Shown one piece after another: positions 1 through 64,000 of a stretch of DNA of 64,000 nt. Made by a program: the position numbers and the translations under genes. Within the stretch, counting starts at the first letter, position 1. Each line of letters begins with the position of its first letter. Under the pieces are notes generated by a model, which had not been told where the DNA came from, did no database searches, and saw only the letters and a list, made by a program, of their open reading frames with translations. The DNA is from Candidatus Gastranaerophilales bacterium (GTDB taxonomy: Bacteria; Cyanobacteriota; Vampirovibrionia; Gastranaerophilales; Gastranaerophilaceae). The stretch is taken from assembly GCA_963931575.1 (NCBI GenBank), contig OZ007029.1, positions 189,694 to 253,693 of the forward strand. The letters are read 5' to 3'.

Positions 1-958
1 TTTTTATATTTTCCTGATAAAATGCTTTTTGTAAATCATCTTGTATATCATGGCAAAGTGCTCTAAATGGAGCTACTATTATAGCTAAACTGGTTCTATC
101 AGAAAGAAAAGCACTACGAATAATTAATTCAGTAGCCTTAGTTTTACCTGCACTAGTCGGCATTTGAATTGTTGCAGACTTTCCCTTAAATATTCCATTA
201 TTTCCAATTAAAATTTGCGAAGGCCATAATTCTTTTATACCAATTTTATTTAAAATAGGTTTCCACGTTTCTTTATCAATATCAGTAAATAAAGGCATTC
301 TATACCAGGTAGTATGCAAATATTTCTTTTTTACAACTGCACATAAAATATCAATAAAAAATAATTCTCTATCAGTACCGTTTTTATAAATATATTTTCG
401 TAAATTATCTAAATTCTGAAAAATATTTTCTGAATGTTCTCCATTTGAGCAGAATTGATTCCAAGAAGAAATTATATTATTAATAAATTTGATATATACA
501 CTTTCTTGTATTTCTATTGAAAAATCATTTTTTAGAAAACTCAATAGTAGTAAATCCAATTTATTAACATCCAGATTTAATTCATTCGATATAAGTTTAT
601 TTGAAAGTACTTTTGCACTTCCCATATAATCACATAAATAATAAGCCGCACTTCCCATTATTATGTAATAGTCCCTATTTTCATCCTGTAATTTTGCATT
701 AAAATATGCATCGAAAAATTGTGCTGAAAATACCAAATTTCTCTTAAGCTCTTGTAATGAGATGTTATATTCAATTTCTTTATAAAAATTTGCAGCATAA
801 TCACCTAATAATGCTATTGTAAGGCAAAATAAATCTTTAATTCTTTCTTTATTTATGTGAATACGATTCTCTTCTGGAACATCATATTCATACATTTTTG
901 CTTCAGACCTAGTCATACCTAGTAATTCATTGGAGTTACTTCCAGGTTTAAGCTTCAT
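1..958 (-). CDS. hamB: Hachiman HamB-like helicase, N-terminal 319 codons (gene continues past the left edge)
   Basis: Absent from the ORF track because it runs off the edge. My hand translation from ATG 958 is stop-free to position 1 (MKLKPGSNSNELLGM...KELWPSQILIGNNGIFKGKSATIQMPTSAGKTKATELIIRSAF). It shows helicase motif I (PTSAGKT). The start overlaps the stop region of the DUF1837-like gene by 11 nt. Confidence 0.6.
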   Translation of the reverse strand, partial: MKLKPGSNSNELLGMTRSEAKMYEYDVPEENRIHINKERIKDLFCLTIALLGDYAANFYKEIEYNISLQELKRNLVFSAQFFDAYFNAKLQDENRDYYIIMGSAAYYLCDYMGSAKVLSNKLISNELNLDVNKLDLLLLSFLKNDFSIEIQESVYIKFINNIISSWNQFCSNGEHSENIFQNLDNLRKYIYKNGTDRELFFIDILCAVVKKKYLHTTWYRMPLFTDIDKETWKPILNKIGIKELWPSQILIGNNGIFKGKSATIQMPTSAGKTKATELIIRSAFLSDRTSLAIIVAPFRALCHDIQDDLQKAFYQENIK

Positions 959-1760
959 TGGCAGCCCTCCGATAAAGTTCATTAACTAGATTCATCATTC
1001 TTTCACCCTTAACTACTATTAACATTAGGGAATTAGAAGCTAGATGACTTGAAGTATTAGATGTTCTTATAAGCTCTTCATTATATGTTTCTGTAGAAAA
1101 TAATGCTGCAGCACCATAGAATTTAGTATAAGGTTTATCCGCAGGATTTTGAAAACGTTCAATTCTCTGTTTCTTATCATTGTCATTTTGCTCTATAAAT
1201 CTTTGTTTTATTGCGTTTAAAGATTCTGCTATTCGAATATCATCCTTTCGCGAATCGTCAATCGCTTTTTGCAGACGATTCTCAGTGGTATTTGTATATG
1301 AGGCCTTTGCTTCAATAACTGTCAGAATATCTCTGTTTGTTTCATTTAAATCAAATAATTTAAAACCAATTATATCTGATCCCATAGGAGAAGAATTTCT
1401 ATTAATCTTATTTGAATATCTAGTCCTTGGAACCCAATAACTTAATATAAATTCAAGATAATCCGCAATTAATATCTCACTAAAATCACCGGAACGAACA
1501 CTGGGGCCAGGTGTCATTGTTTGATCAGGAAATTTTAAGTTTAACAAATAATCCTTTTTTGATAAACCAGTTCCTTTTCTTAAATTATCTATTTTATCGT
1601 CAGAACAATAATGATTTCTGAAGTGTTTAGCCCAATCAGACATAGTCTCCTCATCACTACTATCGTAATTAAAAGAAAAGACTTTTATAGGTTTTCCATC
1701 TATAGTGACAAGAGAATCTTCTTCAACTAACCATTCTGTAATTTTTTGAGGCCAGGTCAT
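948..1760 (-). CDS. hamA: Hachiman HamA-like protein (DUF1837-type PD-(D/E)xK effector)
   Basis: 270 aa. GDFSEILIADYLE...GSDIIGFK...VIEAKAS fits a D...ExK nuclease core. The gene lies immediately 5' of, and overlaps, a helicase gene. Confidence 0.55.
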   Translation of the reverse strand: MTWPQKITEWLVEEDSLVTIDGKPIKVFSFNYDSSDEETMSDWAKHFRNHYCSDDKIDNLRKGTGLSKKDYLLNLKFPDQTMTPGPSVRSGDFSEILIADYLEFILSYWVPRTRYSNKINRNSSPMGSDIIGFKLFDLNETNRDILTVIEAKASYTNTTENRLQKAIDDSRKDDIRIAESLNAIKQRFIEQNDNDKKQRIERFQNPADKPYTKFYGAAALFSTETYNEELIRTSNTSSHLASNSLMLIVVKGERMMNLVNELYRRAANEA

Positions 1761-1862
1761 AATAATCCCCTTATATCATCAAATTATACAGCAAACATTG
1801 TAATTTTATTTTAATATTTCAAAATTATAGATTTCTTTCTACTTTTAGAGTAAGATAAACCC

Positions 1863-2666
1863 ATGCAAAAGTATTATGAAAAATGTGATATAATCTTATT
1901 TCAGGGTGATTGTATTGAAATTTTAAATAAGGCAGCACCGGAATCAGTCGATATGATTTTTGCGGATCCGCCTTATATGTTATCTAATGGCGGAATTACA
2001 TGTCATGCCGGAAAAGTTGTTTCTGTGAACAAAGGCAAATGGGATGAGAGTAAAGGTCTTGAAGAAGATTTCAAATTTCATAAGGCTTGGATTAACGCTT
2101 GTAAGAGAGTTTTAAAACCTAACGGAACTATATGGATTTCAGGGACTTATCATTCAATCTATGCTTGCGGTTTTGCTTTACAGACAGCCGGATTTAAAAT
2201 CTTAAATGATATTTGTTGGTTTAAGCCAAATGCATCGCCCAATATGAGTTGCAGGTATTTTACAGCAAGCCATGAAACGCTTTTGTGGGCAAAGAAAGAT
2301 AATAATTCAAAACATACTTTTAACTATGAAGTAATGAAAAATGGAAAATGGAGTGAGGATTTCATAAAAAAGCCTGAGAAACAAATGCGTTCTGTATGGG
2401 CAATAGGAACTCCAAAGCCATCCGAAAAAGTTTTCGGGAAACATCCGACCCAGAAACCTTTAGAATTGTTAAGGCGGATAATCCTTGCATCAACTAACAA
2501 AGACGATTTGATACTTGATCCCTTCACAGGAAGTTCAACAACTGGTATAATGGCAGTAGAGTTAGGAAGAAAGTTTATTGGTATAGACTTGGAACAAGAG
2601 TATTTAGACCTTTCAATCAAAAGATTTGAACAACAATTTTCAAATAAGGAACTAAAATGGCGGTAG
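1863..2666 (+). CDS. beta-class DNA methyltransferase (DpnA / M2.DpnII-like)
   Basis: Motif IV FADPPY is N-terminal and motif I ILDPFTGSSTTG is C-terminal, which is the beta-class order. It overlaps the next methyltransferase by 10 nt. Confidence 0.85.
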   Translation: MQKYYEKCDIILFQGDCIEILNKAAPESVDMIFADPPYMLSNGGITCHAGKVVSVNKGKWDESKGLEEDFKFHKAWINACKRVLKPNGTIWISGTYHSIYACGFALQTAGFKILNDICWFKPNASPNMSCRYFTASHETLLWAKKDNNSKHTFNYEVMKNGKWSEDFIKKPEKQMRSVWAIGTPKPSEKVFGKHPTQKPLELLRRIILASTNKDDLILDPFTGSSTTGIMAVELGRKFIGIDLEQEYLDLSIKRFEQQFSNKELKWR

Positions 2667-3496
2667 TACTTGAGAAGTTAAAAGAAGAAACTTATCCTAT
2701 AGTCAAATGGGTTGGCGGAAAACGCCAGCTTATGTTTGAACTTCTCAAAAATATGCCAAAATCATATAATAGATACTTTGAACCGTTTATAGGTGGAGGG
2801 GCTTTGTTCTTTGAATTGCAGCCGCAAAACGGTTATATCTCTGATATGAACAAGGAGTTAATAACTTTATACACGGTTGTTCGGGATGATGTTTATGAGC
2901 TTATTGATGACCTGAATAAGCATAAGGTTTCAAAAGAGTATTTTCTTAAAATAAGAAATCTTGACAGGACAGAAAAATACAATAGTTTATCAGATGTAAA
3001 GATAGCCAGCCGGTTTATTTATTTGAACAGAACTTGTTTTAACGGAATGTATCGCGTAAATTCTCAGGGACAGTTTAATGTGCCGTTCGGAAACTACAAG
3101 AATCCAAGAATAGTCGATGCTGAGAACTTGATTAATTGTTCTAAATTATTGAAAAATACAGAAATTTATTGTGCAGATTTTTCAGAAATTTTAAACAAAG
3201 TTCAAAAAGGTGATTTTGTTTACTTTGATCCGCCTTATGTACCGCTGAATGAAACATCCAGTTTTACATCCTATACAAAAGACGGTTTTGACCTTGATAT
3301 GCAGTTTAAGCTAAGAGATGTTTGCGATGAACTGGATAATAAAGGTGTAATGTTTATGCTCTCTAACTCGGATACAAAACTTGTAAATGAATTGTACTCA
3401 AATTATGAAATTAAAAAAGTTTTTGCCTCTCGTGCGATAAATGCTAATCCAAATGGCAGAGGAAAAATAACAGAAGTATTGGTTAAAAACTATTAA
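2657..3496 (+). CDS. Dam-family (alpha-class) N6-adenine methyltransferase, probably GATC-specific
   Basis: VKWVGGKRQL N-terminus, motif I FEPFIGGGALFF, then motif IV FDPPYVP. Confidence 0.85.
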   Translation: MAVVLEKLKEETYPIVKWVGGKRQLMFELLKNMPKSYNRYFEPFIGGGALFFELQPQNGYISDMNKELITLYTVVRDDVYELIDDLNKHKVSKEYFLKIRNLDRTEKYNSLSDVKIASRFIYLNRTCFNGMYRVNSQGQFNVPFGNYKNPRIVDAENLINCSKLLKNTEIYCADFSEILNKVQKGDFVYFDPPYVPLNETSSFTSYTKDGFDLDMQFKLRDVCDELDNKGVMFMLSNSDTKLVNELYSNYEIKKVFASRAINANPNGRGKITEVLVKNY

Positions 3497-4110
3497 GCAT
3501 TATCTTTTAAAATTTTCTTTAAGAAGCATGTTCTTGCGTAAAATGCTCTAGTTTTAGGAGCACCATTACCTTGACCTTTAGTACGGGGTTGAATCCATTT
3601 CCCCATTTTACCTGATAATGCATTAAATCCCTTATTTTTTATGCATTCTCGTGTTTCTTCATAGTCAGCTGCAATTTCCGCATATAATTCTTTATCATTG
3701 TCAATATCAAATTTGAAAGCTGAAAGTAATTCCGAACGAGGCTCTGAGGTTGCATACCACATTCTTGTTATAATCAACAAACAATTCAATTTTAATTTTA
3801 GATGACTATGCTCAAAATCATTATTGATAACGTCTTCAGAATTTATCATTGTTATTGCCATAGTTTCTTTAGGAACAATTATGCCTGATTTTAATTTTTT
3901 CATTGATATAGTTTTTAATTCCCAGTCGCCAAAATCAGGTAATTGTAAACAATTTCTAGGTAATCCTAAATGGCATTCTACGACATGCCCAACCCAACCT
4001 TTATTTTTCTTTCCATCTTTAAATAAGGTTACACCACATTCAGCAGCAATTTTAACTAAATCTTTTCCAATTATTTCTTGCAACTTTTTAGTCGCTTCAT
4101 CTCTATTCAT
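3493..4110 (-). CDS. MutH/Sau3AI-family endonuclease (restriction subunit of a GATC R-M system)
   Basis: 205 aa. NKGWVGHVVECHLGL, DFGDWELKTI and RAFYARTCFLKKIL align with MutH blocks as I remember them (KGWVGQLIELWLG, ELKTIP, RGFYLKKNF). It is convergent with the two methyltransferases and overlaps by 4 nt. Confidence 0.7.
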   Translation of the reverse strand: MNRDEATKKLQEIIGKDLVKIAAECGVTLFKDGKKNKGWVGHVVECHLGLPRNCLQLPDFGDWELKTISMKKLKSGIIVPKETMAITMINSEDVINNDFEHSHLKLKLNCLLIITRMWYATSEPRSELLSAFKFDIDNDKELYAEIAADYEETRECIKNKGFNALSGKMGKWIQPRTKGQGNGAPKTRAFYARTCFLKKILKDNA

Positions 4111-4282
4111 AAATTTATTTTATTTCAGACAAAATTAATAAACAATCCTATCAGCATAAAAATCATAAAGCGTTTAAAGATAAAAAAATGTTCAAAAAGT
4201 GTTCAAAAAGCTCTAATGTGATTTTAATAGCAATTTATATATAAATTGTTATTTGTAAATTTAAAGTAGCCTAAAATTGATT

Positions 4283-4705
4283 TTAAATTTGAAATTTTTT
4301 ATATTTTATGAATTCATTCAAATTCTTCTCGTTCTCAGCTTTCATTTCATTTTCCATTTCTTTCAGCATTTCTTCTTCGTAATCCAATCTTTTTTGTGCA
4401 AGCTTTATAAATTCTTCAATCTTGAAATCCTGTTGTTCTTTTTTGACAAGTTCTTCAACTAGATTCAGAAATACATTAAGTCTTGATGTATCTATTTTAT
4501 TGCCGTTTTTAAGTTCAGAGTTAAAATTCGCAAGCATGGTTTTGCAAAATGTATAAATATCATCTTTAGAGACTGTATGTTTATAAAGATATTGATACCT
4601 TTTTTCAGTCCAGTTTCCGTCTTTCTTCCAACGTTTTATAGTGCGTTCATTTACACCTAATCTTTTTGCAATTCCTGCAACGGTTATGAACTGCTCTGTA
4701 TACAT
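4283..4705 (-). CDS. HTH-domain protein (terminase-small-subunit / Mu gp27-like N-terminus) with a coiled-coil tail
   Basis: VAGIAKRLGVNERTIKRWKKDGNW HTH. C-terminus is rich in E and K. Lies downstream of the transposase-like paralogue. Confidence 0.35.
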   Translation of the reverse strand: MYTEQFITVAGIAKRLGVNERTIKRWKKDGNWTEKRYQYLYKHTVSKDDIYTFCKTMLANFNSELKNGNKIDTSRLNVFLNLVEELVKKEQQDFKIEEFIKLAQKRLDYEEEMLKEMENEMKAENEKNLNEFIKYKKFQI

Positions 4706-4735
4706 CTTTTCGGCAATTTCATAGTATTTATTTTT

Positions 4736-6382
4736 TCATAATGAACCTCTAATCCTTTTATTCTGCTGCAGTGCTTCTTGTGCAAGGATTTTATCTGTTT
4801 CAAAAAGGTAAAGTTCTTGTTCCTGCTCATTTTCTTTCTGTAAAAATATTGACAAATCAATATTGGCTGATGCTTTTTGTTCTTTCTTTTTTCTTACGGC
4901 TTTATCCATATTCGTATTTGCAATTTTTGAAATTTTTACATCAGCCTTAAAATCCTTTTCAAGGCTATTATAAGCGGCTTTGTAGTTTTCATATTTTTCT
5001 TGCGGAGAAATTTCCATAGTGTTTTTAATATAAAATTTTATGGTTTTAAAATTGCGTTTTTTAATAGACATAGCCTCTTTAAATTCTTCTTTAGAAACTT
5101 TATCAGCATGCAATGCAGCAACAGAACTTACAGCAGTAGCAGTCCCAATGAATTCATCATTATCACTTTTAAATACCCATGCTTCTTTATAATCTTCTAT
5201 ATCTCTGCGTAAATAGACTTTCATTCCCATCTTTGAAATCATCCAGTCTGCCCAGTAAGTTATTCCAAGAGCAGTATCTTTTATCCCGTTTCTTCTGATA
5301 GTAAAATCTTTTGAAGTTCTCATACAAAATAACTTTAGTGCATCTTTTGAGGTAGTAATTTTTTCTTTGAACTCTGAATAAAAATTACCGTTATCAATGA
5401 TAACGTCTTTCGGAAGTCCGTATTTTTCTGCGGCATAGTAAAAAGACTGGAAAATATGGTCAGAATTAGGATTGCCAGACTGTAAAATCCAACCAAGCCA
5501 TTTACCTGATTTATAATCACGCCATACTGTAACCCAGGGAAATACAACTTTGTTATCAGAATCGAAACAGGCAACATCAATTTGAGCGTGATCTGATACC
5601 CAGACCTCATTACATAAAATATTTGAATAATCTCTTTCTATATATCCGCCATATTTTCTATTCCAAGCAGTTTCTCCCATTCGTGCAAGATAAATACTTT
5701 GTTTTGGAATTTCTTTATCTAATCGGCGTTTAAAAGCCATATAACTTGGAAATGTTTCTCTTTTAGCATCAAACATTCTGATTGCATAACCAAGAGTTAA
5801 ATCCCAACAAGTTCTTATAGATGGTGCTCCTTCAACTAAATACAAATTTTTAAAGTACTCAAAGAAATTATCAGGAACAGTGGAGCCTGATAAATGTTTG
5901 CCGTGTTGCGATAACAAACCGCTTAATCCATAACGAAAGAATCTTCTTCGCATTTTTATAACAGACGAATAAGATGTGTTTAACCACTTTTCATGTTCTA
6001 AATTCCATTTATCTATAAAATCTTTTAAAGCCTCTCCCCTTAATCCTTTTGATGCATTTATTATTGGTAAATACTTTTCAGCCTGTGCTTTTGCCCAATC
6101 AGGAGCTTCTGAATATTTAGTATTTATAACATCTTCTTTAAGATACTTATCTTGTGCAAAATCAGGCAAAGATTTTAAAAGAAGAAAGTAATGAGTTCTT
6201 TTTCCACGTCTGATAATTTTAAAAGTATAGTAACCTCTCCTACATTGCTTTTTAAGAGTTTGGATGCTAAGTCCTAAAATTTCAGCAGATTTTTCTATAT
6301 CTAACCATATATTTGTTTTGTCTTTATTTTCTTTCATAAATATCCTTATTTTAGCGTTATTAAAATCTCTTTTAAAGCCCAC
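4736..6382 (-). CDS. Mu/Tn552-type transposase paralogue lacking the catalytic-E segment (probably inactive)
   Basis: N-terminal HTH; VWVSDHAQIDV (D1); VIIDNGNFY (D2). The sequence then passes directly into the Mu-type C-terminal barrel (FTIRRNGIKDTALGITYW...KVYLRRDIEDYKEAWVF). Hand alignment to the 659-aa transposase suggests roughly 150 aa are missing, including its AKVIERFF block. Confidence 0.5.
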   Translation of the reverse strand: MGFKRDFNNAKIRIFMKENKDKTNIWLDIEKSAEILGLSIQTLKKQCRRGYYTFKIIRRGKRTHYFLLLKSLPDFAQDKYLKEDVINTKYSEAPDWAKAQAEKYLPIINASKGLRGEALKDFIDKWNLEHEKWLNTSYSSVIKMRRRFFRYGLSGLLSQHGKHLSGSTVPDNFFEYFKNLYLVEGAPSIRTCWDLTLGYAIRMFDAKRETFPSYMAFKRRLDKEIPKQSIYLARMGETAWNRKYGGYIERDYSNILCNEVWVSDHAQIDVACFDSDNKVVFPWVTVWRDYKSGKWLGWILQSGNPNSDHIFQSFYYAAEKYGLPKDVIIDNGNFYSEFKEKITTSKDALKLFCMRTSKDFTIRRNGIKDTALGITYWADWMISKMGMKVYLRRDIEDYKEAWVFKSDNDEFIGTATAVSSVAALHADKVSKEEFKEAMSIKKRNFKTIKFYIKNTMEISPQEKYENYKAAYNSLEKDFKADVKISKIANTNMDKAVRKKKEQKASANIDLSIFLQKENEQEQELYLFETDKILAQEALQQNKRIRGSL

Positions 6383-6769
6383 TTAACATTCCGACATAAA
6401 ATTTGTGACAATTTTAAAAGCTAAAATGCAGTAATAATAAGATTTTTTAAAAATGCTATTTTTACAATATTCACCTCAAACACTTTATCTATCTGCTTTA
6501 TAAAAAAGACAAATATTTGTCCTGTTTTTTACGAAGAAATATGAAGTGGTCTTGACGAAACAAGTTTTTGTTATATTTTCGCCATTAAAATAATTATATC
6601 TGCTGTTAAACAAGAATAAATAAGCTCAAAATTATGCTCAGGGAAATTTCCCAATAAGTCTGAAATCTTTAAGCCGGTTAAATCAGGGGTATATTTTGGT
6701 TAATTTTATAATGGGTTAAAATACTGATTTTCTGTTTAAAATCGGGGAAAAATTTATGAAGTTATGTTT

Positions 6770-7435
6770 CTAAAGTTGCACCAAACTCTTTAAATCAAAA
6801 TAAAGCTCTTTAAAGCCTCTTTTTCTCCTCCATAGAGTTTCTGCTATTTTGTAATTCAGGTTATTGGCATTTGTATTATGAGTCAGATTTCTTGACAGGT
6901 AGCAATATATTGTTGTGAACTCAGCTTTTTCCTTAGGTGAGAAAATTCTCTCATTCTCTGTTTTTAAAAGGTTTTCAGATACAAAAATTTCATTAAAATA
7001 GAAATACAAATATACTTCCTTATTGAAAAACTTTCTGTGTCGTGCTTTTTGCGGCTGTTTTAAATAATATGAGTCAAGCTGTCTTTTCTGTCTTTGATAA
7101 ATCAAGGTTCTAAATATTGTATAAAATTTCTGCACCTGATCTTCGCCTATATTTGCAATATTAGATGCCTTTATTGTTTTAATGTCCTCGCAAAAGCTCC
7201 TGATAACAGTATCCGTTACCACGGCAGGATAAAGTTTAAATATAGAATAATTCTGTGTGACAGGGTTTTGTTTGCAATATATGTATTCACTGTTTTTAGT
7301 TATCAATTTGCCTTCCTTAACGAATTCATCCAGTAAAGGCAAAAGGTCGCTTTTCGGAATTTCTGACAATATTTCGAGATTTTCAAGCGAAAATTTGTTT
7401 AGACGTCTGCAAAGCTGTAATATTTTGTCCTTCAT
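6770..7435 (-). CDS. hypothetical protein, third gene of the transposition operon (TniQ position), winged-helix-like N-terminus
   Basis: 221 aa with no motif I recognise. Overlaps the ATPase gene by 53 nt. Confidence 0.3.
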   Translation of the reverse strand: MKDKILQLCRRLNKFSLENLEILSEIPKSDLLPLLDEFVKEGKLITKNSEYIYCKQNPVTQNYSIFKLYPAVVTDTVIRSFCEDIKTIKASNIANIGEDQVQKFYTIFRTLIYQRQKRQLDSYYLKQPQKARHRKFFNKEVYLYFYFNEIFVSENLLKTENERIFSPKEKAEFTTIYCYLSRNLTHNTNANNLNYKIAETLWRRKRGFKELYFDLKSLVQL

Positions 7436-8111
7436 TTAAAATACTCCTTAGATTTTTTTCGTTAAGTTCTTTTAGTTCATTTGTTTTGGCAAGTTTTTCA
7501 ATTTTATTAATCAGTTTTACTATCTGCCTGAACTGATTATGTCTTGTTGCTAGGTACTCCAAGCCGTCATTCATAATCGGGATTTCAGATAGTTCCGATA
7601 GAATTTGCTTAATATCCTGTTTATCATAAGGTTCAAACTTAAATGCTTTATAAATCCTATCTTTCAAATGCGGATATCTTGATAACTTCTTGTCAATATT
7701 TATCATCCCGACCAGTATCATTGGACACCCTGTCCTATCACACAAATCCCTTAAAATCTCAATAACATTATTGTTTACAAGGTAGTCAACCTCATCAATA
7801 ATTAGCGGTTTGGGATTTTGTTTTAACTTCTGTTCAACGAGATTAAACGTATCCTGAATATGCCAGAAAGGTTCTTCCCCTAACTCCTCTACAATTTCTG
7901 ATAATAGCCACCTGCTTGACATTCCCTGGTTTGCTCTTACATATATGCAATCATTTTTAAAAGTCCACCACTTAATTGTTTCCGATTTGCCAAGTCCGTA
8001 TTCACCAAACACCAGAACTATTTTAGGAATATTCGCCGGAAGCTGTTTTACTTCTTCCATCAAGGCAACAAACTTTTTGACATTTTTGGTTCTTACAAAT
8101 ACTTTATTCAT
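7383..8111 (-). CDS. AAA+ transposition ATPase (MuB/TniB/TnsC-like)
   Basis: Walker A VFGEYGLGKSE and Walker B LIIDEVDYL. Begins 2 nt after the transposase stop. Confidence 0.75.
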   Translation of the reverse strand: MNKVFVRTKNVKKFVALMEEVKQLPANIPKIVLVFGEYGLGKSETIKWWTFKNDCIYVRANQGMSSRWLLSEIVEELGEEPFWHIQDTFNLVEQKLKQNPKPLIIDEVDYLVNNNVIEILRDLCDRTGCPMILVGMINIDKKLSRYPHLKDRIYKAFKFEPYDKQDIKQILSELSEIPIMNDGLEYLATRHNQFRQIVKLINKIEKLAKTNELKELNEKNLRSILNEGQNITALQTSKQIFA

Positions 8112-8113
8112 TT

Positions 8114-10093
8114 TTATGCTCCGTATAAATTGTTATATTCATCACTGCTTAAATACTTTTCAAGCCACTTCCGCTGTTCGGGATTAGTGCAACCATATTT
8201 CATTAACCATTCATATTTTTCATAATCTGCATTAAAAACAGGTACATTCATCTGTTGTTCTCTAAAGTTTAATTTGCGTTTTAGTGGTGTTTTAGTCTGT
8301 TCAAATTTTTCAATTTCAATAACTTCTTCCTGTTCAATCTCTATAGCTTCTGCTTTTTCTTTAGGGAAATACTTTAAGAACTCTTTTTTCACTCTCTTAA
8401 ATCTGCGTTGCTGTTTTTGTATTTGTTGCTTAAATTGTTCCATATCTTTTACTGTTCCTAAATGATTTGCCATTGGATGAACTTTTTCAACTTGTCTTGC
8501 GATACATAAAAATTCACCTTTTATTGAATACACAAGGACTTTTGAAAGGTCAAACAAACTGTATTTTATAAATACTTTTTCTCTTAAATCCAATAAATAA
8601 TCACTCCTATAATGCATTCCAAGAAATGTTATTCCATGTTTATTTATTGTTCTTACTTCAGTTTTCATCATAAGGTCGTTCAAAATACTTTTATCAATAT
8701 TCTCTTTTGAAATATCATTTAACATCTCTTGAATAGTTTTTGAACGGTTATTAGGACAAGGTTTTGAATTATGGTAATCGAGCCAGCAATCTATAAATTT
8801 TATTGTTTCTTGAATTGTTGGAATATAGTTTTTTGTTAACTTATTATGCATCTCTCTATGCAATTTTTCTCCTCGCTTCATCCAAGCAGGTTTATTTTCA
8901 ATACTTGTTCCTATATAACTTGTCATCATTTTTTCAAACTCTTCTTGAAATTCAAGAAAGAATCTTTCAATAACTTTTGCTCTTGCATTATATGGTTTTG
9001 CAAAAACTGATTTTATTCCAAGTTTTGTATAAATCCCATTAAACCCAGCTTCGTCAAAATCTATATTTTGAAAATATTTTGCTTTAAATGCTTTTCCGTT
9101 ATCTTGATAAACTACTTTTGGAATCAAGCCGAGATTTAAAATAGAATTTCTTAATGCACTTGCTATGCATTGAGTATTCTCACTCATCATAATTTCATAT
9201 CCGACTAATGCTGTTGATTTCCAATCTAAAAAGCCGACTAAAGTTGCTCTGGTCGGCTTTCCTGTAAATGGATTGATTATTTGAAAATTAAGAACATGTC
9301 CGTCAGCTATCAAAACATCTCCTACTTCAATTTTAGAAATATCTCGTTCTATATACGGTTCAATTTTATCGTGATATGCTTTTTCACCTTCTCTAAATAA
9401 AACCCACTTTGAATAATTGTTTTTCTTAAAATTCTCCGCAAATCTTCTGAATGTTAGATTACAAGGAATATTTTCATATCCTCGCTTTTCTAGAATATGT
9501 TTTGTTAAATTTATAGCTTTTCCGATACTAAATTTATTCGGGTATAACAAATATTTCAAAAATATCTGTTTCATCTCCTCATTCAAAATCGTATTATATT
9601 CACCTTGTTTATTAGTTTTGCGTTTTTGTAGAAGCCCGTCCGTTCCATAATTTTCAAACATCTTAACCCAACGATGGAGTGTTCCTATCGAAATTGAACC
9701 AACAAACTTATATATTTGGGGCAAATACATTCCACTGTTATATAAATCTAAAAATACTGAATCAGCCTCTTTTTTAGTTGGATATTTTTTACGAATATTA
9801 TATAAGGCAGTTACTATATCCACTCTTGCAAGTGCTGTTAATCTTGCATTTTCTGATACAAAATTCCCCTTGTTTTCAAACGAAACAATTGCTGTTGTTT
9901 TTAATTCTTCTTGATCTAATCTATCTTGTATCTCAGGTTCTAATGAAGAATAAAGAATTTCATACGATTTCCCGCCTCTTACTTCAACTTCTCTTGCAAT
10001 ATACTTACCTTGGTTAATTGCAAGTCTTATTGAACGTGTACTTTTTAATCCTTTTAATTCTGCGATTTTGTTAATATTTATATATTCGTCCAT
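8114..10093 (-). CDS. DDE transposase, MuA/TnsB/TniA-like
   Basis: N-terminal HTH (INKIAELKGLKSTRSIRLAINQGK); ADGHVLNF (D1); VYQDNGKAF (D2); AKVIERFF (E); Mu-type C-terminal barrel (INKHGITFLGMHY...KVFIKYSLFDLSKVLVY). Confidence 0.8.
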   Translation of the reverse strand: MDEYININKIAELKGLKSTRSIRLAINQGKYIAREVEVRGGKSYEILYSSLEPEIQDRLDQEELKTTAIVSFENKGNFVSENARLTALARVDIVTALYNIRKKYPTKKEADSVFLDLYNSGMYLPQIYKFVGSISIGTLHRWVKMFENYGTDGLLQKRKTNKQGEYNTILNEEMKQIFLKYLLYPNKFSIGKAINLTKHILEKRGYENIPCNLTFRRFAENFKKNNYSKWVLFREGEKAYHDKIEPYIERDISKIEVGDVLIADGHVLNFQIINPFTGKPTRATLVGFLDWKSTALVGYEIMMSENTQCIASALRNSILNLGLIPKVVYQDNGKAFKAKYFQNIDFDEAGFNGIYTKLGIKSVFAKPYNARAKVIERFFLEFQEEFEKMMTSYIGTSIENKPAWMKRGEKLHREMHNKLTKNYIPTIQETIKFIDCWLDYHNSKPCPNNRSKTIQEMLNDISKENIDKSILNDLMMKTEVRTINKHGITFLGMHYRSDYLLDLREKVFIKYSLFDLSKVLVYSIKGEFLCIARQVEKVHPMANHLGTVKDMEQFKQQIQKQQRRFKRVKKEFLKYFPKEKAEAIEIEQEEVIEIEKFEQTKTPLKRKLNFREQQMNVPVFNADYEKYEWLMKYGCTNPEQRKWLEKYLSSDEYNNLYGA

Positions 10094-10177
10094 ACATACA
10101 GATTAACTCTGAAGTCGGAAATGTGTTCCTTTTTTCCTTCTTTTGTATCATTAGGACATAATTTTATTCAATATACG

Positions 10178-10217
10178 AACCGGACTTTATTTACTTAAAA
10201 TGTCAAATATAATCGTT
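10178..10217 (+). repeat. Direct repeat copy 1 (aaccggactttatttacttaaaatgtcaaatataatcgtt)
   Basis: Identical to 12398-12435 except for a 2-bp TA indel. Lies 85 bp upstream of the transposase start. Confidence 0.9.
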
Positions 10218-10247
10218 GTATGTGTACAGATAAAAATACAAAAGATA

Positions 10248-10556
10248 TTAATTATTATTAGGTTTAGAATCAATATCAGTAGCTTCTATTTTGAAGATTA
10301 CCGGTCTTAATCCATCGTTGCAACTTACAATAGCAACTCCTTTTTCTTTAATCCAATCTCCATAATAAAAAACATCTTCAATTCCGTGAGAAAGTGCAAA
10401 TACATATTGATAAATAGCTTTCCACGCTTCATTACAAAATCCTTCGGGACATTCCCAATCTGCGTAAAATTCTTGTCCTTCTTTTAACATTGGACAAGCT
10501 GTTAAACCATCTACACCATATTGTTGTGAAAGTTCTTTATCAAAGTGCTTTTTCAA
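10248..10556 (-). CDS. small Cys-containing protein, TIGR04076-like
   Basis: 102 aa. CPMLKEGQEF...WECPEGFCNEAW...SCNDGLRPVIFKIE recalls the TIGR04076 family; this recognition is from memory. Confidence 0.45.
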   Translation of the reverse strand: MKKHFDKELSQQYGVDGLTACPMLKEGQEFYADWECPEGFCNEAWKAIYQYVFALSHGIEDVFYYGDWIKEKGVAIVSCNDGLRPVIFKIEATDIDSKPNNN

Positions 10557-10832
10557 AACAGTAATTTTGCATTTTTTAATATTACTATACTCCTTAATAG
10601 GATATTATATTAAAAATTTCTATTTTTTACACTTAATTTAGAAATGTTAACTTTATTTATTTGAGAATAAATATTTGATTAATTCTCCTTAAATATACAC
10701 AGTGAACTTTTCCAGTTTATAAAAATCACTTCTGACCCAAAATTAAATTTCAAATAATCATTTTATTCGAAGAAATAATCTAATTCAAAAGGTAGCATCT
10801 TACAAACTGTAAAGTAAAATGTGAAAACTAAA

Positions 10833-10862
10833 AATTCCACGGGCTATTAATTCCGTGGAATT
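10833..10862 (-). terminator. Rho-independent terminator after the flavoprotein gene
   Basis: aattccacgg...ccgtggaatt stem with a T-rich tail on the minus strand. Confidence 0.5.
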
Positions 10863-10922
10863 TTCAATATCTGAATACGCAAGGCACTTATATCTTTGCT
10901 TTTAGACTTAATGCATCATATC

Positions 10923-11558
10923 TTATTTTATAAAATTTGTGTAAATATAATTTTCAATATTTGGTAAATCGTGATTAGATTTAATATAAAATTCTTTCAT
11001 TTCTAAAAACCAAGCCATATTTGTACCTAATATTCTCATAGTCTGCAGACCTTCTTCATCTTTTTTAACATCTTCAGGCGTCCAACCATGAACCATATTC
11101 CAATATCTTGAAGATATAATAGGCATTTCTGACACTAAAAAATATTTATTTAATTGGTCTAAAGTTGCAGTTGTTCCTGCACGTCTTGCAGAAATTATTG
11201 CTGCACCGGGTTTAAGATAAAACCTCTTTTTATTGCTCAAAGAATCTGCAAAAAAGGCTCTATCTAAAAAAGGTACAATTATACCGCTGGCACTTGCATA
11301 GTGAACAGGAGAACCAAAAATAAATCCATCAGCATTTTCAGCTTTATCAAGGAATTCATTCACTTTATCGTTAATAACACATTTGCCTAATTTTGCACAA
11401 GCTCTGCAATCTCGGCAAGGAGAAATTGCATTTGTTCCAATATAAAATATTTCAGTTTCAATATTTTTTTGATTTAATACATTTGCGACTTCACATAAAG
11501 CAGTATAAGTACAGCCCTGTTTATGTGGTGAACCATTTAGTAAAAGAACTTTCATCAC
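10923..11558 (-). CDS. flavodoxin-like NAD(P)H-dependent FMN reductase / iron-sulfur flavoprotein
   Basis: MKVLLLNGSPHKQGCT N-terminus, CRDCRACAKLGKC cysteine cluster, FGSPVHYASASG. Confidence 0.7.
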   Translation of the reverse strand: MMKVLLLNGSPHKQGCTYTALCEVANVLNQKNIETEIFYIGTNAISPCRDCRACAKLGKCVINDKVNEFLDKAENADGFIFGSPVHYASASGIIVPFLDRAFFADSLSNKKRFYLKPGAAIISARRAGTTATLDQLNKYFLVSEMPIISSRYWNMVHGWTPEDVKKDEEGLQTMRILGTNMAWFLEMKEFYIKSNHDLPNIENYIYTNFIK

Positions 11559-11938
11559 TACTCTCCATAAGATAATGTATCATAAACTTTTGCAACAATT
11601 TTCCAATCACCGTTAATCTTATTCATAATTAATAAATCTGTGAATTTATACCCGTGCCAATTATCTTCAATAACCCTCACTACCGCAATGGTTTTTTCTA
11701 ACGTAATAACATCCACTCTTGCGACATAATCATCTGTGCAAGCCCCCATTTTATCTATAGTATCGTAGAAAAGTTGAATTGAACCTGATTGATATTCTTT
11801 TTCATTTAATTGACCATAGAAGCTTGCCTTTTCATAAAAATAAGGTTTTACAATTTCACTATTACCATTTTTAACAGCTTCAATAAATTTTCTTGCTAAA
11901 TTCTCAACTGTGTTGAATTCTTCTATTTGTTCTCTCAT
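11558..11938 (-). CDS. NTF2/SnoaL-like small protein
   Basis: 126 aa. Alpha+beta cone-like pattern (VRVIEDNWHGYKFTDLLIMNKINGDWKIV). Its stop overlaps the next gene's start. Confidence 0.4.
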   Translation of the reverse strand: MREQIEEFNTVENLARKFIEAVKNGNSEIVKPYFYEKASFYGQLNEKEYQSGSIQLFYDTIDKMGACTDDYVARVDVITLEKTIAVVRVIEDNWHGYKFTDLLIMNKINGDWKIVAKVYDTLSYGE

Positions 11939-12039
11939 ATAATCCTCCTTTACTTTTTACAAGAAGCATGATAAACTTTAGCGGTAATTTATTCAAGTAC
12001 GGATATTTAGGTAACCTACTTACTTTAAAGGAACCATTT

Positions 12040-12384
12040 ATGGAAAAAGAAGAAAAAGATTGCATAAATAGTGTTGAAAGTTTTGAAGAAACTGGATTTA
12101 ATTATACTCTATCTCTAATAAGCGGAAAATATAAACTAACAATTTTATATGCTCTATATAGACATAAAGTAATTCGCTTTAATCAATTACAAAAATATTT
12201 AAAAATGATTTCACATAAAACATTAAGTAATGTATTAAAAGAACTTGAAGCGGATGATTTAATCATAAGAAAAGAATATCCGCAAATTCCTCCTAAGGTT
12301 GAATATTCGTTATCGGAAAAAGGGAAATCACTTATTCCTATACTATATTCATTATGTGAATGGGGAGAGAAGCATAAAATTTAA
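12040..12384 (+). CDS. HxlR-family winged-helix transcriptional regulator
   Basis: LISGKYKLTILYALY...RFNQLQKYL..ISHKTLSNVLKELEADDLIIRKEY..IPPKVEYSLSEKG. ATG 12040 is preferred over the upstream extension in the track. Confidence 0.75.
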   Translation: MEKEEKDCINSVESFEETGFNYTLSLISGKYKLTILYALYRHKVIRFNQLQKYLKMISHKTLSNVLKELEADDLIIRKEYPQIPPKVEYSLSEKGKSLIPILYSLCEWGEKHKI

Positions 12385-12397
12385 AACTTTTTATAGT

Positions 12398-12435
12398 AAC
12401 CGGACTTTATTTACTTAAAATGTCAAATAATCGTT
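12398..12435 (+). repeat. Direct repeat copy 2
   Basis: Matches 10178-10217. Together the two copies bracket the 2.2-kb four-gene cassette. Confidence 0.9.
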
Positions 12436-12615
12436 TTAGCCGTACAAGTTAGATTGTGAGGGCGAAATAGACTATAACATTGATTTTAAAATAGAAAATT
12501 TAAGTCAATTCTTGGACAGTAATCGGACAATGATGACCAAGAAAAGACCCTTTTGTAACATGTAAAACGATTACTTCCGACCGCCAAAGTTCAAACACAA
12601 AGCCAACTTTGCCGA

Positions 12616-12725
12616 ATAATCTTTTTATGCGTTCAGATAAAATGTCCCGTTAAATTACATAAAATGTCCCGTTAAATTACAATAATCTTTTTATGCGTGC
12701 AGATAAAATGTCCCGTTAAATTACA
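12616..12725 (+). repeat. Tandem repeat block: 3 x 23 bp (ataaaatgtcccgttaaattaca) and 2 x 21 bp (aataatctttttatgcgtKcag)
   Basis: 23-mers lie at 12637-12659, 12659-12681 and 12703-12725. 21-mers lie at 12616-12636 and about 12682-12702. The last 23-mer ends in ACA, 45 bp from the tRNA 3' end. Confidence 0.9.
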
Positions 12726-12743
12726 ATTATATATCCAACAAAA

Positions 12744-12765
12744 AAGACCCGCTTCAGCGGGTCTT
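12744..12765 (-). terminator. Terminator of tRNA-Ser
   Basis: aagacccgc-ttca-gcgggtctt hairpin followed by a T-run on the minus strand. Confidence 0.7.
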
Positions 12766-12770
12766 AAATT

Positions 12771-12860
12771 CGGAGACGGAGAGATTCGAACTCTCGGTGC
12801 AGGTAGCCCCACACAACACCTTAGCAGGGTGCCGCCTTAAGCCAACTCGGCCACGTCTCC
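12771..12860 (-). tRNA. tRNA-Ser (anticodon GCU), class II with a long variable arm; no encoded CCA
   Basis: Reverse complement is GGAGACGTGGCCGAGTTGGCTTAAGGCGGCACCCTGCTAAGGTGTTGTGTGGGGCTACCTGCACCGAGAGTTCGAATCTCTCCGTCTCCG. It folds by hand: 7-bp acceptor stem, anticodon loop CTGCTAA, T-arm GAGAG-TTCGAAT-CTCTC. Confidence 0.9.
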
Positions 12861-12956
12861 TTCCTACATGATGTTACCTCCTCATACTATCACAAAAAAA
12901 CTTTTTTGCAAACTATTTCATTTTATAGTATGATATTTTTCAGAGGTTATTTAATT

Positions 12957-13472
12957 ATGATTGAAATGAAAGTTATGGGCATTGCCCTTGATACCCGCAC
13001 AGGCTCTCCTATAGTTGTTCTTCACGATAAACAAAACCGCCGTGCACTCCCTATCTGGATTGGTTCCGCTGAAGCCAGCGCTATTATCAGAAAAATCGAA
13101 AATCTTAATGTCGTTCGTCCTATGACACACGACCTTATTCCGGATATTATTCAAAAAACCGGCTACAAGCTTGACCGCGTTGAAATTAACGATGTTGAAC
13201 AGGAAACTTATTATGCTACACTTTTTCTCACAAAAGGTGATGAGGTCATAGAAATTGATTCCCGTCCATCAGATGCTATTGCCGTTGCAATCCGCGTTGA
13301 TGCGCCAATTTTTGTAACTGCAAATGTCCTCTCTAATGGCTCCGTTTCTACAGATTCTGCCAAGGATGAAGAAGAGGCTCAAGAATTCAAACAGTTTGTC
13401 CAAAGCATAAAACCGTCCGACTTTGAAAAGATGCTAAAAGATAACGGCGGACACTTTGAAAATGATCAGTGA
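12957..13472 (+). CDS. bifunctional nuclease family protein (DUF151)
   Basis: PIVVLHDKQNRRALPIWIGSAEASAI...RPMTHDL...RPSDAIAVAIRVDAPIFV. ATG 12957 follows an AGAGG SD. Confidence 0.7.
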   Translation: MIEMKVMGIALDTRTGSPIVVLHDKQNRRALPIWIGSAEASAIIRKIENLNVVRPMTHDLIPDIIQKTGYKLDRVEINDVEQETYYATLFLTKGDEVIEIDSRPSDAIAVAIRVDAPIFVTANVLSNGSVSTDSAKDEEEAQEFKQFVQSIKPSDFEKMLKDNGGHFENDQ

Positions 13473-13476
13473 ATAG

Positions 13477-13502
13477 AACGGGGCTTTTAAAAAAGCCCCG
13501 TT
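13477..13502. terminator. Bidirectional terminator
   Basis: aacggggctttt/aaaagccccgtt palindrome between convergent genes. Confidence 0.7.
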
Positions 13503-13507
13503 TTCAT

Positions 13508-14257
13508 TTATAATATATTTTCTAACCCGTAAGTAAAATCATTTTTTTCTGCAACGTGTCGGGTCGCAAGCAGGACTCCCTGCATATAACATTTCCTGTC
13601 CATTGAGTCATGGCGGATTTTCAGAATTTGCCCGCTTGAGCCGAAAATAACCTCCTGTGATGCAATATAGCCCGGCATACGTACTGAATGAATTTTGATA
13701 TCCGAATAAGAAGTTCCGCCGCGGGCGCCTTCTATTGTTTCAACTTCCGCGCAGTTGCCTTTCATAAACGTTGATTTCTCTTCTGACATCAATTTCGCTG
13801 TCTTTATTGCAGTTCCGGAAGGTGCATCTTTCTTCTGGTTATGGTGAAGTTCAATAATTTCCGCGTTATCAAAGTATTTTGCCGCCTGTTTGGCAAACAT
13901 CATCATTAAAACCGCACCTGTTGAAAAGTTCGGGGCTATAAGGCAGCCGGCGTTTTTTGTCTTGCTCAATCTTTCAAGCTCTTCAATTTGTGCGTCGTTC
14001 AGACCGGTTGTGCCGATTACGATTTTTATTCCGTTATTTAAGCAATATTTGGCGTTTTCAAAGATTGATTTTGGCTGGGTAAAGTCGATTACGATATCAA
14101 ATGGCTTAGCTTTGTAGGCTTCTTCAATAGTTTTATAAGTGTTTTCACCCATCAAATCAATTTGTGCGGTTAATTCCATATCTTCTGCATTGGTTACGGC
14201 TTCAACAACTTCTTTGCCCATTTTGCCCAGAGCGCCGCATACTGCGATTTTTATCAT
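13508..14257 (-). CDS. dapB: 4-hydroxy-tetrahydrodipicolinate reductase
   Basis: MIKIAVCGALGKMGKEV and ELHHNQKKDAPSGTA signature. Confidence 0.9.
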   Translation of the reverse strand: MIKIAVCGALGKMGKEVVEAVTNAEDMELTAQIDLMGENTYKTIEEAYKAKPFDIVIDFTQPKSIFENAKYCLNNGIKIVIGTTGLNDAQIEELERLSKTKNAGCLIAPNFSTGAVLMMMFAKQAAKYFDNAEIIELHHNQKKDAPSGTAIKTAKLMSEEKSTFMKGNCAEVETIEGARGGTSYSDIKIHSVRMPGYIASQEVIFGSSGQILKIRHDSMDRKCYMQGVLLATRHVAEKNDFTYGLENIL

Positions 14258-14272
14258 AATTCTACTCCTTTT

Positions 14273-14692
14273 TTACCTGCCGCGGCCGACGTTTTGCGAA
14301 ATTATATCAGATACAAATGGAACATACGTGTAAACTCCGAGGGCGGAAGTTATCATCAGGTATGCGATAAACAGATACATTACCATTTGTATTAGGGAAT
14401 AATTCATAAACAGCGGGGCGTTAAACAGGTAGTATATTTGCTGTGTGAATACTTTTATTATAGGGATGACCGAAAGTACATCGTTTATAATTCCGAGAAG
14501 CACATTCAATATAAACAGCAGGATTGAGATGAATATTGATTGAAAAATGTGGTATTTTACAAAACTGCTGGACTGAGATTTTGTAAATGCGCCTAATATC
14601 AGCCAGATAAAACCTATAAAGCCCATGGTTAAATAACTGAGAGAAACAACGATGCGTTCAATCAGGTAAGGGGAACGTTCTCTAAAACTCAC
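14273..14692 (-). CDS. small polytopic membrane protein (Tic20/DUF4870-like)
   Basis: 139 aa with four hydrophobic segments. The family call is tentative. Confidence 0.35.
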   Translation of the reverse strand: MSFRERSPYLIERIVVSLSYLTMGFIGFIWLILGAFTKSQSSSFVKYHIFQSIFISILLFILNVLLGIINDVLSVIPIIKVFTQQIYYLFNAPLFMNYSLIQMVMYLFIAYLMITSALGVYTYVPFVSDIISQNVGRGR

Positions 14693-15747
14693 GCAGCTTC
14701 TCCCGAGTTTTTCTGATCAACATATTCATCGAGCACCTGAACATAGATAAGTTTATATTCATCATTTTCAGGCGCTATTGTCATTGCAGATTTGTATGCG
14801 CCAAGTGCTGTTTCAGTTTCACCTTTTAAGTAGTGCGCGTTGCCCAGAAGCATATAAACTTCCGCATCATTAGGTTTAATTGTAAGAACCTTTTTGTACA
14901 AAGCCATTGCCTCGTCAAGGTGATTGAAGTTTGTATATAGATTTGCCAGAAGAACATAGGCATTGGTTTCTTTTGGTTGCAATTCAATTGCTTTATTGTA
15001 CATTCCGACAGCGACGTCATATTCTTCAAATTCAGAAAGTGCGATTGCGTAACAGATGTAAGCTTTATAGTTGTCGCCTTCCATTGTAAGAGCTTTTTCA
15101 AACCATGAATAAGCACCTTCGCGGTCTTTCATTAGAGTTAAGGTGTTAGCAACACAGAGTGCGACAATTTTGTTGTCGGAATTAAGTGCGAATACTTTTT
15201 TATAAAGTTCCAGAGCGGTCTGGTAATCGTATAACTTAAAGCAAACATTGCCCATATCAATGAGGGCTGTAATATTTTCCGGATCCAGCGAAAGTGCTTT
15301 TTCATAATAAGCTTTTGATTCAACGAACTCTTCAAAATCCTGATAAAGCAGTGCGATTGCGTTATAGATTTCAGGGTTTGTGGAATTCAAATCAATTGCG
15401 CGGTTGTAGTAGAAAAGAGCTTTTTGGAAATTTTTCCATTCTGCAAACACGTTACCCATGTTGTAATAAGTCAAATAGTTTTTAGGATTAAGTTCGAGGG
15501 CTTTGTTGAAGTACTGGAGAGATTTTCTGAAATCTTTTTCATAAAACCACATTGTACCCATTCCGATAAGCGCTCTTTCATCGTCAGGGTGTACGGTTAA
15601 TAAACTTTCAAGAACGGACATAACTTTGTCGTAATTTTGCTGTGCAAGATAAAGTTCTGAAAGTTTATGATAACCAGCTGCATCCTGCGGGTTTTTAGCC
15701 ATTTCAAGGATTGCTTCTTCTATTTGCTTATTGATATCTTTTACCAT
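14689..15747 (-). CDS. TPR-repeat protein
   Basis: Repeated A..Y..AL.L.P motifs throughout. ATG 15747 (MVKDINKQ) is preferred over the upstream GTG. Confidence 0.7.
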   Translation of the reverse strand: MVKDINKQIEEAILEMAKNPQDAAGYHKLSELYLAQQNYDKVMSVLESLLTVHPDDERALIGMGTMWFYEKDFRKSLQYFNKALELNPKNYLTYYNMGNVFAEWKNFQKALFYYNRAIDLNSTNPEIYNAIALLYQDFEEFVESKAYYEKALSLDPENITALIDMGNVCFKLYDYQTALELYKKVFALNSDNKIVALCVANTLTLMKDREGAYSWFEKALTMEGDNYKAYICYAIALSEFEEYDVAVGMYNKAIELQPKETNAYVLLANLYTNFNHLDEAMALYKKVLTIKPNDAEVYMLLGNAHYLKGETETALGAYKSAMTIAPENDEYKLIYVQVLDEYVDQKNSGEAA

Positions 15748-15829
15748 TTTGTCACCCAAAAAATAATGTATTACTCTTCTCAAGAGTAATCTTAGCACAT
15801 TATCTGGAAACTTGCAAGCCGTGAAGTTA

Positions 15830-16450
15830 CTAATTATTCAGGACATAGTCAGCTGCATTTGTTTTCGGGTAAATATGATCCATCTTAATTACTACAGGGA
15901 AAATATCTCTGATAGCGTCGCTTGTAACAGCGCAGGTGTTGGATAAATCGGTATCAACAGTACCTTCAGTACAGACAACGATTGAGTTAGGCCCTTTGTC
16001 ACCGTTAACATCAATGAAAGCATCGCAAGGGTGTGCATTTGTACATCCTGTAGCATCCATTATCGTAAGACTTCCTTCATCAAAGATTACCTGTGCGCCG
16101 TTTTTCATAAGATAAGTTTTACCCACATTAGCTTCCGTAAGGCTGTCTTTAGGCGCGTTTCTGGTTACTTCTTTTGCATTGTAGTGGTGTTCCATAAAAC
16201 GGTCGAGTGTAAATTCAGCTTCATTCGGTAGAGTTACGCTGTTAGAAACTTTTACAAAAGGGTGTTTGTTGACGTTTGCTGCAGTTGTTAACCCCTGTTG
16301 GATTTGTTCAAATGTTGATTTATATAATGTTTTATAAGCTTTTGTTCTGGCGCCTGAAATCTGATTTGGAATAACCAATCCGGCAACAATACCGATAACA
16401 GCCATAGCTATTAATACTTCGGAAAGTGAAAATGCTGATATCTTTTTCAT
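15830..16450 (-). CDS. type IV pilin/pseudopilin-like protein with a conventional short leader
   Basis: MKKISAFSLSEVLIAMAVIGIVAGLVIP prepilin-type N-terminus. VNGDKGPN motif is shared with the five-paralogue family. Confidence 0.7.
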   Translation of the reverse strand: MKKISAFSLSEVLIAMAVIGIVAGLVIPNQISGARTKAYKTLYKSTFEQIQQGLTTAANVNKHPFVKVSNSVTLPNEAEFTLDRFMEHHYNAKEVTRNAPKDSLTEANVGKTYLMKNGAQVIFDEGSLTIMDATGCTNAHPCDAFIDVNGDKGPNSIVVCTEGTVDTDLSNTCAVTSDAIRDIFPVVIKMDHIYPKTNAADYVLNN

Positions 16451-16603
16451 GTGGATAAAACTCCCTTTTGAATGCTTATAATTTATTATTTACTATTTGC
16501 GGTATATTGTCAACAACTTTTTGTTAAGAAATCTTAACGTGGCTGAGTTTAAAAACGCAATTTTTTGCAATATATAAACTTTATATAAAATAAGAGGATT
16601 ATT

Positions 16604-17029
16604 ATGAGTACAACAATTCAGCAAATATCAGCGATATTGAGTCAGTTGACGCCTTCGCAAAGGGCGGCGGTTTCAAGATATGTTGACTTGTCAAACGTTA
16701 ATATAATGACGCTGTCAGAAAAAGACGCACAGGTTCTTTTAATGCGCTTGAAAGCTGCTGTAGGCACGGTATCTAACCCGATAAAAGACGGTATGGACGC
16801 CCGTCAGGCTAAATTGGATGCTGCAAAGGCAGAGAAAACTTCTGTATGGGAAGATGCAAGAAAAGCTTATTATGCTCAGTTGAGTGTGTTAAACTCTGAA
16901 GATACCGTTGAAAATAAACAAAAGGCGGATGATTTATTCTTTGCAATGCAGCTTGCCGGCGAACACATGGTAGATGCGACAAAGCGCGCTAATAATTCTG
17001 CAATTCAGGGAATTATATTTAACGCATAA
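16604..17029 (+). CDS. hypothetical protein
   Basis: 141-aa ORF with an AGAGGA SD. No motif recognised. Confidence 0.4.
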   Translation: MSTTIQQISAILSQLTPSQRAAVSRYVDLSNVNIMTLSEKDAQVLLMRLKAAVGTVSNPIKDGMDARQAKLDAAKAEKTSVWEDARKAYYAQLSVLNSEDTVENKQKADDLFFAMQLAGEHMVDATKRANNSAIQGIIFNA

Positions 17030-17050
17030 TATAAAAGTTTAAACGAAAAA

Positions 17051-17075
17051 GGGATAGAAGAATTTCTTCTATCCC
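17051..17075. terminator. Bidirectional terminator
   Basis: gggatagaag...cttctatccc flanked by A-run and T-run. Confidence 0.65.
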
Positions 17076-17116
17076 TTTTCGGGCAACGAACTATTTAACT
17101 TATACTTTCTGCTGTA

Positions 17117-19198
17117 CTATTCTTCAGCACATCCGAAAGCAATAGTAACGTGTTCTCTTGGATTAACTGCGGAGATTTTATAACCGCGAGGGTCAACAAG
17201 GTAAGCAATTTCGTCGCCGGTAGTCTGGAATAAGCCCATAGCTCCTGATAAAGCTGTTCTTGTTGTATCAATAGGAGCTTTAACAGTTTCCCATACACCA
17301 TCGCCGAGGTTTCTGGCAGCAGCGCCAAATTGGCCCTGGAATACGTGACCGAGCATATAGCCTGCGTCGTTGGTTACGTTTTCAGCTGCGTTACCGACGT
17401 TAGTCAGGATACCGCCTGCTGTTCTGCCGACAACACCTATCATGGAACCTGCAAGGGTAAATGGAGCTTCTACAAGTCTTGCAAGAGGGTTAACCTGTTT
17501 TGATTTGTTAACCTGTGCTGTCAAAATTTGTTTTGGCAGATTAGCTTTGCATTTGCCGTTTTTGATGCTTGTGAAAGAAAGTTTCAACGCACCCTTGTCG
17601 CAGCCGGAAGGTCTTACAATTTCAACAACCTGACCGGTTACAACAGAACCGCAAGGGAAGGATTGACCGTTAATTGTTATATCTTCAAGAGTTTTTGCTC
17701 TGAAGTATTGACCTACGTGTGAAGATTTTGCCGTAATCTGGTCGATCATTTTAACCTTCAATGTAGGGATTTTAACGATTTCTTCTTCTTCAACAAATGC
17801 TTTTTTGTCTGTAGGACATACAGGGCAGATTTCATTTGCTGTTTTAGGGTTAGTGTCATAGCCTAATGCTACGCGGACTGTTTGCATCATAGATGCAACA
17901 TCGGCACGGGAAGCATCTTTGTTAGGCATAATCATATTCGGGTTAGGTGAATCTTTCAGTGCACCGCTTGATAATGATTTTGCAACCGGAATTCTTGCCC
18001 AGTTTGGAACTGACGCGCCGTCTGTGTATTTGCTTAAAATTTCATCAGCTTTACACTGGTCGATATCGCAGGTCATACCTTTTGCAATTGTTGTCAGGGC
18101 TTCTGCTCTTGTTACGTTTTTACCCGGTTCAAATTTGCCGTCAGGATATCCCTTCATAAGGTTTTCGTCAACTGCTTTTGCAATTGCAGGGTTAGCCCAG
18201 TTTGAGGTTGGTACATCTTTGAACTGTGTTGTTCTGTTCATGTCGCAATCAAGATTGAAACCTTTGACAAGCATAGTTGCGAATTCTGCACGTGAAATGT
18301 TTTTGTTTGGCTTGAATAAGCCGTCCGGATAACCTACGACAACATCATTCATTGCGAGTTTGTCGATATTGCATGCTGCCCAGTAGCCGTTCGGAACATC
18401 AGGGAACGCGCAGCCGCCGCCTAAATCCGCAGCAGCACCGGTCATGGTGTTTACGCCCATATCAGATAATGCTGCATTAATGTCGAAAGGGACGAAATTC
18501 TTTTTAATTGCCTCCATAGAATTTTCTGTTTGCAAATCAATAGGGCAATTTTTGCCGTCCATAGTTCTTTCGTTTCTCATAACAGGGATACCGTTGTATC
18601 TGTCAGGAGCTTCGTTAAGGCACGGAATTTGGGTTGCCGCACCGGTAATCTGACCGTCTGAAGCAACGGTTACGCCGTTAATATCAGAGGATAAACGATT
18701 AACAGAGTGGTTTCCTATTGCTGTTTCTGAAGAAAGGATTGAGTTTGCAGGTTGACCCACGTAGTTGTTTGTTCCGTAAATAGCGTTGGGATAACCATAG
18801 ACTTGACGCATATCTTGTCTTGACGGTTTACCTGTTTGTGCGCATGCAGCACACGCCGGTTCCGGAGCAGGTTCACAGCTTAAATCAGCGTCTCCACCAC
18901 ATCCACAATCCTTGTCTTGCTTTTTTGGGTGGCAAGGATCCTCACATGGTGTTGCGCAAGGTGCCGGTTCCTCCTTGCAGTTGCATTCATCAAAAGATTT
19001 CTTGCATTTGTTGCAATTTGTTTTTGGAACTTCGTTACACGGACAAGCTCCGCCTGTTACTACAGGTAATGGTTCTGCACAAGGCGCAATCGGTTGAGCG
19101 CTCTGAGTGCACGGGCAGGTAGCCATTGCTTGGGTCAAGGAACTCGTTACTATTCCAACGGCAATTGCAGCTGCCACAGTAAGTTTTTTAATAGTCAT
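17117..19198 (-). CDS. SLH-domain cell-envelope protein with a Cys-rich N-terminal module
   Basis: Signal peptide. Three SLH repeats (FPDVPNGYWA...GYPDGLFKPNKNISRAEFA; FKDVPTSNWA...GYPDGKFEPGKNVTRAEAL; YTDGASVPNWA...). About 24 Cys in the first ~125 residues. Confidence 0.8.
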   Translation of the reverse strand: MTIKKLTVAAAIAVGIVTSSLTQAMATCPCTQSAQPIAPCAEPLPVVTGGACPCNEVPKTNCNKCKKSFDECNCKEEPAPCATPCEDPCHPKKQDKDCGCGGDADLSCEPAPEPACAACAQTGKPSRQDMRQVYGYPNAIYGTNNYVGQPANSILSSETAIGNHSVNRLSSDINGVTVASDGQITGAATQIPCLNEAPDRYNGIPVMRNERTMDGKNCPIDLQTENSMEAIKKNFVPFDINAALSDMGVNTMTGAAADLGGGCAFPDVPNGYWAACNIDKLAMNDVVVGYPDGLFKPNKNISRAEFATMLVKGFNLDCDMNRTTQFKDVPTSNWANPAIAKAVDENLMKGYPDGKFEPGKNVTRAEALTTIAKGMTCDIDQCKADEILSKYTDGASVPNWARIPVAKSLSSGALKDSPNPNMIMPNKDASRADVASMMQTVRVALGYDTNPKTANEICPVCPTDKKAFVEEEEIVKIPTLKVKMIDQITAKSSHVGQYFRAKTLEDITINGQSFPCGSVVTGQVVEIVRPSGCDKGALKLSFTSIKNGKCKANLPKQILTAQVNKSKQVNPLARLVEAPFTLAGSMIGVVGRTAGGILTNVGNAAENVTNDAGYMLGHVFQGQFGAAARNLGDGVWETVKAPIDTTRTALSGAMGLFQTTGDEIAYLVDPRGYKISAVNPREHVTIAFGCAEE

Positions 19199-19355
19199 TT
19201 TTACCTCCTTGTGTAAGTTTGAACTTTTTGAATCTCCTTAAAAGTTCAAGTCTTAAAAAACCGATACTAGATTATGTACTTTCTTCCACAGCTTTAACAT
19301 TGCCAAAAGTTACTATTCAATCGGGTAGTTCGACTTTCCCCCTAAAAACAAAAAA

Positions 19356-19375
19356 GCCTTCCCAGTAGGGAAGGC
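19356..19375 (-). terminator. Terminator of the transporter gene
   Basis: gccttccc-agta-gggaaggc with a T-run on the minus strand. Confidence 0.6.
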
Positions 19376-19398
19376 CTTTCCATATATAGTATGCGCTG

Positions 19399-20745
19399 TT
19401 ATCTCAGGTATCTTACATAGAGATATATTGAAGATAACAGTAATGAGATAAACGTTACGAGTGCACCGTATTTCATAAATCTCATAAACGAAATCGGATA
19501 ACCTTTTGTTGTAGAGGTTTCAGACACGATAACGTTTGCTGCCGCGCCGATAATCGTAAGGTTTCCGCCGAGGCACGCTCCGAGTGACAATGCCCACCAC
19601 AGTGGCGAATGACCGGTTCCGCTGTATATTAAAGCGTTCGCGTTTTCAGGATTGATTAATTCTGAAATCAATGGCGCCATTGTGGCTGTGTACGGAATGT
19701 TGTCGATTACACCGGACAAAATTCCCGAACCCCAGAGAATTAACATTGTTGCGAGGTTGAGGCTTCCGTTCGTAACTTCTATAAGTTTGTTCGCAAGGAA
19801 GTTTATCCCGCCGTTTGCTTCAAATCCGCCGATTATGATGAATAAACCTACAAAAAAGAAGATTGTAAGCCATTCAACATCAGCATAAATTTCTTTTGGT
19901 TTCTCAAATAACAGCAGAAACGCAGCTCCAGCAACCGCAAATACATACGCAGGAATTCCAGTTAAATCATGCGTTACAAAACCGAGGATTACGAGGAATA
20001 ACGTAACCATTGAACGTATCATTAAGCCTTTATCCGTAATGGTTTTTGAATTATCCATATTTGCGATGTGCGCCATTTTTTCAGGCGTTGCTTTTAGCTG
20101 CTTTCTGAACATAAAGGTAAGAGCTGCAATAGATGCAATAAAAATTACTGCAATGATAGGCGTAAGCTCGTTTATGAAGTCCATAAAGCTTAAACCTGCT
20201 CTTGCCCCGATAATGATGTTAGGCGGATCGCCGATTAACGTTGCGGTTCCGCCGATATTTGACGCCAGAACCTCCGAGATAAGGAACGGAACCGGATCTG
20301 TATCAAATTCTTTTGCTATTACAAACGTTATCGGCATCATAAGCACAACTGTCGTAACGTTGTCTAAAAATGCCGAAGCAACGGCCGTAAAAGCTGCAAG
20401 GGTGAATAAAACCCATTTCGGATGACCTTTCGTCAGTTTTAACAGCTGAATTGCCATCCATTTGAACACGCCGCTTCTGCTTGCAATGTGAACTAAAATT
20501 ATCATGCCTATAAGCAGGAAGATAACTTCAAATTCAACATAATCAAAAACCCCTTTTATATATTGCCCCGCACTGCTGTCTAAGTGTCCGTGGAAAGGCA
20601 ATAACCCGAGGAGTAAAGTCAAGGCTGCACCTACGAGTGCAACTACGGATTTCTGGATTTTTTCTGTCGCGATAAATACATACGCAATCACCAGAATTAA
20701 TCCGGAAATAACCATCCCGTGACTTGAAATGAATTCTTGTAACAT
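19399..20745 (-). CDS. ArsB/NhaD (SLC13-like) family permease
   Basis: Polytopic membrane protein. FLDNVTTVVLMMPIT and GGTATLIGDPPNIIIG motifs. ATG 20745 has a GGAG SD; the track's longer ORF runs through the neighbouring promoter. Confidence 0.75.
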   Translation of the reverse strand: MLQEFISSHGMVISGLILVIAYVFIATEKIQKSVVALVGAALTLLLGLLPFHGHLDSSAGQYIKGVFDYVEFEVIFLLIGMIILVHIASRSGVFKWMAIQLLKLTKGHPKWVLFTLAAFTAVASAFLDNVTTVVLMMPITFVIAKEFDTDPVPFLISEVLASNIGGTATLIGDPPNIIIGARAGLSFMDFINELTPIIAVIFIASIAALTFMFRKQLKATPEKMAHIANMDNSKTITDKGLMIRSMVTLFLVILGFVTHDLTGIPAYVFAVAGAAFLLLFEKPKEIYADVEWLTIFFFVGLFIIIGGFEANGGINFLANKLIEVTNGSLNLATMLILWGSGILSGVIDNIPYTATMAPLISELINPENANALIYSGTGHSPLWWALSLGACLGGNLTIIGAAANVIVSETSTTKGYPISFMRFMKYGALVTFISLLLSSIYLYVRYLR

Positions 20746-20794
20746 AATATATCTCCATTTTATAATTCCGTTTTTTAATATATCACAAACACCC

Positions 20795-20823
20795 TTGACT
20801 AATTCTAAAACATGGTACATAAT
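20795..20823 (+). promoter_or_regulatory. Consensus-like sigma70 promoter of pilin paralogue 1
   Basis: TTGACT-17 bp-CATAAT. The block ...AACATGGTACATAATG is conserved in all five paralogue loci. Confidence 0.7.
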
Positions 20824-20827
20824 GAAG

Positions 20828-20933
20828 AAGGCAATAAGGCAATAAGAGAATAAGGCAATAAGTCGTAGTGGCCAAATGGAAGAAAAAAGAATAGTCCTAT
20901 TGCCATAATGCCCTATTAACTTATTGCCTTATT
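20828..20933 (+). repeat. Long AT-rich inverted-repeat leader built from GGCAATAAG / CTTATTGCC units (copy 1)
   Basis: Left arm is aaggcaataaggcaataagagaataaggcaataag. Right arm is ctattgccataatgccctattaacttattgccttatt. Confidence 0.85.
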
Positions 20934-21106
20934 CCAGTAGTTTGGGCTTTCCAGCCCAACGGAACAAAAAGAAAGGATCGGCGGTCGGCGCGAGCGAGCC
21001 GAGAGTGGAGTGCGTGACGCACGTAACTCGTTTTCGGCGAGTCGAGCAAGAAAAGCCGGTACCATAATTAGACAATGGCGGAACGCCAGAAAGGATAGAA
21101 GAACTT

Positions 21107-22390
21107 ATGAAAAACCGAAGTGTAACAAATTATGCAGGGGGGGGGGGGAGCCGCTCAACCGGTAAATCCTGCACCTTAGGCATCAATGTCATTCAGAACA
21201 GCGAACGAAGCGAGCGTGATTCAGGATCTGACAAGTGTAGCGAACTACCGGTGTCGTTGGACAGATCCCGAAATAAATTCGGAATGACACCGCCGGTCAA
21301 GGCGGCTTCCTGTTTGGGTTGGTCGTTAAAAGGTCATGTTCAACCCTTGTGGATGGCACTCAGTGCCTTTACCATGGCAGCCAGGCTGAGCCGCTCGACT
21401 GAGTCGGTCGCTGAGCGACTTCCACAATTGAATCCGAGCAAGAATTTAGCATTCACAATGGCAGAAATCTTATTATCCCTCACGATAATCGGAGTTGTGG
21501 CGGCGATAACGCTTCCAAGCCTTACCGGAAACATTAATGAGCGCACATGGAACACGCAGCGAAAAGCCCTCTATGCCAGAATGAGTCAGGCGATTGCGCT
21601 TATGCCAGCATTAAATGGCTATGGTACACTGACCGAAGGCGACAGTTCGACTTCAGCAGAGGATACCGCCGCTGAAACCTTTGTCACAGCAGGTTTATCA
21701 AAAGTTCTTAAAATAAATAACATCTGTGACAGCGAGCACCTTGAAGATTGCGGAATTGTTTCACAGATTACAAATCTGCAGGCCAGTAAGGTCAATGTTC
21801 CAACTACTCTTGTCGGATTGAATCCTATGTTTAACAGTACTTTTATTGGCGGGCCGACTGGCAGCGGAAGCTTTACTTATTCCCAACTTGACACTAAGGC
21901 TGCTGCGTTTGAAACCGCTAATGGTGAAAGTATAATTGTCTACTATAATCCGGCCTGCCAATCTGATTTGGCGGAAACTGAATGGAATTACAGGCAGGCT
22001 AAAATGTGTGCGAACTTTATTTATGACCTGAATGGAAGTAAAGGACCTAATACTTTTGGTAAAGATATAGGGGTTATAACCGTATTGTATCCTTCGGATT
22101 CTTCTGTCGTTGCTCCGATACCGGCGTCAGTCAGGAGCGCCGGTTCATCATCGCAGAGAGATGCCGGTAAATTATGCCTGTCACAGGATTCAGAAGGTCG
22201 TGTTCCTAATAGGGATGAACTTGCTGCTGTATTTTATAATAGAGTTATGTTTGGGCTTCCGGGCAGCGATTACTTTTGGACCAGTTCTGTCATAGATTCT
22301 TCTAATGGCTGGGGACAAAGCTTTTATACCGGTCGTGCTGCAATATTGCCGCGAACAGGCGGATATAATGTCTGGTGCGTTAAACGTTAA
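21107..22390 (+). CDS. pilin-like adhesin paralogue 1: long hairpin-module leader, prepilin N-terminus and DUF1566-like C-terminus; in frame with its SD-ATG
   Basis: AFTMAEILLSLTIIGVVAAITLPSLTGNINERTWNTQRKALYAR; DLNGSKGPNT; C-terminal RVPNRDELAAVF...YFWTSS...VWCVKR. Confidence 0.75.
   Translation: MKNRSVTNYAGGGGSRSTGKSCTLGINVIQNSERSERDSGSDKCSELPVSLDRSRNKFGMTPPVKAASCLGWSLKGHVQPLWMALSAFTMAARLSRSTESVAERLPQLNPSKNLAFTMAEILLSLTIIGVVAAITLPSLTGNINERTWNTQRKALYARMSQAIALMPALNGYGTLTEGDSSTSAEDTAAETFVTAGLSKVLKINNICDSEHLEDCGIVSQITNLQASKVNVPTTLVGLNPMFNSTFIGGPTGSGSFTYSQLDTKAAAFETANGESIIVYYNPACQSDLAETEWNYRQAKMCANFIYDLNGSKGPNTFGKDIGVITVLYPSDSSVVAPIPASVRSAGSSSQRDAGKLCLSQDSEGRVPNRDELAAVFYNRVMFGLPGSDYFWTSSVIDSSNGWGQSFYTGRAAILPRTGGYNVWCVKR
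21137..21148 (+). repeat. Poly-G tract, G12, 30 nt after SD-ATG 21107 (in frame)
   Basis: Counted directly; encodes GGGG in the ORF track protein MKNRSVTNYAGGGGSRS. Confidence 0.9.
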
Positions 22391-22396
22391 TCGCCG

Positions 22397-23140
22397 TTAC
22401 ATCGGAACTGAGCGCAGCACCATGTAATACTTGTAATCACCCCAGTATAGAATTATTACTATAAAATTATCATCTAAGTCCTCCGCTTCCAGATATGTCT
22501 TTGGCATTTCCGGACGCTGCGAGGACTTAAATTTTCCTACAAATTTTAACAAACGCAGGTGCTGGCGTTGCGACCAGGTGGTTTTTTCTTCCGGCAGGTG
22601 GTCTTTATAAAAGTCCATAGGTACAATCTTTTTATCATAAATCGGCACAATGTATTTCACCTTTCCGGCTTCTTTGAAAAGCATATACCAGTTGCCGGCA
22701 TGTTCGCGCGGGGTGAGTAAGTAGTATCCCGGCTGAATTGTTATGGTTTTGAAGTATAGCGGTGCGGTCAATCGAAAAAGAGAATATGGCGACCACGCAG
22801 CGTTTTGGGTGTCAACGTATTCATCCGGATCAAGGTCGTGAACATATCTGAAATCCGGAACGTCAAGGCTCCGGTATATTTCAGGAATGTCAGAATCTTC
22901 AATATCTTTGTATTCACTATCTTGTGCGGTGTTGTCCTGTGGAATTTCGGCCGGCTCTGCGGAACTTTCTGTGGCTGTAGTATCTTCCGGTAATGCTTCC
23001 TCCGGCTGTGCAGGTGAAGTCGCCGGTTGTTCGTCCTGATTCGCCGGTACTGTTTGCGGCGGTTCGCCTACCCGTTCATCACATAAACCGGCTGTACCCA
23101 ATATTATTCCCGTTAACACTAACAAAAATATTCGCTTCAT
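22397..23140 (-). CDS. secreted hypothetical protein with a Pro/Glu/Thr-rich N-terminal region
   Basis: Signal peptide MKRIFLLVLTGIILGTAGLC. No domain recognised. Confidence 0.45.
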   Translation of the reverse strand: MKRIFLLVLTGIILGTAGLCDERVGEPPQTVPANQDEQPATSPAQPEEALPEDTTATESSAEPAEIPQDNTAQDSEYKDIEDSDIPEIYRSLDVPDFRYVHDLDPDEYVDTQNAAWSPYSLFRLTAPLYFKTITIQPGYYLLTPREHAGNWYMLFKEAGKVKYIVPIYDKKIVPMDFYKDHLPEEKTTWSQRQHLRLLKFVGKFKSSQRPEMPKTYLEAEDLDDNFIVIILYWGDYKYYMVLRSVPM

Positions 23141-23170
23141 AAATCTATTTTAATATTTTTTCTTTAAAAA

Positions 23171-23755
23171 TCAAGCGTTAAGCTCTTTAAACGCTGCATC
23201 AAGCGCTTTCGGGCAAATTCCGATAATATTTTCAAGACTTCCGCTGTAGGATTTTACGTACCCCTGAGGCAGCTCCTGAATACCGTAAGCCCCGGCTTTA
23301 TCCAGCGGTTTAAAATTATCTACGTAATAGTCAATCATTTCATCGGTAAGATAATTAAAAACTACGTGTGACGTGGTCGATTTTATTACACTTTTCCCGC
23401 TTTTGGTATTAATTAGGGCAATACTTGTTACTACCTGATGTTCGCGGCCGGAAAGCTGTTTTAACATCCTTTTGGCATCCTGTGAGTCCTTTGGCTTCTC
23501 AAGAATTTTTCCGTCCAGTACGACAACGGTATCGGCACCTATAATGGTACAATCTCCTTCTACAAGCGGAACAACAGCCTTCGCCTTATTATATGCCAGG
23601 TTCTCCACGTAACCATAAGAAAAAGCCGTCGTCGTATGTACTTCCTCATACGGGGACGGCATAATTTCAAATATATATTTGTCTTTTAGTATTTCTGCCC
23701 TTCTCGGTGAAGATGAGGCAAGAATATTTTTTCCCATTATTTGCTCCTTTTTCAC
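23171..23755 (-). CDS. maf: Maf-family nucleoside triphosphate pyrophosphatase
   Basis: LASSSPRRAEIL, GADTVVVLDGKILEKP, KAGAYGIQ. Confidence 0.85.
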   Translation of the reverse strand: MKKEQIMGKNILASSSPRRAEILKDKYIFEIMPSPYEEVHTTTAFSYGYVENLAYNKAKAVVPLVEGDCTIIGADTVVVLDGKILEKPKDSQDAKRMLKQLSGREHQVVTSIALINTKSGKSVIKSTTSHVVFNYLTDEMIDYYVDNFKPLDKAGAYGIQELPQGYVKSYSGSLENIIGICPKALDAAFKELNA

Positions 23756-23831
23756 AATTATAGCAAAAAAGAAACATTAAAAGTGGGTTGCATCAAAATA
23801 TAACGGTTTGGCGATTCGCGCCTTATTCGCT

Positions 23832-24068
23832 CTAGTATCTTGATGTTTTAGTATATCTTGCTGCTTTTGCATTGATTGCATAGCAGGCAATGTTTAAACG
23901 TTGTTTAATAGCAATCATGTTACGGTACATTTCGGCTTGATCTTTCATTGCTTCAAGCATTTTTTCAGGTTCTACCAATGATTCCAAATTATCATGATTG
24001 TCTACTTTCTCATCTGCGTATTTTTTTACTAACAACTGATCAATGTAGTCTTCTGCGCCTATTGCCAT
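23832..24068 (-). CDS. hypothetical small protein
   Basis: 78-aa ORF with a GGAGG SD (rc of cctccg at 24071-24079). Confidence 0.4.
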   Translation of the reverse strand: MAIGAEDYIDQLLVKKYADEKVDNHDNLESLVEPEKMLEAMKDQAEMYRNMIAIKQRLNIACYAINAKAARYTKTSRY

Positions 24069-24276
24069 ATTAAAGCCTCCGAGAGTTTAGTGTGTGAATT
24101 CCTTATAAAATAAATATCCTATTTTATTCCTATGTATATATAAAGTATTTCTCTTTTCGAGAATTGCCTTTTTGGGAAAATGAAATTTACAAAACTTAAT
24201 ATATACGCAGTATGGCGCAATTATATCTTGAAAAAATACTTTATATCATTAAGGATTTAATTAAGGAGTAACGACC

Positions 24277-24480
24277 ATGGGGAAAAAATTAATCAGAAAA
24301 ATCAGGGACAATTGTGCAATTTTGTGCGTCAAGAGTATTGAAGGCTTGAAAAATGGATTATTAATGCGTAACTTTATGCGCGGCGCGATTGATGATTCAA
24401 TGTGGGTAAGCGGCAGCGGTGTAATTTTTACAAAGCACCGCGGAAATACCGAGCCGATTGACCTTGGTTTAGGAATTTAA
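24277..24480 (+). CDS. hypothetical small protein
   Basis: 67-aa ORF with an AAGGAG SD. A gggggc-gtaa-gccccc hairpin follows at 24497-24512. Confidence 0.4.
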   Translation: MGKKLIRKIRDNCAILCVKSIEGLKNGLLMRNFMRGAIDDSMWVSGSGVIFTKHRGNTEPIDLGLGI

Positions 24481-24553
24481 TTAATAAGATTTTATGGGGG
24501 GCGTAAGCCCCCTTGATGTTGAATGGTATCTGGAGTTGGAACTGCACGTGGTC

Positions 24554-24582
24554 TTGACTAAATAGAAAACATGGTACATAAT
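24554..24582 (+). promoter_or_regulatory. Promoter of pilin paralogue 2
   Basis: TTGACT-17 bp-CATAAT. Confidence 0.7.
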
Positions 24583-24673
24583 GAAAGAGTGCCGCTGAGC
24601 GGCATCCATAATAAGACAATGGCAAAATGCCAAGAAAGGATGGAAAAATGGAAAAACGTAAGAGTGTAACAAT

Positions 24674-25909
24674 TTGCACGGGGGGGGGGGGGGGCCGGCT
24701 GAGCCGACCGCTGAGCGGTACCCACGACTGAACCCGAGCGACTGGACAAAGAAATCCCCATATTGTCATCCTGAACTGCGCGAGCGAGCAGAGGCACAAA
24801 GCGAAAACCACGCTTTTCGCGGTGCCGTTTTGCGCGAGTCGAGCAAGACAGATTCAGGATCTGACCAGTGTTGCGAACTACCGGTGTCGCTGGCCAGATC
24901 CCGAAATAAATTCGGGATGACATTACAGAAAATAACCATGTCTTGTGGTTTTACAATGGCAGAAATCCTGTTATCCCTCACGATAATCGGCGTTGTGGCG
25001 GCGATAACGCTACCAAGTTTAACCGGAAATATTAACGAGCGGACGTGGAACACTCAGCGAAAAGCGCTTTATGCACGACTTTCACAGGCAATATCTCTAA
25101 TGCCTGCTCTGAACGGTTACGGAACATTAAAAGAGGAAAGTTCTGCCGGTGCGAGTGATGCAGTGGATACTGTTGCAGAAACTTTTTTAACGGCAGGACT
25201 TTCAAAAGTTCTTAAAATAAATAACATCTGCGATAATGAACATCTACCTGATTGCGGTCTGTCGTCCAGAATTACAAATCTTGCGGCAAGTCAGATTGAT
25301 TTACCGTTGAAGTTGTCTGATTTGAATCCGCTTAATATATATGTATCTCAATCGTGGAGTGCAACGACATCGCATGGTGCCGGCTCTAGATATTATTCTA
25401 TGATGGATGCAAAAGCCGCTGCATTTGAAACCGCTAATGGTGAAAGTGTTGTCGCTTATTACAATTCGTCTTGCGCGCCTTCAATGTCCGAGAGTGCAGG
25501 TATTTATGCCGCAGCTAAGATTTGTGTAAGTTTTCTTTATGACCTGAACGGGAACAAAGGCCCGAATACTGTTGGTAAAGATCTCGGTTTGATCACGGTA
25601 TATTATCCTTCCGATAGTCTGGTTGTTGCTCCGGTGCCTTATTCACGCGATGCAGGAGTGTTAGTTTCAGATTCCGGTGTTAATAGCATTTGTAAATCTC
25701 TGGATGAAGATTACCGGCTGCCTACTATCGAAGAATTGGGGGCGCTTTCCTTTAACTCTGAACTTATAGGAAATTTAGATGCTGAGCGTTATGCCTCATC
25801 CACTTTCCTATCTTCTTCCAAAAAATGGTATTTACATGCCGACTCAGGAATATTGAATGTAGATGACAGATTTTCTACGACTTCGGACATCAGATGTGTT
25901 AAAAGATAA
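24674..25909 (+). CDS. pilin-like adhesin paralogue 2; frame is open from the poly-G tract; alternative conventional start at ATG 24917
   Basis: SCGFTMAEILLSLTIIGVVAAITLPSL...; DLNGNKGPNT; C-terminal YRLPTIEELGALS...DIRCVKR. Confidence 0.7.
   Translation: MHGGGGGPAEPTAERYPRLNPSDWTKKSPYCHPELRERAEAQSENHAFRGAVLRESSKTDSGSDQCCELPVSLARSRNKFGMTLQKITMSCGFTMAEILLSLTIIGVVAAITLPSLTGNINERTWNTQRKALYARLSQAISLMPALNGYGTLKEESSAGASDAVDTVAETFLTAGLSKVLKINNICDNEHLPDCGLSSRITNLAASQIDLPLKLSDLNPLNIYVSQSWSATTSHGAGSRYYSMMDAKAAAFETANGESVVAYYNSSCAPSMSESAGIYAAAKICVSFLYDLNGNKGPNTVGKDLGLITVYYPSDSLVVAPVPYSRDAGVLVSDSGVNSICKSLDEDYRLPTIEELGALSFNSELIGNLDAERYASSTFLSSSKKWYLHADSGILNVDDRFSTTSDIRCVKR
24680..24694 (+). repeat. Poly-G tract, G15, after SD-ATG 24648 (out of frame; +1 or -2 G needed)
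   Basis: Counted directly. The ATG 24648 frame stops at about 24723 (MEKRKSVTICTGGGGGRLSRPLSGTHD*). Confidence 0.9.
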
Positions 25910-25931
25910 GAAACAGCCGAAAGGCTGTTTC
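25910..25931 (+). terminator. Terminator of paralogue 2
   Basis: gaaacagcc-gaaa-ggctgtttc followed by TTT. Confidence 0.7.
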
Positions 25932-26171
25932 TTTAATTAAGTTATGTTAATTTTATATATAATAAAGCTTGCACAAGTGTGAAAAAAGTTTTATACTACA
26001 ATTGTAATATGTGTAAAAGGGTTTATTGAATTGTGCCAAGTGCCATTCAAATAGAGTATTGTTTTGTAATGCTGATTTTTATAAAATAGTTTTAAGTAAT
26101 GTTAAATTACCGGAGAAATTAAGCAATAAATTTGCTTGAGTGTTTTTAGTGAAAAGTGTGGTAGGTGAATC

Positions 26172-28145
26172 TTGACTAAAGAAGCAGTTGAAACGCAACA
26201 AAAACTGAATAAGGCGAAGAAGCGTGTTGAGAAACAGGCTACCAACCCTATTTCCGGTTTATCCAAAGCGCCGGAATTGAAGGTTACAAAGAGTGCCTCG
26301 AACGTATTATCAATAGAGTCGCAGGCGCCGAAAATTCAGGAGCCGGAAAACAAACAGCAGCGTAACGCGGAAATGGCACCCGGCTTAATTGCTACTATAA
26401 ACACTTTTAACGCGAATAAATCACACAACCGTCTTTATAGCGGCTATGCAAGCAATCCTATTGCCGGAAAGGCTGTCGTAAACGGAAACGAACTGGCTAA
26501 TGCGGTTTGTTCGGCACTGAAAAACAGAACGGATATTTCAGAACTTTTTGTCGCTATTCATAACACCTGCTGCGAAAAACTTAACAGTATTTATACAGGT
26601 TTCGGGCTTTATCACGAAACCTCCAGATGCATAGATTTTAAACTTTTTTCTAAAATCGGCGGAACATATTCCTCAAAAATCTTCCAGTCTGACAGCGAAA
26701 ACCCTATTATGGAATGTTTTACCACACAAAAACCAGTCATTCTGAAAGATAATAAGTTCTTAAATATTCCGTACCTGAAAAATTCAGAAACGATAATTCT
26801 GCCGCTGATGTCGATTGATAAATGCCTTGGCATAATGCTTTTAGGCAGAAATGACCTTGTGAACAATCTGGAGCTTCTGGGCTTTATTGCAAACTATTGC
26901 GGTCTGTTTATTCATAATTTTGAACTTATTGAACGAACCGCAAAATACGCAAATACAGACACTTTGACCGGCATGTACACCCACCGAGGATTTCAGGAAG
27001 TGCTCTCTGCCGAACTTGAAAAAGCTAAAACAAATAAAACACCGCTTTCGATTGTTATGTTTGACGTTAATAACATTTCAAAAATTAACAGAGAACTCGG
27101 GCATGCCAAAGGTGATGAGGTTATTAAGGTTCTGGCGGAAAAGATTAAACAGAGTGCAAGAAATTCCGATATTGCAGGACGCTACGGCGGCGATGAGATT
27201 GCTTTGATTTTACCTAACACAAACACCGCTGATGCAAAATATCTTGCAGAATACATAACTTACTGCCTGTCTTGCTGCTTTATTGATGATGTAGGGCCGG
27301 TTAAGGTTGCGGTTGGTATTTCTACATATCCTGATTGTTCGGAAAATCAGGAAAAATTGCTGATACTTGCAGAACAGGCAATGATTATTTCGCAGGCAAA
27401 GGGCTACAAAGAGGGTATGTCTGCGATTATAAGCTCTTCGGACTTCAATTTCTGGGATGATGAGGCGCTCAGTTCATTCGCGCAGGTTATCTCCAAGCGC
27501 CACTCGCAATTGGGAATTAATTATGAAGAAGAACTTGTACAGAAATTCAATACTTCAGAAGTCAAATCGCACAATCACCTTGTAGAAATGGTTACGTCAT
27601 TAACCGCTGCAATTGATGCGAAGGATCCATATACAAAAGGTCACTCAACTTCTGTGTCAAGGTATTCAGAGGCGCTTGCACGTGCAATAAATCTTCCTGA
27701 AGAAGAGGTTCAACGAATTGCACTCGGGGCACAGCTTCACGATGTCGGCAAAATCGGTATCCCTGAAAATGTCTTGAGAAAAACTGATAAACTTTCGGAT
27801 GAAGAATGGGAAATTATGAAACAGCACCCGACGATTGGGGCAGAAAAGGTTCTTGAACCAAATCCTGGTTTAAGAGATTTGATTCCGATGGTAAAATATC
27901 ACCATGAAAAAATCGACGGAACAGGCTATCCTATGGGCTTGAAGGGGGATGAAATTCCGCTTGAAGCAAGGATAATCTCCGTTGCGGATGCGTATCACGC
28001 ACTTGTAAGTGACAGACCGTACCGTAAGGGCATGCCGCTGGAAAAGGCGTGTGCGATTTTGAAAGACGGCGCGGGCAAACACTGGGATGCGAATCTCGTA
28101 AGACATTTTATCGCGATTGCACCGTCACTTTCTACAAGTGTGTAA
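26172..28145 (+). CDS. multidomain c-di-GMP enzyme: sensor (GAF-like) + GGDEF + HD-GYP
   Basis: RYGGDEIAL (GGDEF site). LHDVGKIGIP and HHEKIDGTGYP (HD-GYP). TTG start as in the track. Confidence 0.8.
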   Translation: MTKEAVETQQKLNKAKKRVEKQATNPISGLSKAPELKVTKSASNVLSIESQAPKIQEPENKQQRNAEMAPGLIATINTFNANKSHNRLYSGYASNPIAGKAVVNGNELANAVCSALKNRTDISELFVAIHNTCCEKLNSIYTGFGLYHETSRCIDFKLFSKIGGTYSSKIFQSDSENPIMECFTTQKPVILKDNKFLNIPYLKNSETIILPLMSIDKCLGIMLLGRNDLVNNLELLGFIANYCGLFIHNFELIERTAKYANTDTLTGMYTHRGFQEVLSAELEKAKTNKTPLSIVMFDVNNISKINRELGHAKGDEVIKVLAEKIKQSARNSDIAGRYGGDEIALILPNTNTADAKYLAEYITYCLSCCFIDDVGPVKVAVGISTYPDCSENQEKLLILAEQAMIISQAKGYKEGMSAIISSSDFNFWDDEALSSFAQVISKRHSQLGINYEEELVQKFNTSEVKSHNHLVEMVTSLTAAIDAKDPYTKGHSTSVSRYSEALARAINLPEEEVQRIALGAQLHDVGKIGIPENVLRKTDKLSDEEWEIMKQHPTIGAEKVLEPNPGLRDLIPMVKYHHEKIDGTGYPMGLKGDEIPLEARIISVADAYHALVSDRPYRKGMPLEKACAILKDGAGKHWDANLVRHFIAIAPSLSTSV

Positions 28146-28147
28146 TA

Positions 28148-28468
28148 TTATTTGTTAAAAGTTTTGATAATTTCAATCAATTGTTTTTGTTGCGCGGGCG
28201 TCAGAGTCTTGGCTATTAGCATAATATTTGTTAAATTTTCATTTTCAGTTTCGTCACCCCGAAATAATTCTTCCGGTTCAATATTTAGAGCTTTGCATAT
28301 ATTTTTCAATGTTGGATATTTAATAAAGGTTTTGCCTGTTTCTAATGTAGAAATAGTGTTTGTAGATACATTTAACTTCTCAGCGAATTTTTCTTGGCTT
28401 AATCCGTAAGCCTTTCTTAATGTTTTTATCCTAGAACCAAATCTTTTTAAAAATTTATCCATAATCAA
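28148..28468 (-). CDS. XRE-family HTH transcriptional regulator
   Basis: IKTLRKAYGLSQEKFAEKLNVSTNTISTLETGK. Confidence 0.8.
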   Translation of the reverse strand: MIMDKFLKRFGSRIKTLRKAYGLSQEKFAEKLNVSTNTISTLETGKTFIKYPTLKNICKALNIEPEELFRGDETENENLTNIMLIAKTLTPAQQKQLIEIIKTFNK

Positions 28469-28573
28469 AGAATATACGATTTTTCATTTACCTTCTATAG
28501 GAAAATCTGGTAGATAACAACAAGTTGTACTTGTAGAAATAAAAGACTTTATGTTAAACTACAACTTGAAGTC

Positions 28574-28936
28574 ATGGAGGGGTTAAAAGTTATGGCAGGA
28601 AAATCAAATATTCTGGTTGATCTTGACGGTGTTTTGAATACTTATACCGGCGGGTTTGACGAGAATTATATCCCACCGGTGAAGAGCGGTGCCGCGGAAT
28701 TTTTGACGGCTTTGTCAGAAAAGTATATTGTAAAAATTTTTACGACACGCAATAGACTTTTAGCTTCTAAATGGCTTATTGAAAACGGATTAGATAAGTA
28801 TGTGGCAGATGTGACAAATATTAAGGAACCGGCAATATTACATATTGATGACAGGGCTTTGACTTTTCAAGGTGACTTTGACGAAACTCTCAGGAAAATT
28901 AAGGCTTTTAAGGTCTGGTATTCAACCCTCCCATAG
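28574..28936 (+). CDS. small HAD-superfamily phosphatase-like protein
   Basis: DLDGVL (motif I), FTTR (motif II), HIDDRA (motif IV). An alternative start at ATG 28592 follows GGAGG. Confidence 0.55.
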   Translation: MEGLKVMAGKSNILVDLDGVLNTYTGGFDENYIPPVKSGAAEFLTALSEKYIVKIFTTRNRLLASKWLIENGLDKYVADVTNIKEPAILHIDDRALTFQGDFDETLRKIKAFKVWYSTLP

Positions 28937-28953
28937 TCCCAAACGACCCCCGT

Positions 28954-31900
28954 TTACCCCTCTTTTAACACTCTGTCGAGGCAGGCGTCTTTTGAATAAT
29001 GCCATTCGCGGTAGGTTATTCTGCGCACTGTGAATCCGCACCGTTCCAGTATTGCCTGTTTTTTCATGTTGCTGATACGGGATTTCTGGTTGTCCTCAAC
29101 GCCGTCGACTTCTATAATCAATTTGTTATCTACAACCAGATCCGCGCTAAGACTTGCGATTTCAACACCGGTCTGAACATTATGACCCAGTGCGCGGATT
29201 TCGTTGGCAATTTCTTTTTCAAGCGGATTTTTGTAGATGTTTTCGTCAAAATCCTCGGAGTTTGAAAGTTTCAACCTATCTCGGTACTGCTGCATAAAGG
29301 AAATATAGTTTCTGAAATGACCTTCCGGCAGGCCGGATGGGTCGCGTGAAACAAAATTGATAACTTTATTTCTTCCGCGCGTAATTGCAACGTTAAAGAG
29401 GTTTGCTTTTTGCAGGAAGGTTATGCTTTGCGTGAAGCTGTTGTCCGCAAATGCCCATGAAATCAGCATTATATCGCGTTCATCTCCCTGAAAGGTGTGG
29501 GCGGTACCGATTTCAATTTCGTGCTTTTTAATCATGTGATCGGAAAGAACTTTGGAAACAGCGACTTTCAATGCTTCCACCTGCGCGCGGAACGGGGAAA
29601 TAAGCCCGATTGTGACAGGTTTATCAGGATTATTGCGCTCATCTTCGACGACTATGTCGTAAAGGCGTTTTACGACCGCTTCGACCTCCGGAAGGTTTCG
29701 GGTTGCGTCAAAGTCAACTTTTCCGTCAGGCACCTGAACGAGTTCCAGAACGGGTGTTTTTTCAAAATCTTTTCTCATAATACGGATTTTGCCGTTATAA
29801 AATTCACGGTTTGAAAACTCAATAATCGGCGGCAGCGAGCGGAAGTGCTCGTCCAGCATAACGGAATTCATTGAGTAGTAGTCTGCAAGATCAAACATGG
29901 AATTTGTTCTGAAACGCCAGATAAGCTGGTATTTTTCAGGGATTCCGTACTGGCTGAGGAACGATTGTTCTTTGGCTTTTTCGAGGAATGACAGGTGCGG
30001 AAGCTGTTTGTCGTCGCCTACGATTACTGCACGTTTTGCGCGGAAAAGTATCGGGAAGCAGCTTGCTATATCGCATTGCGATGCTTCGTCAATTATTGCA
30101 ACATCAAACATTCCCGGCTTTAGCGGGAGTGAATCCGAAACCGCATAAGTTGTTACACACCAGCAAGGGAAAGCGTCAAGCAGCGGACGGAAATCTTCCT
30201 CTGCCAGAATTGTGTCCTGAATACGTTTTCTGTTCGCGGTTAGTGCTTTTGCGTGGATTTTCAGGCGGCGTTTTTTGTTTTCGTCGAATAAAAGCGATTT
30301 TAACGACTCACGGCGGGTGTTTTTCAAAATGTTTACCGCAAGCGTTTTTTGTTCGGCTTTTTTCTTTTTGATATGCGCTGTTAGCTGGTGAAGGTTTCCT
30401 GTTTTTTGAATTTCGTTTTCGATTTTTCTAAGGTCATAAAGCAAAGATTCAAAATCCAGTTCTTCGTTCAAACGCGATAAATTTTCAAGAGTTACGTCAA
30501 AATGCTTTAGTTTAAGTGTCTTTTTGAGCTTCAATTCACTGAAAAAGTTGAGAATTTTTGCGATAATCCCCATTTTTTCAAGATTTTTTTCTAACGTTTT
30601 TGAGATAAGTTTGAGGGTTTCAATGTCGAGTTTTTTGAGTGAATTTTTCACGTATTGCATTTGCCCGACAACGCTTTCTTCCTCTTCGACAATGAGGTTC
30701 TGGTCGTGCCATTCGCGCTCTAACTTGATTATTTTTTCGCACTTGCCCTCAATTTCTTTGATGTAATCGAGGTGGTCTTTCATATCCTCGACCGTTGCAA
30801 AAATGCTGTCCTCTAAGTCCTCATCAAGAATTGAGTCGTCTGCAAGAAGGTTATTTAATTCTTCGCTGAGCATTCTCTGGTAATTCAGACGTCCGGCGCG
30901 GAGTGCCATATATTTTGCCCCGAGAGCGTTAAGCCTATCGGCAACGACATCAACGGCTTTATCCATACGGGAAGCCACAAGGACAGTTTTGCCGTTTGCA
31001 ACAAGGTGCGAAACAAGGTTAACAATTGTTTGTGATTTACCTGTTCCCGGAGGCCCCTGAACCGCTACGAATTTACTGTTATCAATGTTTTTTATAACCA
31101 TTTCCTGAGAATCGCTTAACGATAAAGGCGTTACAGGGTAGAAGTCTGTAATATTTCTGATATCTTGAAGCGGAACGGATTTTTCTTTTGACTGCGCATA
31201 TTCTTCATTGATAATGCTCAATGCTGTTTCGCGGTAGATGCCGCTCGGCTTTTCCGCAATCTGTGTTAATTCGTGCAGAACACCAGCTGTGACTGATGGA
31301 CGCTTTGTTAAAATTATCGCACTTTGATAGGTTACACAGACTTTTTCAAGCTTTACCGCGGCTTTTTGGGTGTTTTCCTCTTCTTCAATAACATCTTCAA
31401 CGTTTTCGGCCGTAATTTTTTCTTCCGTATAAAACTCTTTTGCAGCTTTGGTGATATTATCTTCTTCAACGTAATCCGCGGTGTTTGATGTTATTTCAAT
31501 GTCAGGAATGAGCGATTTCAGGGTCGTGAGGAAGATATCGAGTTTTTCCTGCGTAATCGGAAGATCAGGCACAACGTTTAAAATTCCTTCTAAAAGGATA
31601 TCTACTTCATCTTCATCGTCATTTTTGCGCATTAAAGCGGCAAGTGCGCCGGTGTTGAGCGAAAGCACTTCATCCATCGGAAAACAATTTATATTAACGC
31701 CGTTGCGCTCCAAACGGCACGGCATATACAAAAGCGGGGTGAGAAATTCGTTTGCCTTTTTTGATTTAGAACTTTTCCCTACTAAAAAGAGATAACCGTA
31801 GATAAGGTATTTGTCGCGTGCACCGTGTTCTGATTGAAGCATAAGTTCGGTAAGCTTCGGGTCCGCACCGTCTAGCGGTATGTATTCCTGAAAATTAGAA

Positions 31901-32076
31901 AATAACTGCTCCTCGCCTTTCAGGAAAATCCATTTGTTATCTTTATCGCCCTTAAGGTTGCGGAAAGTCGAACTTTTAACTTCTTCCCGAACGCAGTCGT
32001 GAAGATACTGGCTTAACTTTTTTATAAAACTGTTGTTGAACGCGGAATTTATTGCTCTGGTAGCTTCTTGTAACAT
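28954..32076 (-). CDS. SF1B (Upf1/DNA2-like) helicase fused to a C-terminal DUF559/Vsr-like PD-(D/E)xK endonuclease domain
   Basis: GPPGTGKSQT; IIDEASQ; VGDDKQLPH; HFRSLPPIIEFSN; TFQGDERD; NVAITRGR. C-terminus has DLVVDNKLIIEVDGVEDNQ...RRITYREW. ATG 32076 follows GGGGAGAG. Confidence 0.8.
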   Translation of the reverse strand: MLQEATRAINSAFNNSFIKKLSQYLHDCVREEVKSSTFRNLKGDKDNKWIFLKGEEQLFSNFQEYIPLDGADPKLTELMLQSEHGARDKYLIYGYLFLVGKSSKSKKANEFLTPLLYMPCRLERNGVNINCFPMDEVLSLNTGALAALMRKNDDEDEVDILLEGILNVVPDLPITQEKLDIFLTTLKSLIPDIEITSNTADYVEEDNITKAAKEFYTEEKITAENVEDVIEEEENTQKAAVKLEKVCVTYQSAIILTKRPSVTAGVLHELTQIAEKPSGIYRETALSIINEEYAQSKEKSVPLQDIRNITDFYPVTPLSLSDSQEMVIKNIDNSKFVAVQGPPGTGKSQTIVNLVSHLVANGKTVLVASRMDKAVDVVADRLNALGAKYMALRAGRLNYQRMLSEELNNLLADDSILDEDLEDSIFATVEDMKDHLDYIKEIEGKCEKIIKLEREWHDQNLIVEEEESVVGQMQYVKNSLKKLDIETLKLISKTLEKNLEKMGIIAKILNFFSELKLKKTLKLKHFDVTLENLSRLNEELDFESLLYDLRKIENEIQKTGNLHQLTAHIKKKKAEQKTLAVNILKNTRRESLKSLLFDENKKRRLKIHAKALTANRKRIQDTILAEEDFRPLLDAFPCWCVTTYAVSDSLPLKPGMFDVAIIDEASQCDIASCFPILFRAKRAVIVGDDKQLPHLSFLEKAKEQSFLSQYGIPEKYQLIWRFRTNSMFDLADYYSMNSVMLDEHFRSLPPIIEFSNREFYNGKIRIMRKDFEKTPVLELVQVPDGKVDFDATRNLPEVEAVVKRLYDIVVEDERNNPDKPVTIGLISPFRAQVEALKVAVSKVLSDHMIKKHEIEIGTAHTFQGDERDIMLISWAFADNSFTQSITFLQKANLFNVAITRGRNKVINFVSRDPSGLPEGHFRNYISFMQQYRDRLKLSNSEDFDENIYKNPLEKEIANEIRALGHNVQTGVEIASLSADLVVDNKLIIEVDGVEDNQKSRISNMKKQAILERCGFTVRRITYREWHYSKDACLDRVLKEG

Positions 32077-32155
32077 TATCTTTTTCTCTCCCCTTGTGCT
32101 TTTAAGTATAGCAAAAATAGGGCACTGTTGCAATAATTTGTGTTATAATTTCAAT

Positions 32156-32392
32156 ATGAAAAGGTGGTTTTTATTTTTAGGAGTAATTGTTTTTGCCGGC
32201 TTATTGTTTTGTGTAAATGCGTTCCGAAATTCAGACTTTTGGAATATGGATTTTTGTTTAGATACTGCGATTTGTGCGGAGGGACTTACTATTAATGTTG
32301 AGGGTAAAATGATAACTATTAGCAGACAATCTTGTGCCGAACTGGGCGGAGTTTGGTCTGAAGAACGTAAAGAATGCGATTTGCGTGATTAA
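32156..32392 (+). CDS. small secreted Cys-containing protein
   Basis: MKRWFLFLGVIVFAGLLFCVNA signal peptide. TGTTATAAT extended -10 lies just upstream (32141-32149). Confidence 0.45.
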   Translation: MKRWFLFLGVIVFAGLLFCVNAFRNSDFWNMDFCLDTAICAEGLTINVEGKMITISRQSCAELGGVWSEERKECDLRD

Positions 32393-32430
32393 CGATTGCA
32401 CAATTTTTGTTTTTCAATTACAATTTAGCT

Positions 32431-33252
32431 ATGGATATGAAGAGAATTAAATTAGGAAATTTTGAAATCGGCGGGGATAAGCTTACTATTTTAGCCGGTC
32501 CGTGCGCTCTGGAATCTAAAGCTATAGCGGAAGAAGTCGCAGCAGCTTTAAAAGAAGTTTGTCAAAAGCTTGATATTAACTATGTTTTTAAATCATCTTT
32601 TGATAAGGCAAACCGTTCTTCAATTACCTCATATCGCGGGCCGGGTATGGAAGAAGGGTTGAAAATTCTTGCTGAAATCAAAGAAAAATATAATCTTCCG
32701 ATAGTAACGGATATTCATACTCCCGATCAGGCGGAACCTGTTGCAAAAGTCGCGGATATTCTGCAAATCCCGGCATTTCTTTGCCGTCAGACGGATTTGC
32801 TTGTGGCTGCCGCTAAAACCGGTAAAATCGTAAACATAAAAAAAGGCCAGTTTCTGGCACCGGAGCAGATGAAACCTTTAATCAAAAAAGTGGAAGATGC
32901 CGGAAATACAAATATTCTCGTAACCGATAGAGGAACAAGCTTTGGTTATAATAATCTTGTTGTGGATTTCCGCGGAATTCCTATTATGCAATCCTTCGGC
33001 TATCCTGTTGTTTTTGATGCAACCCATAGCGTTCAGCTCCCGGGGGCAAACGGAGTTTCTTCAGGCGGCGACAGAAGATTTGTTCCGGTTCTGGCAAAAG
33101 CTGCAATGGCTGCCGGCGCAAATGTCCTTTTCTTTGAAATTCATCCGGATCCGGATAAGGCACTGTGTGACGGGCCAAATATGGTTGCGCTTAAAGACGC
33201 CGAAAAATTATTTAAAATCTGTAAAGATATTTTTGAACTGGTTAAAGGGTAA
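32431..33252 (+). CDS. kdsA: 3-deoxy-8-phosphooctulonate (KDO-8-P) synthase
   Basis: LAGPCALES, FKSSFDKANRSS, IPAFLCRQTDL, DATHSVQLPG. Confidence 0.9.
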   Translation: MDMKRIKLGNFEIGGDKLTILAGPCALESKAIAEEVAAALKEVCQKLDINYVFKSSFDKANRSSITSYRGPGMEEGLKILAEIKEKYNLPIVTDIHTPDQAEPVAKVADILQIPAFLCRQTDLLVAAAKTGKIVNIKKGQFLAPEQMKPLIKKVEDAGNTNILVTDRGTSFGYNNLVVDFRGIPIMQSFGYPVVFDATHSVQLPGANGVSSGGDRRFVPVLAKAAMAAGANVLFFEIHPDPDKALCDGPNMVALKDAEKLFKICKDIFELVKG

Positions 33253-33257
33253 ATAAA

Positions 33258-33887
33258 ATGCTTATAAATACATACGTTGCAGGGCCGGTTCAGGCGAATA
33301 ATTATCTTATAATTGATGAAACTTCAAAAGAAGCAATTCTTATCGACTGTTCGGATTATGTAGAAGAAATTATTGACTACGTCAAAAAAAATAACTTGAA
33401 AGTAAAATATATTCTTCTTACACACGGTCATTTTGATCATGTTCTCGGGATTAACAGAATGAACGAAGTTTTAGGAGCCAAAGTTTACGTGCACGAAGGC
33501 GATAAGGAACAGGTAGTTAATACCCGCGCGGTTATGACGATGTTCGGGCTTCCGACAGAGGGCGTTGAAAATCCGAAAATTACCACTACGCTTTCAGATG
33601 CCGGTGAACTTACCCTTGGCAATCAGGTGATTAAAGTTATTGAAACGCCAGGGCATACGCCGGGTGGTGTATGTTACCTGATAGGGGATTGCCTTTTCTC
33701 CGGAGATACTCTCTTCCGCGGTACAATCGGCAGAACAGATCTTCCGGGCGGAAGCTTTCAACAGATTAAGCACAGCGTTAAAGATGTACTTTTTGCGCTT
33801 GATGAAAATATAAAAGTTTATCCGGGGCACGGTGAACCTACATCAATCGGATACGAAAAAAAGTTTAATGATATTGTGAATTATTAA
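33258..33887 (+). CDS. MBL-fold metallo-hydrolase (GloB-like)
   Basis: LLTHGHFDHV, TPGHTPG, SGDTLF. Confidence 0.8.
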   Translation: MLINTYVAGPVQANNYLIIDETSKEAILIDCSDYVEEIIDYVKKNNLKVKYILLTHGHFDHVLGINRMNEVLGAKVYVHEGDKEQVVNTRAVMTMFGLPTEGVENPKITTTLSDAGELTLGNQVIKVIETPGHTPGGVCYLIGDCLFSGDTLFRGTIGRTDLPGGSFQQIKHSVKDVLFALDENIKVYPGHGEPTSIGYEKKFNDIVNY

Positions 33888-34933
33888 TGAGGTTAGTGAT
33901 GAAAGAACAGTTAGAAAAAATATATGAAAGTGCTGTTAAAGAACTTGAAAACGCAGGTTCGATGAGTGACGTCGCACAAATCCGAGATACCTATTTAAGC
34001 CGCAAAGGCCAGTTAAATGAGATAAAAAAAGGTTTGAGAGACCTCTCTGACGAAGATAAAAAAATCGTCGGCTCGCTGGCTAATCAGATTTCTCAAAAGC
34101 TGGAAGAGGCTCTGCGCGAAAAACATGAGCTTTTTTATAAAAAAGAACTTGATGAAAAACTTGCAAAAGAAAGAATTGACGTTACTCTGACCGGTAAATT
34201 TGTTCCGCGCGGCCACGTTCATCCTATAACTTCTACCATTAACGAGATTACTTCAATTTTCCAAACGTTGGGGTTTTCACTTGTGCCGGAGGCTTTTTCT
34301 CCTGAGGTCGAAACCGAATATTACAACTTTGATATGCTTAATGTTCCGAAAGATCACCCTGCACGTGATGTTCAGGATACTTTTTACACGGCGCTTGCTA
34401 AAAATGTTGTATTGAGAAGCCAGACTTCCGGTGCGCAGATTCACGCAATGGAAGGAAAAACCCCGCCAATCCGCGTAATTGCGCCGGGCAGGGTTTACAG
34501 AAACGAAAATATTAATGCCCGCAAAAACAATTTCTTCCACCAGATTGAAGGGCTTTATGTTGATAAAGACATTACGTTCGGCGATTTGAAGGGCGTTTTA
34601 AACGAATTTATCAGACTTTATTTTGGTGAAAGCAGACCGACAAGATTCAGAAACAGCTTCTTCCCGTTCACTGAACCTTCTGCGGAAGTTGATGTTCAAT
34701 GCATTATGTGTCAGGGTAAGGGCTGCAGAATTTGTTCCGGCACCGGCTGGCTTGAAATTCTCGGTTCAGGCATGGTTGATCCTAATGTCCTAAGGGGTGT
34801 GGATATTGATCCGGATGTTTATTCCGGCTTTGCTTTCGGTATGGGCGTTGAAAGACTCGCAATGCTGAAATACGCAATTGATGATATCAGACTTTTCTTC
34901 AATAATGATGAAAGATTTTTGAAACAGTTTTAA
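33887..34933 (+). CDS. pheS: phenylalanine--tRNA ligase alpha subunit
   Basis: HPARDVQDTFY, RSQTSGAQI, FPFTEPSAEVDV, GFAFGMGVERLAM. Confidence 0.9.
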   Translation: MRLVMKEQLEKIYESAVKELENAGSMSDVAQIRDTYLSRKGQLNEIKKGLRDLSDEDKKIVGSLANQISQKLEEALREKHELFYKKELDEKLAKERIDVTLTGKFVPRGHVHPITSTINEITSIFQTLGFSLVPEAFSPEVETEYYNFDMLNVPKDHPARDVQDTFYTALAKNVVLRSQTSGAQIHAMEGKTPPIRVIAPGRVYRNENINARKNNFFHQIEGLYVDKDITFGDLKGVLNEFIRLYFGESRPTRFRNSFFPFTEPSAEVDVQCIMCQGKGCRICSGTGWLEILGSGMVDPNVLRGVDIDPDVYSGFAFGMGVERLAMLKYAIDDIRLFFNNDERFLKQF

Positions 34934-34980
34934 ATTAATAGACGGGCTGCTTGAATTTTCAAGCGGCCCGCCCAATATTT

Positions 34981-36996
34981 TTATTTAGTTGCATTTTGCT
35001 TTTTTAACGCTAGTCGTTCGAGTCTATCTTCTTCAAGTATTTTGGAAATTTGTTTTAAATCGTAAATTCGTTCACCATTTTCGTTACGAGTTTTGAGCAG
35101 CGTTCTGAAAAGTTTTTTGTTTTTGCCGTTAATTTGTTTGTAAACTTCCAATACATCATAATTAGAAATGGTAGGGCGTTTAATTCCCCGTGCCCGTTGC
35201 TGCGCACGAGTCTCGGCAACAGAATTGAACATTTCATTTAAAAATTGGTTTCTCATTTTTGTTGCGTTTTTAGAGTAATCGCCTATTTGCTCCTTGATTT
35301 GTTTCGAGGATTTCATTCTTGATTTAATAATTTCCTGCGCATCTTTCTGGATTAAGAGCTTTTGAGCTTTATAATCGCGTTTAATTTTTATTTTTGGCAT
35401 TGTAGTTTCTGTTTTTGCAGGTGTTGAACTAACCCCGTCATTTGCCGGAAGCGGTTTTATTTCCGGTTTTGCGAAAGATTTAACATAATCTTCGTATGAA
35501 ATCTGTTGTTTGATTTCTGCGGGTTTACCGGTTCCAAAGATTTTTGGCATAACTTCATACTTAAATTTACGTTTAAATCTCATTATTCCGGCCTTTGTAT
35601 CAGGGAAGAAGAACGCTGTCATTCTTTTAAGAGTTTCCTTTTGTCTTAGATTGTCTATGCCGGCCGGGCTGATATAATATTTATTATTAAGATTTTTACT
35701 TAAATTTTGTACTACATCTTCCGGTCTGGTTTTAAATCTGGCGTTACTGTTAATTATTTGAAGAAATTTATCTGCTTTTTTAGCCAGAACATCACTTCCG
35801 AAGGTGTCTGTATAGTACATAAGTTCGGTTAGCGGCTTTCTTGTTAGTATATCATTATTTTGCGCAACCGTATTAATTAATTTTTTGAAATTTTTATCAT
35901 TATCAATCCGGTTTAAAACTTCATTTAAAACGTCTATAGTATTACCTTCTGTGGCAAAACCGGAAAAGTTTTTGAATACAAGAATTCGCTCAGCCTTATT
36001 ATCTTTTGTTGTTGATTTTATGAGATTTTCGTAAAACTCAAGAGCTTTTTTATCCGTAATCGCTTCGCCATTCGTGAGTTGATTCAGCGGAATATCATTT
36101 TGGCTTAGCAGTTCAAAACCTTCTTTATTCCAGTTTTTTTCAAGCAATTTATCCGGAAGCTGCCTTAGCAGTAAGCTGCCATTTTTTATTTCTCTTATTG
36201 CTAATTTGGTATCAAATTCAGATGATGAAATTCCGGAATTTTCTTTTTCCAATTCCTTTATGAATTTTTCTACAAAGTTTGGGTTGTCGTGATGTAAGGA
36301 AATGTAGCTTCTGTAATTGTCAAAATTTTCTTTTAATTTCCCGCTGCCTTTTGATGTTACGATGTCAATGAGTTCTTGTGCGCTAAATTTAACCGGAATA
36401 TCTGCATCGGCTTTCTTTACTTCTCTCAACTGGTTTATCAGATTATAATTATCTTTATTTTCTTGAGCCAGCTTTAATAATTGTACGGTTTCGTTAAATG
36501 TATATGAAGAATCATTTACTATATTAAGATGTAGTTTATCCGGTTTCGGAACTGAATGATATACTTCTTCTATTTGTTCAAAGGCGTTTTTCGGGATATC
36601 TATTTTATGCGTAAATAAATCCACTGTAATTTTGTCGGCAAGCCCCTTGAAAAATTTCATCCGTTCCGGTTGATGCGGGGTTACGTATTTTTTGAGTTTT
36701 TTACGGCTGATACTTAGATTGTTTGAAATGTCGCTTAAAAAGGATTCCGTATAATGTTTCATTTCAGCGTTTACAAAAATATCTTTTTTCAGACCGGGTA
36801 ATTTAAATCCAAAGTTTAAGTTATCATTTGTGTTGAAATTTTGTTGTTTGTAATTTGAATACGTATTGTTAAAAGAGTTAATTTTAGTTATCTGCATATA
36901 GTCCTCAGCAAATTTAGTACATTGTTGGGGATTAAAAACCGGAAAAGGAAATTTCTTGCCAGTATGTGAATAATTGTTAAGATAACAATTCTTCAC
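34981..36996 (-). CDS. large Lys/Asn-rich hypothetical protein (orphan)
   Basis: 671-aa ORF with no motif recognised. Its GTG start overlaps the stop of the HicB-like gene. Confidence 0.4.
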   Translation of the reverse strand: MKNCYLNNYSHTGKKFPFPVFNPQQCTKFAEDYMQITKINSFNNTYSNYKQQNFNTNDNLNFGFKLPGLKKDIFVNAEMKHYTESFLSDISNNLSISRKKLKKYVTPHQPERMKFFKGLADKITVDLFTHKIDIPKNAFEQIEEVYHSVPKPDKLHLNIVNDSSYTFNETVQLLKLAQENKDNYNLINQLREVKKADADIPVKFSAQELIDIVTSKGSGKLKENFDNYRSYISLHHDNPNFVEKFIKELEKENSGISSSEFDTKLAIREIKNGSLLLRQLPDKLLEKNWNKEGFELLSQNDIPLNQLTNGEAITDKKALEFYENLIKSTTKDNKAERILVFKNFSGFATEGNTIDVLNEVLNRIDNDKNFKKLINTVAQNNDILTRKPLTELMYYTDTFGSDVLAKKADKFLQIINSNARFKTRPEDVVQNLSKNLNNKYYISPAGIDNLRQKETLKRMTAFFFPDTKAGIMRFKRKFKYEVMPKIFGTGKPAEIKQQISYEDYVKSFAKPEIKPLPANDGVSSTPAKTETTMPKIKIKRDYKAQKLLIQKDAQEIIKSRMKSSKQIKEQIGDYSKNATKMRNQFLNEMFNSVAETRAQQRARGIKRPTISNYDVLEVYKQINGKNKKLFRTLLKTRNENGERIYDLKQISKILEEDRLERLALKKQNATK

Positions 36997-37226
36997 GGTT
37001 CGGGGATTTCATCGCCGAATTCAAGCATAACCTGTAATGTCATGCGCAGCTGCGTTTTGTAGTTCGCGCGTGCTTTTTCTATAGTTTTGGCGCAAAAGGT
37101 AAAGCTCGGAATTTCCTTTATCTCTATGTAGTGATAAGGGTTCCCGTCAAAATCCAAATCAGTTCCCTCTATTAACGTCCAGTTAAGGTTTAAATAGTAA
37201 TCTAAATCTTTTTGTTCGCTTTTCAT
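36993..37226 (-). CDS. HicB-like (antitoxin N-terminal fold) small protein
   Basis: 77 aa. YHYIEIKEIPSFTFCAKTIEKARANYKTQLRMTLQVMLEFGDEIPEP resembles the HicB N-domain pattern. Confidence 0.4.
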   Translation of the reverse strand: MKSEQKDLDYYLNLNWTLIEGTDLDFDGNPYHYIEIKEIPSFTFCAKTIEKARANYKTQLRMTLQVMLEFGDEIPEP

Positions 37227-37233
37227 TTACCCT

Positions 37234-37827
37234 TTAGCCTCCAAGGGAATTTTCATTCAGCGGCTGTGTAATCATAATACCTTCTCCGCCAAGGACTTCG
37301 ACCGGCTGGTTCTCAATAAGGAGGTAAACCGGTTTTGTTGTGTTATATTTCGCGGTTTTAATAAGCTGGAAGATTCTTTTATAAATGCTGTCTGTGCCGC
37401 CGCCGGTGTCAAAATGTTTTGATAAATTTATATAGACACCTTCCGGAGCCTCAACAATGCTTAAGAGTCTTGTCCCGACTGGAATTTCAGAATATACGCC
37501 TAATTGAACTTCTTCCGGTTTCGGGCCGTCTATGAGTGCGGTTATCGCAAATTTAATCGGAGTGCCGTCAACTGTCGGGTCATATTTCCTTTTTACGGCT
37601 TTATAAACTTCTTCTTTATTTTTGTTTTGACCGATGAAAAATACGTTTATATACTGGCTTTCGGTATTATCATCAGGAGTTTCAACTTCTTCCGGTGCGG
37701 TTACGACTTCAGTCGGTGCCGGCGGGGTTTTCATCCCCTTTACGGAGAATGCAAAAGCTATTGCTACTAATATTGTTAAAATTATTAGGATGATATTTAA
37801 GCTTTTTTTGTCCATTAAGTTCCTCAC
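37234..37827 (-). CDS. GerMN-domain protein
   Basis: TM anchor. ITALIDGPKPEE...GVYSEIPVGTRLL...VYINLS...GGG. Confidence 0.6.
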   Translation of the reverse strand: MRNLMDKKSLNIILIILTILVAIAFAFSVKGMKTPPAPTEVVTAPEEVETPDDNTESQYINVFFIGQNKNKEEVYKAVKRKYDPTVDGTPIKFAITALIDGPKPEEVQLGVYSEIPVGTRLLSIVEAPEGVYINLSKHFDTGGGTDSIYKRIFQLIKTAKYNTTKPVYLLIENQPVEVLGGEGIMITQPLNENSLGG

Positions 37828-38654
37828 TTCCTGATGTTTACAAATGCTTTTAGAACAATTCGGTCGTTGTTGATGAAGATTTCGTTTATATCAGCATCTA
37901 TTTTATTATTTTCTAAGATTTTAACAGAAAAATCAAGCGGGTTAACATAATTTAACGCATCCGTCATGTTTAAAATGCTTAAGATTGTCGGCTTACCTGA
38001 GCTGTCGGTAGTTGAGATTTTTATATCTTCATTGATTATATTAAGCCCTGTGCCTAAATGAACCTGCTGTTTTTTAGGTGAAAACGGGGTGCTGACGGTA
38101 AAATTGTACCAGAGTTTGCCGGAATTGATTTCAAAATTGACGTTTTCAATCCGCAGAATTCCCATAAGGTTCTGGTTAATTTTTTTGATTGTTTTTTTGT
38201 AGTCAGTGGTGTTGGTTATTCTGTTGAGGTCCTCGGCGCTGAATTCCAGTGTGACTTCTGCCGGAAAGTCTGAAACAAACCGGTACGTTGAATTAGCGGT
38301 CTTTTCAAGCTGGTTGAAGTCACAGAGCGAATTGAGCGAAATTTTTGCAGCACTAACTCCGTCAAAGAATACATTTTCACCTATCGCATTTAAACTTTTA
38401 AACTTACCGTCTTTAAGGTCTGAGGTGCTGAAAGAGTCGATTTTTATGTCAAAATCACCCTGTGCATAAGTAGAAATTTGTTTTTCAAGATAATGTTCAA
38501 GGATTGTTTTGTGGATAAAGTTGCTTCCAGAAATCCGGCTCAAAGTTCTTTCCCAGCCGGAGGTAAGGTCATAACTGCTCCGGCAGATATCAGATGCAAA
38601 ACTCATTTGACCCGTAAATACCAGCAGCATTAAAATTAATAAAAGCTTTCTCAT
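37824..38654 (-). CDS. secreted hypothetical protein (DUF2993/LmeA-like?)
   Basis: Signal peptide MRKLLLILMLLVFTGQMSFA. The family call is tentative. Confidence 0.35.
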   Translation of the reverse strand: MRKLLLILMLLVFTGQMSFASDICRSSYDLTSGWERTLSRISGSNFIHKTILEHYLEKQISTYAQGDFDIKIDSFSTSDLKDGKFKSLNAIGENVFFDGVSAAKISLNSLCDFNQLEKTANSTYRFVSDFPAEVTLEFSAEDLNRITNTTDYKKTIKKINQNLMGILRIENVNFEINSGKLWYNFTVSTPFSPKKQQVHLGTGLNIINEDIKISTTDSSGKPTILSILNMTDALNYVNPLDFSVKILENNKIDADINEIFINNDRIVLKAFVNIRK

Positions 38655-39535
38655 ACAAACACTTTCTTAAGACTAATTATATTATCCATGCTGAAACCGA
38701 TTGCGCAAATATTATTTTCTCTGGTTAAAAGAAGAAATTCTTCATTGTTTAATCCGTCACGTTTAAATGAAACCCCGTTTTTGATTTTTGCAAATTCAGA
38801 TTCTGTGACTTCAAGCTGTTTTAGCGGCAAAACCTCCAGCGGGTTGATTAAATGGCTTCTAACATCATCAAATACAAGTTTTTGTAAAGTTATTGCACAG
38901 TCGAGGGTGAAGCGTCCTGCCTGAGTTCGGACTAAAGCACTTAAATGCGCGCCGCAGCCGAGTTTCGCGCCTAAATCAAACGCAAGAGAGCGGATATAGG
39001 TTCCTTTTGAACATTTTACTTCAAGCTGTGCGGTCTGTAAAGTTTCGTCAAAGGTTTTCAATTCCAGTTTTTCTATTGTAACGCGGCGTGGTTGAATTTC
39101 CACTTCTTCGCCTTTGCGTGCGTATTCATAAAGCTTTTTCCCGTTAACCTTTATTGCCGAATATATAGGCGGAAGCTGTTCTATTTCGCCCCGAAAGTCT
39201 TTAAGAGCGTCTTCTATTTGAGCTCGGGTAACTTTTTTGTCAAAGGTTTGTGTTACGGTGCCGTCAATGTCGTAGGTGTCTGTGTTTGAGCCAAATTGAA
39301 CGGTCGCAAGATAGGCTTTGTTATCTTCAAGATATTCTATTAACCGTGTGGCTTTGCCGATACAAATTGGCAGAACACCTTCCGCAAAAGGATCAAGAGT
39401 TCCCGTGTGCCCGATTTGTCTGATTCCGGTAAGACGGCGGACATTTGCAACTACATCGTGCGAGGTCATGCCTTTGGGTTTGTTGATATTCAAAAAACCG
39501 TAGCACTGACCGTTCGGTTTTAGCACGCTGCCCAC
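38651..39535 (-). CDS. truB: tRNA pseudouridine(55) synthase
   Basis: GFLNINKPKGMTSHDVV, GHTGTLDPFAEGVLPI, PPIYSAIKV. Confidence 0.9.
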   Translation of the reverse strand: MGSVLKPNGQCYGFLNINKPKGMTSHDVVANVRRLTGIRQIGHTGTLDPFAEGVLPICIGKATRLIEYLEDNKAYLATVQFGSNTDTYDIDGTVTQTFDKKVTRAQIEDALKDFRGEIEQLPPIYSAIKVNGKKLYEYARKGEEVEIQPRRVTIEKLELKTFDETLQTAQLEVKCSKGTYIRSLAFDLGAKLGCGAHLSALVRTQAGRFTLDCAITLQKLVFDDVRSHLINPLEVLPLKQLEVTESEFAKIKNGVSFKRDGLNNEEFLLLTRENNICAIGFSMDNIISLKKVFV

Positions 39536-39537
39536 GG

Positions 39538-39882
39538 TTAAATTTCTCCTCTTGAAATTTTGTTTATAATATCGGTTACTCTGGAACCCTTTTCAAATGA
39601 ATCTGTGTAGACAAAACGTAATTCCGGAGTAAGTCTTAAACGAATGCGTTTGCCGACTTCATAGCGGATTTTAGGGGTATTTTTTTCTATAACTTCTTTT
39701 GTGTGTTCAATTTGTTCTTCTGACCCGAGCACGCTGTAGATTACTTTTGCAAAAGAGTTATCGTGTGCAACTTCTATATCCACAACTGACACGACACCGG
39801 CAAGACCTCTTATTTCGCGCTGTAAAATTTCAGAGATATCGCGCATTAATTCTTTTCTTACACGTTCATTTCTTAAAGTCAT
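39538..39882 (-). CDS. rbfA: ribosome-binding factor A
   Basis: RVRKELMRDISEIL...PELRF; sits in the infB-rbfA-truB order. Confidence 0.85.
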   Translation of the reverse strand: MTLRNERVRKELMRDISEILQREIRGLAGVVSVVDIEVAHDNSFAKVIYSVLGSEEQIEHTKEVIEKNTPKIRYEVGKRIRLRLTPELRFVYTDSFEKGSRVTDIINKISRGEI

Positions 39883-39952
39883 TTTAATTACCTCTTTTTA
39901 TTCCGTCTGCCAAATCAAAGATTTGAAACGGCGGTGCTATTTATTTCGCTCT

Positions 39953-42481
39953 TTACAGACTTGTTCTTTCGACTTCTTCTGTCGTTGAAACCTGAATAAT
40001 ATCGCCGATTTGAATGTCGTTGAATTTCGCGAATGAAATCCCGCATTCAAAGCCTTGAGCGACCTCTTTAACATCATCTTTGAAACGTTTAAGCTGGTCA
40101 ATTGCCCCTGTGAATATTTCTTTGCCATCACGTATGAGAACAGCGTTTTTGCCTCTAATGATTTTGCCTTCCGTAACGTAGCAGCCGGCAATTTTAGTTG
40201 TCTTACCGATTGTAAAGATTTGTCTGATTTCAGCTTTACCGAGTTGAACTTCTTTTGTTTCAGGCTCAAGAAGTGAAAGCATTGTTTTTTCAATATCTTC
40301 AAGAATTTGATAAATGATATCGTATTTTTTGATAACAACGCCTTCTTTTTCAGCTGCGATAAGAGCGTTAGAATCTTCTTTGACAGTGAAGCCTAAAATT
40401 AGTGCGCCGGAGGCGGAAGCAAGCATTACATCAGCTTCTGAAATATCGCCGACACCGACGTGAATAATTTTTGTTTTAATAAGATTGGATTCAAGCTGTG
40501 CAATCGCTTGAGAAACAGCTTCTGCAGAACCGTGGGTATTAGCTTTGATAATAAGGTTCAATTGCGGAATATCGTTGTCGCCCGCAACTGCTTCGCGGCG
40601 GATATGTGCAGGAAGTGTTGCCTCAATACGTTTGTTGCGTTCTTTTTCTTTGCGCTTGTCGACAATTGCCTTCATTTCTTTTTCGTTTTGAACGACTTCA
40701 AAGTGTTCGCCTGCTTGCGGAACTTCTGTTAAGCCTAAAATCTCTACAGGAGTTGACGGCTCAGCTTTCTGGATACGTTCGCCGCTATCGGAAAGCAGCG
40801 CACGTACGCGGCCGCAGGCAGTACCGACAACGATGCAGTTGCCCACGCGTAAAGTTCCGTTTTGTACTAAAAGTGTTGCAACAGGGCCTTTGCCTTTATC
40901 AAGGTTTGCTTCGATTACAACGCCTGAAGCTTCTGCCTTAGGGTTAGCCTTAAGCTCTTCCATATCCGCAACAAGCAGAATGTATTCAAGAAGTTCATCA
41001 ATACCGGTTCCCTGTAGTGCAGAAACTTTGACCGTAATAGTATCGCCGCCCCATTCTTCAGGTACAAGCCCGTGTTCGGTCAATTGCTGTAAAATTTTAT
41101 CAGGATTAGCCCCCGGTTTATCAATTTTGTTTACAGCAACGATAATTGGGATTTCAGCGGCTTTTGCGTGGTTAATCGCTTCAATTGTTTGAGGCATTAT
41201 GCCGTCATCTGCCGCAACAACAAGAATTGCAATATCAGTTGCTTTTGCACCGCGTGCACGCATTTCGGTAAACGCTTCATGCCCCGGGGTGTCGAGGAAT
41301 ACAACTTTTTTATCTCCGACATAAACGGTATACGCACCAATTGACTGTGTAATTCCGCCGACTTCGGTCGCAACGATTTTGTGTTTTGAAGCGCGGATAC
41401 TGTCAAGAAGTGTTGTTTTACCGTGGTCAACGTGACCCATAATTGATACAACCGGCGCGCGTTTTTTAAGTAATTTTTTATCGACTTCTTCCAGAGCTTT
41501 GGATTTTTGTTCTTTTTCCAGTTCTTCTTCAATGTAAGCGTCAAGATCCTCTTCAAGGACTTCAATGCCAAATTCATTACAGATTTTTTTGATAACTTCA
41601 ACGTCAATAAGCTGGTTAAGGGTTGCCATAATTCCGTTAAGCATTAAAAATTTAACGATTTCGGCAGGTGTGCGTTGAATTTTTTCGGAAAGTTCGCTGA
41701 TTGTCATTGCCTGAGTTACAACGAGTTGCGTGACCTGTTCAATATCTTCCGTTTTTTGCGTACGTTTTTTGTGATGCTGGGCAGCAGCTTTTTCCAGTGA
41801 AATTCTTTCCTGTTCTTCTTTCTTAGAATTAAAATCTTTATTTTTCTTTTTGTTTGCGCCGCCTTCTGTGCGTTTTCTGCTGTTAGACTTGTTGTCGTAG
41901 ATTTCTTGCGGAATAATCCGGCGTTCAATCGGTTTTTTGTCGCCCTGCTCTCTATTCGGACGTTGTTCTTCTCTTGTTTGGGAAGATTTTTTGTCAAACG
42001 GACGTTTCTCGCCTCTGTCGCCTTTTTCTGTGCGCGGCGGGAATTTGTTTTGTGAAGCATCGCGCTGAGGGTATCTTCTGTTTTCCGTCATTGGTTTATT
42101 CGGGTAAGGACGGCGTTCCCCTTCTTCTGCTCGCGGTGCGCGGCGGACTATTTCCAACCTGTTAACAACCGGTTTCGGTTTTACGACTTCAACGCGCGGA
42201 GCGGGTTTCTCCGGTTTTTCTTCTGCTTTTTCAGGGGCTTTTTCTTCCGGTTCTTCTACATTTTTTGCTTTTTTAACGACAAAAGCTTTAGGTTTTTTTG
42301 CCACAACCTGCGAACCCTGACTGATAAATTCTTTCAGCCTTCTGATTTGATCAGGAGTAACAGTGCTTGAATGAGTTTTGCCGGTAATACCCATTTGAGT
42401 ATATTTTTCGACAATTTCTTTGCTGGATATCCCCAGTTCTTTTGCTAATTCATTTATTCTAATAGGTGATTCAAAACTCAT
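39953..42481 (-). CDS. infB: translation initiation factor IF-2
   Basis: [29 protein letters not shown]; Lys/Glu/Pro-rich N-terminus. Confidence 0.95.
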
Positions 42482-42716
42482 TAATTATTTTTCCTTTCAA
42501 ATCCTCTGGTAAGCTTGTACGCAGTGCCTTTTGGAGTTTATTCTTTTTAAATGCGGCTTCAATACACGATTTATTATAGCAAAGATATGCAGATCTGCCA
42601 AATATTTTTGTATCGTGGTTGAGAACGACGGCGCCTGTTCGGGATTGTTTTGTGATTTTTATCAAATCTTTTGTGTCTTTAATTTCTCCGCAGGCAACGC
42701 ATTTTCTCTCTGTCAT
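42471..42716 (-). CDS. ylxR: YlxR/DUF448 RNA-binding protein
   Basis: RKCVACGEIKDTKDLIKI...GRSAYLC; lies immediately upstream of infB. Confidence 0.75.
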   Translation of the reverse strand: MTERKCVACGEIKDTKDLIKITKQSRTGAVVLNHDTKIFGRSAYLCYNKSCIEAAFKKNKLQKALRTSLPEDLKGKIINEF

Positions 42717-43798
42717 TAATTTACCTCTGCAAGCTTTTCCAGTTTTAACTTCTGGTCGTATTCCGTGAGGAGTTTGAGCAGCTCGTCCAAATCCCCGTCA
42801 ATAACAGTCCAGACGTTAAGGTTATGGTTAATACGGTGGTCGGTCAGGCGTCCTTGCGGGAAGTTGTAGGTACGGATACGTTCGCTTCTGTCACCGGAGC
42901 CGACTTGAGAGCGGCGAAGGTCGGTGATTTCTTTCATTTGTTTTTGAACTTCCATATCATAAAGTTTTGCTTTAAGAATTTGGAGTGCGCGTTCTTTGTT
43001 TTGAAGCTGTGAGCGTTCTTCCGTACAGAAAATCATGATTCCTGTCGGTTTGTGGAAAACTCTGGCAGCGGTTTCGACTTTGTTAACGTTTTGACCGCCT
43101 GCGCCGCCTGAACGTGCGGTTGTGATTTCAATATCGTTCATATTGAGTTCAATTTCAACGTCATCAACTTCCGGCATAACGGCAACTGTTGCGGTTGAAG
43201 TATGAACCCGTCCTTGAGATTCGGTTGCCGGAACCCTTTGGACGCGGTGAACTCCGGATTCGTATTTAAGTTTGGAATATACACTATCCCCTTTTATTGA
43301 AACAATAACTTCCGAATATCCGCCGGCTTCGCATTCTGTTTTAGAGAGAATTTGTGTCTGCCAGCCTTGCTTGTCGGCAAAACGCAGATACATTCTCAAA
43401 AGGTCGCCTGCAAAAATGTTTGCCTCATCGCCGCCCGCACCGCCGCGGATTTCAAGCATAATATCTTTATCATCCATCGGGTCGCGCGGAAGCAGAAGAA
43501 CTTTCATTTTTTCTTCATACTGAGGAATTTTTGCTTCATTTTCTTCCAGTTCTGATTTCAGAAATGCTCTCATTTCTTCGTCAGTTTCACCGTGTAATAA
43601 TTCTTTTGTTTCGGCTATTGTGTCATTAGCTTTTTTCCAGGCATAGTAAGTTTCAACGGTTTCTTCCATAGCTTTTCTCTGCTTGGAAAGGTCGCGGAAA
43701 CGGTTGTAATCCTGAATTACAGCAGGGTCTGAGAGAGTTTCTCCCAACTCAATGTATTTTTTCTCTATTTGTTCAATCTTATCTAACATATCTTTCAT
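42716..43798 (-). CDS. prfA: peptide chain release factor 1
   Basis: [12 protein letters not shown] (PxT tripeptide), [15 protein letters not shown] (GGQ). Confidence 0.9.
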
Positions 43799-43889
43799 AA
43801 GATTGATTATAGTACAAAAATATTTTTATTCAACAATAGAACTTCCGACTCTCGCCGGAAGTTCTATGCTCAAGTATGATTTTAAAAAT

Positions 43890-44768
43890 TTATTCCCCGA
43901 GGTTAAGTTGTGAGAACTGAACGATTTTGTTTTTACCGCGTTTTTTAGCGTTGTAAAGCGCGTGTTCTGCATAACGAATAACGGTATTTGCGTCCTCTTC
44001 AACGTTTTCCATGCAAGGATATGTTGAAATCCCGCCGGAAATCGTTATCGGGTGGCGTTCTTCTTCCCCTGCCGGAATAAATTCCATACGTTCAATGTCG
44101 CGTCTGAAACGTTCTGCAAACAGGAAGGCCTGTTCTTCCGAAGTATTTGGAAGAATTACCAGAAATTCTTCGTCCCCGTAGCGGGTAAGAATATCTTCTT
44201 TTCTGATTAATTGTTTTAATTTTTCAGCAACGGATTTAAGAAGGACATCGCCCCAGCTGTAGCCGTAAATGTCGTTTACGACTTTGAAGAAGTCAAGGTC
44301 AAACAGCAGGCAGGAAAGTTTCAAACCGTAGCGTTTTGAACGTGAAATTTCCTGATCAAGACGTTCCTGCATATATTTTCTGTTATGCAGTCCCGTTAAT
44401 TCGTCTGTCGTTGAAACCTGACGGATTTTTGTCATAAGTTCGCGGATTCTGAGCATTGCGCGGACTCTTATAATAAGTTCGCTTGTATCAAGCGGAGTCT
44501 TTATAAAGTCGTAAGCAAAAGCTCTTACCACCTGTGCTTTTTTAAACTCTTCTCCGATAAATAAAATCGGGGTTTTAAACTTAACGAGAGCGAGAGTATC
44601 TGGCAAGTTTGTAACATTTTCAGTTATAATAAGGCTCGGGTTCAGTGTTTCATACTCTTTTAGAGTATAGTCCTCTTCAACCCGTATATTTGCGTCCTCA
44701 AATTCTTTTTCAAGAAGATCTGCGATATTAGATTCTTTTCTTGGTGCATAAATTACGATATTTTTCAT
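43890..44768 (-). CDS. REC-like + GGDEF diguanylate cyclase
   Basis: DELTGLHNRKY, RYGDEEFLVIL. ATG 44768 (MKNIVIYAPRK) is preferred; the track's longer ORF runs into the duplicated promoter block. Confidence 0.75.
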   Translation of the reverse strand: MKNIVIYAPRKESNIADLLEKEFEDANIRVEEDYTLKEYETLNPSLIITENVTNLPDTLALVKFKTPILFIGEEFKKAQVVRAFAYDFIKTPLDTSELIIRVRAMLRIRELMTKIRQVSTTDELTGLHNRKYMQERLDQEISRSKRYGLKLSCLLFDLDFFKVVNDIYGYSWGDVLLKSVAEKLKQLIRKEDILTRYGDEEFLVILPNTSEEQAFLFAERFRRDIERMEFIPAGEEERHPITISGGISTYPCMENVEEDANTVIRYAEHALYNAKKRGKNKIVQFSQLNLGE

Positions 44769-44899
44769 ACAAAACCTCTCTTTTAACTTCAATTCTATCA
44801 TATTTTTTGAATGAAAGCAATCATATATTGACATGACTTGAAACATGGTACATAACCGCCGGTCAAGGCGGCTTCCTAATTAGACCCTTGCTATCGGTC

Positions 44900-44928
44900 T
44901 TGACTAAACTCAAAACATGGTACATAAT
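44900..44928 (+). promoter_or_regulatory. Promoter of pilin paralogue 3
   Basis: TTGACT-17 bp-CATAAT. A partial duplicate of the aacatggtacataa block lies at 44836-44850. Confidence 0.7.
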
Positions 44929-44933
44929 AAGAG

Positions 44934-45096
44934 TGGCAATAAGTAAATAAGGCAATAGGGCAAAAAGTCGTTATGGCCAAATTGACGATAAAAGTTAATA
45001 AGTTAATAGGTTAAAGAGTTAATAAGGAATATGACCGAATGAAAGAAAAAAAGAATATTCCTATTGCCCTAATGCCTTAATGACCTATTGCCTTAT
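44934..45096 (+). repeat. AT-rich GGCAATAAG inverted-repeat leader (copy 3, expanded loop with GTTAATAAG units)
   Basis: Left arm gtggcaataagtaaataaggcaatagggc; right arm cctattgccctaatgccttaatgacctattgccttat. Confidence 0.8.
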
Positions 45097-45145
45097 GCAA
45101 AAAAAAGAAAGGATGGAAAAATGAAAAAGCGAATTGTAAGTATGT

Positions 45146-46312
45146 ATGCAGGGGGGGGGGGGGAGCGCTGAGCCGGCCGCTGAGCGGCATCCACAAAGCG
45201 ATCCGTGCAAGAAATTAAATGTCATCCTGAACCGCGAGCGAAGCGAGCGTGATTCAGGATCTGTCCCACGTTACGAACAGGTATCCAACATTGGCCAGAC
45301 CCTGAAACGAGTTCAGGGTGACAAATTTTTGTCATTGCGTGTCGGTTTTACCATGGCAGAAATCCTATTATCCCTCACTATAATAGGCGTTGTTGCGGCG
45401 ATAACGCTTCCGTCACTTACCGGCAACATCAATGAGCGGACATGGAACACACAACGCAAAGCCCTTTATGCGCGTTTTAGTCAGGCAATTGCTTTAATGC
45501 CTGCGCTTAATGGTTATGGTACATTAAGAGAAAATACTGACAGTGCGGGTTCAACTTCCATTGAGGACACTGCGGCAGAAACTTTTATTACTGCCGGACT
45601 TTCAAAAGTCCTTAAGATAAATAATATTTGTGACAATGAGCATTTAGAAGATTGCGGCATTGCGTCAAAATTTACTGATATGAAAGGCAATACTGTATCA
45701 ATTCCGCTCAAGATGTCAGAATTAAATTCAAAAATGACGTCTGTTTCTTATTGGTCGAGTAGTCTTAATACGAATATTTATTATAGTACTATTGATACAA
45801 AGGCTGCGGCTTTTGAAACGCAAAACGGAGAAAGTATCCTATTATTTTATCAGCCGGTTTGTGTTTCAAATATGGGTGAAACGGGTAGATATAATGTTCA
45901 GCCTAAAGTATGTGCAAATATGATATATGACCTTAACGGAACAAAAGGGCCGAATACTTTTGGAAAAGATATAGGAATCTTGACGGTATTATATCCTTCT
46001 GATAGCGTTGTTGTTGCACCGGTGCCATTTAATACCAAATTTGACAGCGTTCCGGCTGAGGAGGCAAGTAATGTTTGTACAACCAGAACGGGTGAAGATT
46101 ATAGAATTCCATCAAAGGATGAAGTAATTTCCCTATTTGTTAATAAGGATATTATAGGCTTTGAAGAGGGTGACAGCCATTTATTTTCGTCTTCTAAGCT
46201 TGTAACATCTTCCGGTTATATTACCAACTGGGTTTTATATTTAGGAAGCGGTGAATTTAGAATTCCGGTCGCCGGCGATCCGTGGGGTGTTTTATGCGTC
46301 AAACGAAATTAA
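45146..46312 (+). CDS. pilin-like adhesin paralogue 3 (frame open from the poly-G tract)
   Basis: RVGFTMAEILLSLTIIGVVAAITLPSL; DLNGTKGPNT; C-terminal YRIPSKDEVISLF...GVLCVKRN. Confidence 0.7.
   Translation: MQGGGGSAEPAAERHPQSDPCKKLNVILNRERSERDSGSVPRYEQVSNIGQTLKRVQGDKFLSLRVGFTMAEILLSLTIIGVVAAITLPSLTGNINERTWNTQRKALYARFSQAIALMPALNGYGTLRENTDSAGSTSIEDTAAETFITAGLSKVLKINNICDNEHLEDCGIASKFTDMKGNTVSIPLKMSELNSKMTSVSYWSSSLNTNIYYSTIDTKAAAFETQNGESILLFYQPVCVSNMGETGRYNVQPKVCANMIYDLNGTKGPNTFGKDIGILTVLYPSDSVVVAPVPFNTKFDSVPAEEASNVCTTRTGEDYRIPSKDEVISLFVNKDIIGFEEGDSHLFSSSKLVTSSGYITNWVLYLGSGEFRIPVAGDPWGVLCVKRN
45151..45163 (+). repeat. Poly-G tract, G13, after SD-ATG 45121 (out of frame; -1 or +2 G needed)
   Basis: Counted directly. 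The ATG 45121 frame gives MKKRIVSMYAGGGGGALSRPLSGIHKAIRARN*. Confidence 0.9.
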
Positions 46313-46313
46313 G

Positions 46314-46335
46314 AACGGCGGGGATACCCGCCGTT
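46314..46335. terminator. Bidirectional terminator (paralogue 3 / ychF)
   Basis: aacggcggg-gata-cccgccgtt followed by TTTTT. Confidence 0.75.
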
Positions 46336-46340
46336 TTTTC

Positions 46341-47438
46341 TTACACAGCAAATCTAAAGTGGACGATGTCGCCGTCTTGAACCACGTAATCTTTTCCTTC
46401 CAAACGGGTTACGCCTTTTTCTTTGCACGCAACGTAGGAGCCAAGTTCGGCAAAATCTTTGTATGGCGTGATTTCTGCGCGGATAAATCCTTTTTCAAAG
46501 TCGGTATGAATAACACCTGCCGCCTGCGGCGCTTTGGCGCCTGCCGGAATGGTCCAGGCGTGAACTTCTTTTTCGCCTGCGGTGATAAAGGTTCTCAGGT
46601 TCAACAATTTATATACGGATTTAATCATTTTGTTAATACCGCTATCCTCAACACCCAGTTCGGCAAGGTATTCCTTTGCTTCCTCCGGACCGAGTTCGGC
46701 AAGTTCTTCCTCTATACGTGCAGAAATTATTACTGTTTCAGCACCGTGCGATTTAGCATATTCTTCAACCTGTTTTGTGTAAGCGTTGCCGTCTTTGATG
46801 TCTGTTTCCGCAACATTTGCAACGTAAATCACAGGTTTGGTCGACATAAGATTAAGCATTTTGGCTACAGGAATTTCGTCCTCTTCAAAATGATCTTTCA
46901 AATTAATGAATGAGCTTTCGTTCAACAATTCTGAGAGTTTATTCAAAACTTTTTCTTCTAAAATTGCGTCTTTGTCGCCGCTTTTTGCCTGTTTTGAGAT
47001 ACGTGCAAGACGTTTTTCAACAGATGCAAGGTCAGCAAGCGCAAGTTCGGTGTTAATTGTTTCAATATCGTCAAGAGGGTTAACTTTTCCGGCTACGTGG
47101 ATGGTGTTTTCATCGTCAAAACATCTTACGACCTGAATGATAGCGTCAACTTCACGTATGTTGTGCAGAAACTGGTTGCCCAGACCTTCGCCTTTGCTTG
47201 CGCCTTTTACAAGCCCTGCAATGTCAACAAATTCAATCGCTGTCGGGATAATTTCCTGTGTTTTGCATAGTTTTGCCAGAACTTCAAGTCTTTCATCCGG
47301 AACGTTAACCACGCCCACGTTAGGTTCAATGGTGCAGAACGGATAATTTGCGCTCTGAGCGTTCTTTGCGCTGGTCAGCGCGTTGAATAATGTTGATTTC
47401 CCGACATTCGGAAGTCCTACTATACCTGTCCTTAACAT
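46341..47438 (-). CDS. ychF: redox-regulated ATPase YchF
   Basis: [29 protein letters not shown]-terminal DGDIVHFRF. Confidence 0.9.
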
Positions 47439-47453
47439 ATTTTATATTTCCTT

Positions 47454-50108
47454 CTATTCTTCTTCTTTATCTTCTATCATTTCTTCAACAGGGTTGTTCA
47501 TAATCTGAATCCCGAATTTCATACGGAATAAATATTTTACTGTTTCGCCCTGAATTTCGTACATCATTTTGTTGAATAAATCGTACGCTTCTTTTTTGTA
47601 TTCAATGAGCGGGTCTTTTTGACCGTATGCGCGAAGTCCGATGCTGTCACGAACCATGTCGATGTTGTGAAGGTGGTCAATCCATTTTGCGTCAATTGTT
47701 TTGAGCAGAATATCGCGTTCCAGACCTCTTACCATGTTGTCATCCGTAAACGGTTGCTGCGGCATAAAATTCGGGTCATATTTGCTCAAAACGCTGTTGT
47801 AGAAATTGATTAAAGATGCTTCGTGCGTTTTGTAAGCATCAATTGCAAGATCTTTAATCTTTTCGTAAATCGCGTCAAATTTTAGCCCTTGAATATCGTG
47901 AACATCAAGCTGCGAAAGCTGTGGGATTGTTGAGTGAATTTCCTTAATCATTGTTGTCAAATCGTCAAAGATGTATTCATCAGGTGTCATTCCCGGTGCG
48001 ATGTAGCTGCGCAGAATTCTGTCCGTTTCGCGCTCAATCATATACTGAATATCGCCGGAGAGGTTTTTGCCAAAAAGAACCTTGCGGCGCTGCGCGTAAA
48101 ATTTTTCACGCTGAATATTCATAACATCGTCATATTCAAGAACGTGTTTTCTTATGTCAAAGTGGTAGGTTTCAACTTTTTTCTGTGCGGATTCAATTTG
48201 TTTTGTGATTAACGGCGATTCGATTTCCATTGTTTCGTCTATGTTGAGCATATTCATGACAGCTGTAATTTTGTCGCCGCCAAATATTCTCATCAGGTTA
48301 TCTTCCAGAGAAAGGAAGAATCTTGTCGAACCCGGGTCGCCCTGACGTGCGGCACGACCGCGCAGCTGGTTATCAATACGGCGTGATTCGTGGCGTTCCG
48401 TACCTATTACGTGTAAACCGCCAAGTTTTACTACTTCTGCGTGTTCGGCCTCGGTAATTTTTCTTGCGTCATCAAGCGCGGCGTTTTTCAATTTTTCATA
48501 ATCAGGATGTTCAGGAGTAATTCCTTTGCTGTCCAGATTTTCTTTTGCCATAAATTCTGCGTTACCGCCTAAGAGAATATCTGTTCCGCGGCCTGCCATG
48601 TTGGTTGCAATAGTAACGGCGCCTTTCCGCCCGGCCTGTGCAATGATATAAGCTTCTCGTTCGTGTTGTTTTGCGTTTAAGACATTGTGTTTGATACCGC
48701 GACGTTTGAGAAGTTCGGATACAAACTCTGACTTCTCAATACTTATCGTACCGACCAGAACAGGTCTGCCGGTTTCGTGAATCGCAGCAATTTCCTCAAC
48801 TGCCGCAAGATATTTTTGAAGCTCGGTTTTGTAAATTTTATCCGGATAATTAATTCTGATATCAGGTTTGTTGGTTGGAATAACCGTAACTTCAAGATTG
48901 TAAATCTTTCCGAATTCAGCTTCCTCGGTCATTGCTGTACCTGTCATACCTGAAAGTTTCGGATAAAGTCTGAATAGGTTCTGATATGTAATGCTTGCCA
49001 GAGTTTGCGTTTCGTCCTGAATTTTTACGCCTTCTTTTGCTTCCAGCGCCTGATGTAAGCCTTCTGACCAACGTCTGCCCTCCATAATACGGCCGGTAAA
49101 TTCGTCAACAATCTGAACTTCACCGTTTTTGACAACGTAATCAGTATCACGGATGTAGAGTTCTTTTGCCTTAAGTGCCTGCAAAAGGTGGTGCGCGTAC
49201 TGGGTCGAAACATCAAATAGATCTGTTACGCCTAAAAGTTCCTGCGCATGGTCAATACCGTCCTCGGTCAGGATAACGTTTTTATTCTTTTCATCAACCT
49301 CGTAATCTTTTATTTTTTCAAGCTGCGGTGCAATTTTTGCCATTAAAAGATAAGTTTCTGCCGATTTTTCAAGGCGACCGCTTATGATTAAAGGTGTTCT
49401 TGCTTCGTCAATCAAAATGCTGTCGACTTCGTCGATAATTGCATAGTTATACGGGCGTTGAACAAGCATGTTTTTATCCTGTGCCATGTTGTCGCGCAGG
49501 TAGTCAAAACCAAATTCGTTGTTTGTTCCGTACGTAATATCGCAGTTGTAAGCGCGGCGTTTTTGTTCGTATTCATCAGCCCCGCGAACCCCTGAGAGAA
49601 CAACGCCGACCGTTAAACCTAAAAATTCATAAATTTTTCCCATCCACTCGCTGTCACGTTTTGCAAGGTAATCGTTTACCGTGACAACGTGAACACCTTT
49701 GCCCGTAAGTGCATTAAGATATGCAGGAAGCGTTGCAACAAGAGTTTTACCTTCACCGGTTCTCATCTCAGTGATGTGTCCGTTGTGAAGAAAGTACCCG
49801 CCGATTAACTGAACGTCAAAGTGCCGCATATTCAAAACTCTTTTGCCGGCTTCTCTGACTGTCGCAAAAGCTTCCGGAAGAATTTTGTCCAGAGCTTCTT
49901 TTTCAAGCTTTCTGTCGGTCATAAAATCGTCTGACGTTTTGCGTTTCGCTAAAATCTCTTTAAACTCTGTTGTTTTTGCGCGGAGTTCCTCATCTGTCAT
50001 TTCTGCAAATTGCGGCTCAAGTGCGTTAATATGTTCTATTATGCCCATTATATTTTTAATTTTGCGTTCGTTGGGATCACCCAGCAATTTTAATAGTAAA
50101 CCTATCAT
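47454..50108 (-). CDS. secA: preprotein translocase ATPase SecA
   Basis: [47 protein letters not shown] 50108 follows GGAGAGG. Confidence 0.95.
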
Positions 50109-50175
50109 TTTTCCTCTCCAAATTGTGTCTGTTAAGTTTATAATAGCATGGACATGAAAAAATAGTATTATAGTA

Positions 50176-50204
50176 TTGACTAAACTCGTAAAATCGTACA
50201 TAAT
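50176..50204 (+). promoter_or_regulatory. Promoter of pilin paralogue 4
   Basis: TTGACT-17 bp-CATAAT; the -35 lies 68 bp from the divergent secA start. Confidence 0.7.
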
Positions 50205-50208
50205 GAAG

Positions 50209-50282
50209 AAGGCAATAAGAGAACAAGGCAATGAGTCGTTATAACCAAATGGAAGAAAAAAAGAATAGTCCTATTGCCTTAT
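50209..50282 (+). repeat. AT-rich GGCAATAAG inverted-repeat leader (copy 4, shortest)
   Basis: aaggcaataagagaacaaggcaatgag ... ctattgccttat. Confidence 0.8.
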
Positions 50283-50366
50283 GCTAAAGTAGGTTGGGCT
50301 TGCCAGCCCAACACAATAAAAAGAAAGGATAGAAGAAATGAAAAGACGAGGTGTAAAGATTATGAC

Positions 50367-50380
50367 GGGGGGGGGGGGGG
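50367..50380 (+). repeat. Poly-G tract, G14, after SD-ATG 50338 (out of frame; -1 or +2 G needed)
   Basis: Counted directly. The ATG 50338 frame gives MKRRGVKIMTGGGGEFLTRKIRY*. Confidence 0.9.
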
Positions 50381-50518
50381 AGTTCCTTACCCGCAAAATT
50401 AGGTATTGAGGATGTTAGTTCCCCATGTCATGCTGAACTTGTTTCAGCATCTGTTCCACGTTACGAGCGGGTATCCTACGTTGGCCAGACCCTGAATCAA
50501 GTTCAGGGTGACAAAAAT

Positions 50519-51502
50519 ATGCAATGTGTCCGTAAGTGTCTACCGTCATTGCGAGCCGCATTCACAATGGCAGAGATTCTGTTATCCCTGACAATTATCG
50601 GTGTGGTGGCGGCGATAACGTTACCGAGCCTTACGGGAAACATAAATGAGCGTACGTGGAACACGCAAAGAAAAGCGCTTTATGCGCGGTTTTCACAGGC
50701 AATTGCCCTAATGCCGGCACTCAATGGTTATGGTACTTTAAGAGAAAATACTGACAGCGCAGGTTCAACCTCAATAGAAGATAATGCCGCCGAAACCTTT
50801 ATAACCGGCGGGCTGTCAAAAGTTCTTAAAATTAACAATATATGCGACAGTGACCACCTCGCGGATTGCGGCATTGCTTCAAAGTTTACTGACTTGAACG
50901 GTAATCAGAAGATTATTCCTGCCGATATGCTAACGCTGAATTCCGTAATGATAAATACTACAATTTCAACAGCATCAGGTTTTTCATCTTCATATTCAAC
51001 ATTAAATACAAAGGCTGCCGCGTTTGAAACTGCAAACGGCGAGAGTATTCTCACTTTCTATAATCCTAATTGTGTATCTAACGGGAATGAAAATGAATGG
51101 CATTTTGTACAACCTCTTATTTGTGCAAACTTTGTCTATGACCTGAACGGGAACAAAGGCCCGAATACTGTTGGAAAAGATATTGGATTTATTTCTGTTT
51201 TGAATTCCAGTGACAGTATTGTTGTTGCACCCGTACCTTATAATCATAAAGTCGGAGAATCCTTGACTCCTCAGGAAGCAATTTCTGCCTGCGCTGCTAA
51301 TAATCGTGAACATCGGCTGCCAAATAAAGATGAAGCAGCCTCCTTGTTTGTTAACCAATTCTTTTTAGGATTGTCTTATGATAACTTTGTGACAAGTTCT
51401 AAAAAAGATGCGGATAGCTACTGGTATCAAGGATTTCAAACAGGTATGAGAAATTTTGATCATTCTTATGCAAGCGGTAATGTATTATGTATTTACAGAT
51501 AA
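50519..51502 (+). CDS. pilin-like adhesin paralogue 4; the same frame is stop-free back to the poly-G tract at 50381
   Basis: MQCVRKCLPSLRAAFTMAEILLSLTIIGVVAAITLPSL; DLNGNKGPNT; C-terminal HRLPNKDEAASLF...VLCIYR. Confidence 0.75.
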   Translation: MQCVRKCLPSLRAAFTMAEILLSLTIIGVVAAITLPSLTGNINERTWNTQRKALYARFSQAIALMPALNGYGTLRENTDSAGSTSIEDNAAETFITGGLSKVLKINNICDSDHLADCGIASKFTDLNGNQKIIPADMLTLNSVMINTTISTASGFSSSYSTLNTKAAAFETANGESILTFYNPNCVSNGNENEWHFVQPLICANFVYDLNGNKGPNTVGKDIGFISVLNSSDSIVVAPVPYNHKVGESLTPQEAISACAANNREHRLPNKDEAASLFVNQFFLGLSYDNFVTSSKKDADSYWYQGFQTGMRNFDHSYASGNVLCIYR

Positions 51503-51505
51503 ACG

Positions 51506-51535
51506 GAAATGCGCGGGCAAAAGCCCGCGCATTTC
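51506..51535 (+). terminator. Terminator of paralogue 4
   Basis: gaaatgcgcgggc-aaaa-gcccgcgcatttc followed by a T-run. Confidence 0.8.
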
Positions 51536-51558
51536 GCTTTTTAAGTTTTATTATTGAA

Positions 51559-52317
51559 CTATACCAATTCCAAAACTTCTTGTTTGTTTTTAGCAGCGAT
51601 TTCAACGATTGATTTGATTGTTGCTATCATTGAAAGCTCTGAGTTCAATTTGTTTACGCAAGAACCAACGCCGATTGCGCTTGCACCTGCCGCAAATGCA
51701 AACGGTGCTGTTGTTGAGTTGATGCCGGTTGCTGTCATAATCGGCATATCTATGTTTCTTGAAAGTTCGATTGTGTTTGACAGGGTTAATTCTGCTCTGT
51801 TCATCAAGCCTCTTACACCGTCAAGGTTTTCTCTGTTAGTGTAATGACCTTCTGTTTGGATTAAGTCAATTCCCATATATTCAAGTTTTCTTGCCAATTC
51901 AATTTGATCAGCTACAGAAATTTCACCAGGAATTGTTACAGAGAAAAATACTCTTTTGCCGCCAAGTAAAGATAAAGTTTCTTTAACAAGATTCATTACT
52001 TCATCTGCTGAGAATGACATGCCTTTTTTGTAAAGCGCATCAAAGTTGCCTAATTCAATGGCATCAGCGCCGAGTTCAACCGCTCTTGCAAGTTCTGCCG
52101 GAACTACTGATGATACAAATAAAGGTAATTCTGTCATTTCTCTTACTTCAGAGATAATTTCTTCATCTGCGCAGATGTCAACAGCGCTTGCGCCTGCAAC
52201 CTGTGCGGATGAAACAACTTTTTTAATGTTTTCAATATCAAAGTTATCAATACCCGCGATAACTTTTACTGCTCTTTTTTCGATTAAATGCTGTCTAAAT
52301 AATTCAATTCTGGACAT
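51559..52317 (-). CDS. DUF561 / Ycf23-like TIM-barrel protein
   Basis: KVIAGIDNFD...GASAVDICAD...ELGNFDALY...IDLIQTEG matches the Ycf23 pattern as I remember it. Confidence 0.55.
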   Translation of the reverse strand: MSRIELFRQHLIEKRAVKVIAGIDNFDIENIKKVVSSAQVAGASAVDICADEEIISEVREMTELPLFVSSVVPAELARAVELGADAIELGNFDALYKKGMSFSADEVMNLVKETLSLLGGKRVFFSVTIPGEISVADQIELARKLEYMGIDLIQTEGHYTNRENLDGVRGLMNRAELTLSNTIELSRNIDMPIMTATGINSTTAPFAFAAGASAIGVGSCVNKLNSELSMIATIKSIVEIAAKNKQEVLELV

Positions 52318-52455
52318 TTTTTAATTTCTCCTACTTTCATGAAGTGTACTTTTAACACAAGTATACATTAAAACTTTAATAATTACAAGAATATATCTTT
52401 ACAATATTAAAATACCTATTTTATAACATTATAACACGCGTAAAAATGGAGTTGT

Positions 52456-53124
52456 ATGAGGGTGAAAAAAATGAGAAAATACGTGTTATTGATAATAAGT
52501 ATGCTGTTTTTTTCTATAGGGCAGGTTTTTGCATATACCGCCGAAGAGGAGGTTTACATTTCGGTTTACGAAAATATAAACCCTGCGATTGTGACCATTG
52601 ACGGGATAATTTCGGACGGGTTTACTGCCGGAACCGGATGTATAATTAACCCGAACGGAACAATTTTGACCGGTTCGCATGTGGTTTCGCAAACCAAGGA
52701 GCTTGAGGTGACAACCTATGACGGCAAAGTTTATAAGGCAAAAGTCCTCGACAATATGGGGAAAAATAAAGATTTGGCAATTATAAAAATTGAGCCGAAA
52801 GGAAAACTTAAAACTGTTAAATTCGGCGACTCTGACGGTTTGAAAATCGGGCAGAGGGTTTTGACGATTGGCAATCCTTTCGGGTTCTCGGGAACGCTCA
52901 CGCAGGGAATAATTTCAAGAATTGATTATGCAAAAGGAAAAATTCAGACTGATGCGGCGATAAATCCGGGGTGCTCGGGCGGCCCGCTTTTGAATACATC
53001 GGGTGAGGTTATCGGGATTAACCAATCCATATACAATCCGGACAATAATATTTCAAATATCGGTATAGGTTTTGCAATTCCGATTAATGATGCGAAAAAG
53101 TATATTGCAAAATATAGTGAATAA
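52456..53124 (+). CDS. secreted trypsin-like (S1C) serine protease without a PDZ domain
   Basis: Signal peptide. GSHVV (His), DLAIIKI (Asp), NPGCSGGPLLN (Ser). Confidence 0.8.
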   Translation: MRVKKMRKYVLLIISMLFFSIGQVFAYTAEEEVYISVYENINPAIVTIDGIISDGFTAGTGCIINPNGTILTGSHVVSQTKELEVTTYDGKVYKAKVLDNMGKNKDLAIIKIEPKGKLKTVKFGDSDGLKIGQRVLTIGNPFGFSGTLTQGIISRIDYAKGKIQTDAAINPGCSGGPLLNTSGEVIGINQSIYNPDNNISNIGIGFAIPINDAKKYIAKYSE

Positions 53125-53127
53125 AGG

Positions 53128-53155
53128 AATGCGGCAGCCGTGCTGCTGCCGCATT
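53128..53155. terminator. Bidirectional terminator (protease / paralogue 5)
   Basis: aatgcggcagc...gctgccgcatt palindrome. Confidence 0.7.
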
Positions 53156-53162
53156 TATCCAA

Positions 53163-54332
53163 TCATCGCTTTACGCACATTACCTGATGCTCATAATTTC
53201 GTGGATCGGGTGAAACCTGCGCTGCTGCGAAATACATTCTCCAAACTCTGATTTCTCCGTTCCATTCGGTCATTGCACTTGTCCAATATGCACCGGAGAG
53301 GCTTTCGCCTAATAAAGTCCGGTTGTAACTCAACGAAATAGATTCTTCCAGATTAGATAACCTGCTTTCGGAATCCCGTTCCCGACATATTTCCGCTGCG
53401 TCATAGTAGTTTACGCTTGTTGGGCTGTTATATACAAGCACCGGAGCTACAACAACCGGATCAGAAGGATAAAGTATTGTTATAAAGCCCATGTCTTTAC
53501 CAACGGTATTTGGTCCTTTTGTGCCGTTTAAATCATAAACAAGATTTGCGCACATTTTCGGCTGTGTATAATATGAGGATTGTTCATCCATTTTTGCGGA
53601 GCAGTAGGGGTTATAGTAAGCAACGATACTTTCGCCGTTGGCTGTTTCAAAAGCGGCTGCAACGGTGTCAAGCTGGGAAAGATATGAATACGAATTCCCG
53701 TTACTATCAACAATATCAGAGGCGTAAAATGCAGGGTTAAACTCGCGGATTGTTTTAGGGAAAGAGCTTATGGTGCTGCCGGCAAAGGTTGTGAATTTCG
53801 TTGGAATGCCGCAATCTTCAAGGTGATCAGAATCGCAGATGTTGTTAATTTTTAAAACTTTACTTAAACCGGCAGTTACAAAGGTTTCGGCAGCAGTGTC
53901 GACGGCGGAGGTTGAGGAATCCCCTTCCGTAACTGTTCCGTAACCGTTTAATGATGGCATCAGGGCAATTGCCTGCGACATGCGGGCATAGAGGGCTTTT
54001 CTCTGCGTGTTCCACGTTCTCTCGTTGATGTTTCCGGTAAGACTTGGTAAGGTAATCGCCGCAACTACACCGATTATCGTGAGGGAGAGTAAAATCTCAG
54101 CCATAGTGAACGCTGCGTTTTTAATCGGATCCAATTGTAGAACCGACTCAGTCGGTGTCATCCCGAATTTATTTCGGGATCTGTCCAACAATACCGACAG
54201 CACGCCATGCTGGATAGATCCTGAATCTGTCTTGGATTTGCTCCACGCTCGCAGAGTTTCGCCTAAGGAGCTTTGCTCCAACCGGCTCAATCTGCTCGCT
54301 ATACGGCTTTCACTTTGTTCAGCCGTACGCAA
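53163..54332 (-). CDS. pilin-like adhesin paralogue 5; the same frame is stop-free up to the poly-G tract at 54416
   Basis: NAAFTMAEILLSLTIIGVVAAITLPSL; DLNGTKGPNT; C-terminal SRLSNLEESISLS...AYWTSA...VMCVKR. Confidence 0.7.
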   Translation of the reverse strand: MRTAEQSESRIASRLSRLEQSSLGETLRAWSKSKTDSGSIQHGVLSVLLDRSRNKFGMTPTESVLQLDPIKNAAFTMAEILLSLTIIGVVAAITLPSLTGNINERTWNTQRKALYARMSQAIALMPSLNGYGTVTEGDSSTSAVDTAAETFVTAGLSKVLKINNICDSDHLEDCGIPTKFTTFAGSTISSFPKTIREFNPAFYASDIVDSNGNSYSYLSQLDTVAAAFETANGESIVAYYNPYCSAKMDEQSSYYTQPKMCANLVYDLNGTKGPNTVGKDMGFITILYPSDPVVVAPVLVYNSPTSVNYYDAAEICRERDSESRLSNLEESISLSYNRTLLGESLSGAYWTSAMTEWNGEIRVWRMYFAAAQVSPDPRNYEHQVMCVKR

Positions 54333-54416
54333 ATCCGCAAGTTCAGGATGACAGTTAAATTTTACGTAGTCCGTGAGCTCGTAGGCCCATTGTGGCTGTC
54401 GACTCAGTCGACTTTG

Positions 54417-54428
54417 CCCCCCCCCCCC
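54417..54428 (-). repeat. Poly-G tract, G12 (C12 on the plus strand), after SD-ATG 54477 (out of frame; -1 or +2 G needed)
   Basis: Counted directly. There are 61 nt from the ATG to the first base after the tract. Confidence 0.9.
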
Positions 54429-54498
54429 TCGGTGGAATGCCCGTACTACAAGGGTTTTCAGCTTCTAAATTTTTCATCGTTTCTATCCTTTCTTTATC

Positions 54499-54599
54499 AT
54501 AAGGCAATAGGTCAATATGGCATTAGGGCAATAGGACTTTTTATTTTTCATTTGGTCATAACGACTCATTGCCTTATTCACTTATTGCCTTATTGCCTC
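54499..54599 (-). repeat. AT-rich GGCAATAAG inverted-repeat leader (copy 5)
   Basis: Minus strand reads gaggcaataaggcaataagtgaataaggcaatgag ... ctattgccctaatgccatattgacctattgccttat. Confidence 0.8.
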
Positions 54600-54603
54600 T
54601 TTC

Positions 54604-54632
54604 ATTATGCACGATTTTTTGCTTTACGTCAA
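54604..54632 (-). promoter_or_regulatory. Promoter of pilin paralogue 5
   Basis: Minus strand TTGACG-17 bp-CATAAT. Confidence 0.65.
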
Positions 54633-54822
54633 TAGCTACCATAATGTTAATTTTTGTAACAAAAATAACAAACTCTGAAATTCAAGTGGTGGTATATGCT
54701 TTATATATATGAGAGAGTTAAAAGGCTAATCGTTACGGTTTAACGATAAGCCAAATCAAGAAACCGCCTTGACCGGCGGGAGTTTATATTCCTTATTCCT
54801 ATTTCCTAAACAAAATTTAAAA

Positions 54823-54840
54823 ACCCCGTAACTACGGGGC
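54823..54840 (-). terminator. Terminator of the uridine-kinase-like gene
   Basis: ccccgta-ac-tacgggg with a T-run on the minus strand. Confidence 0.6.
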
Positions 54841-54848
54841 TTTTCTTT

Positions 54849-55685
54849 TTATAGTTCAATAGCTTTCAGTCTTTCAAGAATTTTGTTTGTAATTTCCTGA
54901 ATATATTCCTGACTGACGAGTCCGTTGATTACTGCGTCTGCAATCTGGTAGGTCGGACGTATATATTGCTGCGCGGTTTTGTTTACATCCTGAAACTGTA
55001 AGTCGGCGGCTTCTCCGGTTTTCCCTCTTGTTGCCGCGCGTCTGTACCAGCGTTCTTTTAGAACCTCAAGCGGTGTGAAAACATAGACCTTAACGTCCAT
55101 TACGTCGCGCACATTTTCGTTTAAAACATATAAACCTTCCGTCAAAATTACTCTTGCGGGTTTTTTGAGTTCGCTATTGAGTTTTGACTCGCAGGTTACA
55201 AAATCGTATTGCGGGGAGTAAATTTCTTTACCTGATTTCAGGTCAATCAGGTGTCTTTTCATCAATTCCAAATCTATCGCTTCGGGTGTGTCGAAACTGA
55301 AGCCGGTTTTGAAAAGGGCCTCATAGCTTCCTGCTTCCTTTAATTCTTTAGAGGTATCTTTATAGTAATCATCACAGCGGATTACGGTATAAATTCCCTG
55401 ATTTTCCTTTTTTACGCAGGCTTTTATGGTATTGTCGACAAAAACGGTTTTACCGGAGGCACTTTCGCCGGTGATGCCGATGAGGAAGGTCTTTTTGCGT
55501 TCCTGAACCGCAATACGCGCAATGTTCATAATAAGATTATCAGAAATCTTTAGAAATAGCGGCTGCGGCTGGGTAGAATCCTCTTTGAGAATTTCTTTTA
55601 ATGTATCAACAATCTTTGCTATAACTTCCATATCTCTACGGCTTGAATAGTAGTCGTAGGAACTCATGCCTAAATCAAATACCAT
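54849..55685 (-). CDS. uridine kinase / phosphoribulokinase-family P-loop kinase with an N-terminal extension
   Basis: IGITGESASGKTVF P-loop; CDDYYKD. Confidence 0.6.
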   Translation of the reverse strand: MVFDLGMSSYDYYSSRRDMEVIAKIVDTLKEILKEDSTQPQPLFLKISDNLIMNIARIAVQERKKTFLIGITGESASGKTVFVDNTIKACVKKENQGIYTVIRCDDYYKDTSKELKEAGSYEALFKTGFSFDTPEAIDLELMKRHLIDLKSGKEIYSPQYDFVTCESKLNSELKKPARVILTEGLYVLNENVRDVMDVKVYVFTPLEVLKERWYRRAATRGKTGEAADLQFQDVNKTAQQYIRPTYQIADAVINGLVSQEYIQEITNKILERLKAIEL

Positions 55686-55835
55686 ATTAACCTCTATTAT
55701 ATCTCAATATTATATATAATAAATTTTCAAAATTCCACCTAATGATAAATAATTGTAACAAATTCACTAAATTTTTTAAAGTTCCGGTAAAAATGTGCCG
55801 ATATTGGGAATGTTAGTAAATAGGAGTATAAAATC

Positions 55836-56009
55836 ATGTATTACGACGAATTGTTTGAAAAAGCTTTGGCAGAAGCTAAAGAAGAAAATCTTGCGGAATT
55901 GAAAGCAGAGGTTGCGGACTTACAAAGAAGTTTTGAGTCATTTTTGAACAAATTTTTCAATTCAACCACTCACAAAGTTGAGCAGGATTACCATGTTACA
56001 GCAATGTGA
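55836..56009 (+). CDS. hypothetical 57-aa helical protein (below the ORF-track size cut-off)
   Basis: TAGGAG SD 7 nt upstream. Translation is MYYDELFEKALAEAKEENLAELKAEVADLQRSFESFLNKFFNSTTHKVEQDYHVTAM. A strong terminator follows. Confidence 0.4.
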   Translation: MYYDELFEKALAEAKEENLAELKAEVADLQRSFESFLNKFFNSTTHKVEQDYHVTAM

Positions 56010-56036
56010 TAAAGTTTGAATAGCCGGAGTATGAAG

Positions 56037-56069
56037 AGCGCGGCGGAGCCTGAAAGGCTCCGCCGCGCT
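56037..56069. terminator. Strong bidirectional terminator
   Basis: agcgcggcggagcc-tgaaa-ggctccgccgcgct. Confidence 0.8.
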
Positions 56070-56073
56070 AGTT

Positions 56074-56970
56074 TTAAAAATGTTTGAAGATTTTTTGTTC
56101 GATTAAATTTCGGGGATAAAAATTTCCGTTGATTGCAACGCCGGAGCCTTCTTTTACGCATCCGATAACGGCAGCGCCTGCCGGCGGGGTGTCGGTTGTA
56201 GCGATTAGTCCGTAGTCCTCGCCGCCGAATAAAACCAGTTCGTGCCAGTTAGGGAAACTTTTAATTTCTTCATCAACAGGAATTTTGTCAAAATCTATGC
56301 TCATAAGGACATTGCTTGCCTGTGCTATTTGGGAAAGTGCGTCCATAAGCCCGTCAGATGTATCCATCATTGCGTATTTTCCTTTTTGAGAGCAGGCAAT
56401 TTGTCTTGAAAAATCGACCTGTGCAAAAGGTTCAAGATGCGCTTTTATAAACTTTTCTGGCGCTTTTTTGCCGGAAAGGAGAAGTTTCAAGCCTGCTGCG
56501 CTGGAGCCGTGGACTCCTGCTGCAATAATTCTTTGACCGGTTCGTGCGTTAGCGCGGGAACTTATGTTTCTTCCCTTTGCTGAGCCGATTATGGCAGCAG
56601 AGATAAAGATTTTATCTGGTGAGGCGGTTATGTCGCCGCCTGCGATTTGAACCTTTCCGGCAGCTTCGCAGGCGGCTCCGGCACCTTCGTAAAACTCTTT
56701 TATAAATTCACTGTTAATGTCTTTTGGCAATGAAAGCGATATTGTCATATATTTAGGCTCGCCGCCGCCGGCGCAGATGTCTGAAATGTTTACCATTGCG
56801 CTTTTCCAGCCTAATTGACGCGGAGTGATTTTATCGCGCAGAAAATGTACGCCTTCCACAAGGCTGTCCTGCGAAACGAGTATGTCTAAGTCCTTTAAAT
56901 ACGCGCAGTCATCACCGATATAAGGTGAATTCAGGGTCGTTTTTATCAGGTTTATAAAGTCTTTTTCCAT
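56074..56970 (-). CDS. thiL: thiamine-monophosphate kinase
   Basis: IGDDCAY, LVEGVHF, GGDIT; AIR-synthase-like fold. Confidence 0.85.
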   Translation of the reverse strand: MEKDFINLIKTTLNSPYIGDDCAYLKDLDILVSQDSLVEGVHFLRDKITPRQLGWKSAMVNISDICAGGGEPKYMTISLSLPKDINSEFIKEFYEGAGAACEAAGKVQIAGGDITASPDKIFISAAIIGSAKGRNISSRANARTGQRIIAAGVHGSSAAGLKLLLSGKKAPEKFIKAHLEPFAQVDFSRQIACSQKGKYAMMDTSDGLMDALSQIAQASNVLMSIDFDKIPVDEEIKSFPNWHELVLFGGEDYGLIATTDTPPAGAAVIGCVKEGSGVAINGNFYPRNLIEQKIFKHF

Positions 56971-56972
56971 TA

Positions 56973-58880
56973 TTATTTGAGTTCGTTGTTAATCAGAGCG
57001 ATAAATTCTTTTACCAATTCGGTATTCCATTTTTTGCCGGCGTCTTGTTTAATGACTTCAAGCGCTTCTTTTTCTGATAATTTTGCACGGTAAGGACGGG
57101 TTTCCGTGAGCGCGAAATAGGAGTCGATTATGAGGATTATTTGCGAACTCATAGGAATTTCGTTTTTTGAAAGCTTATTCGGATAACCGCTTCCGTCCCA
57201 GTTTTCGTGGTGTTTTTCGATTATCGGCAGGATGTCCTGAACAACAGAAATCGGTTTTAAGATATCTCTTGCCGCGATAATCGGGTGTTCTTTAATAAAT
57301 TTCTTTTCCTCTTCGGTAAGAGGGGTTGTTTTTTGTAAAATTTCCTGCGGGATTAAGAGGTTCCCGATATCGTACATAAGAATTGCAATTTTAAGGTTGT
57401 CGATTTCCTCTTTTGGCAGGTCAAAACGTTTGGCAAGAGAGGAGGCAAGCAGAACTTTTTTCTTGACTGAGCCGTCCTCGTGAAGCGGGTTGTAAAGACG
57501 CGTGAGCATATCCGCAACCAGATAGAGCGTTTCTTTTGGCTGGGATTTGGAATCCTGTTCCGCTTTTTTCAGCTTGTCGCAAAGTTCTTTCGTAAGATTT
57601 TTTTCAACCGGAATATTGTGTTTTGAAAGTATATCTATAAAAGTATTTATTGCGATTTCCTGCCAGCTTGTTTCAGAAATCGGGGTTGCAAGCGTGACGC
57701 GGTTTCTGCCGTTGCGTTTTGACTGATACATAGCCTGATCGGTAAGCTCAATTAATTCTTCAGGATTGTCAGTGTGTTCAAAATATGTTGCGACACCGAT
57801 ACTTGCGGTAATATGTCCGATAGTTTCAATTTCGGTTGCCTCGAGGGTTTTCCTGATACGTTCGGCTGCAATCATTGCGCCTTTGGAATCAATACCGGGG
57901 AGAATTATGTTGAACTCTTCGCCACCCATTCTTGCTGCAATATCAATTGAACGCGCGTTGTTTTTGATAACATCCGCAAGCGTTTTTATCGCGAGATCGC
58001 CGTAAGAGTGACCGTATTTATCGTTAATCTGTTTCAGAAAATCAAGGTCAAGTCCTATCAGAGAGAAGGCTTGTTTCTGGCGGTTTGCACGTGTAACTTC
58101 TTTCCTTAGGTATTCTTCAAAGTATCTGCGGTTGTAAAGCCCTGTTAAACCGTCAGTTACAGCCTGTTCTTTCACAGTTGAAAACAGGTGTGCAATTGTT
58201 ATAGCCATTTCGATTTGTTTTGCAAAAATGCTTAAAAAATCCGTTTCAGAGGTCGCCAGTTCATCGCGGGAGGAAAATACTACAAACCACCCGAAATCCC
58301 TGTTCATGCAACTTAGCGGGATAATAATCATTGATTTGCAATATTCCTTATCCAGAATAGTGCTTAATTGTTCGTCCGTTATGTTCGGAATAATTTCCTG
58401 CAGGGTTTGTCCGAGGTTTTGGGTCTGCGTAATTTCTTTGGAACGCATTGTTTCCGCATAAACCCCGACCGGTGAATAGTTTAGCCTCAATGTGTAAAGC
58501 GGTGCATTGATAACTTTATGCAAAGCTTCAATTGCGGTGTCGCCGGATTGTGAAATGATTTTTATGAAATCACCTTTTTCATCCTTCATTTTCTCCAAAA
58601 TAGCGCAGTGAACATAGCCAAATTCGTTGGAAATACTGTTAACAATGTTATCAAGTACGGTTTCTAAAGGCTTGGATGACGTCATCATATCAATAATATG
58701 CTGGAGCGTAATCATTTTTTTATTTGCCATACTCAGCTCTTTTGTCTGCTGTGCAAGTTCTTTTTCCAGCGCAATATTGCGTTCGTATATTTCAATATAG
58801 TCCTGCTTTTTGTAATAAACAGTACTTTCGACTTCGTTTATTTTGTTGGTTAACTCTTTTATTTTATTGAAAAATGACAT
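56973..58880 (-). CDS. multidomain c-di-GMP enzyme: coiled-coil/GAF-like + GGDEF + HD-GYP
   Basis: DGLTGLYNRRY, RMGGEEFNIIL, MYDIGNLLIP, HHENWDGSGYP. Confidence 0.8.
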   Translation of the reverse strand: MSFFNKIKELTNKINEVESTVYYKKQDYIEIYERNIALEKELAQQTKELSMANKKMITLQHIIDMMTSSKPLETVLDNIVNSISNEFGYVHCAILEKMKDEKGDFIKIISQSGDTAIEALHKVINAPLYTLRLNYSPVGVYAETMRSKEITQTQNLGQTLQEIIPNITDEQLSTILDKEYCKSMIIIPLSCMNRDFGWFVVFSSRDELATSETDFLSIFAKQIEMAITIAHLFSTVKEQAVTDGLTGLYNRRYFEEYLRKEVTRANRQKQAFSLIGLDLDFLKQINDKYGHSYGDLAIKTLADVIKNNARSIDIAARMGGEEFNIILPGIDSKGAMIAAERIRKTLEATEIETIGHITASIGVATYFEHTDNPEELIELTDQAMYQSKRNGRNRVTLATPISETSWQEIAINTFIDILSKHNIPVEKNLTKELCDKLKKAEQDSKSQPKETLYLVADMLTRLYNPLHEDGSVKKKVLLASSLAKRFDLPKEEIDNLKIAILMYDIGNLLIPQEILQKTTPLTEEEKKFIKEHPIIAARDILKPISVVQDILPIIEKHHENWDGSGYPNKLSKNEIPMSSQIILIIDSYFALTETRPYRAKLSEKEALEVIKQDAGKKWNTELVKEFIALINNELK

Positions 58881-58997
58881 TTGTATACCTTTATAATGTA
58901 CTATTATACAATATATTTGAAATATATTCTAGTGGGAGATAAAAAATATTGAATTTTTGCACGATTGTGGTAAGATTTTATTGTAAGTGGTTTTATT

Positions 58998-60026
58998 ATG
59001 GGTAAGTCAAAAAAGATTTTAGTATTAAGATTTGGTGCGCTTGGTGATCTTGTTCACACAACGATTATTCCGCAGGCAATAAAGGCGAAGTATCCGGATT
59101 ACGAGGTTCACTATTGCTGCGAGTCTCGGTATGCCGCTGTGCTTCAAAACAATCCCGATATTGATAAAATTATTGAATTTGACCATAAACGCAAAAAAGA
59201 TTTCCCTTATAACCTGCAAATTGCACTTAAGCTAAGACATGAACACTATGACGTTGTTTTGAACCTGACAAATGCTTTCCGCAATAATTTTATGACTTTT
59301 ATCGCAAGCCCTAAACATAAATTTACAAAAGTTCCAATGGGGCATAAGCACGTGGTTGATGCGTTCTTCCTGAGTGCGCAGAAAGCTTTCCCGGCAATAA
59401 AACAGCCGAGAAACCTCCGCCTCGGGCTTGATACTGCTGCGCTTGAAGATATGAAATCACAGGTTGCTGCATATCCGCGGCCTTATATTATTCTTTCTCC
59501 GGGCGGGCAAACCGATAATAACCGTCAGGGGCGCGCCTGGCCGGCTGAAAGCTGGATTGAACTCGGGAACCTTTTAAAAGGAATTTTCGGCGGAACTATT
59601 TTCCTTTCCGGCTCACCGGATGAAAGAGAATTCCATAAGACAATCTCAGAAAAAATTGAAGGCGCTGTGTTATTTTCAGGAAGATTTTCTATTTCACAAA
59701 CAATGTGTCTGATTTCGCTTTGTGACCTGTTTATTTCGGGGGATTCCGGCCCGCTTCATATAGCATCGGGTCTTGGCGTAAAAACAATCGGACTTTTCGG
59801 CTCGACTAATCCGGAAAACGTCAGACCATACGGCGAAAACGGAAGTTTTGTCGCTGCGTTTTCAAAATGCAAATTCTGCTGGCAGAAACAGTGTAAAAAA
59901 CTCAAAGCAGGTAAAAAATATACACCTTGCATGAAATCAATAAAACCTGCACATGTTCTAAATTTGATTAATAATAAGAAGCTATTGGGTTCCACAGGCG
60001 ATGTGCTTAGAATAGCACTTGACTAA
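58998..60026 (+). CDS. glycosyltransferase family 9 (LPS heptosyltransferase-like)
   Basis: ILVLRFGALGDLVHTT; GDSGPLHIASGLGVKTIGLFGSTNP. Confidence 0.8.
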   Translation: MGKSKKILVLRFGALGDLVHTTIIPQAIKAKYPDYEVHYCCESRYAAVLQNNPDIDKIIEFDHKRKKDFPYNLQIALKLRHEHYDVVLNLTNAFRNNFMTFIASPKHKFTKVPMGHKHVVDAFFLSAQKAFPAIKQPRNLRLGLDTAALEDMKSQVAAYPRPYIILSPGGQTDNNRQGRAWPAESWIELGNLLKGIFGGTIFLSGSPDEREFHKTISEKIEGAVLFSGRFSISQTMCLISLCDLFISGDSGPLHIASGLGVKTIGLFGSTNPENVRPYGENGSFVAAFSKCKFCWQKQCKKLKAGKKYTPCMKSIKPAHVLNLINNKKLLGSTGDVLRIALD

Positions 60027-60066
60027 AGACCCGTGGACTTGCGAAGGTTCTTAAAAATTAATGTAA

Positions 60067-60094
60067 AAAAGACGGGTTTATTACCCGTCTTTTT
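60067..60094. terminator. Bidirectional terminator
   Basis: aaaagacgggt...acccgtctttt. Confidence 0.75.
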
Positions 60095-60129
60095 TAATTT
60101 ATAAGCCAAATATGGCTTTATTCCACATC

Positions 60130-60585
60130 TTAACCGCATAACTGTTCTGCAATTACGAACGGTTTTTCTGAAACTTTCATTGTATTTTTGTTCAAAATAC
60201 CTCTTTTTAATTCTGTGAAAGTTGCGTTCTGGCAGTGGAATTTCTTTTTCAAAAACTCATAAGAAATTTTCGGATCGCATTTGTCACCGCAAGTGAACAA
60301 ATCAACGGCAGCGTATCCCAGTTCCGGCCAAGTGTGTATTGCCAAATGGCTTTCCGAAATGATAACCACGCCGGAAACCCCGTACGGGTTAAACATGTGG
60401 AAGCATTTTTGCACAATGGTCGCTCCGCACTCAAGTGCCGCATCTACCATATACTTTTCTACTTTATCAATGCTATTTAAAATATTAGGATCACATTCAA
60501 AAAATTCTGCTAGTACGTGTTGTCCCAGATTAACTTCTTCTACGCCGTCTTGTTCAAACGCTTTTAATGGTTGTTTTACGTCCAA
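60130..60585 (-). CDS. speH: S-adenosylmethionine decarboxylase proenzyme (class 1)
   Basis: GVSGVVIISESHLAIHTWPE (ES/S self-processing site), VDLFTCG. Confidence 0.85.
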   Translation of the reverse strand: MDVKQPLKAFEQDGVEEVNLGQHVLAEFFECDPNILNSIDKVEKYMVDAALECGATIVQKCFHMFNPYGVSGVVIISESHLAIHTWPELGYAAVDLFTCGDKCDPKISYEFLKKKFHCQNATFTELKRGILNKNTMKVSEKPFVIAEQLCG

Positions 60586-60826
60586 TTCATGAGCCTCCTA
60601 TAAAAAATATTATTTACTACTACATGTGCGTAAAATTTTTTACGCTCTAATATCTTACTATAAAAATCTAAAAAATGTAATTTTTACACGATAAAAATGA
60701 TTTTTTTGTAAAAATTTTTTAAGATAGTTCTATACCCTGAAATGACGGGCTTTTCCCCAGTCGGTATTATTAAGATTTGTTAAAATCGGTCTTTAAAAAT
60801 AGCCTTGTTGGGGTTAAAATTCGGGT

Positions 60827-61525
60827 ATGAATAATAAGATTTTGGTGATAGATGATGATCCTGCGATAAACGAGTTAATCAAGGTCAACCTTGAACTTGC
60901 AGGATACAGGGTTATACAGGCATTTGACGGAATTAAGGGCTTTGCGCTTTGCAAGCAGGAGCTGCCATGCCTTGTTGTGCTTGATGTTATGATGCCGGAA
61001 GTTGACGGGTTTACGGTAGCACAGAGAATTCGTAAGAACCCTGAAACGGCTGAGGTTCCGATTTTAATGCTTACTGCACTGTCGCAGATTAATGACAAGG
61101 TTAAAGGCTTTGATATCGGTGTGGATGATTATCTCGTCAAACCTTTTGAAATGGATGAACTTCTTGTCCGTGTCCGCGCGCTTTTGAAACGTACCGCGCA
61201 AATTCCGAAATCAGCCGCAACGCGCGATTTACTCTCAATTGGCGAAATTACCCTGCTGCCGGAAACCTACAGCGTTGAAATTAACGGCAAAACCGCTAAA
61301 TTGACACCTATTGAATTTGATATTTTTAACCTGTTATTCCAAAATCATGGCACAATGGTATCTTCTGCGCGCCTCTTAAAAGAAATCTGGGGTTATGCAC
61401 CGGATGATGACGTTGAAACAATACGTGTTCATATCCGTCATTTGCGCTCAAAGCTTGACAAAATTTCGGGAGGCAAAAAATATATTGAAACAATCTACGG
61501 CGGCGGGTATAAACTTAGTATTTAA
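60827..61525 (+). CDS. OmpR-family response regulator (RpaB-like)
   Basis: ILVIDDDP, VLDVMMPEVDG, MLTA, KPF; winged-helix C-terminus IETIYGGGYKL. Confidence 0.85.
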   Translation: MNNKILVIDDDPAINELIKVNLELAGYRVIQAFDGIKGFALCKQELPCLVVLDVMMPEVDGFTVAQRIRKNPETAEVPILMLTALSQINDKVKGFDIGVDDYLVKPFEMDELLVRVRALLKRTAQIPKSAATRDLLSIGEITLLPETYSVEINGKTAKLTPIEFDIFNLLFQNHGTMVSSARLLKEIWGYAPDDDVETIRVHIRHLRSKLDKISGGKKYIETIYGGGYKLSI

Positions 61526-63090
61526 TCAATTATTTTAATTCTGCCGTCATCTTTGATTTGAACAGGTTTGCCTTGTTTTTTGATATACTGGCATGTTAAT
61601 TTATCCTTATCAAAATCAAATCTTTCATCTATTTCATTTATTTTGTTAGGGATAAGTTTGTCGCCGCCGCTTGCAAAGAAGTCGTCTGTTGCAACGGTGT
61701 AAATTTTATTTTTGTCAGGATGATTTACGTCAATCGGGTGTTTTACGCCCTGTTTGTCGATAAATGTCGCATTGAGGACTTCACCCTTGCGGTTCATAGT
61801 GTATTCAAGTCCGGACGGCATTACGATGCTTGGCTTATGGCCCGGGTTGATGAGCGATTTTGCACCATTTTTGAGTGCATTTACAACTTCTTCTTCTGTC
61901 AGCTTCATTTTAACCATGCGGTTTTTCAGCGGAACGACTTCAAAAACTTTTCTTTCTGTAAGTTTTCCTTCGTCAAAGTGGCCGCGGATGTTGCCGGCAT
62001 TGATTAACGCCAAATCTGTTCCGAATTCTTCACGGCAGGCATCCATAATCAAGTAGGCATGCGGGTTTGGTTCTACAAGTCTGTCTTCAGGAGCAGGAAC
62101 TGTTTTTTCTACATATCCGACTTCGGTCGCTTTGCCTATGATACCGTCAAAAATCCTTTCAAGAACGGGGTTGCGTTTGAACTTGCTGGAATTGTGAACA
62201 TTATTTTGAGCCTTTTGAATAATACCGCTTTCGTCGAATTCAAGGTTCAAAACTCCGAATTGGTCGCCGTCTTTACCGGCCTGCGTAATGATTACAGGCT
62301 CTCCTGATTTTGAAGTAAAGAGGTTTTTATTATGTTCGATGTCTTTAATAAGTTCGTGCGTGTGTGCGCCGAGGATTACATCAACGCCGGAGGTGTTTTG
62401 CGCCAGTTCTTTATCGAATTCAAGCCCGCAGTGGGAGAGAACAATAATCTTATTGATGCCCTCGTTTTTCATCTTGTCGGCTTCTTCCTGAACAGCTTTT
62501 ATTGAATCTTCTTTTGAGAAAGGAATAATGGTTTTTCTGGATTCGTTTTCTCTGATGCGTTCGTGCAGATCCGGCGGTATGAGCCCGATTATACCGTATT
62601 TGTTGCCGTTAATCTCCTGAACAAAGGATTTTGTTATCTGTTCTTGAAGAGGGTTGTTTTCACCCTGTAAACTTAAGTTTGCTCCCATGATTTTGTAGTT
62701 GGCGGTTTTATGAACCTCTGCGATTTCCTGCGGGTTAGCGTCAAATTCGTGGTTCCCGATAGCAGTTCCCAGTGCGCCCATTACGTTGAGGAAGGCATTG
62801 GAAATTTTTAAAAGTTTAACATTTGCACCTGCCGAAATATCACCTGAGCCAAGAACCATCACATCCTGTCCGTCGTGGTTTTGCTTGTCAAAACTATGTT
62901 TTGCATTATAAATACGGCTCATATTGCCCATGTTGCCGTGTAGATCGTTTACATAGAAGATACTTGTTGAGGCATTCTTCTTTGCCGGAGCTGTATTGTT
63001 TGAGGTATTTTGCCCCTTAAAAACCGGTTGACTAAAATTGTATGAATTTATCGGGTGAATCATAAACAATAACCTTCTGTTACACTTCAT
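61522..63090 (-). CDS. bifunctional metallophosphatase / 5'-nucleotidase
   Basis: VNDLHGN, GSGDISAG, GNHEFD, LSHCG, GAHTHE, plus a C-terminal nucleotidase domain. Confidence 0.8.
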   Translation of the reverse strand: MKCNRRLLFMIHPINSYNFSQPVFKGQNTSNNTAPAKKNASTSIFYVNDLHGNMGNMSRIYNAKHSFDKQNHDGQDVMVLGSGDISAGANVKLLKISNAFLNVMGALGTAIGNHEFDANPQEIAEVHKTANYKIMGANLSLQGENNPLQEQITKSFVQEINGNKYGIIGLIPPDLHERIRENESRKTIIPFSKEDSIKAVQEEADKMKNEGINKIIVLSHCGLEFDKELAQNTSGVDVILGAHTHELIKDIEHNKNLFTSKSGEPVIITQAGKDGDQFGVLNLEFDESGIIQKAQNNVHNSSKFKRNPVLERIFDGIIGKATEVGYVEKTVPAPEDRLVEPNPHAYLIMDACREEFGTDLALINAGNIRGHFDEGKLTERKVFEVVPLKNRMVKMKLTEEEVVNALKNGAKSLINPGHKPSIVMPSGLEYTMNRKGEVLNATFIDKQGVKHPIDVNHPDKNKIYTVATDDFFASGGDKLIPNKINEIDERFDFDKDKLTCQYIKKQGKPVQIKDDGRIKIID

Positions 63091-63163
63091 AAAACCCCTG
63101 AAAAAAATATTTGCCTAAACGTAAAGAAATCGTTACATGTTTAGTGTCTGGGAAAGTCGTTGA

Positions 63164-64000
63164 TTAATCCACCCATTCAAAGGATTTAACGAAATCTTCG
63201 CCGTTGATGTCGCCGTTTATGATTACGCGGAAGAATTTATAAATATTATTTCTGTCGTTTGAGTTCGGAATTTTGGCGATGTCAGATGTAAATTCAATGT
63301 TAGAATCTTTTTTGACGCCCGGGATGGTCTTCAATAGCGTATTTAATGAAAGGTTTTTAACTTTATTAATCAACGTGGTTACGTCTTTTGAAAGACTGCC
63401 GAAGATTTGGAAATCCGCGATTGATGAACTCAGGTTATATTTACCTCTTATGTAAAGGTTAAGGTCTTTGCCGCTGGAATAAATATTAATATTGTCGGCA
63501 ACACCGTTGTTGATTTTAAAATCGCCAGAGATTGTTTTAAATTCGCCGGATTTCAGCGGGGATAGAAGGTCGATAAGCCCGTTGATAGTAAGTCCTGTCA
63601 GGCCGTTACTAATAAGGTTGCCGGCTTTGAGAAGGTATTCAAGAGAGCCGAGTTTCGGCATCTTGCCGTTTTCTATAGCGAAGTTGCCGCTGCCGCTTAG
63701 TGTCGCAAAACAGGTTTTATCGTTTTTAGCTGTGCAGGAAAGCGACATTTTACCGTTTGCAAGTCCGTAGATTTGACCTTTGATATTGAATAGAGTTTCT
63801 GCCATTTGTGCTGCATTGGCTTTATTCAGATTTATATTAAGTTTTACGGTATCATTAAGGTAATTATGCGTTATATTACCGTTAACATTGCCTTGAGCGA
63901 GTTCAAAGTTGAAGTTTTTGACGTTCAGGGTTTTATCTTTGCCGATTTGCATATCGCTTGTGAAATTCTCTGCATTAATGTTGTTAATAACGATTGTGTC
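63164..64000 (-). CDS. AsmA-like protein, C-terminal part (gene continues past the right edge)
   Basis: The frame stays open upstream of the track's Met at 63952 to the window end. Repetitive beta-rich G/N/K sequence with C-terminal GKYNLSS...FGSL is typical of AsmA C-terminal regions. Confidence 0.5.
   Translation of the reverse strand, partial: DTIVINNINAENFTSDMQIGKDKTLNVKNFNFELAQGNVNGNITHNYLNDTVKLNINLNKANAAQMAETLFNIKGQIYGLANGKMSLSCTAKNDKTCFATLSGSGNFAIENGKMPKLGSLEYLLKAGNLISNGLTGLTINGLIDLLSPLKSGEFKTISGDFKINNGVADNINIYSSGKDLNLYIRGKYNLSSSIADFQIFGSLSKDVTTLINKVKNLSLNTLLKTIPGVKKDSNIEFTSDIAKIPNSNDRNNIYKFFRVIINGDINGEDFVKSFEWVD

Follow-up and report, generated by a model that had tools for sequence, protein, structure and literature searches.

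The DNA analysed here, called the window, is a 64-kb stretch of a MAG of the Gastranaerophilales, which are common in the human and animal gut, are uncultured, and whose interactions with host, phages, and other microbes are little known. It carries five dispersed pilin-like genes (copies c1 to c5) with a common arrangement, namely a promoter, a 5′ UTR, an SD sequence and ATG, a short run of codons, a homopolymeric G tract, a spacer, and a mature pilin-like coding region (Table 1). The first-pass annotation had located the five tracts and their ATGs and had given the distance from each ATG to the base that follows the tract as 42, 47, 43, 43, and 61 nt (c1 to c5); all of these values were confirmed, with the tract lying 29–49 nt past the ATG. 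Runs of at least G10 were expected 0.01 times in shuffled sequences, none of the 100 shuffles reaching the five observed. The pilin frame is open in 5/5 copies from upstream of the tract through to the stop codon and, as had been proposed, only c1 is in frame with its ATG (21107–22390, 427 aa), with +1/−2 G needed in c2 and −1/+2 G in c3, c4, and c5. An additional ATG in the pilin frame is present in c3 immediately 5′ of the tract. The stop-free frame reported to lead into FTMAEILLSL was found in every copy, but not at the length of 74–122 codons given for it, as the spacers from tract to Phe(+1) were recounted at 101, 85, 61, 60, and 102 codons. No sixth family member lies within the 64-kb window. 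The 369-aa ORF at 14689–15798 encodes a TPR protein.

Table 1. Features of the five pilin-like loci, in positions of the window (ON, ATG and pilin frame in register; OFF, out of register).
Feature	Position	Strand	Basis or remark
c1 promoter, sigma-70-type, TTGACT-17-CATAAT	20795..20823	+	10/12 match; block common to 5/5 copies
c1 structured 5′ UTR	20824..21106	+	RNA fold and alignment
c1 ATG and 10 pre-tract codons (MKNRSVTNYA)	21107..21136	+	ATG-to-tract 30 nt, likewise in 37/87 family members
c1 G12 tract, encodes Gly4	21137..21148	+	Tract and frame analysis; ON; L090 orthologue G13 OFF
c1 spacer, 303 nt (101 codons), palindromic modules, stop-free pilin frame	21149..21451	+	Stops by frame 0/7/6
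c1 mature coding region, Phe+1 (FTMAEILLSLTIIGVVAAITLP) to stop; C-terminal Lcl_C / C-type-lectin-like domain (predicted)	21452..22390	+	Profile and fold searches
c2 promoter	24554..24582	+	Alignment and motif matches
c2 ATG, pre-tract codons, G15 (24680–24694)	24648..24694	+	OFF, needs +1/−2 G
c2 spacer, 255 nt, stop-free pilin frame	24695..24949	+	Frame analysis, RNA fold
c2 mature coding region and stop	24950..25909	+	Frame analysis, alignment
c3 promoter	44900..44928	+	Motif; second promoter-like copy 44828–44855, module D between at 44856
c3 ATG, pre-tract codons, G13 (45151–45163)	45121..45163	+	OFF, needs −1 G
c3 spacer, 183 nt, stop-free pilin frame	45164..45346	+	Frame analysis
c3 mature coding region and stop	45347..46312	+	Frame analysis, alignment
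c4 promoter	50176..50204	+	Alignment and motif matches
c4 ATG, pre-tract codons, G14 (50367–50380)	50338..50380	+	OFF, needs −1 G
c4 spacer, 180 nt, stop-free pilin frame	50381..50560	+	Frame analysis
c4 mature coding region and stop	50561..51502	+	Frame analysis, alignment
c5 mature coding region and stop	53163..54110	-	Frame analysis, alignment
c5 spacer, 306 nt, stop-free pilin frame	54111..54416	-	Frame analysis
c5 ATG (54477), 16 pre-tract codons, G12 (54417–54428)	54417..54477	-	OFF, needs −1 G
c5 promoter, TTGACG-17-CATAAT	54604..54632	-	Alignment

The promoter that had been proposed for each locus was recovered by alignment as a TTGACT-17-CATAAT block conserved across all five copies. 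The 5′ UTR of c1 contains 8-nt GGCAATAA units that form a long hairpin (20826–20935), followed by a GGGCTTTCCAGCCC hairpin, with a fold z-score of −5.45 and 0/200 shuffles as well folded. An SD sequence before the ATG, claimed for all copies, is indeed present in each; in c1, however, the invariant copy, AAAGAAAGGAT, sits 130 nt upstream (20968–20978) and is not the working SD, which is GAAAGGAT at 21089–21096, past an insertion of ~110 nt. This GC-rich hairpin insert has a homologue among the modules of the translated c2 spacer. When the whole window was scanned for known RNA families at gathering threshold, only a tRNA-Ser was found. A riboswitch or ribozyme in the 5′ regions of c1 and c2 was considered and dropped, as E-value scans gave chance-level hits (group-II D1D4, E 0.46; miRNA precursors).

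The mature proteins start with the prepilin-like sequence A/G↓FTMAEILLSLTIIGVVAAITLPSL (arrow, cleavage site) in 5/5 copies, comprising a cleavage motif, Glu5, and a hydrophobic stretch, with F1, E5, G14, and P22 present. Residue −1 is Ala in 51/71 and Gly in 20/71 unique spacers, which is atypical for a class III signal peptide; Gly(−1) has been described as critical for cleavage in the systems studied. The N-terminus scored 16.6–17.8 bits with Pfam N_methyl (below the cut-off of 21.2) and 15.9–16.1 with TIGR02532 (just below the cut-off of 16.3), and gave weak matches to GspG, GspH, ComGE, PilA, and geopilin. The globular part was modelled confidently by AF2 as helices followed by a beta-sheet; searched alone against the PDB with Foldseek, this middle domain matched no pilin and nothing significantly (best E-value 1.7). 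The C-terminus is predicted to be an Lcl-like C-type-lectin domain, its best fold match being Lcl (8q4e, E 5.8e-5, probability 1.0), followed by Bd2740 (8oks) and many C-type lectins. A PDB profile match to 8q4e (E 0.0015) points the same way, and Pfam PF07603 reached 22.3 bits on c1 (cut-off 34.9), although many homologues carry it as a precomputed annotation. The label of adhesin would follow from this lectin-like fold. A diversity-generating retroelement acting on the lectin domain was also considered, but no reverse transcriptase was seen among the ORFs scanned. Neither a prepilin peptidase nor an assembly ATPase was found in the Pfam-scanned part of the window. In one related strain (L083), T2SSE and T2SSF genes adjoin the position of the c4 orthologue, and pilB, pilC, pilD, and pilT have been reported in Ca. 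Gastranaerophilus termiticola (PMC5877343).

The spacers between tract and cleavage site are built of family-specific palindromic modules and, as inserts in the source species, measure 147–759 nt; even orthologous spacers of c5 range from 57 to 429 nt between strains. The c1 spacer, which includes SRSTGKSCTLGINVIQNSER, holds a terminator-like module D (21290–21315) and a duplicated AFTMAA junction remnant, and a composite palindrome in that of c2 (24764–24922) is strongly structured (RNA fold z = −4.96). Module D, found in only some spacers, also lies upstream of the c3 and c5 promoters; a stop directly follows both of these untranslated copies, whereas the copy in the translated c1 spacer is open. 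The 52 unique spacers that measure 90 nt or more include 47 without a stop in the pilin frame and none without one in either other frame, against 3.06 stop-free spacers predicted by a base shuffle, and total stops amount to 16 in the pilin frame vs 233 and 212 in the other two. In 46/52 of this set, and in 79/87 across the tract-bearing family, the spacer has a number of nucleotides divisible by three. The stems of spacer and UTR hairpins covary, and the amino-acid sequence of the spacer is not conserved. A conserved protein domain was rejected as an explanation of the spacer, as substitutions are spread evenly over codon positions (9 synonymous vs 76 non-synonymous) and AF2 confidence is low (pLDDT <50 across most of c1 residues 1–117). 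An origin from genome-wide MITE or REP elements was likewise rejected, since the modules are confined to the region upstream of this gene family: four palindromic-module motifs gave 144/144 matches within 1.1 kb upstream of FTMAE and 0 elsewhere in 709 kb, and in the window the modules occur at the five loci only.

The leader takes other forms in relatives of these genes. Those without a tract have canonical prepilin leaders of 4–10 aa right behind the SD, such as MTKKLG↓FTMAE or MKRA↓FTMAE, and short tract-bearing forms have leaders of ~22 aa in which the tract encodes Gly4–5, reading MKNKIMYMLTGGGGSSLTG↓FTMAE; some relatives have spacers of 12–27 nt, and tract-less long leaders are open from their own ATG. 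Counted from the upstream ATG, the leader comprises 115 aa in c1 and would comprise ~75–122 aa in c2 to c5 when ON. The leader of ~100 codons that had been noted is therefore present in the source species and is not conserved in the family. It is a lineage-specific, hypervariable insertion of palindromic repeats into a short class III leader, in-frame hairpin repeats peculiar to this family having lengthened that leader as much as ten-fold, and the spacer is apparently selected only for staying stop-free and a multiple of three. Class III signal peptides have a known leader range of 6–26 aa (PMC4471445), to which the tract-less and short-spacer relatives (4–22 aa) conform and the leaders of c1 to c5 do not. 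Leaders of 60–270 aa, apparently translated and with openness as the only constraint, challenge this range, and would provide a natural test of the tolerance of prepilin peptidase and of SRP targeting. To our knowledge, cleavage of a prepilin leader of 60–270 aa has never been demonstrated.

Orthologous loci were located in closely related strains from other samples through their neighbours (a 247-aa protein, DUF561, and YchF); a Maf-like neighbour (GTG-start ORF, 23171–23755) retrieved nothing as a look-up key, probably because the called start differs. Allowing that assembled homopolymer lengths may be off by one, c1 was G12 ON here and G13 OFF in L090, c3 was G13 OFF here and G12 ON in L100 and L102, and c4 was G14 OFF here and G13 ON in L103, all with identical flanks. 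In c2, also with identical flanks, G15 (here), G14 (six samples), and G12 (one sample) were found, and the gene is OFF at all three lengths. The tracts of c5 orthologues vary from G11 to G13, the G11 of L086 being ON, and c4 has a G18 tract, ON, in L080 and is absent from L082 and L088. Invariance of the tracts across strains would have spoken against the phase variation put forward in the first-pass annotation; their lengths do differ between strains. Translational phase variation by slipped-strand mispairing thus has good support, because loci with identical flanks differ in tract length, and at c1, c3, and c4 the alleles are ON in one strain and OFF in another. As different copies are ON in different samples, they appear to switch independently. 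Contig ends or N-gaps occur at tract positions in four MAGs (L040, L078, L043, and L018), which for reversible switching within a population is suggestive only. The ON protein of c1 recurs in a cluster (P0001) with 15 member sequences, and JGI metagenomes scanned with a c1-specific pattern with variable gap gave 0 matches.

Family-wide statistics were drawn from 87 unique tract-bearing genes of at least five of six related MAG species, in all of which the tract stands between the start and the functional protein. Tract lengths range from 8 to 18 with a mode of 13; 15 genes are ON and 68 OFF, and 56 of the 68 have the ON length plus one G, an excess that a simple random walk does not predict. 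In the first 60 codons of the mature N-terminus, 16,608 synonymous vs 1,296 non-synonymous differences were counted, which indicates that the OFF copies, with ORFs intact to the stop, are under strong purifying selection. Three features expected of a contingency locus are present, namely an in-frame repeat 3′ of the start, polymorphic length with identical flanks, and intact OFF ORFs.

Each of the five genes is thus likely to be a contingency locus in which a G-tract frameshift switch controls a pilin-like lectin product made with a long translated leader. Ahead of the SD-ATG stand a promoter that looks strong and constitutive and a 5′ UTR with marked structure; ~10–16 Lys/Arg-rich codons come next and then G12–G15, the tract falling within the stretch that encodes the leader of a class III (prepilin-type) signal peptide. 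Slipped-strand mispairing during replication would add or remove G residues and thereby couple the downstream frame to the ATG or uncouple it, each paralogue turning ON or OFF on its own account. In the OFF state, ribosomes would halt 2–24 codons past the tract. In the ON state, they would traverse the palindromic-module spacer, yielding a cytoplasmic leader that is abnormally long and disordered (115 aa for c1), which prepilin peptidase may cut at Ala/Gly(−1)↓Phe(+1). The mature pilin-like protein, with its variable C-terminal Lcl-type C-type-lectin domain, would presumably be displayed on or by a type IV filament and could act as an adhesin, with the ON and OFF states possibly alternating within a population. 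An extension of this model, which we regard as doubtful, would make the palindromic modules a functional second layer of the switch: translated in the ON frame only, the covarying hairpins and terminator-like module D would fold once ribosomes halt early, so that the OFF mRNA is terminated or destabilised and internal starts are concealed; at the DNA level, modules and G-run could drive exchange of 5′ cassettes between paralogues; and leaders of up to ~270 aa would still be processed. If true, prepilin leaders would be 5–10 times longer than any described, and frameshift, translation-coupled attenuation, and cassette shuffling would be combined in a non-photosynthetic relative of Cyanobacteria.

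Other readings of the tracts can be weighed against the contingency-locus model. The tract could set the expression level, RNA polymerase or ribosomes slipping on G12–G15 so that every copy yields some product and no heritable ON/OFF state exists. Long homopolymers are known sites of RNA polymerase slippage, the one extra G of 56/68 OFF copies fits rescue by a one-base mRNA deletion, and the pilin-frame ATG just before the tract of c3 means that this ‘OFF’ copy may be leaky. Such slippage is best documented on A/T runs, however, and the polymorphism lies in the DNA, with true ON alleles at c1, c3, and c4 and 15 family members in frame; graded expression in place of switching is therefore improbable, and slippage itself would be compatible with the contingency-locus model rather than exclusive of it. 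Alternatively, the G runs could be artefacts of sequencing or assembly, or the family could be decaying, its OFF copies being pseudogenes that never switch. Illumina assemblies do miscall long homopolymers, several MAGs have contig ends or N-gaps at the tracts, and the majority of copies are OFF. Against this, the tract occupies a homologous position in the 87 genes from many independent assemblies, and the recurrence of G14 in six of these argues against random miscalls. Decay is hardly reconcilable with OFF ORFs of 310+ codons under purifying selection, nearly always one step off ON, and with tracts neither interrupted nor eroded, so that we give this explanation the least credence of all.

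It could also be argued that the SD-ATG-polyG ORF is a separate uORF and that the pilin starts just before FTMAE, with the tract length setting how far ribosomes reach into the hairpin spacer and, in this way, whether terminator or sequestering hairpins form. The wealth of hairpins with covarying stems (z = −4.96 and −5.45) accords with this, as do the terminator-like module D in the c1 spacer and its copies ahead of the promoters of c3 and c5, where a terminator would be expected, and candidate internal starts can be pointed to (ATG in c2, giving MSCG↓FTMAE, and TTG in c1, giving MNPSKNLA↓F); a precedent is the Pil1 locus of Streptococcus gallolyticus (PMC3894217). Yet a uORF needs no open frame to FTMAE, and the spacers are overwhelmingly open (47/52) and multiples of three (46/52). 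In addition, the internal starts have no SD, in contrast to the invariant one upstream, the 12–27-nt spacers of relatives leave no room for a second start, and module D is restricted to some spacers. Attenuation by a leader peptide is accordingly very unlikely, and a single reading frame through tract and spacer is the preferred interpretation.

The family extends far beyond the window: the source Gastranaerophilales MAG has at least 13 copies, and the protein clusters number at least 2,425, none of which has a name. In the literature on phase variation, homopolymers, pili, and DUF1566 in Gastranaerophilales/Melainabacteria, no description of it was found. If ‘dozens’ of switchable, lectin-tipped pilin-like genes are carried by a genome of ~2 Mb, a large share of that genome is given to stochastic surface variation. 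Such variation is a hallmark of host-adapted pathogens, e.g., Neisseria, Helicobacter, and Campylobacter, and would then extend to the non-photosynthetic sister lineage of the photosynthetic Cyanobacteria. On the practical side, the G tracts and common 5′ cassettes fragment the assemblies of MAGs, and genes of this family are truncated or given wrong starts by gene callers.

Several known systems resemble parts of these loci. Rickettsia palindromic elements are in-frame MITE insertions of ~100–150 nt that are translated (PMC10969869), as the spacer modules would be. However, they are scattered in unrelated genes and have a conserved peptide, whereas over 709 kb the spacer modules show no dispersal into unrelated genes, encode no conserved peptide, and belong to a segment that is probably removed from the protein by cleavage. 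In Pil1 of S. gallolyticus, a repeat lies in a short leader ORF upstream of the pilus genes and is followed by stem-loops (PMC3894217), and in both cases translation into a structured region matters. The leader ORF of Pil1 stands apart and acts through control of a transcription terminator, whereas here the leader is continuous with the structural gene and the frameshift would concern a single polypeptide; the 47/52 spacers continuous to FTMAE and internal starts lacking an SD do not correspond to a separate leader ORF with its own ribosome-binding site. Modular type IV pilins, such as PilB and PilC of Streptococcus sanguinis, also combine a pilin-type N-terminus with an extra C-terminal binding module. 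The fold of that module is here common with the adhesin tips Lcl of Legionella and Bd2740 of Bdellovibrio (8q4e, 8oks), which are not pilins, and the middle domain matches no solved pilin. We know of no phase-variable tract or giant leader in modular type IV pilins, Lcl, or Bd2740.

The closest parallels to the switch itself are found in pathogens. The Campylobacter jejuni phasome comprises G tracts of ~8–13 in coding regions for surface structures, with lengths polymorphic between strains (PMC6321876), and both properties recur in the poly-G pilin-like family. Most of the C. jejuni loci are single-copy genes for glycosylation or modification that have no relationship to one another, whereas the present ones are paralogues with a common promoter-UTR-leader cassette. 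Neisseria pilC has poly-G in the signal-peptide coding region, the opa family has CTCTT repeats in the leader-coding region, and outer-membrane protein genes of Helicobacter pylori have CT repeats. As in the family described here, a hypermutable repeat stands between the start and the mature surface protein and turns it ON or OFF by frameshift; opa and the H. pylori genes comprise many paralogues, each switching independently of the others. Because repeats in the signal- or leader-coding region of multigene surface families are established by these cases, the poly-G switch is not new in itself; in the combination that the first-pass annotation did not know to be described, a poly-G tract within a long prepilin leader, the novelty lies in the leader expansion, and also in the lineage, rather than in the kind of switch. 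The Neisseria and H. pylori systems use a Sec signal peptide and are far smaller, whereas in the present family the leader is of class III (prepilin), a lengthy translated spacer of repeats separates tract and cleavage site, and the host is an uncultured gut Melainabacterium. The mechanism is of a known kind, and the giant leader and the lineage are the new elements.

Runs of at least ten G occur at only five sites in the window, against 0.01 expected from shuffled sequence, and correspond to the tracts in the leader-coding regions of the five pilin-like paralogues, c1 to c5; no sixth family member was found in the 64-kb window. The tract lengths, tract positions and ATG positions of the first-pass annotation were all recovered in the sequence. 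The distance from the ATG to the first post-tract base is 42, 47, 43, 43 and 61 nt in c1 to c5, and the pilin frame (FTMAEILLSL) is open in all five copies, starting a short way 5' of the tract and running through to the stop codon. A frame check confirmed the claim that only in c1, with an ORF of 427 aa, does the pilin frame match that of the ATG (ON), and that the remaining copies are out of register (OFF), c2 requiring one G more or two fewer, and c3, c4 and c5 one fewer or two more. The stop-free frame from tract to pilin domain also held, but the size of the spacer, from the tract to Phe(+1), was corrected to 101, 85, 61, 60 and 102 codons. Likewise, an invariant promoter block (TTGACT-17-CATAAT) and a Shine-Dalgarno (SD) block, AAGAAAGGAT, are common to all five loci, as proposed, except that an insert of about 110 nt in c1 displaces the working SD from the invariant copy.

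Positions of the features described in the window
Feature	Position	Strand	Remark
c1 tract, G12	21137-21148	+	
c2 tract, G15	24680-24694	+	
c3 tract, G13	45151-45163	+	
c4 tract, G14	50367-50380	+	
c5 tract, G12	54417-54428	minus	
c1 ORF	21107-22390	+	
c1 SD, invariant copy	20968-20978	+	
c1 SD, working	21089-21096	+	
c3 second ATG	45146-45148	+	five bases 5' of tract
c3 promoter block copies	44828-44855, 44900-44927	+	
Module D	21290-21315		c1 translated spacer
Module D	44856-44880		just upstream of c3 promoter
Module D	54759-54779	minus	just upstream of c5 promoter
8-nt-unit hairpin, c1	20826-20935	+	5' UTR
8-nt-unit hairpin, c3	44933-45100	+	5' UTR
8-nt-unit hairpin, c4	50207-50285	+	5' UTR
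8-nt-unit hairpin, c5	54500-54600	minus	5' UTR
HamA	948-1760		low-GC region
Two DNA methyltransferases	1863-3496		low-GC region
MutH/MvaI-like endonuclease	3493-4110		low-GC region
Two proteins with Mu-transposase C-terminal domain	4736-6382, 8114-10093		low-GC region
45-nt direct repeats	12615-12725		near end of low-GC region
tRNA-Ser(GCT)	12771-12860		near end of low-GC region

The second ATG of c3 is in the pilin frame at G13, and no SD precedes it. The two upstream ATGs of c3, being in different frames, could give some translation in two of the three tract-length classes, resembling graded 'volume control' switches. The promoter block of c3 is present in two tandem copies (TTGAC...CATGGTACATAA) with module D, a terminator-like palindromic module, between them. 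The 5' UTRs of c1, c3, c4 and c5 contain a long imperfect hairpin of tandem 8-nt units, GGCAATAA(G), and their complement, which could stabilise the mRNA, be a site of processing or act as a protein-binding array; the fold of the whole c1 UTR has z = -5.45, and at this position c2 has another set of hairpins.

The same loci were retrieved from other samples through three single-copy neighbour genes, and tracts were compared where the flanks were identical. The c1 tract, G12 and ON in the window, is G13 and OFF in L090, and c2, G15 in the window, has G14 in six samples, G12 in another and is OFF throughout. For c3, the OFF length of the window (G13) recurs in L099 and L101, and L100 and L102 have G12 (ON); for c4, G14 (OFF) recurs in L099 and L100, and L103 has G13 (ON). 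Orthologues of c5 range from G11 to G13, with L086 ON. The copy that is ON differs by sample, namely c1 in the window, c3 in ERZ16268258 and ERZ21549450, and c4 in ERZ21549430. The recovery of G14 in six independent assemblies argues for reproducible lengths in the assemblies and against random homopolymer errors. Among 87 unique tract-bearing genes pooled, tract lengths span 8-18 (mode 13), with 15 genes ON and 68 OFF, and in 56 of the latter the tract is exactly one G above the ON length. The phase-variation reading made from the single assembly is supported by these comparative data, in which tract lengths and ON/OFF states differ between samples despite identical flanks. Contigs that start at the tract (L040, L078), scaffold N-gaps at the tract (L043, L018:441) and, in a koala MAG (MOYE01 loci L025, L052, L057), some tracts made of two G runs split by N, with about 18-25 G in total, were also observed; contig ends and N-gaps at tracts are consistent with length heterogeneity or read failure.

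The c1 copy matches contig CALUQY010000011.1, from a Candidatus Gastranaerophilales MAG (Melainabacteria/Vampirovibrionia), at 100% identity. A nucleotide scan returned at least 462 relatives, the best 80 of which come from six related MAGs, with 13 of these loci in the window's own MAG; a protein search returned at least 2,425 clusters at E <= 1e-5, none bearing a functional name. The five copies are dispersed among housekeeping genes (IF-2, RF-1, PheS, TruB, SecA, YchF, Maf and an ArsB/CitMHS transporter). Gene presence at a fixed chromosomal position varies by strain: c1 is missing in L093 and c4 in L082 and L088, where the DUF561 gene and secA occur without c4 between them. Many family members (L007, L018, L020, L021, L043, L044, L051, L056, L064; 59-64% identity) belong to a MAG deposited as 'Fusobacterium sp. 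NALB_7963_5' (JAMPIJ01), one of the six related MAGs and probably a mislabelled Gastranaerophilales genome. Elsewhere in the window, positions 1-12900, the first ~12 kb of which have 29-34% GC compared with about 40% in the rest, look like a Mu/Tn7-like mobile defence island adjoining a tRNA gene.

A leader of about 100 codons with an internal tract, as first described, is encoded by the window copies but is not general to relatives. All 13 tract-bearing copies of the window's species have spacers of 147-759 nt, whereas those of the koala and 'Fusobacterium' MAGs measure 10-72 nt; there the whole leader is, for example, MKNKIMYMLTGGGGSSLTG↓FTMAE, so that the tract encodes Gly4-5 within a leader of about 22 aa. 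Tract-less members have canonical leaders directly 3' of the SD (MTKKLG↓F, MKRA↓F, MKKHSA↓F, MKKTKSAA↓F). The spacers are mosaics of palindromic modules, such as TGTCATCCTGAAC ... GATTCAGGATCTG ... CAGATCCCGAAATAAATTCGGGATGACA, GCCGCTGAGCGGC, TGTCATTGCGAG ... and module D (CCGCCGGTCAAGGCGG followed by a T-rich tail, with a terminator-like score), with duplicated "AFTMAA" junction remnants and junk-like translations (CHPELVS...DRSRNKFGMT; CHCEERSDVAIQ...GLPRSRWSLAMT). Spacer length varies by strain at a single locus (57-429 nt at c5), as do the pre-tract leader peptides and spacers themselves (L089-L096 at the c1 position; L079-L087 at the c4 and c5 positions), and in L089, L091, L092 and L095 the c1 position holds a 5' cassette resembling that of c2, with a spacer of 477 nt. 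This variation points to recombinational exchange of 5' cassettes between paralogues.

For 52 unique spacers with a length of 90 nt or more, the pilin frame lacks stops in 47, and neither of the other two frames is free of stops in any; base shuffling predicts 3.06 stop-free spacers. Stops total 16 in the pilin frame versus 233 and 212, and 46 of the 52 lengths are multiples of three. Differences between near-identical spacers fall 31:32:22 by codon position, with 76 non-synonymous and 9 synonymous, and the amino-acid sequence is unconstrained. The structure is constrained: at least five versions of the hairpin before GACA exist, each fully complementary, among them ATCCCGAA/TTCGGGAT, ATGCTGAA/TTCAGCAT, ACCCTGAA/TTCAGGGT and ATTCCGAA/TTCGGAAT. 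The c2 spacer folds far better than its shuffles (z = -4.96), while the c1 spacer does not (z = -1.25). A search of 709 kb of Gastranaerophilus sequence with four palindromic-module motifs gave 144 matches, every one of them no more than 1.1 kb upstream of an FTMAE motif, and within the window the modules are confined to the c1-c5 loci. In both untranslated copies of module D, the frame that corresponds to the open one of the c1 spacer is closed by a stop codon directly following the hairpin, and another module is common to the c1 5' UTR and the c2 translated spacer. Given their presence at untranslated sites, the modules are elements of DNA or RNA whose frame is held open only along the path of ribosomes.

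The cleavage region reads A/G↓FTMAEILLSLTIIGVVAAITLPSL in all five copies, with Phe1, Glu5, Gly14, Pro22 and a hydrophobic stretch. A Phe1/Glu5-type motif with a hydrophobic stretch is the class III signal-peptide pattern (PMC4471445), to which these proteins belong by motif, although the leader of the window's species is not short. Matches to Pfam N_methyl (16.6-17.8 bits, cut-off 21.2) and TIGR02532 (about 16 bits, cut-off 16.3) are weak, as are N-terminal matches to GspG, GspH, ComGE, PilA and geopilin. 'Pilin-like' is thus justified and 'type IV pilin' unproven, given the long leader, scores just below the cut-offs and a globular domain with no solved pilin match. AlphaFold2 gave pLDDT mostly >90 for the mature part and mostly <50 for the preceding 117 residues. 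The C-terminal ~90 residues match the C-terminal domains of Legionella Lcl (8q4e, E 5.8e-5, probability 1.0) and Bdellovibrio Bd2740, together with many C-type lectins, and constitute an Lcl_C/C-type-lectin fold; the middle domain had no significant match in the PDB. Between paralogues, the first ~100 mature residues are near-identical, and variability is highest at the lectin-like end. The protein would presumably be displayed on a filament and serve as an adhesin. The first 60 mature codons show 16,608 synonymous versus 1,296 non-synonymous differences, almost all at third positions; the mature part is under purifying selection, and the OFF copies show no decay.

The best-supported explanation is slipped-strand translational phase variation of the classical kind. 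The G run, located where the leader of a prepilin-type signal peptide is encoded, would switch each paralogue independently. In the window's species, the leader has been lengthened by in-frame palindromic repeats, which are apparently translated when the gene is ON. Prepilin peptidase would cleave them off together with the leader on the cytoplasmic side, which would tolerate a disordered extension of such length. The excess of tracts one G above the ON length is compatible with a rival reading, transcriptional slippage acting as a rheostat. A leader-peptide attenuation switch of the Pil1 type (PMC3894217) is argued against by a frame that is open throughout, the absence of any internal SD and the existence of short-spacer relatives, and artefact or pseudogenes by the recurrence across assemblies and the purifying selection.

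The observation is real and slipped-strand switching is a mechanism of known kind, working like that of Neisseria pilC or opa, H. pylori OMP genes and Campylobacter poly-G loci; three of the four features that define such systems were found, and the fourth, reversible switching within a population, we infer. No description of this family, its tracts or its leaders was found in the literature searched, which is not to say that none is published. What is new is the lineage, the family scale and a giant hypervariable leader of family-specific hairpin repeats, maintained only in frame. These in-frame palindromes recall the Rickettsia palindromic elements (PMC10969869), but, unlike them, occur only in a single gene family and have no conserved peptide.

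Follow-up and report, generated by a model that had tools for sequence, protein, structure and literature searches.

REP-like palindromic repeats in the open leader frames of poly-G-switched pilin-like genes of a Gastranaerophilales genome

Pilin-like genes and poly-G switching

The window, by which we mean the whole 64-kb stretch of Candidatus Gastranaerophilales DNA analyzed here, contains five pilin-like genes that share one architecture, in which an SD-ATG is followed by about 10 codons, then by a poly-G tract of G12-15, a GC-rich leader-coding region of 180-306 nt and the motif [A/G]|FTMAE. These five copies had been reported in an initial annotation of this DNA. All exist, and the modules named there were found in place, save that gtgcgTGAcgcac, listed among the leader modules, actually lies in the copy 1 5'UTR.

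Copy 1, + strand: ATG at 21107, 10 codons and the G12 phase-variation tract at 21137-21148 (together 21107-21148); leader-coding region 21149-21451 (303 nt, 101 codons, poly-G to A|FTMAE), open in the pilin frame only; first base of FTMAE 21452; sole ON copy of the window
Copy 2, + strand: poly-G 24680-24694 (G15, OFF); leader 24695-24949 (255 nt); first base of FTMAE 24950
Copy 3, + strand: poly-G 45151-45163 (G13, OFF); leader 45164-45346 (183 nt); first base of FTMAE 45347
Copy 4, + strand: poly-G 50367-50380 (G14, OFF); leader 50381-50560 (180 nt); first base of FTMAE 50561
Copy 5, - strand: poly-G 54417-54428 (G12, OFF); leader 54111-54416 (306 nt); first base of FTMAE 54110

In none of the five copies is the pilin frame interrupted between FTMAE and the upstream end of the poly-G tract, and the ATG is in frame with the pilin in copy 1 only. 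The genome carries dozens of such stand-alone, phase-variable pilin-like genes, each with a promoter of its own, a long 5'UTR and an SD-ATG, from which ~10-16 codons lead to the poly-G tract and then the leader. In the related-genome set, 99 of 120 genes have a tract of at least eight Gs, and the SD-ATG, located 10-16 codons upstream of it, is conserved in 98 genes. Tract length in the assemblies ranges from G8 to G16 (mode G13), which places 23 genes ON and 75 OFF. An identical leader follows G12 (OFF) in one sample and G11 (ON) in another, and a second tract differs between populations (G15 vs G13). We rejected the possibility that the tracts are an artefact of two-colour sequencing; they are internal, position-specific in those 99 of 120 genes from independent assemblies, and flanked by conserved coding context.

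The sequence [A/G]|FTMAEILLSLTIIGVVAAITLP is invariant across the five window copies. In the larger set, 88 genes have A at residue -1 (Ala, 73%) and 32 have G; the canonical prepilin residue at this position is Gly. A predicted class-III signal-peptide cleavage motif, [A/G]|FTMAE, closes the leader, and a hydrophobic helix comes next. The product scores 17.8 bits against the Pfam N_methyl model, below the 21.2-bit cut-off. There are at least 2427 homologues, and the 477 confirmed copies among GTDB species representatives are all from Gastranaerophilales/Melainabacteria MAGs (one labelled Fusobacterium sp.). The window is 93-97% identical at the DNA level to MAG BRZ_KI_bin23 and also to contig CALUQY010000011.1, which is not the same sequence. 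A related locus (L066, 7202-8281) encodes a product whose start resembles, by eye, the pilus-retraction ATPase PilT.

Leader reading frame

Among 47 unique long leaders from related genomes (11.4 kb), the pilin frame holds 16 stops and is fully open in 43 leaders. Each of the other five frames holds 93-227 stops and is open in only 0-8 leaders; the two sense OFF frames (227 and 193 stops) exceed the antisense frames (93-159). Stops do occur inside four of the 47 long leaders, and in some genes an internal start is apparent (e.g., L001 at 10408). Overall, 97 of 102 leaders are open back to the poly-G tract, with poly-G-to-cleavage distances of 10-552 nt. By dinucleotide shuffling, the probability of an open pilin frame is 0.0055-0.12 for individual window leaders and 1.7e-8 for all five jointly. 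The copy 1 leader has 0, 7 and 6 stops in its sense frames and 6, 3 and 5 in its antisense frames, and so does not bear out the earlier caveat that the antisense frames are also open; this caveat holds for copy 2, in one antisense frame only.

The modules had been described as GC-rich against an AT-rich genome. The leaders are indeed ~53% GC, while the genome itself is ~40% GC. GC content is not what keeps the pilin frame open, as 93-227 stops fall in each of the remaining five frames over the same 11.4 kb compared to 16 in the pilin frame, and a stem TGA is replaced by CGA only where it would be read in frame (see below). Because it is this frame that is maintained, we consider translation of the leaders to be shown, as far as coding signal can show it.

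The leaders are hydrophilic, with a TM-like window in none of the 47, a median net charge of +5.9 per 100 aa and no Pfam domain found in them. Whole leaders in the window are 76-117 aa long (60-102 codons past poly-G); they reach ~250 aa in database homologues, and the longest stretch past poly-G is 184 codons. Length follows lineage: the median is 15-18 nt in two related genomes (~5 codons past poly-G) vs 255 nt here. Positional orthologues in ~95% identical genomes can have wholly different leaders (255 vs 432 nt and 306 vs 552 nt), all of them open.

The REP inverted dimer and associated hairpins

The following elements were located in the window.

20988-21051, + strand, untranslated GCGCGAGCGAGC...GCGAGTCGAGCAAGA module in the copy 1 5'UTR, also nested in the copy 2 leader
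21187-21289, + strand, copy 1 REP inverted dimer (covariance-model match 21185-21291, 70 bits)
21187-21230, + strand, arm A of this dimer: TGTCATTCAGAAC, an 18-nt loop insert and GATTCAGGATCTG; the spacer follows
21262-21289, + strand, arm B of this dimer: CAGATCCCGAAATAAATTCGGAATGACA
21290-21382, + strand, copy 1 'PPVKAASCLGWSLKGHVQPLWMALSAFTMAA' module
21290-21305, + strand, terminator-like hairpin CCGCCGGTCAAGGCGG + CTTCCTGTTT, which opens this module
21356-21366, inverted TGA mini-hairpin GCACTCAGTGC, copy 1
21365-21382, + strand, duplicate of the pilin N-terminus codons, GCCTTTACCATGGCAGCC, which closes the 'PPVKAASCLGWSLKGHVQPLWMALSAFTMAA' module
21396-21418, + strand, two GC-rich TGA-loop mini-hairpins, CGACTGAGTCG and TCGCTGAGCGA, copy 1
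24696-24706 and 24708-24718, TGA mini-hairpins, copy 2
24764-24922, + strand, copy 2 REP dimer (arm A 5' half 24764-24777, 3' half 24851-24863; arm B 24895-24922)
24778-24850, + strand, nested insert of ~72 nt in the copy 2 arm A loop; this loop is empty in the orthologue L084
45177-45187, TGA mini-hairpin, copy 3
45220-45323, + strand, copy 3 REP dimer with an 18-nt loop insert in arm A
45330-45341, + strand, TGTCATTGCGTG head, copy 3
50289-50312, + strand, GTAG-tagged REP (GTAGGTTGGGCTTGCCAGCCCAAC) in the copy 4 5'UTR; a variant lies at 20940-20960 in the copy 1 UTR
50426-50513, + strand, copy 4 intact 88-nt REP dimer (arm A 50426-50453, arm B 50486-50513)
50544-50556, + strand, CGTCATTGCGAGC head, copy 4
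54144-54154 and 54400-54410, TGA mini-hairpins, copy 5
54156-54353, - strand, copy 5 REP dimer; its arm A loop holds a nested, structured insert of 110 nt (54228-54337)

The core module, 85-88 nt long, is an inverted dimer whose unit is a 29-nt hairpin with a TGTC head, an 8-bp stem starting AT, a 5-nt loop and a CTG tail. Three sequences listed earlier as modules in their own right (gtcat..gaac, gattcaggatctg and agatcccgaa..atgaca) all belong to this one element, and the gtcat...gattcaggatctg unit, given as ~150 nt, is 99 nt long in copy 2 and 137 nt long in copy 5. The initial annotation saw these modules nowhere else in the window. This holds for the modules of the leaders, with ccgccggtcaaggcgg, as noted there, also lying before the promoters of copies 3 and 5, and fails for the GC-rich cTGAg hairpins, which are also in the 5'UTRs of copies 1 and 2.

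Seventeen complete dimers were found. The stem is A[T/C]nCnGAA / TTCnGn[A/G]T and the loop CTTGT / AyAAr, with 97-98% pairing and three covarying positions. The local hairpins are 97.7% paired and contain 24 double-change cells, a value reached in 0 of 500 shuffles. We rejected long-range pairing between the two arms as a conserved structure (0 compensatory cells, pairing below the shuffle mean); single-sequence MFE folds still favour it. Near-perfect pairing of stems in a translated region may mean selection for structure, young age or templated correction.

The same arm DNA is read in all three frames, yielding the unrelated peptides LSSRTxFGIC, CHPELxSxS and VILNxxQ. One stem codon depends on the frame: it is CGA in 20 of 20 cases when in frame, while out of frame it is TGA in 32 of 38 and CGA in four of 38 (Fisher p = 1.4e-11). 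The change from TGA to CGA in one arm is accompanied by a compensating change in the other. Furthermore, arm B is never read in the frame in which its invariant terminal ATGAC would yield a TGA.

All Gastranaerophilales arms have the TGTC head and, in this lineage, the CTG tail; the same hairpin in Novosphingobium and Treponema occurs with both CGTC and TGTC heads, and the Novosphingobium copy has a CCA tail. A CCA tail is also found on a further REP type in the leaders of the reference genome, GTCATTGCGAGG...GCAATCCA. Other REP types in leaders are GTCATTGCGAG... and CCGCCGGTCAAGGCGG....

GC-rich 6-bp hairpins occur at 6.5/kb in the leaders vs 0.47/kb in the rest of the window, with eight observed in the window leaders vs a mean of 0.6 in shuffled leaders. 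The TGA mini-hairpins are mostly in sense orientation (52 vs 12). RNA folding, proposed earlier as a check, gave z-scores relative to shuffles of -1.8 to -5.6 for the five window leaders (-2.7 to -5.6 in four of the five). Rfam searches (gathering threshold for the whole window; E up to 1 for the copy 1 and copy 5 regions) recovered one tRNA and generic hairpin/terminator look-alikes, but neither a ribozyme nor a known leader RNA. In the copy 5 insert, CTGA...GAAA could be read as hammerhead-like; this was discarded on visual inspection, as stem II is absent between the motifs.

Distribution and mobility

The covariance model identifies ~36 places, ~29 of them in ~13 kb of leader vs seven in ~1.27 Mb outside. 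Non-leader copies thus exist (intergenic, plus one at the 3' end of a gene), and the leaders are enriched by two to three orders of magnitude, at least 100-fold over other intergenic DNA, which does not fit modules that are abundant between genes with no bias toward this family. The elements also differ between relatives. The ~72-nt nested insert of copy 2 is an in-frame insertion polymorphism in a hairpin loop, and inserts present in one relative and not in another have lengths divisible by three. The elements have inverted ends (TGTCAT...ATGACA), as in a classical MITE; in contrast to a MITE, no consistent target-site duplication was found around the seven non-leader and five leader copies.

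A contig of the closest reference genome encodes a RAYT-like Y1_Tnp protein (L003, 4434-5165; PF01797, 39.8 bits), with an in-frame stop in the gene. It is flanked by GTAG REPs (GTAGGTTGGGC...), and the same GTAG REP is present in pilin 5'UTRs. This was the sole Y1_Tnp gene in the 1.3 Mb searched (~10-20% of each genome sampled), and no transposase tied to the TGTC-headed arms was found there. The dimer had no match in a phage collection. The hairpin itself (25-nt arm) was found in Sphingomonadaceae, Treponema and Sulfurovum, and this cross-phylum element could conceivably be recognized by some widely shared host or transposition factor.

Comparison with known systems

The closest published repeats are the CGTC-tagged REPs (Di Nocera, De Gregorio & Rocco 2013, PMC3733652), a super-family to which Rickettsia RPE-4/RPE-6 and Neisseria dRS3 belong. 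As given in the text of that paper, these have a CGTC head, a stem of 8-9 bp that opens with two A-T/T-A pairs, a loop of 4-5 nt and, unpaired, a tail of 3 nt with the consensus CCA. The leader element shares the stem and loop, and several further features in the text: a preponderance of inverted dimers, whose spacers of 20-100 bp can themselves be structured; an intergenic location close to the 3' ends of genes, with some copies in ORFs (20-30 aa encoded per dimer); the lack of a dedicated transposase, here in the 1.3 Mb searched; and hosts (Sphingomonads, Sulfurovum, Spirochaetes) that are the taxa in which the 25-nt arm recurs. It too has a tetranucleotide head and a 3-nt tail, which in the Gastranaerophilales lineage read TGTC and CTG, while CGTC heads and a CCA tail occur on the same hairpin in other taxa. 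It differs in its host, as Melainabacteria are not among the five phyla reported in that text; in being concentrated in the leader of one gene family rather than scattered; and in extent, with published intragenic clusters encoding up to 43-82 aa compared to up to 184 codons past poly-G here. By the features given in the text, we would provisionally assign the element to CGTC-2. A peptide search of the supplements of PMC3733652 gave no matches, and the literature yielded nothing relevant on the peptide or DNA strings, nor on pilins or phase variation in Gastranaerophilales or Melainabacteria.

REPINs are REP doublets that form hairpins, are extragenic and are linked to a flanking RAYT (Bertels & Rainey 2011, PMC3116915). 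The leader dimers resemble them in having two inverted REPs and a spacer with alternative 'long hairpin' and 'clover' folds, in forming clusters as new elements insert in or beside existing ones, and in the RAYT of the closest reference genome. Unlike REPINs, the dimers reside in a translated region, with ~29 of the ~36 places within a frame kept open, and the only RAYT found is flanked by a different REP (GTAGGTTGGGC...) and not by TGTC arms. Rickettsia palindromic elements are in frame within ORFs, translated, and tolerated where function is undisturbed (Ogata et al. 2000, as summarized in PMC10969869). In-frame palindromes translated into the product are common to both systems. On that summary, the Rickettsia elements are in many unrelated housekeeping proteins and kept in the mature protein, whereas those in the leaders accumulate, nested and several to a gene, within a portion of paralogous contingency genes that is predicted to be cleaved.

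In Neisseria pilC, a hypermutable poly-G tract lies in the signal-peptide-coding region. The hypermutable CTCTT repeat of Neisseria opa has the same position (PMC3745409). Both systems place a slippage-prone repeat where surface or pilus-associated genes encode their leader, and both have ON/OFF frameshifting and many paralogues that switch independently; they differ in phylum and in signal peptide, which is class I in Neisseria and class III (prepilin) here. We know of no description in Neisseria of REP accumulation between tract and cleavage site.

Class III leaders of type IV pilins are hydrophilic, 6-26 aa long, with a small residue at -1, F+1, E+5 and ~21 hydrophobic residues; they are cytoplasmic and removed by prepilin peptidase (Berry & Pelicic 2015, PMC4471445). 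The window genes share the hydrophilic leader, small -1 residue, F+1, E+5 and ~21 hydrophobic residues, but have leaders of 76-117 aa; in the larger gene set, Ala is at -1 in 73% of genes.

Origin of the palindrome-filled leaders

The initial annotation suggested that REP/MITE-like elements have colonized, or been recruited into, a translated leader. The match to published classes (CGTC-tagged REP dimers, REPINs) and the insertion polymorphism agree with such elements, and 'colonized' appears better supported than 'recruited' by the genomic comparisons, since two related genomes have ~5-codon leaders and three frames are in use for one and the same DNA. We consider it probable that REP/REPIN-like repeats colonized a permissive leader, predicted to be cleaved, and survive only where the pilin frame stays open. 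The basic form of the gene would have ~5 codons between poly-G and the cleavage site. In some lineages, including the genome studied here, this interval would have been invaded by short REP-type palindromic repeats, the main invader being a CGTC-tagged REP dimer or REPIN-like element, with smaller structured elements often nested in one hairpin loop. If the leader is kept in the cytoplasm and cut off by prepilin peptidase, its sequence and length would hardly matter, and tolerance of length is consistent with prepilin leaders being cytoplasmic and cleaved on the cytoplasmic face (PMC4471445). The sole filter on insertion would then be that the pilin frame is left open, which would account for three-frame reading, compensated TGA-to-CGA changes, frame avoidance by arm B and inserts in multiples of three. 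Repeats may spread by insertion into or beside existing repeats and by duplication and gene conversion among paralogues, which would make the 5' regions of pilin-like genes repeat sinks. Several observations count against this explanation: enrichment of at least 100-fold exceeds what permissiveness alone predicts, and the 52:12 sense bias of the TGA mini-hairpins is not favoured by a pure open-frame filter. The frequent Ala at -1, the sub-threshold N_methyl score, the failure to find a transposase tied to the TGTC arms in the DNA sampled or a target-site duplication, the near-perfect stem pairing, and the stops in four of 47 long leaders and apparent internal starts in some genes likewise count against it.

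A functional alternative, which we regard as rather unlikely, is that the hairpins are kept for an action in the mRNA that sharpens the OFF state. With poly-G OFF, ribosomes would stop within ~50-70 nt and the bare leader would fold (REP dimer plus terminator-like hairpin), blocking internal initiation or causing termination or decay, while ribosomes in the ON state would melt the structures. The stable folds of four of the five leaders, the terminator-like score of CCGCCGGTCAAGGCGG + CTTCCTGTTT in the copy 1 leader, the covarying stems, the excess of stops in the sense OFF frames over the antisense frames, and the sense bias of TGA mini-hairpins, which often come right after poly-G and give an immediate stop in one OFF frame, are all in keeping with this. 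Yet related genomes use the same gene family with ~5-codon leaders and without hairpins, orthologous genes bear unrelated module sets, the same elements are in ordinary intergenic DNA and in other phyla, and covariation in palindromes can come from templated correction or transposase recognition without any RNA function. A bolder form of the idea, to us unlikely, is a translation-sensing device made from selfish DNA, in which folding of OFF leaders shuts down pilin mRNA or leaky internal initiation, ON ribosomes unfold them, and accumulation was selected for tighter stochastic switching across dozens of paralogues.

The modules could instead be sites of homology or breakage for swapping promoters, switches and leaders among paralogues in antigenic or adhesin variation. 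Mosaic breakpoints do lie at poly-G and the conserved N-terminus (with a leader 100% identical and the 5'UTR unrelated), a leader is conserved while the 30 nt of adjoining mature codons differ by six synonymous changes, complete leader replacement is seen between ~95% identical genomes, and 'AFTMA' codons are duplicated within leaders. This reading is nonetheless improbable, given that a 135-nt near-invariant N-terminal coding block and poly-G already supply homology, that swapping a cut-off leader leaves the surface protein unchanged, and that no recombinase or G4-type initiator was found near the genes. It is very improbable that the region is an untranslated 5'UTR, with the pilin starting at an ATG or TTG a few codons before FTMAE and poly-G acting on a short upstream ORF or on transcription. 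In-frame internal starts are present near FTMAE in copies 2, 3 and 4 (MSCG|F, LSLRVG|F, MQCVRKCLPSLRAA|F) and gene callers often pick them, but this would not explain why 43 of 47 long leaders are stop-free in the pilin frame (0-8 in others), why TGA is replaced by CGA depending on frame, or why the SD-ATG upstream of poly-G is conserved in 98 genes. We give hardly any credence to the leader as a functional pro-domain (e.g., for chaperoning or targeting) with conserved peptide motifs (RSRNKFGMT, CHPEL, VQGDK). These strings recur across hundreds of homologues, but the same DNA arm read in three frames gives unrelated peptides, the conserved feature is base pairing, the modules are absent from related genomes, and no Pfam domain was found.

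Implications

Insertion of REPs into ORFs is already known; the palindrome-filled prepilin leaders described here are 3-10 times longer than any described. They extend the hosts of CGTC-type REPs to the non-photosynthetic sister lineage of Cyanobacteria, and they offer a natural experiment, of unusual clarity, on the demands that a selfish palindromic repeat faces inside a gene: pairing is kept, the peptide is irrelevant, and compensated changes in the stem remove stops from the frame in use and from no other. The leaders also break assemblies and mislead gene callers, and many database entries begin at internal Met codons or within the UTR. The genes themselves expose a very large poly-G-switched pilin-like family, with at least 2400 database proteins, in a lineage that is common in human and animal guts. 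Should translation and cleavage of the leaders occur as we infer, prepilin peptidases and SRP targeting would accept leaders of 60-250 aa in the cytoplasm, as much as ten times the range given in textbooks, which would be useful for pilin annotation and engineering.

The pilin-like gene family

The products of five paralogous genes in the window (copies 1 to 4 on the + strand, copy 5 on the - strand) share an invariant start, FTMAEILLSLTIIGVVAAITLPSLTGNINERTWNTQRKALYAR, preceded by a variable leader. This start reads as a predicted class III (prepilin-type) signal-peptide core, with a small residue at -1, F at +1, E at +5 and a hydrophobic helix. Matches of the products to Pfam N_methyl, and to Lcl_C at the C terminus, are both weak. 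Every copy has the same upstream parts:

Sigma-70-like promoter, TTGACT-17-CATAAT
5' part, a long 5'UTR, AAAGGA Shine-Dalgarno, ATG and ~10 codons, then a poly-G tract of 12-15 G
Leader, 180-306 nt to the [A/G]|F junction, ~50% GC

The ATG is in the pilin frame only in copy 1, and the copies are single and dispersed among housekeeping genes, including those for IF-2, SecA, RF-1, PheS and YchF. Three GGDEF or GGDEF + HD-type c-di-GMP genes adjoin or lie near pilin-like copies (26172-28145, 43890-44846 and 56973-58880), and a relative of copy 2 (L084) has a similar pairing on its downstream side.

Scanning one genome per GTDB species yielded 477 confirmed copies, all hosted by Candidatus Gastranaerophilales/Melainabacteria MAGs (one labelled 'Fusobacterium sp.'), with dozens per genome and many at contig ends. 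At least 2427 homologues are in the protein database, nearly all of them unnamed metagenome proteins; many of these carry long N-terminal extensions assembled from the same peptide strings, reordered. The closest reference genome, MAG BRZ_KI_bin23, has 93-97% DNA identity to the window. Where the window has only 27 nt (63137-63164), this MAG has a complete additional pilin-like gene inserted, with a poly-G tract and a 309-nt leader (L056 9560-10996); this family member is thus polymorphic for presence or absence between the two.

The 5'UTRs of copies 1, 3, 4 and 5 carry GGCAATAAGG-type direct repeats followed by the complement, CCTATTGCCTTAT; these are absent from copy 2:

20822-20935, copy 1
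44925-45100, copy 3
50205-50285, copy 4
54500-54610, copy 5

Base pairing between repeats and complement is expected to give one long hairpin rich in AT. Rfam searches of these regions returned only generic miRNA-precursor look-alikes.

Other features of the window

1-12900, the first 12-13 kb, 26-35% GC vs ~40% elsewhere, ending near a tRNA gene (12771-12860, - strand)
8114-10093, a 659-aa ORF within this low-GC segment, with a weak IS481-transposase-like match
28954-32133, - strand, a 1059-aa SF1 helicase-like ORF with partial, sub-threshold matches to the anti-phage helicase families ProA, PLuB and Hhe

Cumulative GC skew turns at ~13-14 kb. An island is one possible reading of the low-GC segment, and a switch of the origin/terminus type is another.

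Evidence for translation of the leader

Among 143 genes in 1.29 Mb of related loci, 102 have a poly-G tract of at least 8 within 900 nt upstream, and in 97 of these 102 no stop interrupts the pilin frame as far back as the tract, an interval of 10 to 552 nt. Unique leaders of 90 nt or more (47 leaders, 11.4 kb, 53% GC) hold 16 pilin-frame stops, all confined to four leaders; the same 47 hold 227 and 193 stops in the other sense frames and 159, 93 and 117 in the antisense frames. For the five window leaders, the joint probability of an open pilin frame is 1.7e-8 (dinucleotide shuffles). A Shine-Dalgarno-ATG is kept 10-16 codons 5' of the poly-G tract in 98 genes. Tract length has modes at G13, mostly OFF (ATG out of the pilin frame), and G12, mostly ON, with 23 ON vs 75 OFF in the assemblies, and one 306-nt leader, without any differences, follows G12 (OFF) in window copy 5 and G11 (ON) in another sample. 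From the open-frame statistics, the kept start and the poly-G states, we infer that the leader is a translated spacer joining a slippage switch to the prepilin cleavage site.

The codons of the cleavage site are often duplicated inside leaders (SAFTMAA..., without Glu5), upstream of the real A|FTMAE, at 21365-21382 in the window and in many database leaders, which points to recombination or duplication inside the conserved N-terminal coding block.

An inverted-dimer repeat in the leaders

The initial annotation described a set of palindromic modules in the leaders. Subject to minor corrections, each lies where it had been placed, and within the 64 kb nearly all are confined to the leaders, with constant gene-relative orientation. 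The exceptions are CCGCCGGTCAAGGCGG, found in addition 5' of the copy 3 and copy 5 promoters, as had been noticed, and GC-rich cTGAg hairpins, found in addition in the copy 1 and copy 2 5'UTRs. The density of GC-rich 6-bp hairpins is 6.5/kb in leaders, 5.1/kb in UTRs and 0.47/kb elsewhere, and RNA folding, suggested as a check, gave four of the five leaders significantly greater stability than shuffles. The modules are not all separate units, as several are pieces of one main element, an inverted dimer of 85-88 nt:

Arm A, tGTCAT-nnnGAA-CTTGT-TTCnnn-ATCTGtc
Spacer between the arms, ~31 nt
Arm B, gaCAGAT-nnnGAA-AyAAr-TTCnnn-ATGACa, reverse complement of arm A

Each arm retains its own 8-bp hairpin, in which three variable stem positions covary, with 24 doubly changed cells and 97.7% pairing; none of 500 shuffles attains the observed value. 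Arms A and B show no compensatory change in their mutual pairing, which is below the shuffle mean. The arm A loop holds a nested insert in four copies: copies 1 and 3 have 18 nt, copy 2 has ~72 nt and copy 5 has 110 nt. One close relative shares the promoter, UTR and start of copy 2 and has an empty loop (GAACTTGTTTC), so the 72-nt (24-codon) insert is a true insertion polymorphism; its sequence recurs, untranslated, in the copy 1 5'UTR.

Identical arm DNA is used in all three frames across genes (LSSRTxFGIC, CHPELxSxS, VILNxxQ), so the peptide is not the conserved thing. Where the TGA of the stem CTGAA would fall in the pilin frame, CGAA is found instead in 20 of 20 cases, with the matching change in the opposite stem half; out of frame, TGA is retained in 32 of 38 (frame dependence, Fisher p=1.4e-11). 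Both variants occur intergenically as well as in other phyla, so a variant is admitted to a leader only in a frame that suits it. The frame in which the invariant terminal ATGACA of arm B would read as TGA is essentially never used.

Distribution and turnover

A covariance model located ~36 distinct dimer places in 1.29 Mb, ~29 in pilin leaders and seven elsewhere, of which five are intergenic, one is a leader-like remnant and one lies at a gene 3' end:

L029 8370-8460 (a related locus), REP dimer overlapping the gene end and encoding the last 17 residues (VIPNLFRDLSGDTDSI), with the stop from the dimer spacer

Judging by eye, we take this gene to encode tRNA nucleotidyltransferase. TGA mini-hairpins (GC-rich, cTGAg loop) are distributed likewise, with 64 in pilin 5' regions vs 24 elsewhere. 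Leader length is lineage-dependent. Two genomes have median post-poly-G distances of 15-18 nt, two more have 87 and 145 nt, and the closest reference has 255 nt. Compared with positional orthologues at ~95% genome identity, the window leaders differ in length (255 vs 432 nt for copy 2, 306 vs 552 nt for copy 5) and have wholly different modules, with the frame open in all. Lineage-dependent length and unlike module sets of orthologues argue that the modules are dispensable, recent and rapidly turning over.

Relation to known repeats and proposed mechanism

Di Nocera et al. (PMC3733652) described a super-family of CGTC-tagged REPs that includes Rickettsia RPE-4 and RPE-6. The leader elements resemble these in their stem (8-9 bp, beginning with A-T pairs) and loop (4-5 nt), and in forming inverted dimers with 20-100 bp spacers, occurring within ORFs and having no dedicated transposase linked to them in the 1.3 Mb searched. 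They also have a tetranucleotide head and a 3-nt tail, the head reading TGTC rather than CGTC and the tail CTG rather than the consensus CCA. The published host taxa also match our finds of the arm hairpin: 25 nt of arm A (GTCATCCTGAACTTGTTTCAGGATC) recur unchanged in Sphingomonadaceae plasmids, e.g., Novosphingobium resinovorum pSA2 (L078 2501-2525), dimer arrays occupy an intergenic region of Treponema saccharophilum plasmid pTS1 (L079 2300-2530), and Sulfurovum has one copy. In these distant phyla (pTS1, pSA2) the 25-29 nt hairpin has the same stem variants (ATGCTGAA, ATTCCGAA, ACCCCGAA), and such cross-phylum conservation is striking for a REP.

Dimer architecture and nesting are shared with REPINs (PMC3116915). 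The closest reference encodes a RAYT-like protein:

L003 4434-5240 (contig CALUQY010000023.1, BRZ_KI_bin23), RAYT-like Y1 transposase gene, PF01797, 39.8 bits, motifs HFH and YIHYNPVKHG

Unlike in REPINs, the REP flanking this gene is of the GTAG type, not the TGTC arm of the leader dimers; it forms GTAGGTTGGGCTTGCCAGCCCAAC hairpins on both sides (GTAGGTTGGGC...GCCCAAC) and also occurs in the copy 1 and copy 4 5'UTRs. An in-frame TGA within a ~110-nt GC-rich insert (about 4600-4720) interrupts the ORF, which further contains its own REP, in frame, at 4887-4906.

Neisseria pilus and adhesin genes, among them opa (PMC3745409), have hypermutable tracts in their leader-coding regions. Described prepilin leaders are 6-26 aa, cytoplasmic and cut at the cytoplasmic face (PMC4471445), and in Rickettsia palindromic repeats are inserted in frame into genes (PMC10969869).

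Comparison of the loci shows modules of REP type under hairpin constraint, with insertion polymorphism, lineage-specific expansion and frame-dependent choice of variant. The leaders probably stay in the cytoplasm and are then removed; they are hydrophilic, contain no TM-like stretch and have a positive net charge, at a median of +5.9 per 100 aa. Such a leader would be among the few sites in a compact genome where intragenic repeat insertion costs nothing, given an open frame. Repeats would concentrate there by nesting into older repeats, duplication and gene conversion among paralogues; recombination breakpoints occur at the poly-G tract and the conserved N-terminus. This mechanism does not account for the size of the leader enrichment over ordinary intergenic DNA, for the bias of TGA mini-hairpins to the sense strand or for the enzyme behind movement of the TGTC arms, and so leaves room for hairpins that act to sharpen the OFF state. 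A terminator-like hairpin lies inside the copy 1 leader.

Overall, the data support the original reading of REP/MITE-like repeats that colonised, or were recruited into, a translated leader. Intragenic REP/RPE-type repeats are a known kind of element; what is new is their extreme, family-wide form in a phase-variable prepilin leader.

Follow-up and report, generated by a model that had tools for sequence, protein, structure and literature searches.

A candidate phase-variable family of modular-pilin-like proteins with divergent lectin-like C-terminal domains in a gut Gastranaerophilales bacterium

The 64-kb stretch of DNA analysed here (the window) comes from an uncultured gut member of the Gastranaerophilales (Melainabacteria), a non-photosynthetic relative of cyanobacteria, and encodes a set of proteins that begin almost identically and end very differently. 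What are these proteins, what are their divergent ends, and how are the differences generated and expressed? By tblastn, the window contains exactly five paralogues, g1 to g5. The family at large has at least 467 genomic matches, and the 80 loci that we kept for family comparison, all from six Gastranaerophilus/Melainabacteria MAGs, alone account for 13-28 copies per genome. The g1 protein is 100% identical, and its DNA ~95% identical, to that of a Ca. Gastranaerophilales MAG; an exact-protein look-up for g4 returned no record. Our literature search found no paper that ties Gastranaerophil*/Melainabacteria to poly-G, phase variation or these pilins. Taken as a whole, the explanation that we consider probable is that g1 to g5 belong to a large and lineage-specific multigene family whose products, ~310 aa long, are 'modular' type-IV-pilin-like proteins that are phase-variable and carry old, divergent, lectin-like ends.

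Counting mature-protein coordinates from the F of FTMAE, the mature g1 protein (21452-22390, + strand, located by tblastn) is composed of an N-terminal helix and body, delimited by alignment and AF2 (FTMAEILL... to ...VVAPIP, 21452..22124; pLDDT 80-95 over residues 30-215), and a C-terminal Lcl_C/DUF1566-like domain (22125..22390). The other mature proteins are encoded at 24950..25909 (g2), 45347..46312 (g3) and 50561..51502 (g4) on the + strand and at 53163..54110 (g5) on the - strand, with C-terminal domains at 25640-25909, 46027-46312, 51241-51502 and 53163-53440, respectively. Thus, the five intervals to which an earlier note on this DNA had assigned the divergent C-termini are the 3' ends of g1-g5 by tblastn, and the common blocks that it had listed are present, in the forms AAETFxTxGLSKVLKINNICD, AAAFETxNGES, DLNGxKGPNT and YPSDSxVVAP.

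Conservation declines along the protein: mean pairwise identity is 97% over residues 1-60, 59% over the body and 29% (range 25-33%) after ...VVAP, and the first ~43-60 residues are invariant in >160 paralogues from several species. Similarly, dN ranks the C-terminus above the body and the body above the N-terminus; dS is saturated (undefined or >1.5 in most segments), so that dN/dS cannot test positive selection and only the dN ranking is usable. Two descriptions in the earlier note need to be narrowed. The N-terminal parts are near-identical as protein but not as DNA, the 5' DNA being 77-84% identical, with about half of its synonymous codons matching between paralogues. The last ~90 residues are divergent, but they are not the sole variable part of the protein, as two body loops (alignment columns ~105-150 and 171-190, 15-45% identity) diverge to the same degree. 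The proposed C-terminal skeleton was found in the form C..R.P...E......N...G...W/F.SS...W...G...C[VI][KY]R, with motif exceptions in g1 (GRVP) and g5 (SRLS).

The suggestion that the C-terminal ~90 aa resemble DUF1566/Lcl_C is borne out by Pfam matches across the family, a profile match and a fold match. Taken singly, the window proteins score 13-23 bits against Pfam Lcl_C (PF07603), below the gathering score of 34.9 (g1, E 9.4e-5), and g3 has no match to this model. In the family, 93 of 118 relatives match Lcl_C at E<=0.01 (best E 2.3e-9), and many have a precomputed PF07603 match. An HMM built from the C-termini of other family members, with g1-g5 left out, scored the five window C-termini at 64-105 bits (64.5 bits for g3), whereas none of 1000 shuffles exceeded 7.8 bits; chance therefore does not explain the homology among the five. 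Positions 27-91 of the family C-terminal profile match the Lcl-CTD structure 8q4e (E 1.3e-5), in an alignment that pairs the motifs RLPxxxEL, YWSS and vRCV. The same structure was the top Foldseek match of the g1 AF2 model (pLDDT 84.6; E 2.9e-5; rmsd 1.5 Å over 90 columns, target TM 0.58), followed by 8oks (Bd2740-CTD) and snake C-type lectins. Together, these results support the assignment of the C-terminal ~90 aa to a DUF1566/Lcl_C-type domain with a predicted C-type-lectin-like fold, the fold being that of the g1 model.

The best profile and fold match is thus the C-terminal domain of L. pneumophila Lcl (PF07603; 8q4e; PMC11162425), with which the family shares the three motifs named above. 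The invariant R250/E256 have the same spacing as the Lcl salt-bridge pair Arg338/Glu344 and align to the motif that holds that pair. Lcl is a T2SS-secreted trimer on a collagen-like stalk that lacks disulfides and binds sulphated glycosaminoglycans (PMC11162425). In contrast to Lcl, the domain here forms part of a pilin-like protein; it is also shorter, matching positions ~41-117 only of the Pfam model, and has two invariant cysteines, C242 and C309, which may form a disulfide. We propose that this domain may bind ligands, probably glycans. The notion that these ends are interchangeable, swapped modules did not hold up, since every member has the same type of domain, uniform in length. Among the best 150 of 451 representatives, for the full-length matches listed, we saw no sign of other C-terminal modules on the same body, and the body match typically stops ~85-100 aa short of the C-terminus. 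Judged by their sequences, the C-termini of g1-g5 represent variant forms of a single domain and not separate modules. One C-terminal type is kept at 70-73% across four MAGs; this conservation and the invariance of the C-terminal skeleton indicate that the domain is under selection.

Are these proteins pilins? The N-terminus carries the prepilin-type class III signal that had been proposed for it, with G/A at -1, F at +1 and E at +5 followed by ~20 hydrophobic residues, and the sequence ...G/A|FTMAEILLSLTIIGVVAAITLPSL is present in all five genes. Against TIGR02532 (cutoff 16.3 bits), g2 (20.2 bits), g4 (16.6) and g5 (16.6) score above the cutoff and g3 (16.2) and g1 (15.3) are borderline; the Pfam N_methyl score is under its cutoff. 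The pilin assignment is accordingly made on the class III signal motif. In the pilin fold, a long N-terminal helix packs against an antiparallel beta-sheet. AF2 predicts a helix at residues 28-50 followed by many strands, with residues 1-27 not modelled as a confident helix, and a Foldseek search of the PDB with the body alone gave no significant fold match and no solved pilin (best E 1.0). No PilB/C/D/Q-like assembly or prepilin-peptidase genes were present among the translated and Pfam-scanned ORFs of the 64-kb window; pilA, pilB, pilC, pilT and pilD have been reported in Ca. Gastranaerophilus termiticola (PMC5877343). The window also contains a separate, smaller prepilin-like gene at 15830-16450. 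We infer that the family proteins would be processed by prepilin peptidase and displayed on a type 4 filament.

With respect to expression, all five genes are preceded by a promoter-like TTGAC(T/G)-17-CATAAT, the same hexamer pair in each case: at 20795..20823 (g1, TTGACT-17-CATAAT), 24554..24582 (g2), 44900..44928 (g3) and 50176..50204 (g4) on the + strand, and at 54604..54632 (g5) on the - strand. Terminator-like hairpins lie 3' of g3, g4 (51506-51535, +) and g5 (53128-53155, -), and a complete 1.43-kb unit is present or absent depending on the strain. As part of the explanation that we judge probable overall, every gene would thus be an independent promoter-to-terminator unit. An Rfam scan of the whole window at the gathering threshold returned tRNA-Ser alone, and a permissive scan of the region upstream of g3 returned nothing; the leader and 5'UTR hairpins fit no described RNA family.

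Between promoter-like site and pilin, each gene contains a poly-G tract, 12-15 G long, and these five tracts are the only runs of G>=8 across the 64 kb. In each case an SD-led ATG lies ~30-50 nt 5' of the tract, and the tract falls in the same ORF as the pilin. The g1 leader ORF (21107..21451, +; SD, ATG at 21107) contains a tract of 12 G (21137-21148), a MITE-like inverted-repeat element (21187-21289) and a vestigial AFTMAA (21365-21382). On the same strand, the g2 leader (24648..24949, ATG at 24648) contains 15 G (24680-24694) and an inverted-repeat element at 24761-24925, the g3 leader (45121..45346, ATG at 45121) 13 G (45151-45163) and an element at 45220-45323, and the g4 leader (50338..50560, ATG at 50338) 14 G (50367-50380) and an element at 50426-50513. 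The g5 leader, on the - strand (54111..54477, ATG at 54477), contains 12 G (54417-54428) and an element at 54156-54353. In this assembly the pilin is in frame (ON) in g1 and out of frame (OFF) in g2-g5; in-frame reading would take 13 or 16 G in g2 and g4, 12 or 15 in g3, and 11 or 14 in g5. Type IV pilins typically have a positively charged leader peptide of about 5-30 aa. In other species, 10-30 nt separate the tract from the F codon, and the leader that contains it is of normal, short length (M-K-x8-GGGG-x4-G/A|FTMAE); leaders in related species are 15-25 aa long, GGGG run included. Read from the upstream ATG, leaders are ~70-115 aa in the window, because of the in-frame insertion of the inverted-repeat element, and ~200 aa in one related allele. 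We know of no prepilin with a leader of ~70-115 aa or longer. In g2-g5, an ATG or TTG lying a few codons ahead of the cleavage site could serve as an internal start.

The proposal of a separate homopolymeric-G switch for every gene, located among its leader-peptide codons, found support in silico, both from the tracts themselves and from the logic of the reading frames. Tract position is conserved across six genomes, always within an SD-ATG-led ORF. Of 38 loci in which the tract lies >=60 nt from the pilin start (gap 60-550 nt), 36 keep the pilin frame open through the gap, compared with 0 of 76 for the other two frames, a difference that would be unexplained if upstream translation were irrelevant. 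By the same frame reading, 14 family loci are ON and 41 are OFF. Tract length is polymorphic at g2 between assemblies otherwise almost alike at this locus, with G15 in the window, G14 in L003 and L004 and G13 in L001, these lengths being the consensus of short-read assemblies, in which homopolymer lengths are error-prone. Identity between L003 and the window is 98-100% over ~2.1 kb of the g2 locus; overall megablast identity to the window is 93-98% for L001, L004 and the far flanks of L003. Exact-protein matches to g3, which is carried by some contigs of >1 Mb, share its G count by necessity and so are uninformative on tract variation. Several MAG loci have N's inside the tract, and the poly-G tracts account for the frequent contig breaks at these genes in MAGs of such bacteria. 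These in silico data support a hypermutable repeat whose length would set the reading frame, as expected of a contingency locus.

Two other readings bear on these conclusions. It could be that the G tracts are non-functional, the length differences being errors, the pilins starting internally and the C-termini of an old gene family diverging under relaxed constraint; unreliable Illumina homopolymer calls, the N's and the candidate internal starts of g2-g5 would all accord with this. We nevertheless regard it as quite improbable given the conserved tract position, the open pilin frame, the invariant C-terminal skeleton and the conservation of one C-terminal type among four MAGs. The second reading concerns function: the class III signal might serve for export and anchoring only, and the proteins might be surface binding proteins or pseudopilin-like secretion parts whose lectin-like domain captures glycans for nutrition, not adhesion. 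Archaeal 'bindosome' sugar-binding proteins carry class III signals, no solved pilin matches the fold of the body, assembly genes are absent from the window, and the prepilin-like gene at 15830-16450 could be the true filament subunit. This reading seems unlikely to us, as the invariance of the first ~43-60 residues in so many paralogues fits a shared filament-packing interface better than an anchor, and pilins of modular build, with a binding module at the C-terminus, form an established class (PMC8179133).

What, then, generated the divergence of the C-termini? The earlier note had suggested gene conversion through identical 5' halves, a mechanism of the kind seen in the Neisseria pilE/pilS system. 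In all copies the 5' third encodes the same amino-acid sequence, and the gene regions are mosaic between strains, which accords with this idea, but the DNA argues against it. The 5' DNA is only ~80% identical, synonymous sites between paralogues are near saturation despite 100% amino-acid identity, and exact matches between window paralogues reach at most 14-38 nt, depending on the pair. Moreover, the sole traceable short patch, 120 nt in L001 (window 21471-21590), matches a divergent same-locus allele of another strain with 2 mismatches, compared with 13 for the nearest paralogue in the data and >=23 differences from each of g1-g5 over the first 240 nt; the divergent allele makes up the entire g1 unit of that other strain. 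The mosaicism found is thus allelic, between strains at the same locus. Given the identity at synonymous sites, the length of the exact matches and the traced donor of the L001 patch, we rejected inter-paralogue gene conversion, which we consider very improbable. Variation of the pilE/pilS type was likewise rejected: all five copies are complete expressed-type units with promoter-like site, SD, leader and full-length ORF, not promoterless silent cassettes.

Comparison of alleles also bears on how the C-termini diverged. C-terminal amino-acid identity between strains is 80% for g5 and ~70% for g4, with flanks at 94-100%. DUF1566/C-type-lectin folds are classic targets of DGRs, whose mutagenesis is limited to adenine-templated positions. 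Although DUF1566 is named among DGR target domains (PMC6642488, PMC11661182), a DGR is a highly implausible source of this divergence, and we rejected it on searches of the window and the pattern of allelic differences. A blastn search (word size 7) of the window with the five C-terminal DNA segments found chance matches only, with no silent cassette or template repeat, and no reverse transcriptase was present among the translated or Pfam-scanned window ORFs. In addition, the differences span the whole 90-aa domain and are mostly synonymous between g5 alleles (43.9 synonymous vs 26.1 non-synonymous), and dozens of scattered targets would be atypical of a DGR.

To summarize the explanation that we favour, each protein has three parts, as its sequence shows. 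The first is the class III (prepilin) signal with its hydrophobic N-terminal segment, which does not vary among paralogues or species. A globular body of ~165 aa follows, in which two loops are variable, and the last part is a ~90-aa DUF1566/Lcl_C domain in which the core skeleton (Cys...R-x-P-xxx-E...N...WSS...W...G...C-V-K-R) is kept and the loops are very divergent. Translation would start at the SD-ATG, ahead of the G tract in the leader codons; slipped-strand changes of G number would bring the pilin into or out of frame, and each cell would express a stochastic subset of the repertoire. The C-terminal diversity would represent old paralogous and allelic divergence, reshuffled by same-locus homologous recombination between strains, rather than on-the-spot hypermutation or paralogue conversion.

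Such a family would combine two known kinds of system, modular pilins and contingency loci. Among modular type IV pilins, S. sanguinis PilB carries a vWA module and PilC a lectin module (Raynaud et al. 2021, PMC8179133), and the InterPro survey in that work lists the combinations IPR012902-IPR011460 (7 proteins) and IPR012902-IPR011871 (40 proteins). As in those proteins, an N-terminal class III signal and pilin module would here be joined to a C-terminal ligand-binding module; unlike them, the carrier body is large, lineage-specific and without a match to solved pilins. We take IPR011460 to be DUF1566 and IPR011871 to be the related Fib_succ_major domain. Rather than a single minor pilin in a pil operon, as in S. 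sanguinis, there are dozens of genes per genome, known from sequence alone, each with a repeat switch. Neisseria Opa and pilC are encoded at multiple unlinked, individually transcribed loci, of which stochastic subsets are expressed; a repeat in the leader-peptide coding region (CTCTT in opa, poly-G in pilC) sets the frame, and Opa proteins have a conserved framework with hypervariable ligand-binding regions. The family described here resembles these systems in its separate loci, frame-setting leader repeat and conserved framework, and putatively in its switching, and differs in its protein scaffolds, its phylum and its host bacterium, an uncultured gut commensal and not a pathogen. In another gut commensal, Bifidobacterium breve, sortase-dependent pili are reported to be switched ON and OFF by intragenic poly-G slippage (PMC9187656); those are sortase pili from two clusters, in contrast to the large type-IV-pilin-like gene family here.

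Tentatively, Gastranaerophilus may thus possess an Opa-like repertoire of dozens of type-4-filament subunits with different lectin-like (DUF1566) heads, singly switched by poly-G, whose leaders in this species were invaded by in-frame MITE-like hairpins and so reached ~100 aa; it would be the first described surface-variation system in this host-associated sister lineage of the cyanobacteria. One question that follows is whether leaders of ~100 aa can be processed by prepilin peptidase. The concept of the modular pilin would widen from single minor pilins to a whole variable family, DUF1566 would gain a concrete, testable role, and the poly-G tracts would be readily usable, at the level of reads, as markers of population heterogeneity in metagenomes. 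Gastranaerophilales are common, uncultured members of human and animal gut microbiota whose interaction with host and diet is poorly known. If our explanation is correct, these bacteria would hedge their bets with tens of switchable lectin-type surface proteins, as do the mucosal pathogens Neisseria, Helicobacter and Campylobacter, likely for the binding of variable glycans or for escape from phage and immune pressure.

A tblastn search with the mature proteins as query found five pilin-like paralogues, and no more, in the window: g1 (21452-22390, +), g2 (24950-25909, +), g3 (45347-46312, +), g4 (50561-51502, +) and g5 (53163-54110, -), with each gene counted from the F of FTMAE. The five intervals singled out by the earlier note correspond to the 3' ends of g1-g5, and its observation of a conserved body followed by a hypervariable C-terminus was confirmed: among g1-g5, mean pairwise protein identity falls from 97% over residues 1-60 to 59% in the body and 29% (range 25-33%) after ...VVAP. 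Two body loops vary as much as the C-terminus. The shared blocks and the C-terminal skeleton named there are likewise present in g1-g5, with small exceptions in g1 (GRVP) and g5 (SRLS).

The proposed resemblance of the C-terminus to DUF1566 (now Lcl_C, PF07603) was borne out by sequence and by fold. Taken singly, the window proteins scored only 13-23 bits, all below the Pfam threshold of 34.9, and g3 gave no Pfam Lcl_C match; across the family, 93 of 118 relatives matched at E<=0.01 (best 2.3e-9). A profile built from 50 diverse C-terminal sequences, searched against the PDB, retrieved the C-terminal domain of Legionella Lcl (8q4e, E 1.3e-5) in an alignment that pairs the RLPxxxEL, YWSS and vRCV motifs. 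Similarly, 8q4e was the best Foldseek match to the AlphaFold2 model of g1 (pLDDT 84.6; E 2.9e-5, rmsd 1.5 Å, 90 columns), followed by the C-terminal domain of Bdellovibrio Bd2740 and by C-type lectins of snake venom. With a family HMM built without the window sequences, the g1-g5 C-termini scored 64-105 bits, compared with at most 7.8 bits for 1000 shuffles. These data indicate that the five proteins, g3 among them, carry variants of one domain, rather than interchangeable modules as previously suggested. R250 and E256 of this domain are invariant; they have the same spacing as, and align to the motif that holds, the conserved salt bridge Arg338-Glu344 of Lcl (PMC11162425). The family domain differs from Lcl in that two cysteines, C242 and C309, are invariant in it.

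The N-terminus (G/A followed by FTMAEILLSLTIIGVVAAITLPSL) has the form of a textbook class III signal; g2, g4 and g5 passed the TIGR02532 cutoff, and g1 and g3 were borderline. The body alone (model pLDDT 78) had no significant PDB match, pilins included, and the 64-kb window contains no pilus-assembly genes. In Ca. Gastranaerophilus termiticola, pilA, pilB, pilC, pilT and pilD have been reported (PMC5877343). The class III signal together with this genus context justifies the term "pilin-like", and we infer that these proteins assemble into a filament. Their architecture, a prepilin motif with an added module, is that of the modular pilins, a known class. Of the partners of IPR012902 in the list of Raynaud et al., we take IPR011460 to be DUF1566 and IPR011871 to be Fib_succ_major. 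That dataset holds 7 IPR012902-IPR011460 and 40 IPR012902-IPR011871 proteins (PMC8179133). A second, smaller prepilin-like gene (15830-16450, -; 206 aa), unrelated to the g1-g5 family, scored 25.2 bits for N_methyl, above the Pfam threshold; it adjoins genes for a TPR protein and an SLH-domain protein (17117-19198) and is a candidate ordinary pilin.

The idea that each gene has its own phase switch gained support as a prediction. The 64 kb contain only five runs of 8 or more G, 12-15 G in length, one 5' of each pilin gene. Each lies ~30-50 nt past an ATG preceded by AAAGGA, and, followed upstream from the pilin start, the pilin frame is uninterrupted up to and across the tract in all five genes. 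Only g1, at G12, is in frame in the window; g2 and g4 would be in frame at 13 or 16 G, g3 at 12 or 15 G, and g5 at 11 or 14 G. The g2 tract is G15 in the window, G14 in two other assemblies (L003 and L004) and G13, an in-frame count, in a third (L001); over ~2.1 kb of the g2 locus, L003 and the window share 98-100% identity, and the remaining assemblies show 93-98% megablast identity overall. In other Gastranaerophilus genomes the tract is a mere 10-30 nt upstream of the F codon and supplies the glycine codons of a short, ordinary leader (such as M-N-K-R-N-V-L-S-C-A-GGGG-R-A-E-Q-A followed by FTMAE, when in frame). In 38 loci, 60 nt or more separate the tract from the pilin start; the pilin frame is open in 36 of them, compared with 0 of 76 for the other two frames, which is strong evidence for a role of translation from the upstream ATG. 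Of 55 loci whose upstream sequence was usable, 14 read as ON (in frame with that ATG) and 41 as OFF. A promoter-like TTGAC(T/G)-17-CATAAT precedes all five genes, and terminator-like hairpins follow g3, g4 and g5. The predicted switch follows the same logic as classic contingency loci such as Neisseria opa and pilC.

Between tract and pilin start, all five genes carry a MITE-like element of 88-200 bp with terminal inverted repeats TGTCATCCTGAA...TTCGGGATGACA (g1, 21187-21289; g2, 24761-24925; g3, 45220-45323; g4, 50426-50513; g5, 54156-54353), which is absent elsewhere in the window and from related species. Its stem carries a compensatory change (CCCGAA/TTCGGG versus CCTGAA/TTCAGG), and the pilin frame stays open through the element, so leaders would reach ~70-115 aa. 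The 5' untranslated regions of g1 (20824-20934), g3 (44935-45096) and g5 (54499-54598) contain imperfect inverted arrays of the motif GGCAATAAG, with arms of 28-39 nt that are 74-86% complementary. These had no Rfam match in a permissive scan upstream of g3 or a gathering scan of the whole window, and may represent an array of binding sites for a regulator or a structured leader RNA. The g1 leader also holds a vestigial second pilin start, AFTMAA (21365-21382, TTTACCATGGCAG), which precedes the real start TTCACAATGGCAG by 84 nt and resembles a duplication around a short insertion.

How did the C-termini diversify? Gene conversion between loci through identical 5' halves, as had been proposed, is not supported by the DNA: the 5' parts are identical as protein only, with 77-84% nucleotide identity, only about half of synonymous codons matching, and a longest exact run common to two paralogues of 14-38 nt. 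This divergence under identical protein indicates that the paralogues are old and that purifying selection, rather than recent gene conversion, maintains the N-terminus. DUF1566 is among the known target domains of DGRs (PMC6642488, PMC11661182). No copy of any C-terminal segment occurs elsewhere in the window, which disfavours a DGR template or silent cassettes.

Comparison of strains shows allelic recombination instead of inter-paralogue conversion. L003 carries a divergent allele of the entire g1 unit (window ~20811-22400; DNA 78-85%, protein 93% identical, dS saturated) between flanks 98-100% identical to the window; L001 has a single ~120-nt patch (21471-21590) within 2 mismatches of that allele, compared with 13 for the nearest paralogue in the data. 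Between strains, the g5 body differs by 4%, the g5 C-terminal domain by 20% and the g4 C-terminus by ~30% (protein) and ~40% (DNA), with flanks 94-100% identical. At the site syntenic with g3 in another species, the copy retains ~70% body and ~30% C-terminus identity, and its flanking genes 82-88% DNA identity. Not all C-termini are fast-evolving: one type is conserved at 70-73% across four MAGs. Whole units are also gained or lost between strains, as the reference MAG of the same species has an extra complete 1.43-kb unit (L061 1560-2996; promoter, G13 leader, gene, terminator) at a site where a spacer of just 26 nt lies in the window, between 63137 and 63164.

Other features lie nearby. Three c-di-GMP-related genes (26172-28145, 43890-44846 and 56973-58880; two GGDEF + HD-GYP-type, one GGDEF) are near the pilin genes, one 3' of g2 and one 5' of g3, and a regulatory link is possible. 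A low-GC island (1-12860; 29-30% versus ~40%) adjoins tRNA-Ser(GCT) (12771-12860). It encodes two Mu-transposase-like proteins (4736-6382, 8114-10093), a TniB-like ATPase (7383-8111), HamA of Hachiman defence (948-1760), two DNA methyltransferase-like proteins (1863-3496) and a possible restriction enzyme (3493-4110), and looks like a Tn7/Mu-like mobile element with defence genes.

The MAG Candidatus Gastranaerophilales bacterium BRZ_KI__bin23 encodes a protein 100% identical to that of g1; as the DNA is only 95-98% identical, the window represents a different strain of the same species. The family is large, with 2551 matches at E<=0.001 in the protein collection and at least 467 confirmed genomic matches. 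The best 80 loci, which were retained, all come from six Gastranaerophilus/Melainabacteria MAGs (one bearing the record label "Fusobacterium sp."), and these loci alone give 13, 28, 15, 10, 10 and 4 copies per genome. The body domain (residues 57-225) matched only 451 of 1.84 billion cluster representatives, and among the full-length matches listed the match usually stops ~85-100 residues short of the C-terminus; together these results indicate a uniform, lineage-specific architecture. Several MAGs have N's in the tract or a contig end within ~300 nt upstream of the pilin start (L031, L066, L018, L027 and ~20 loci at contig ends). The pilin loci thus seem to break short-read assemblies, as expected if tract length is heterogeneous within a sample.

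We found no paper describing such a family for the Gastranaerophilales/Melainabacteria lineage. The g1-g5 family combines two known kinds, modular pilins and contingency loci, and is best described as a multigene contingency family whose modular pilin-like proteins bear a variable head of the Lcl_C type.
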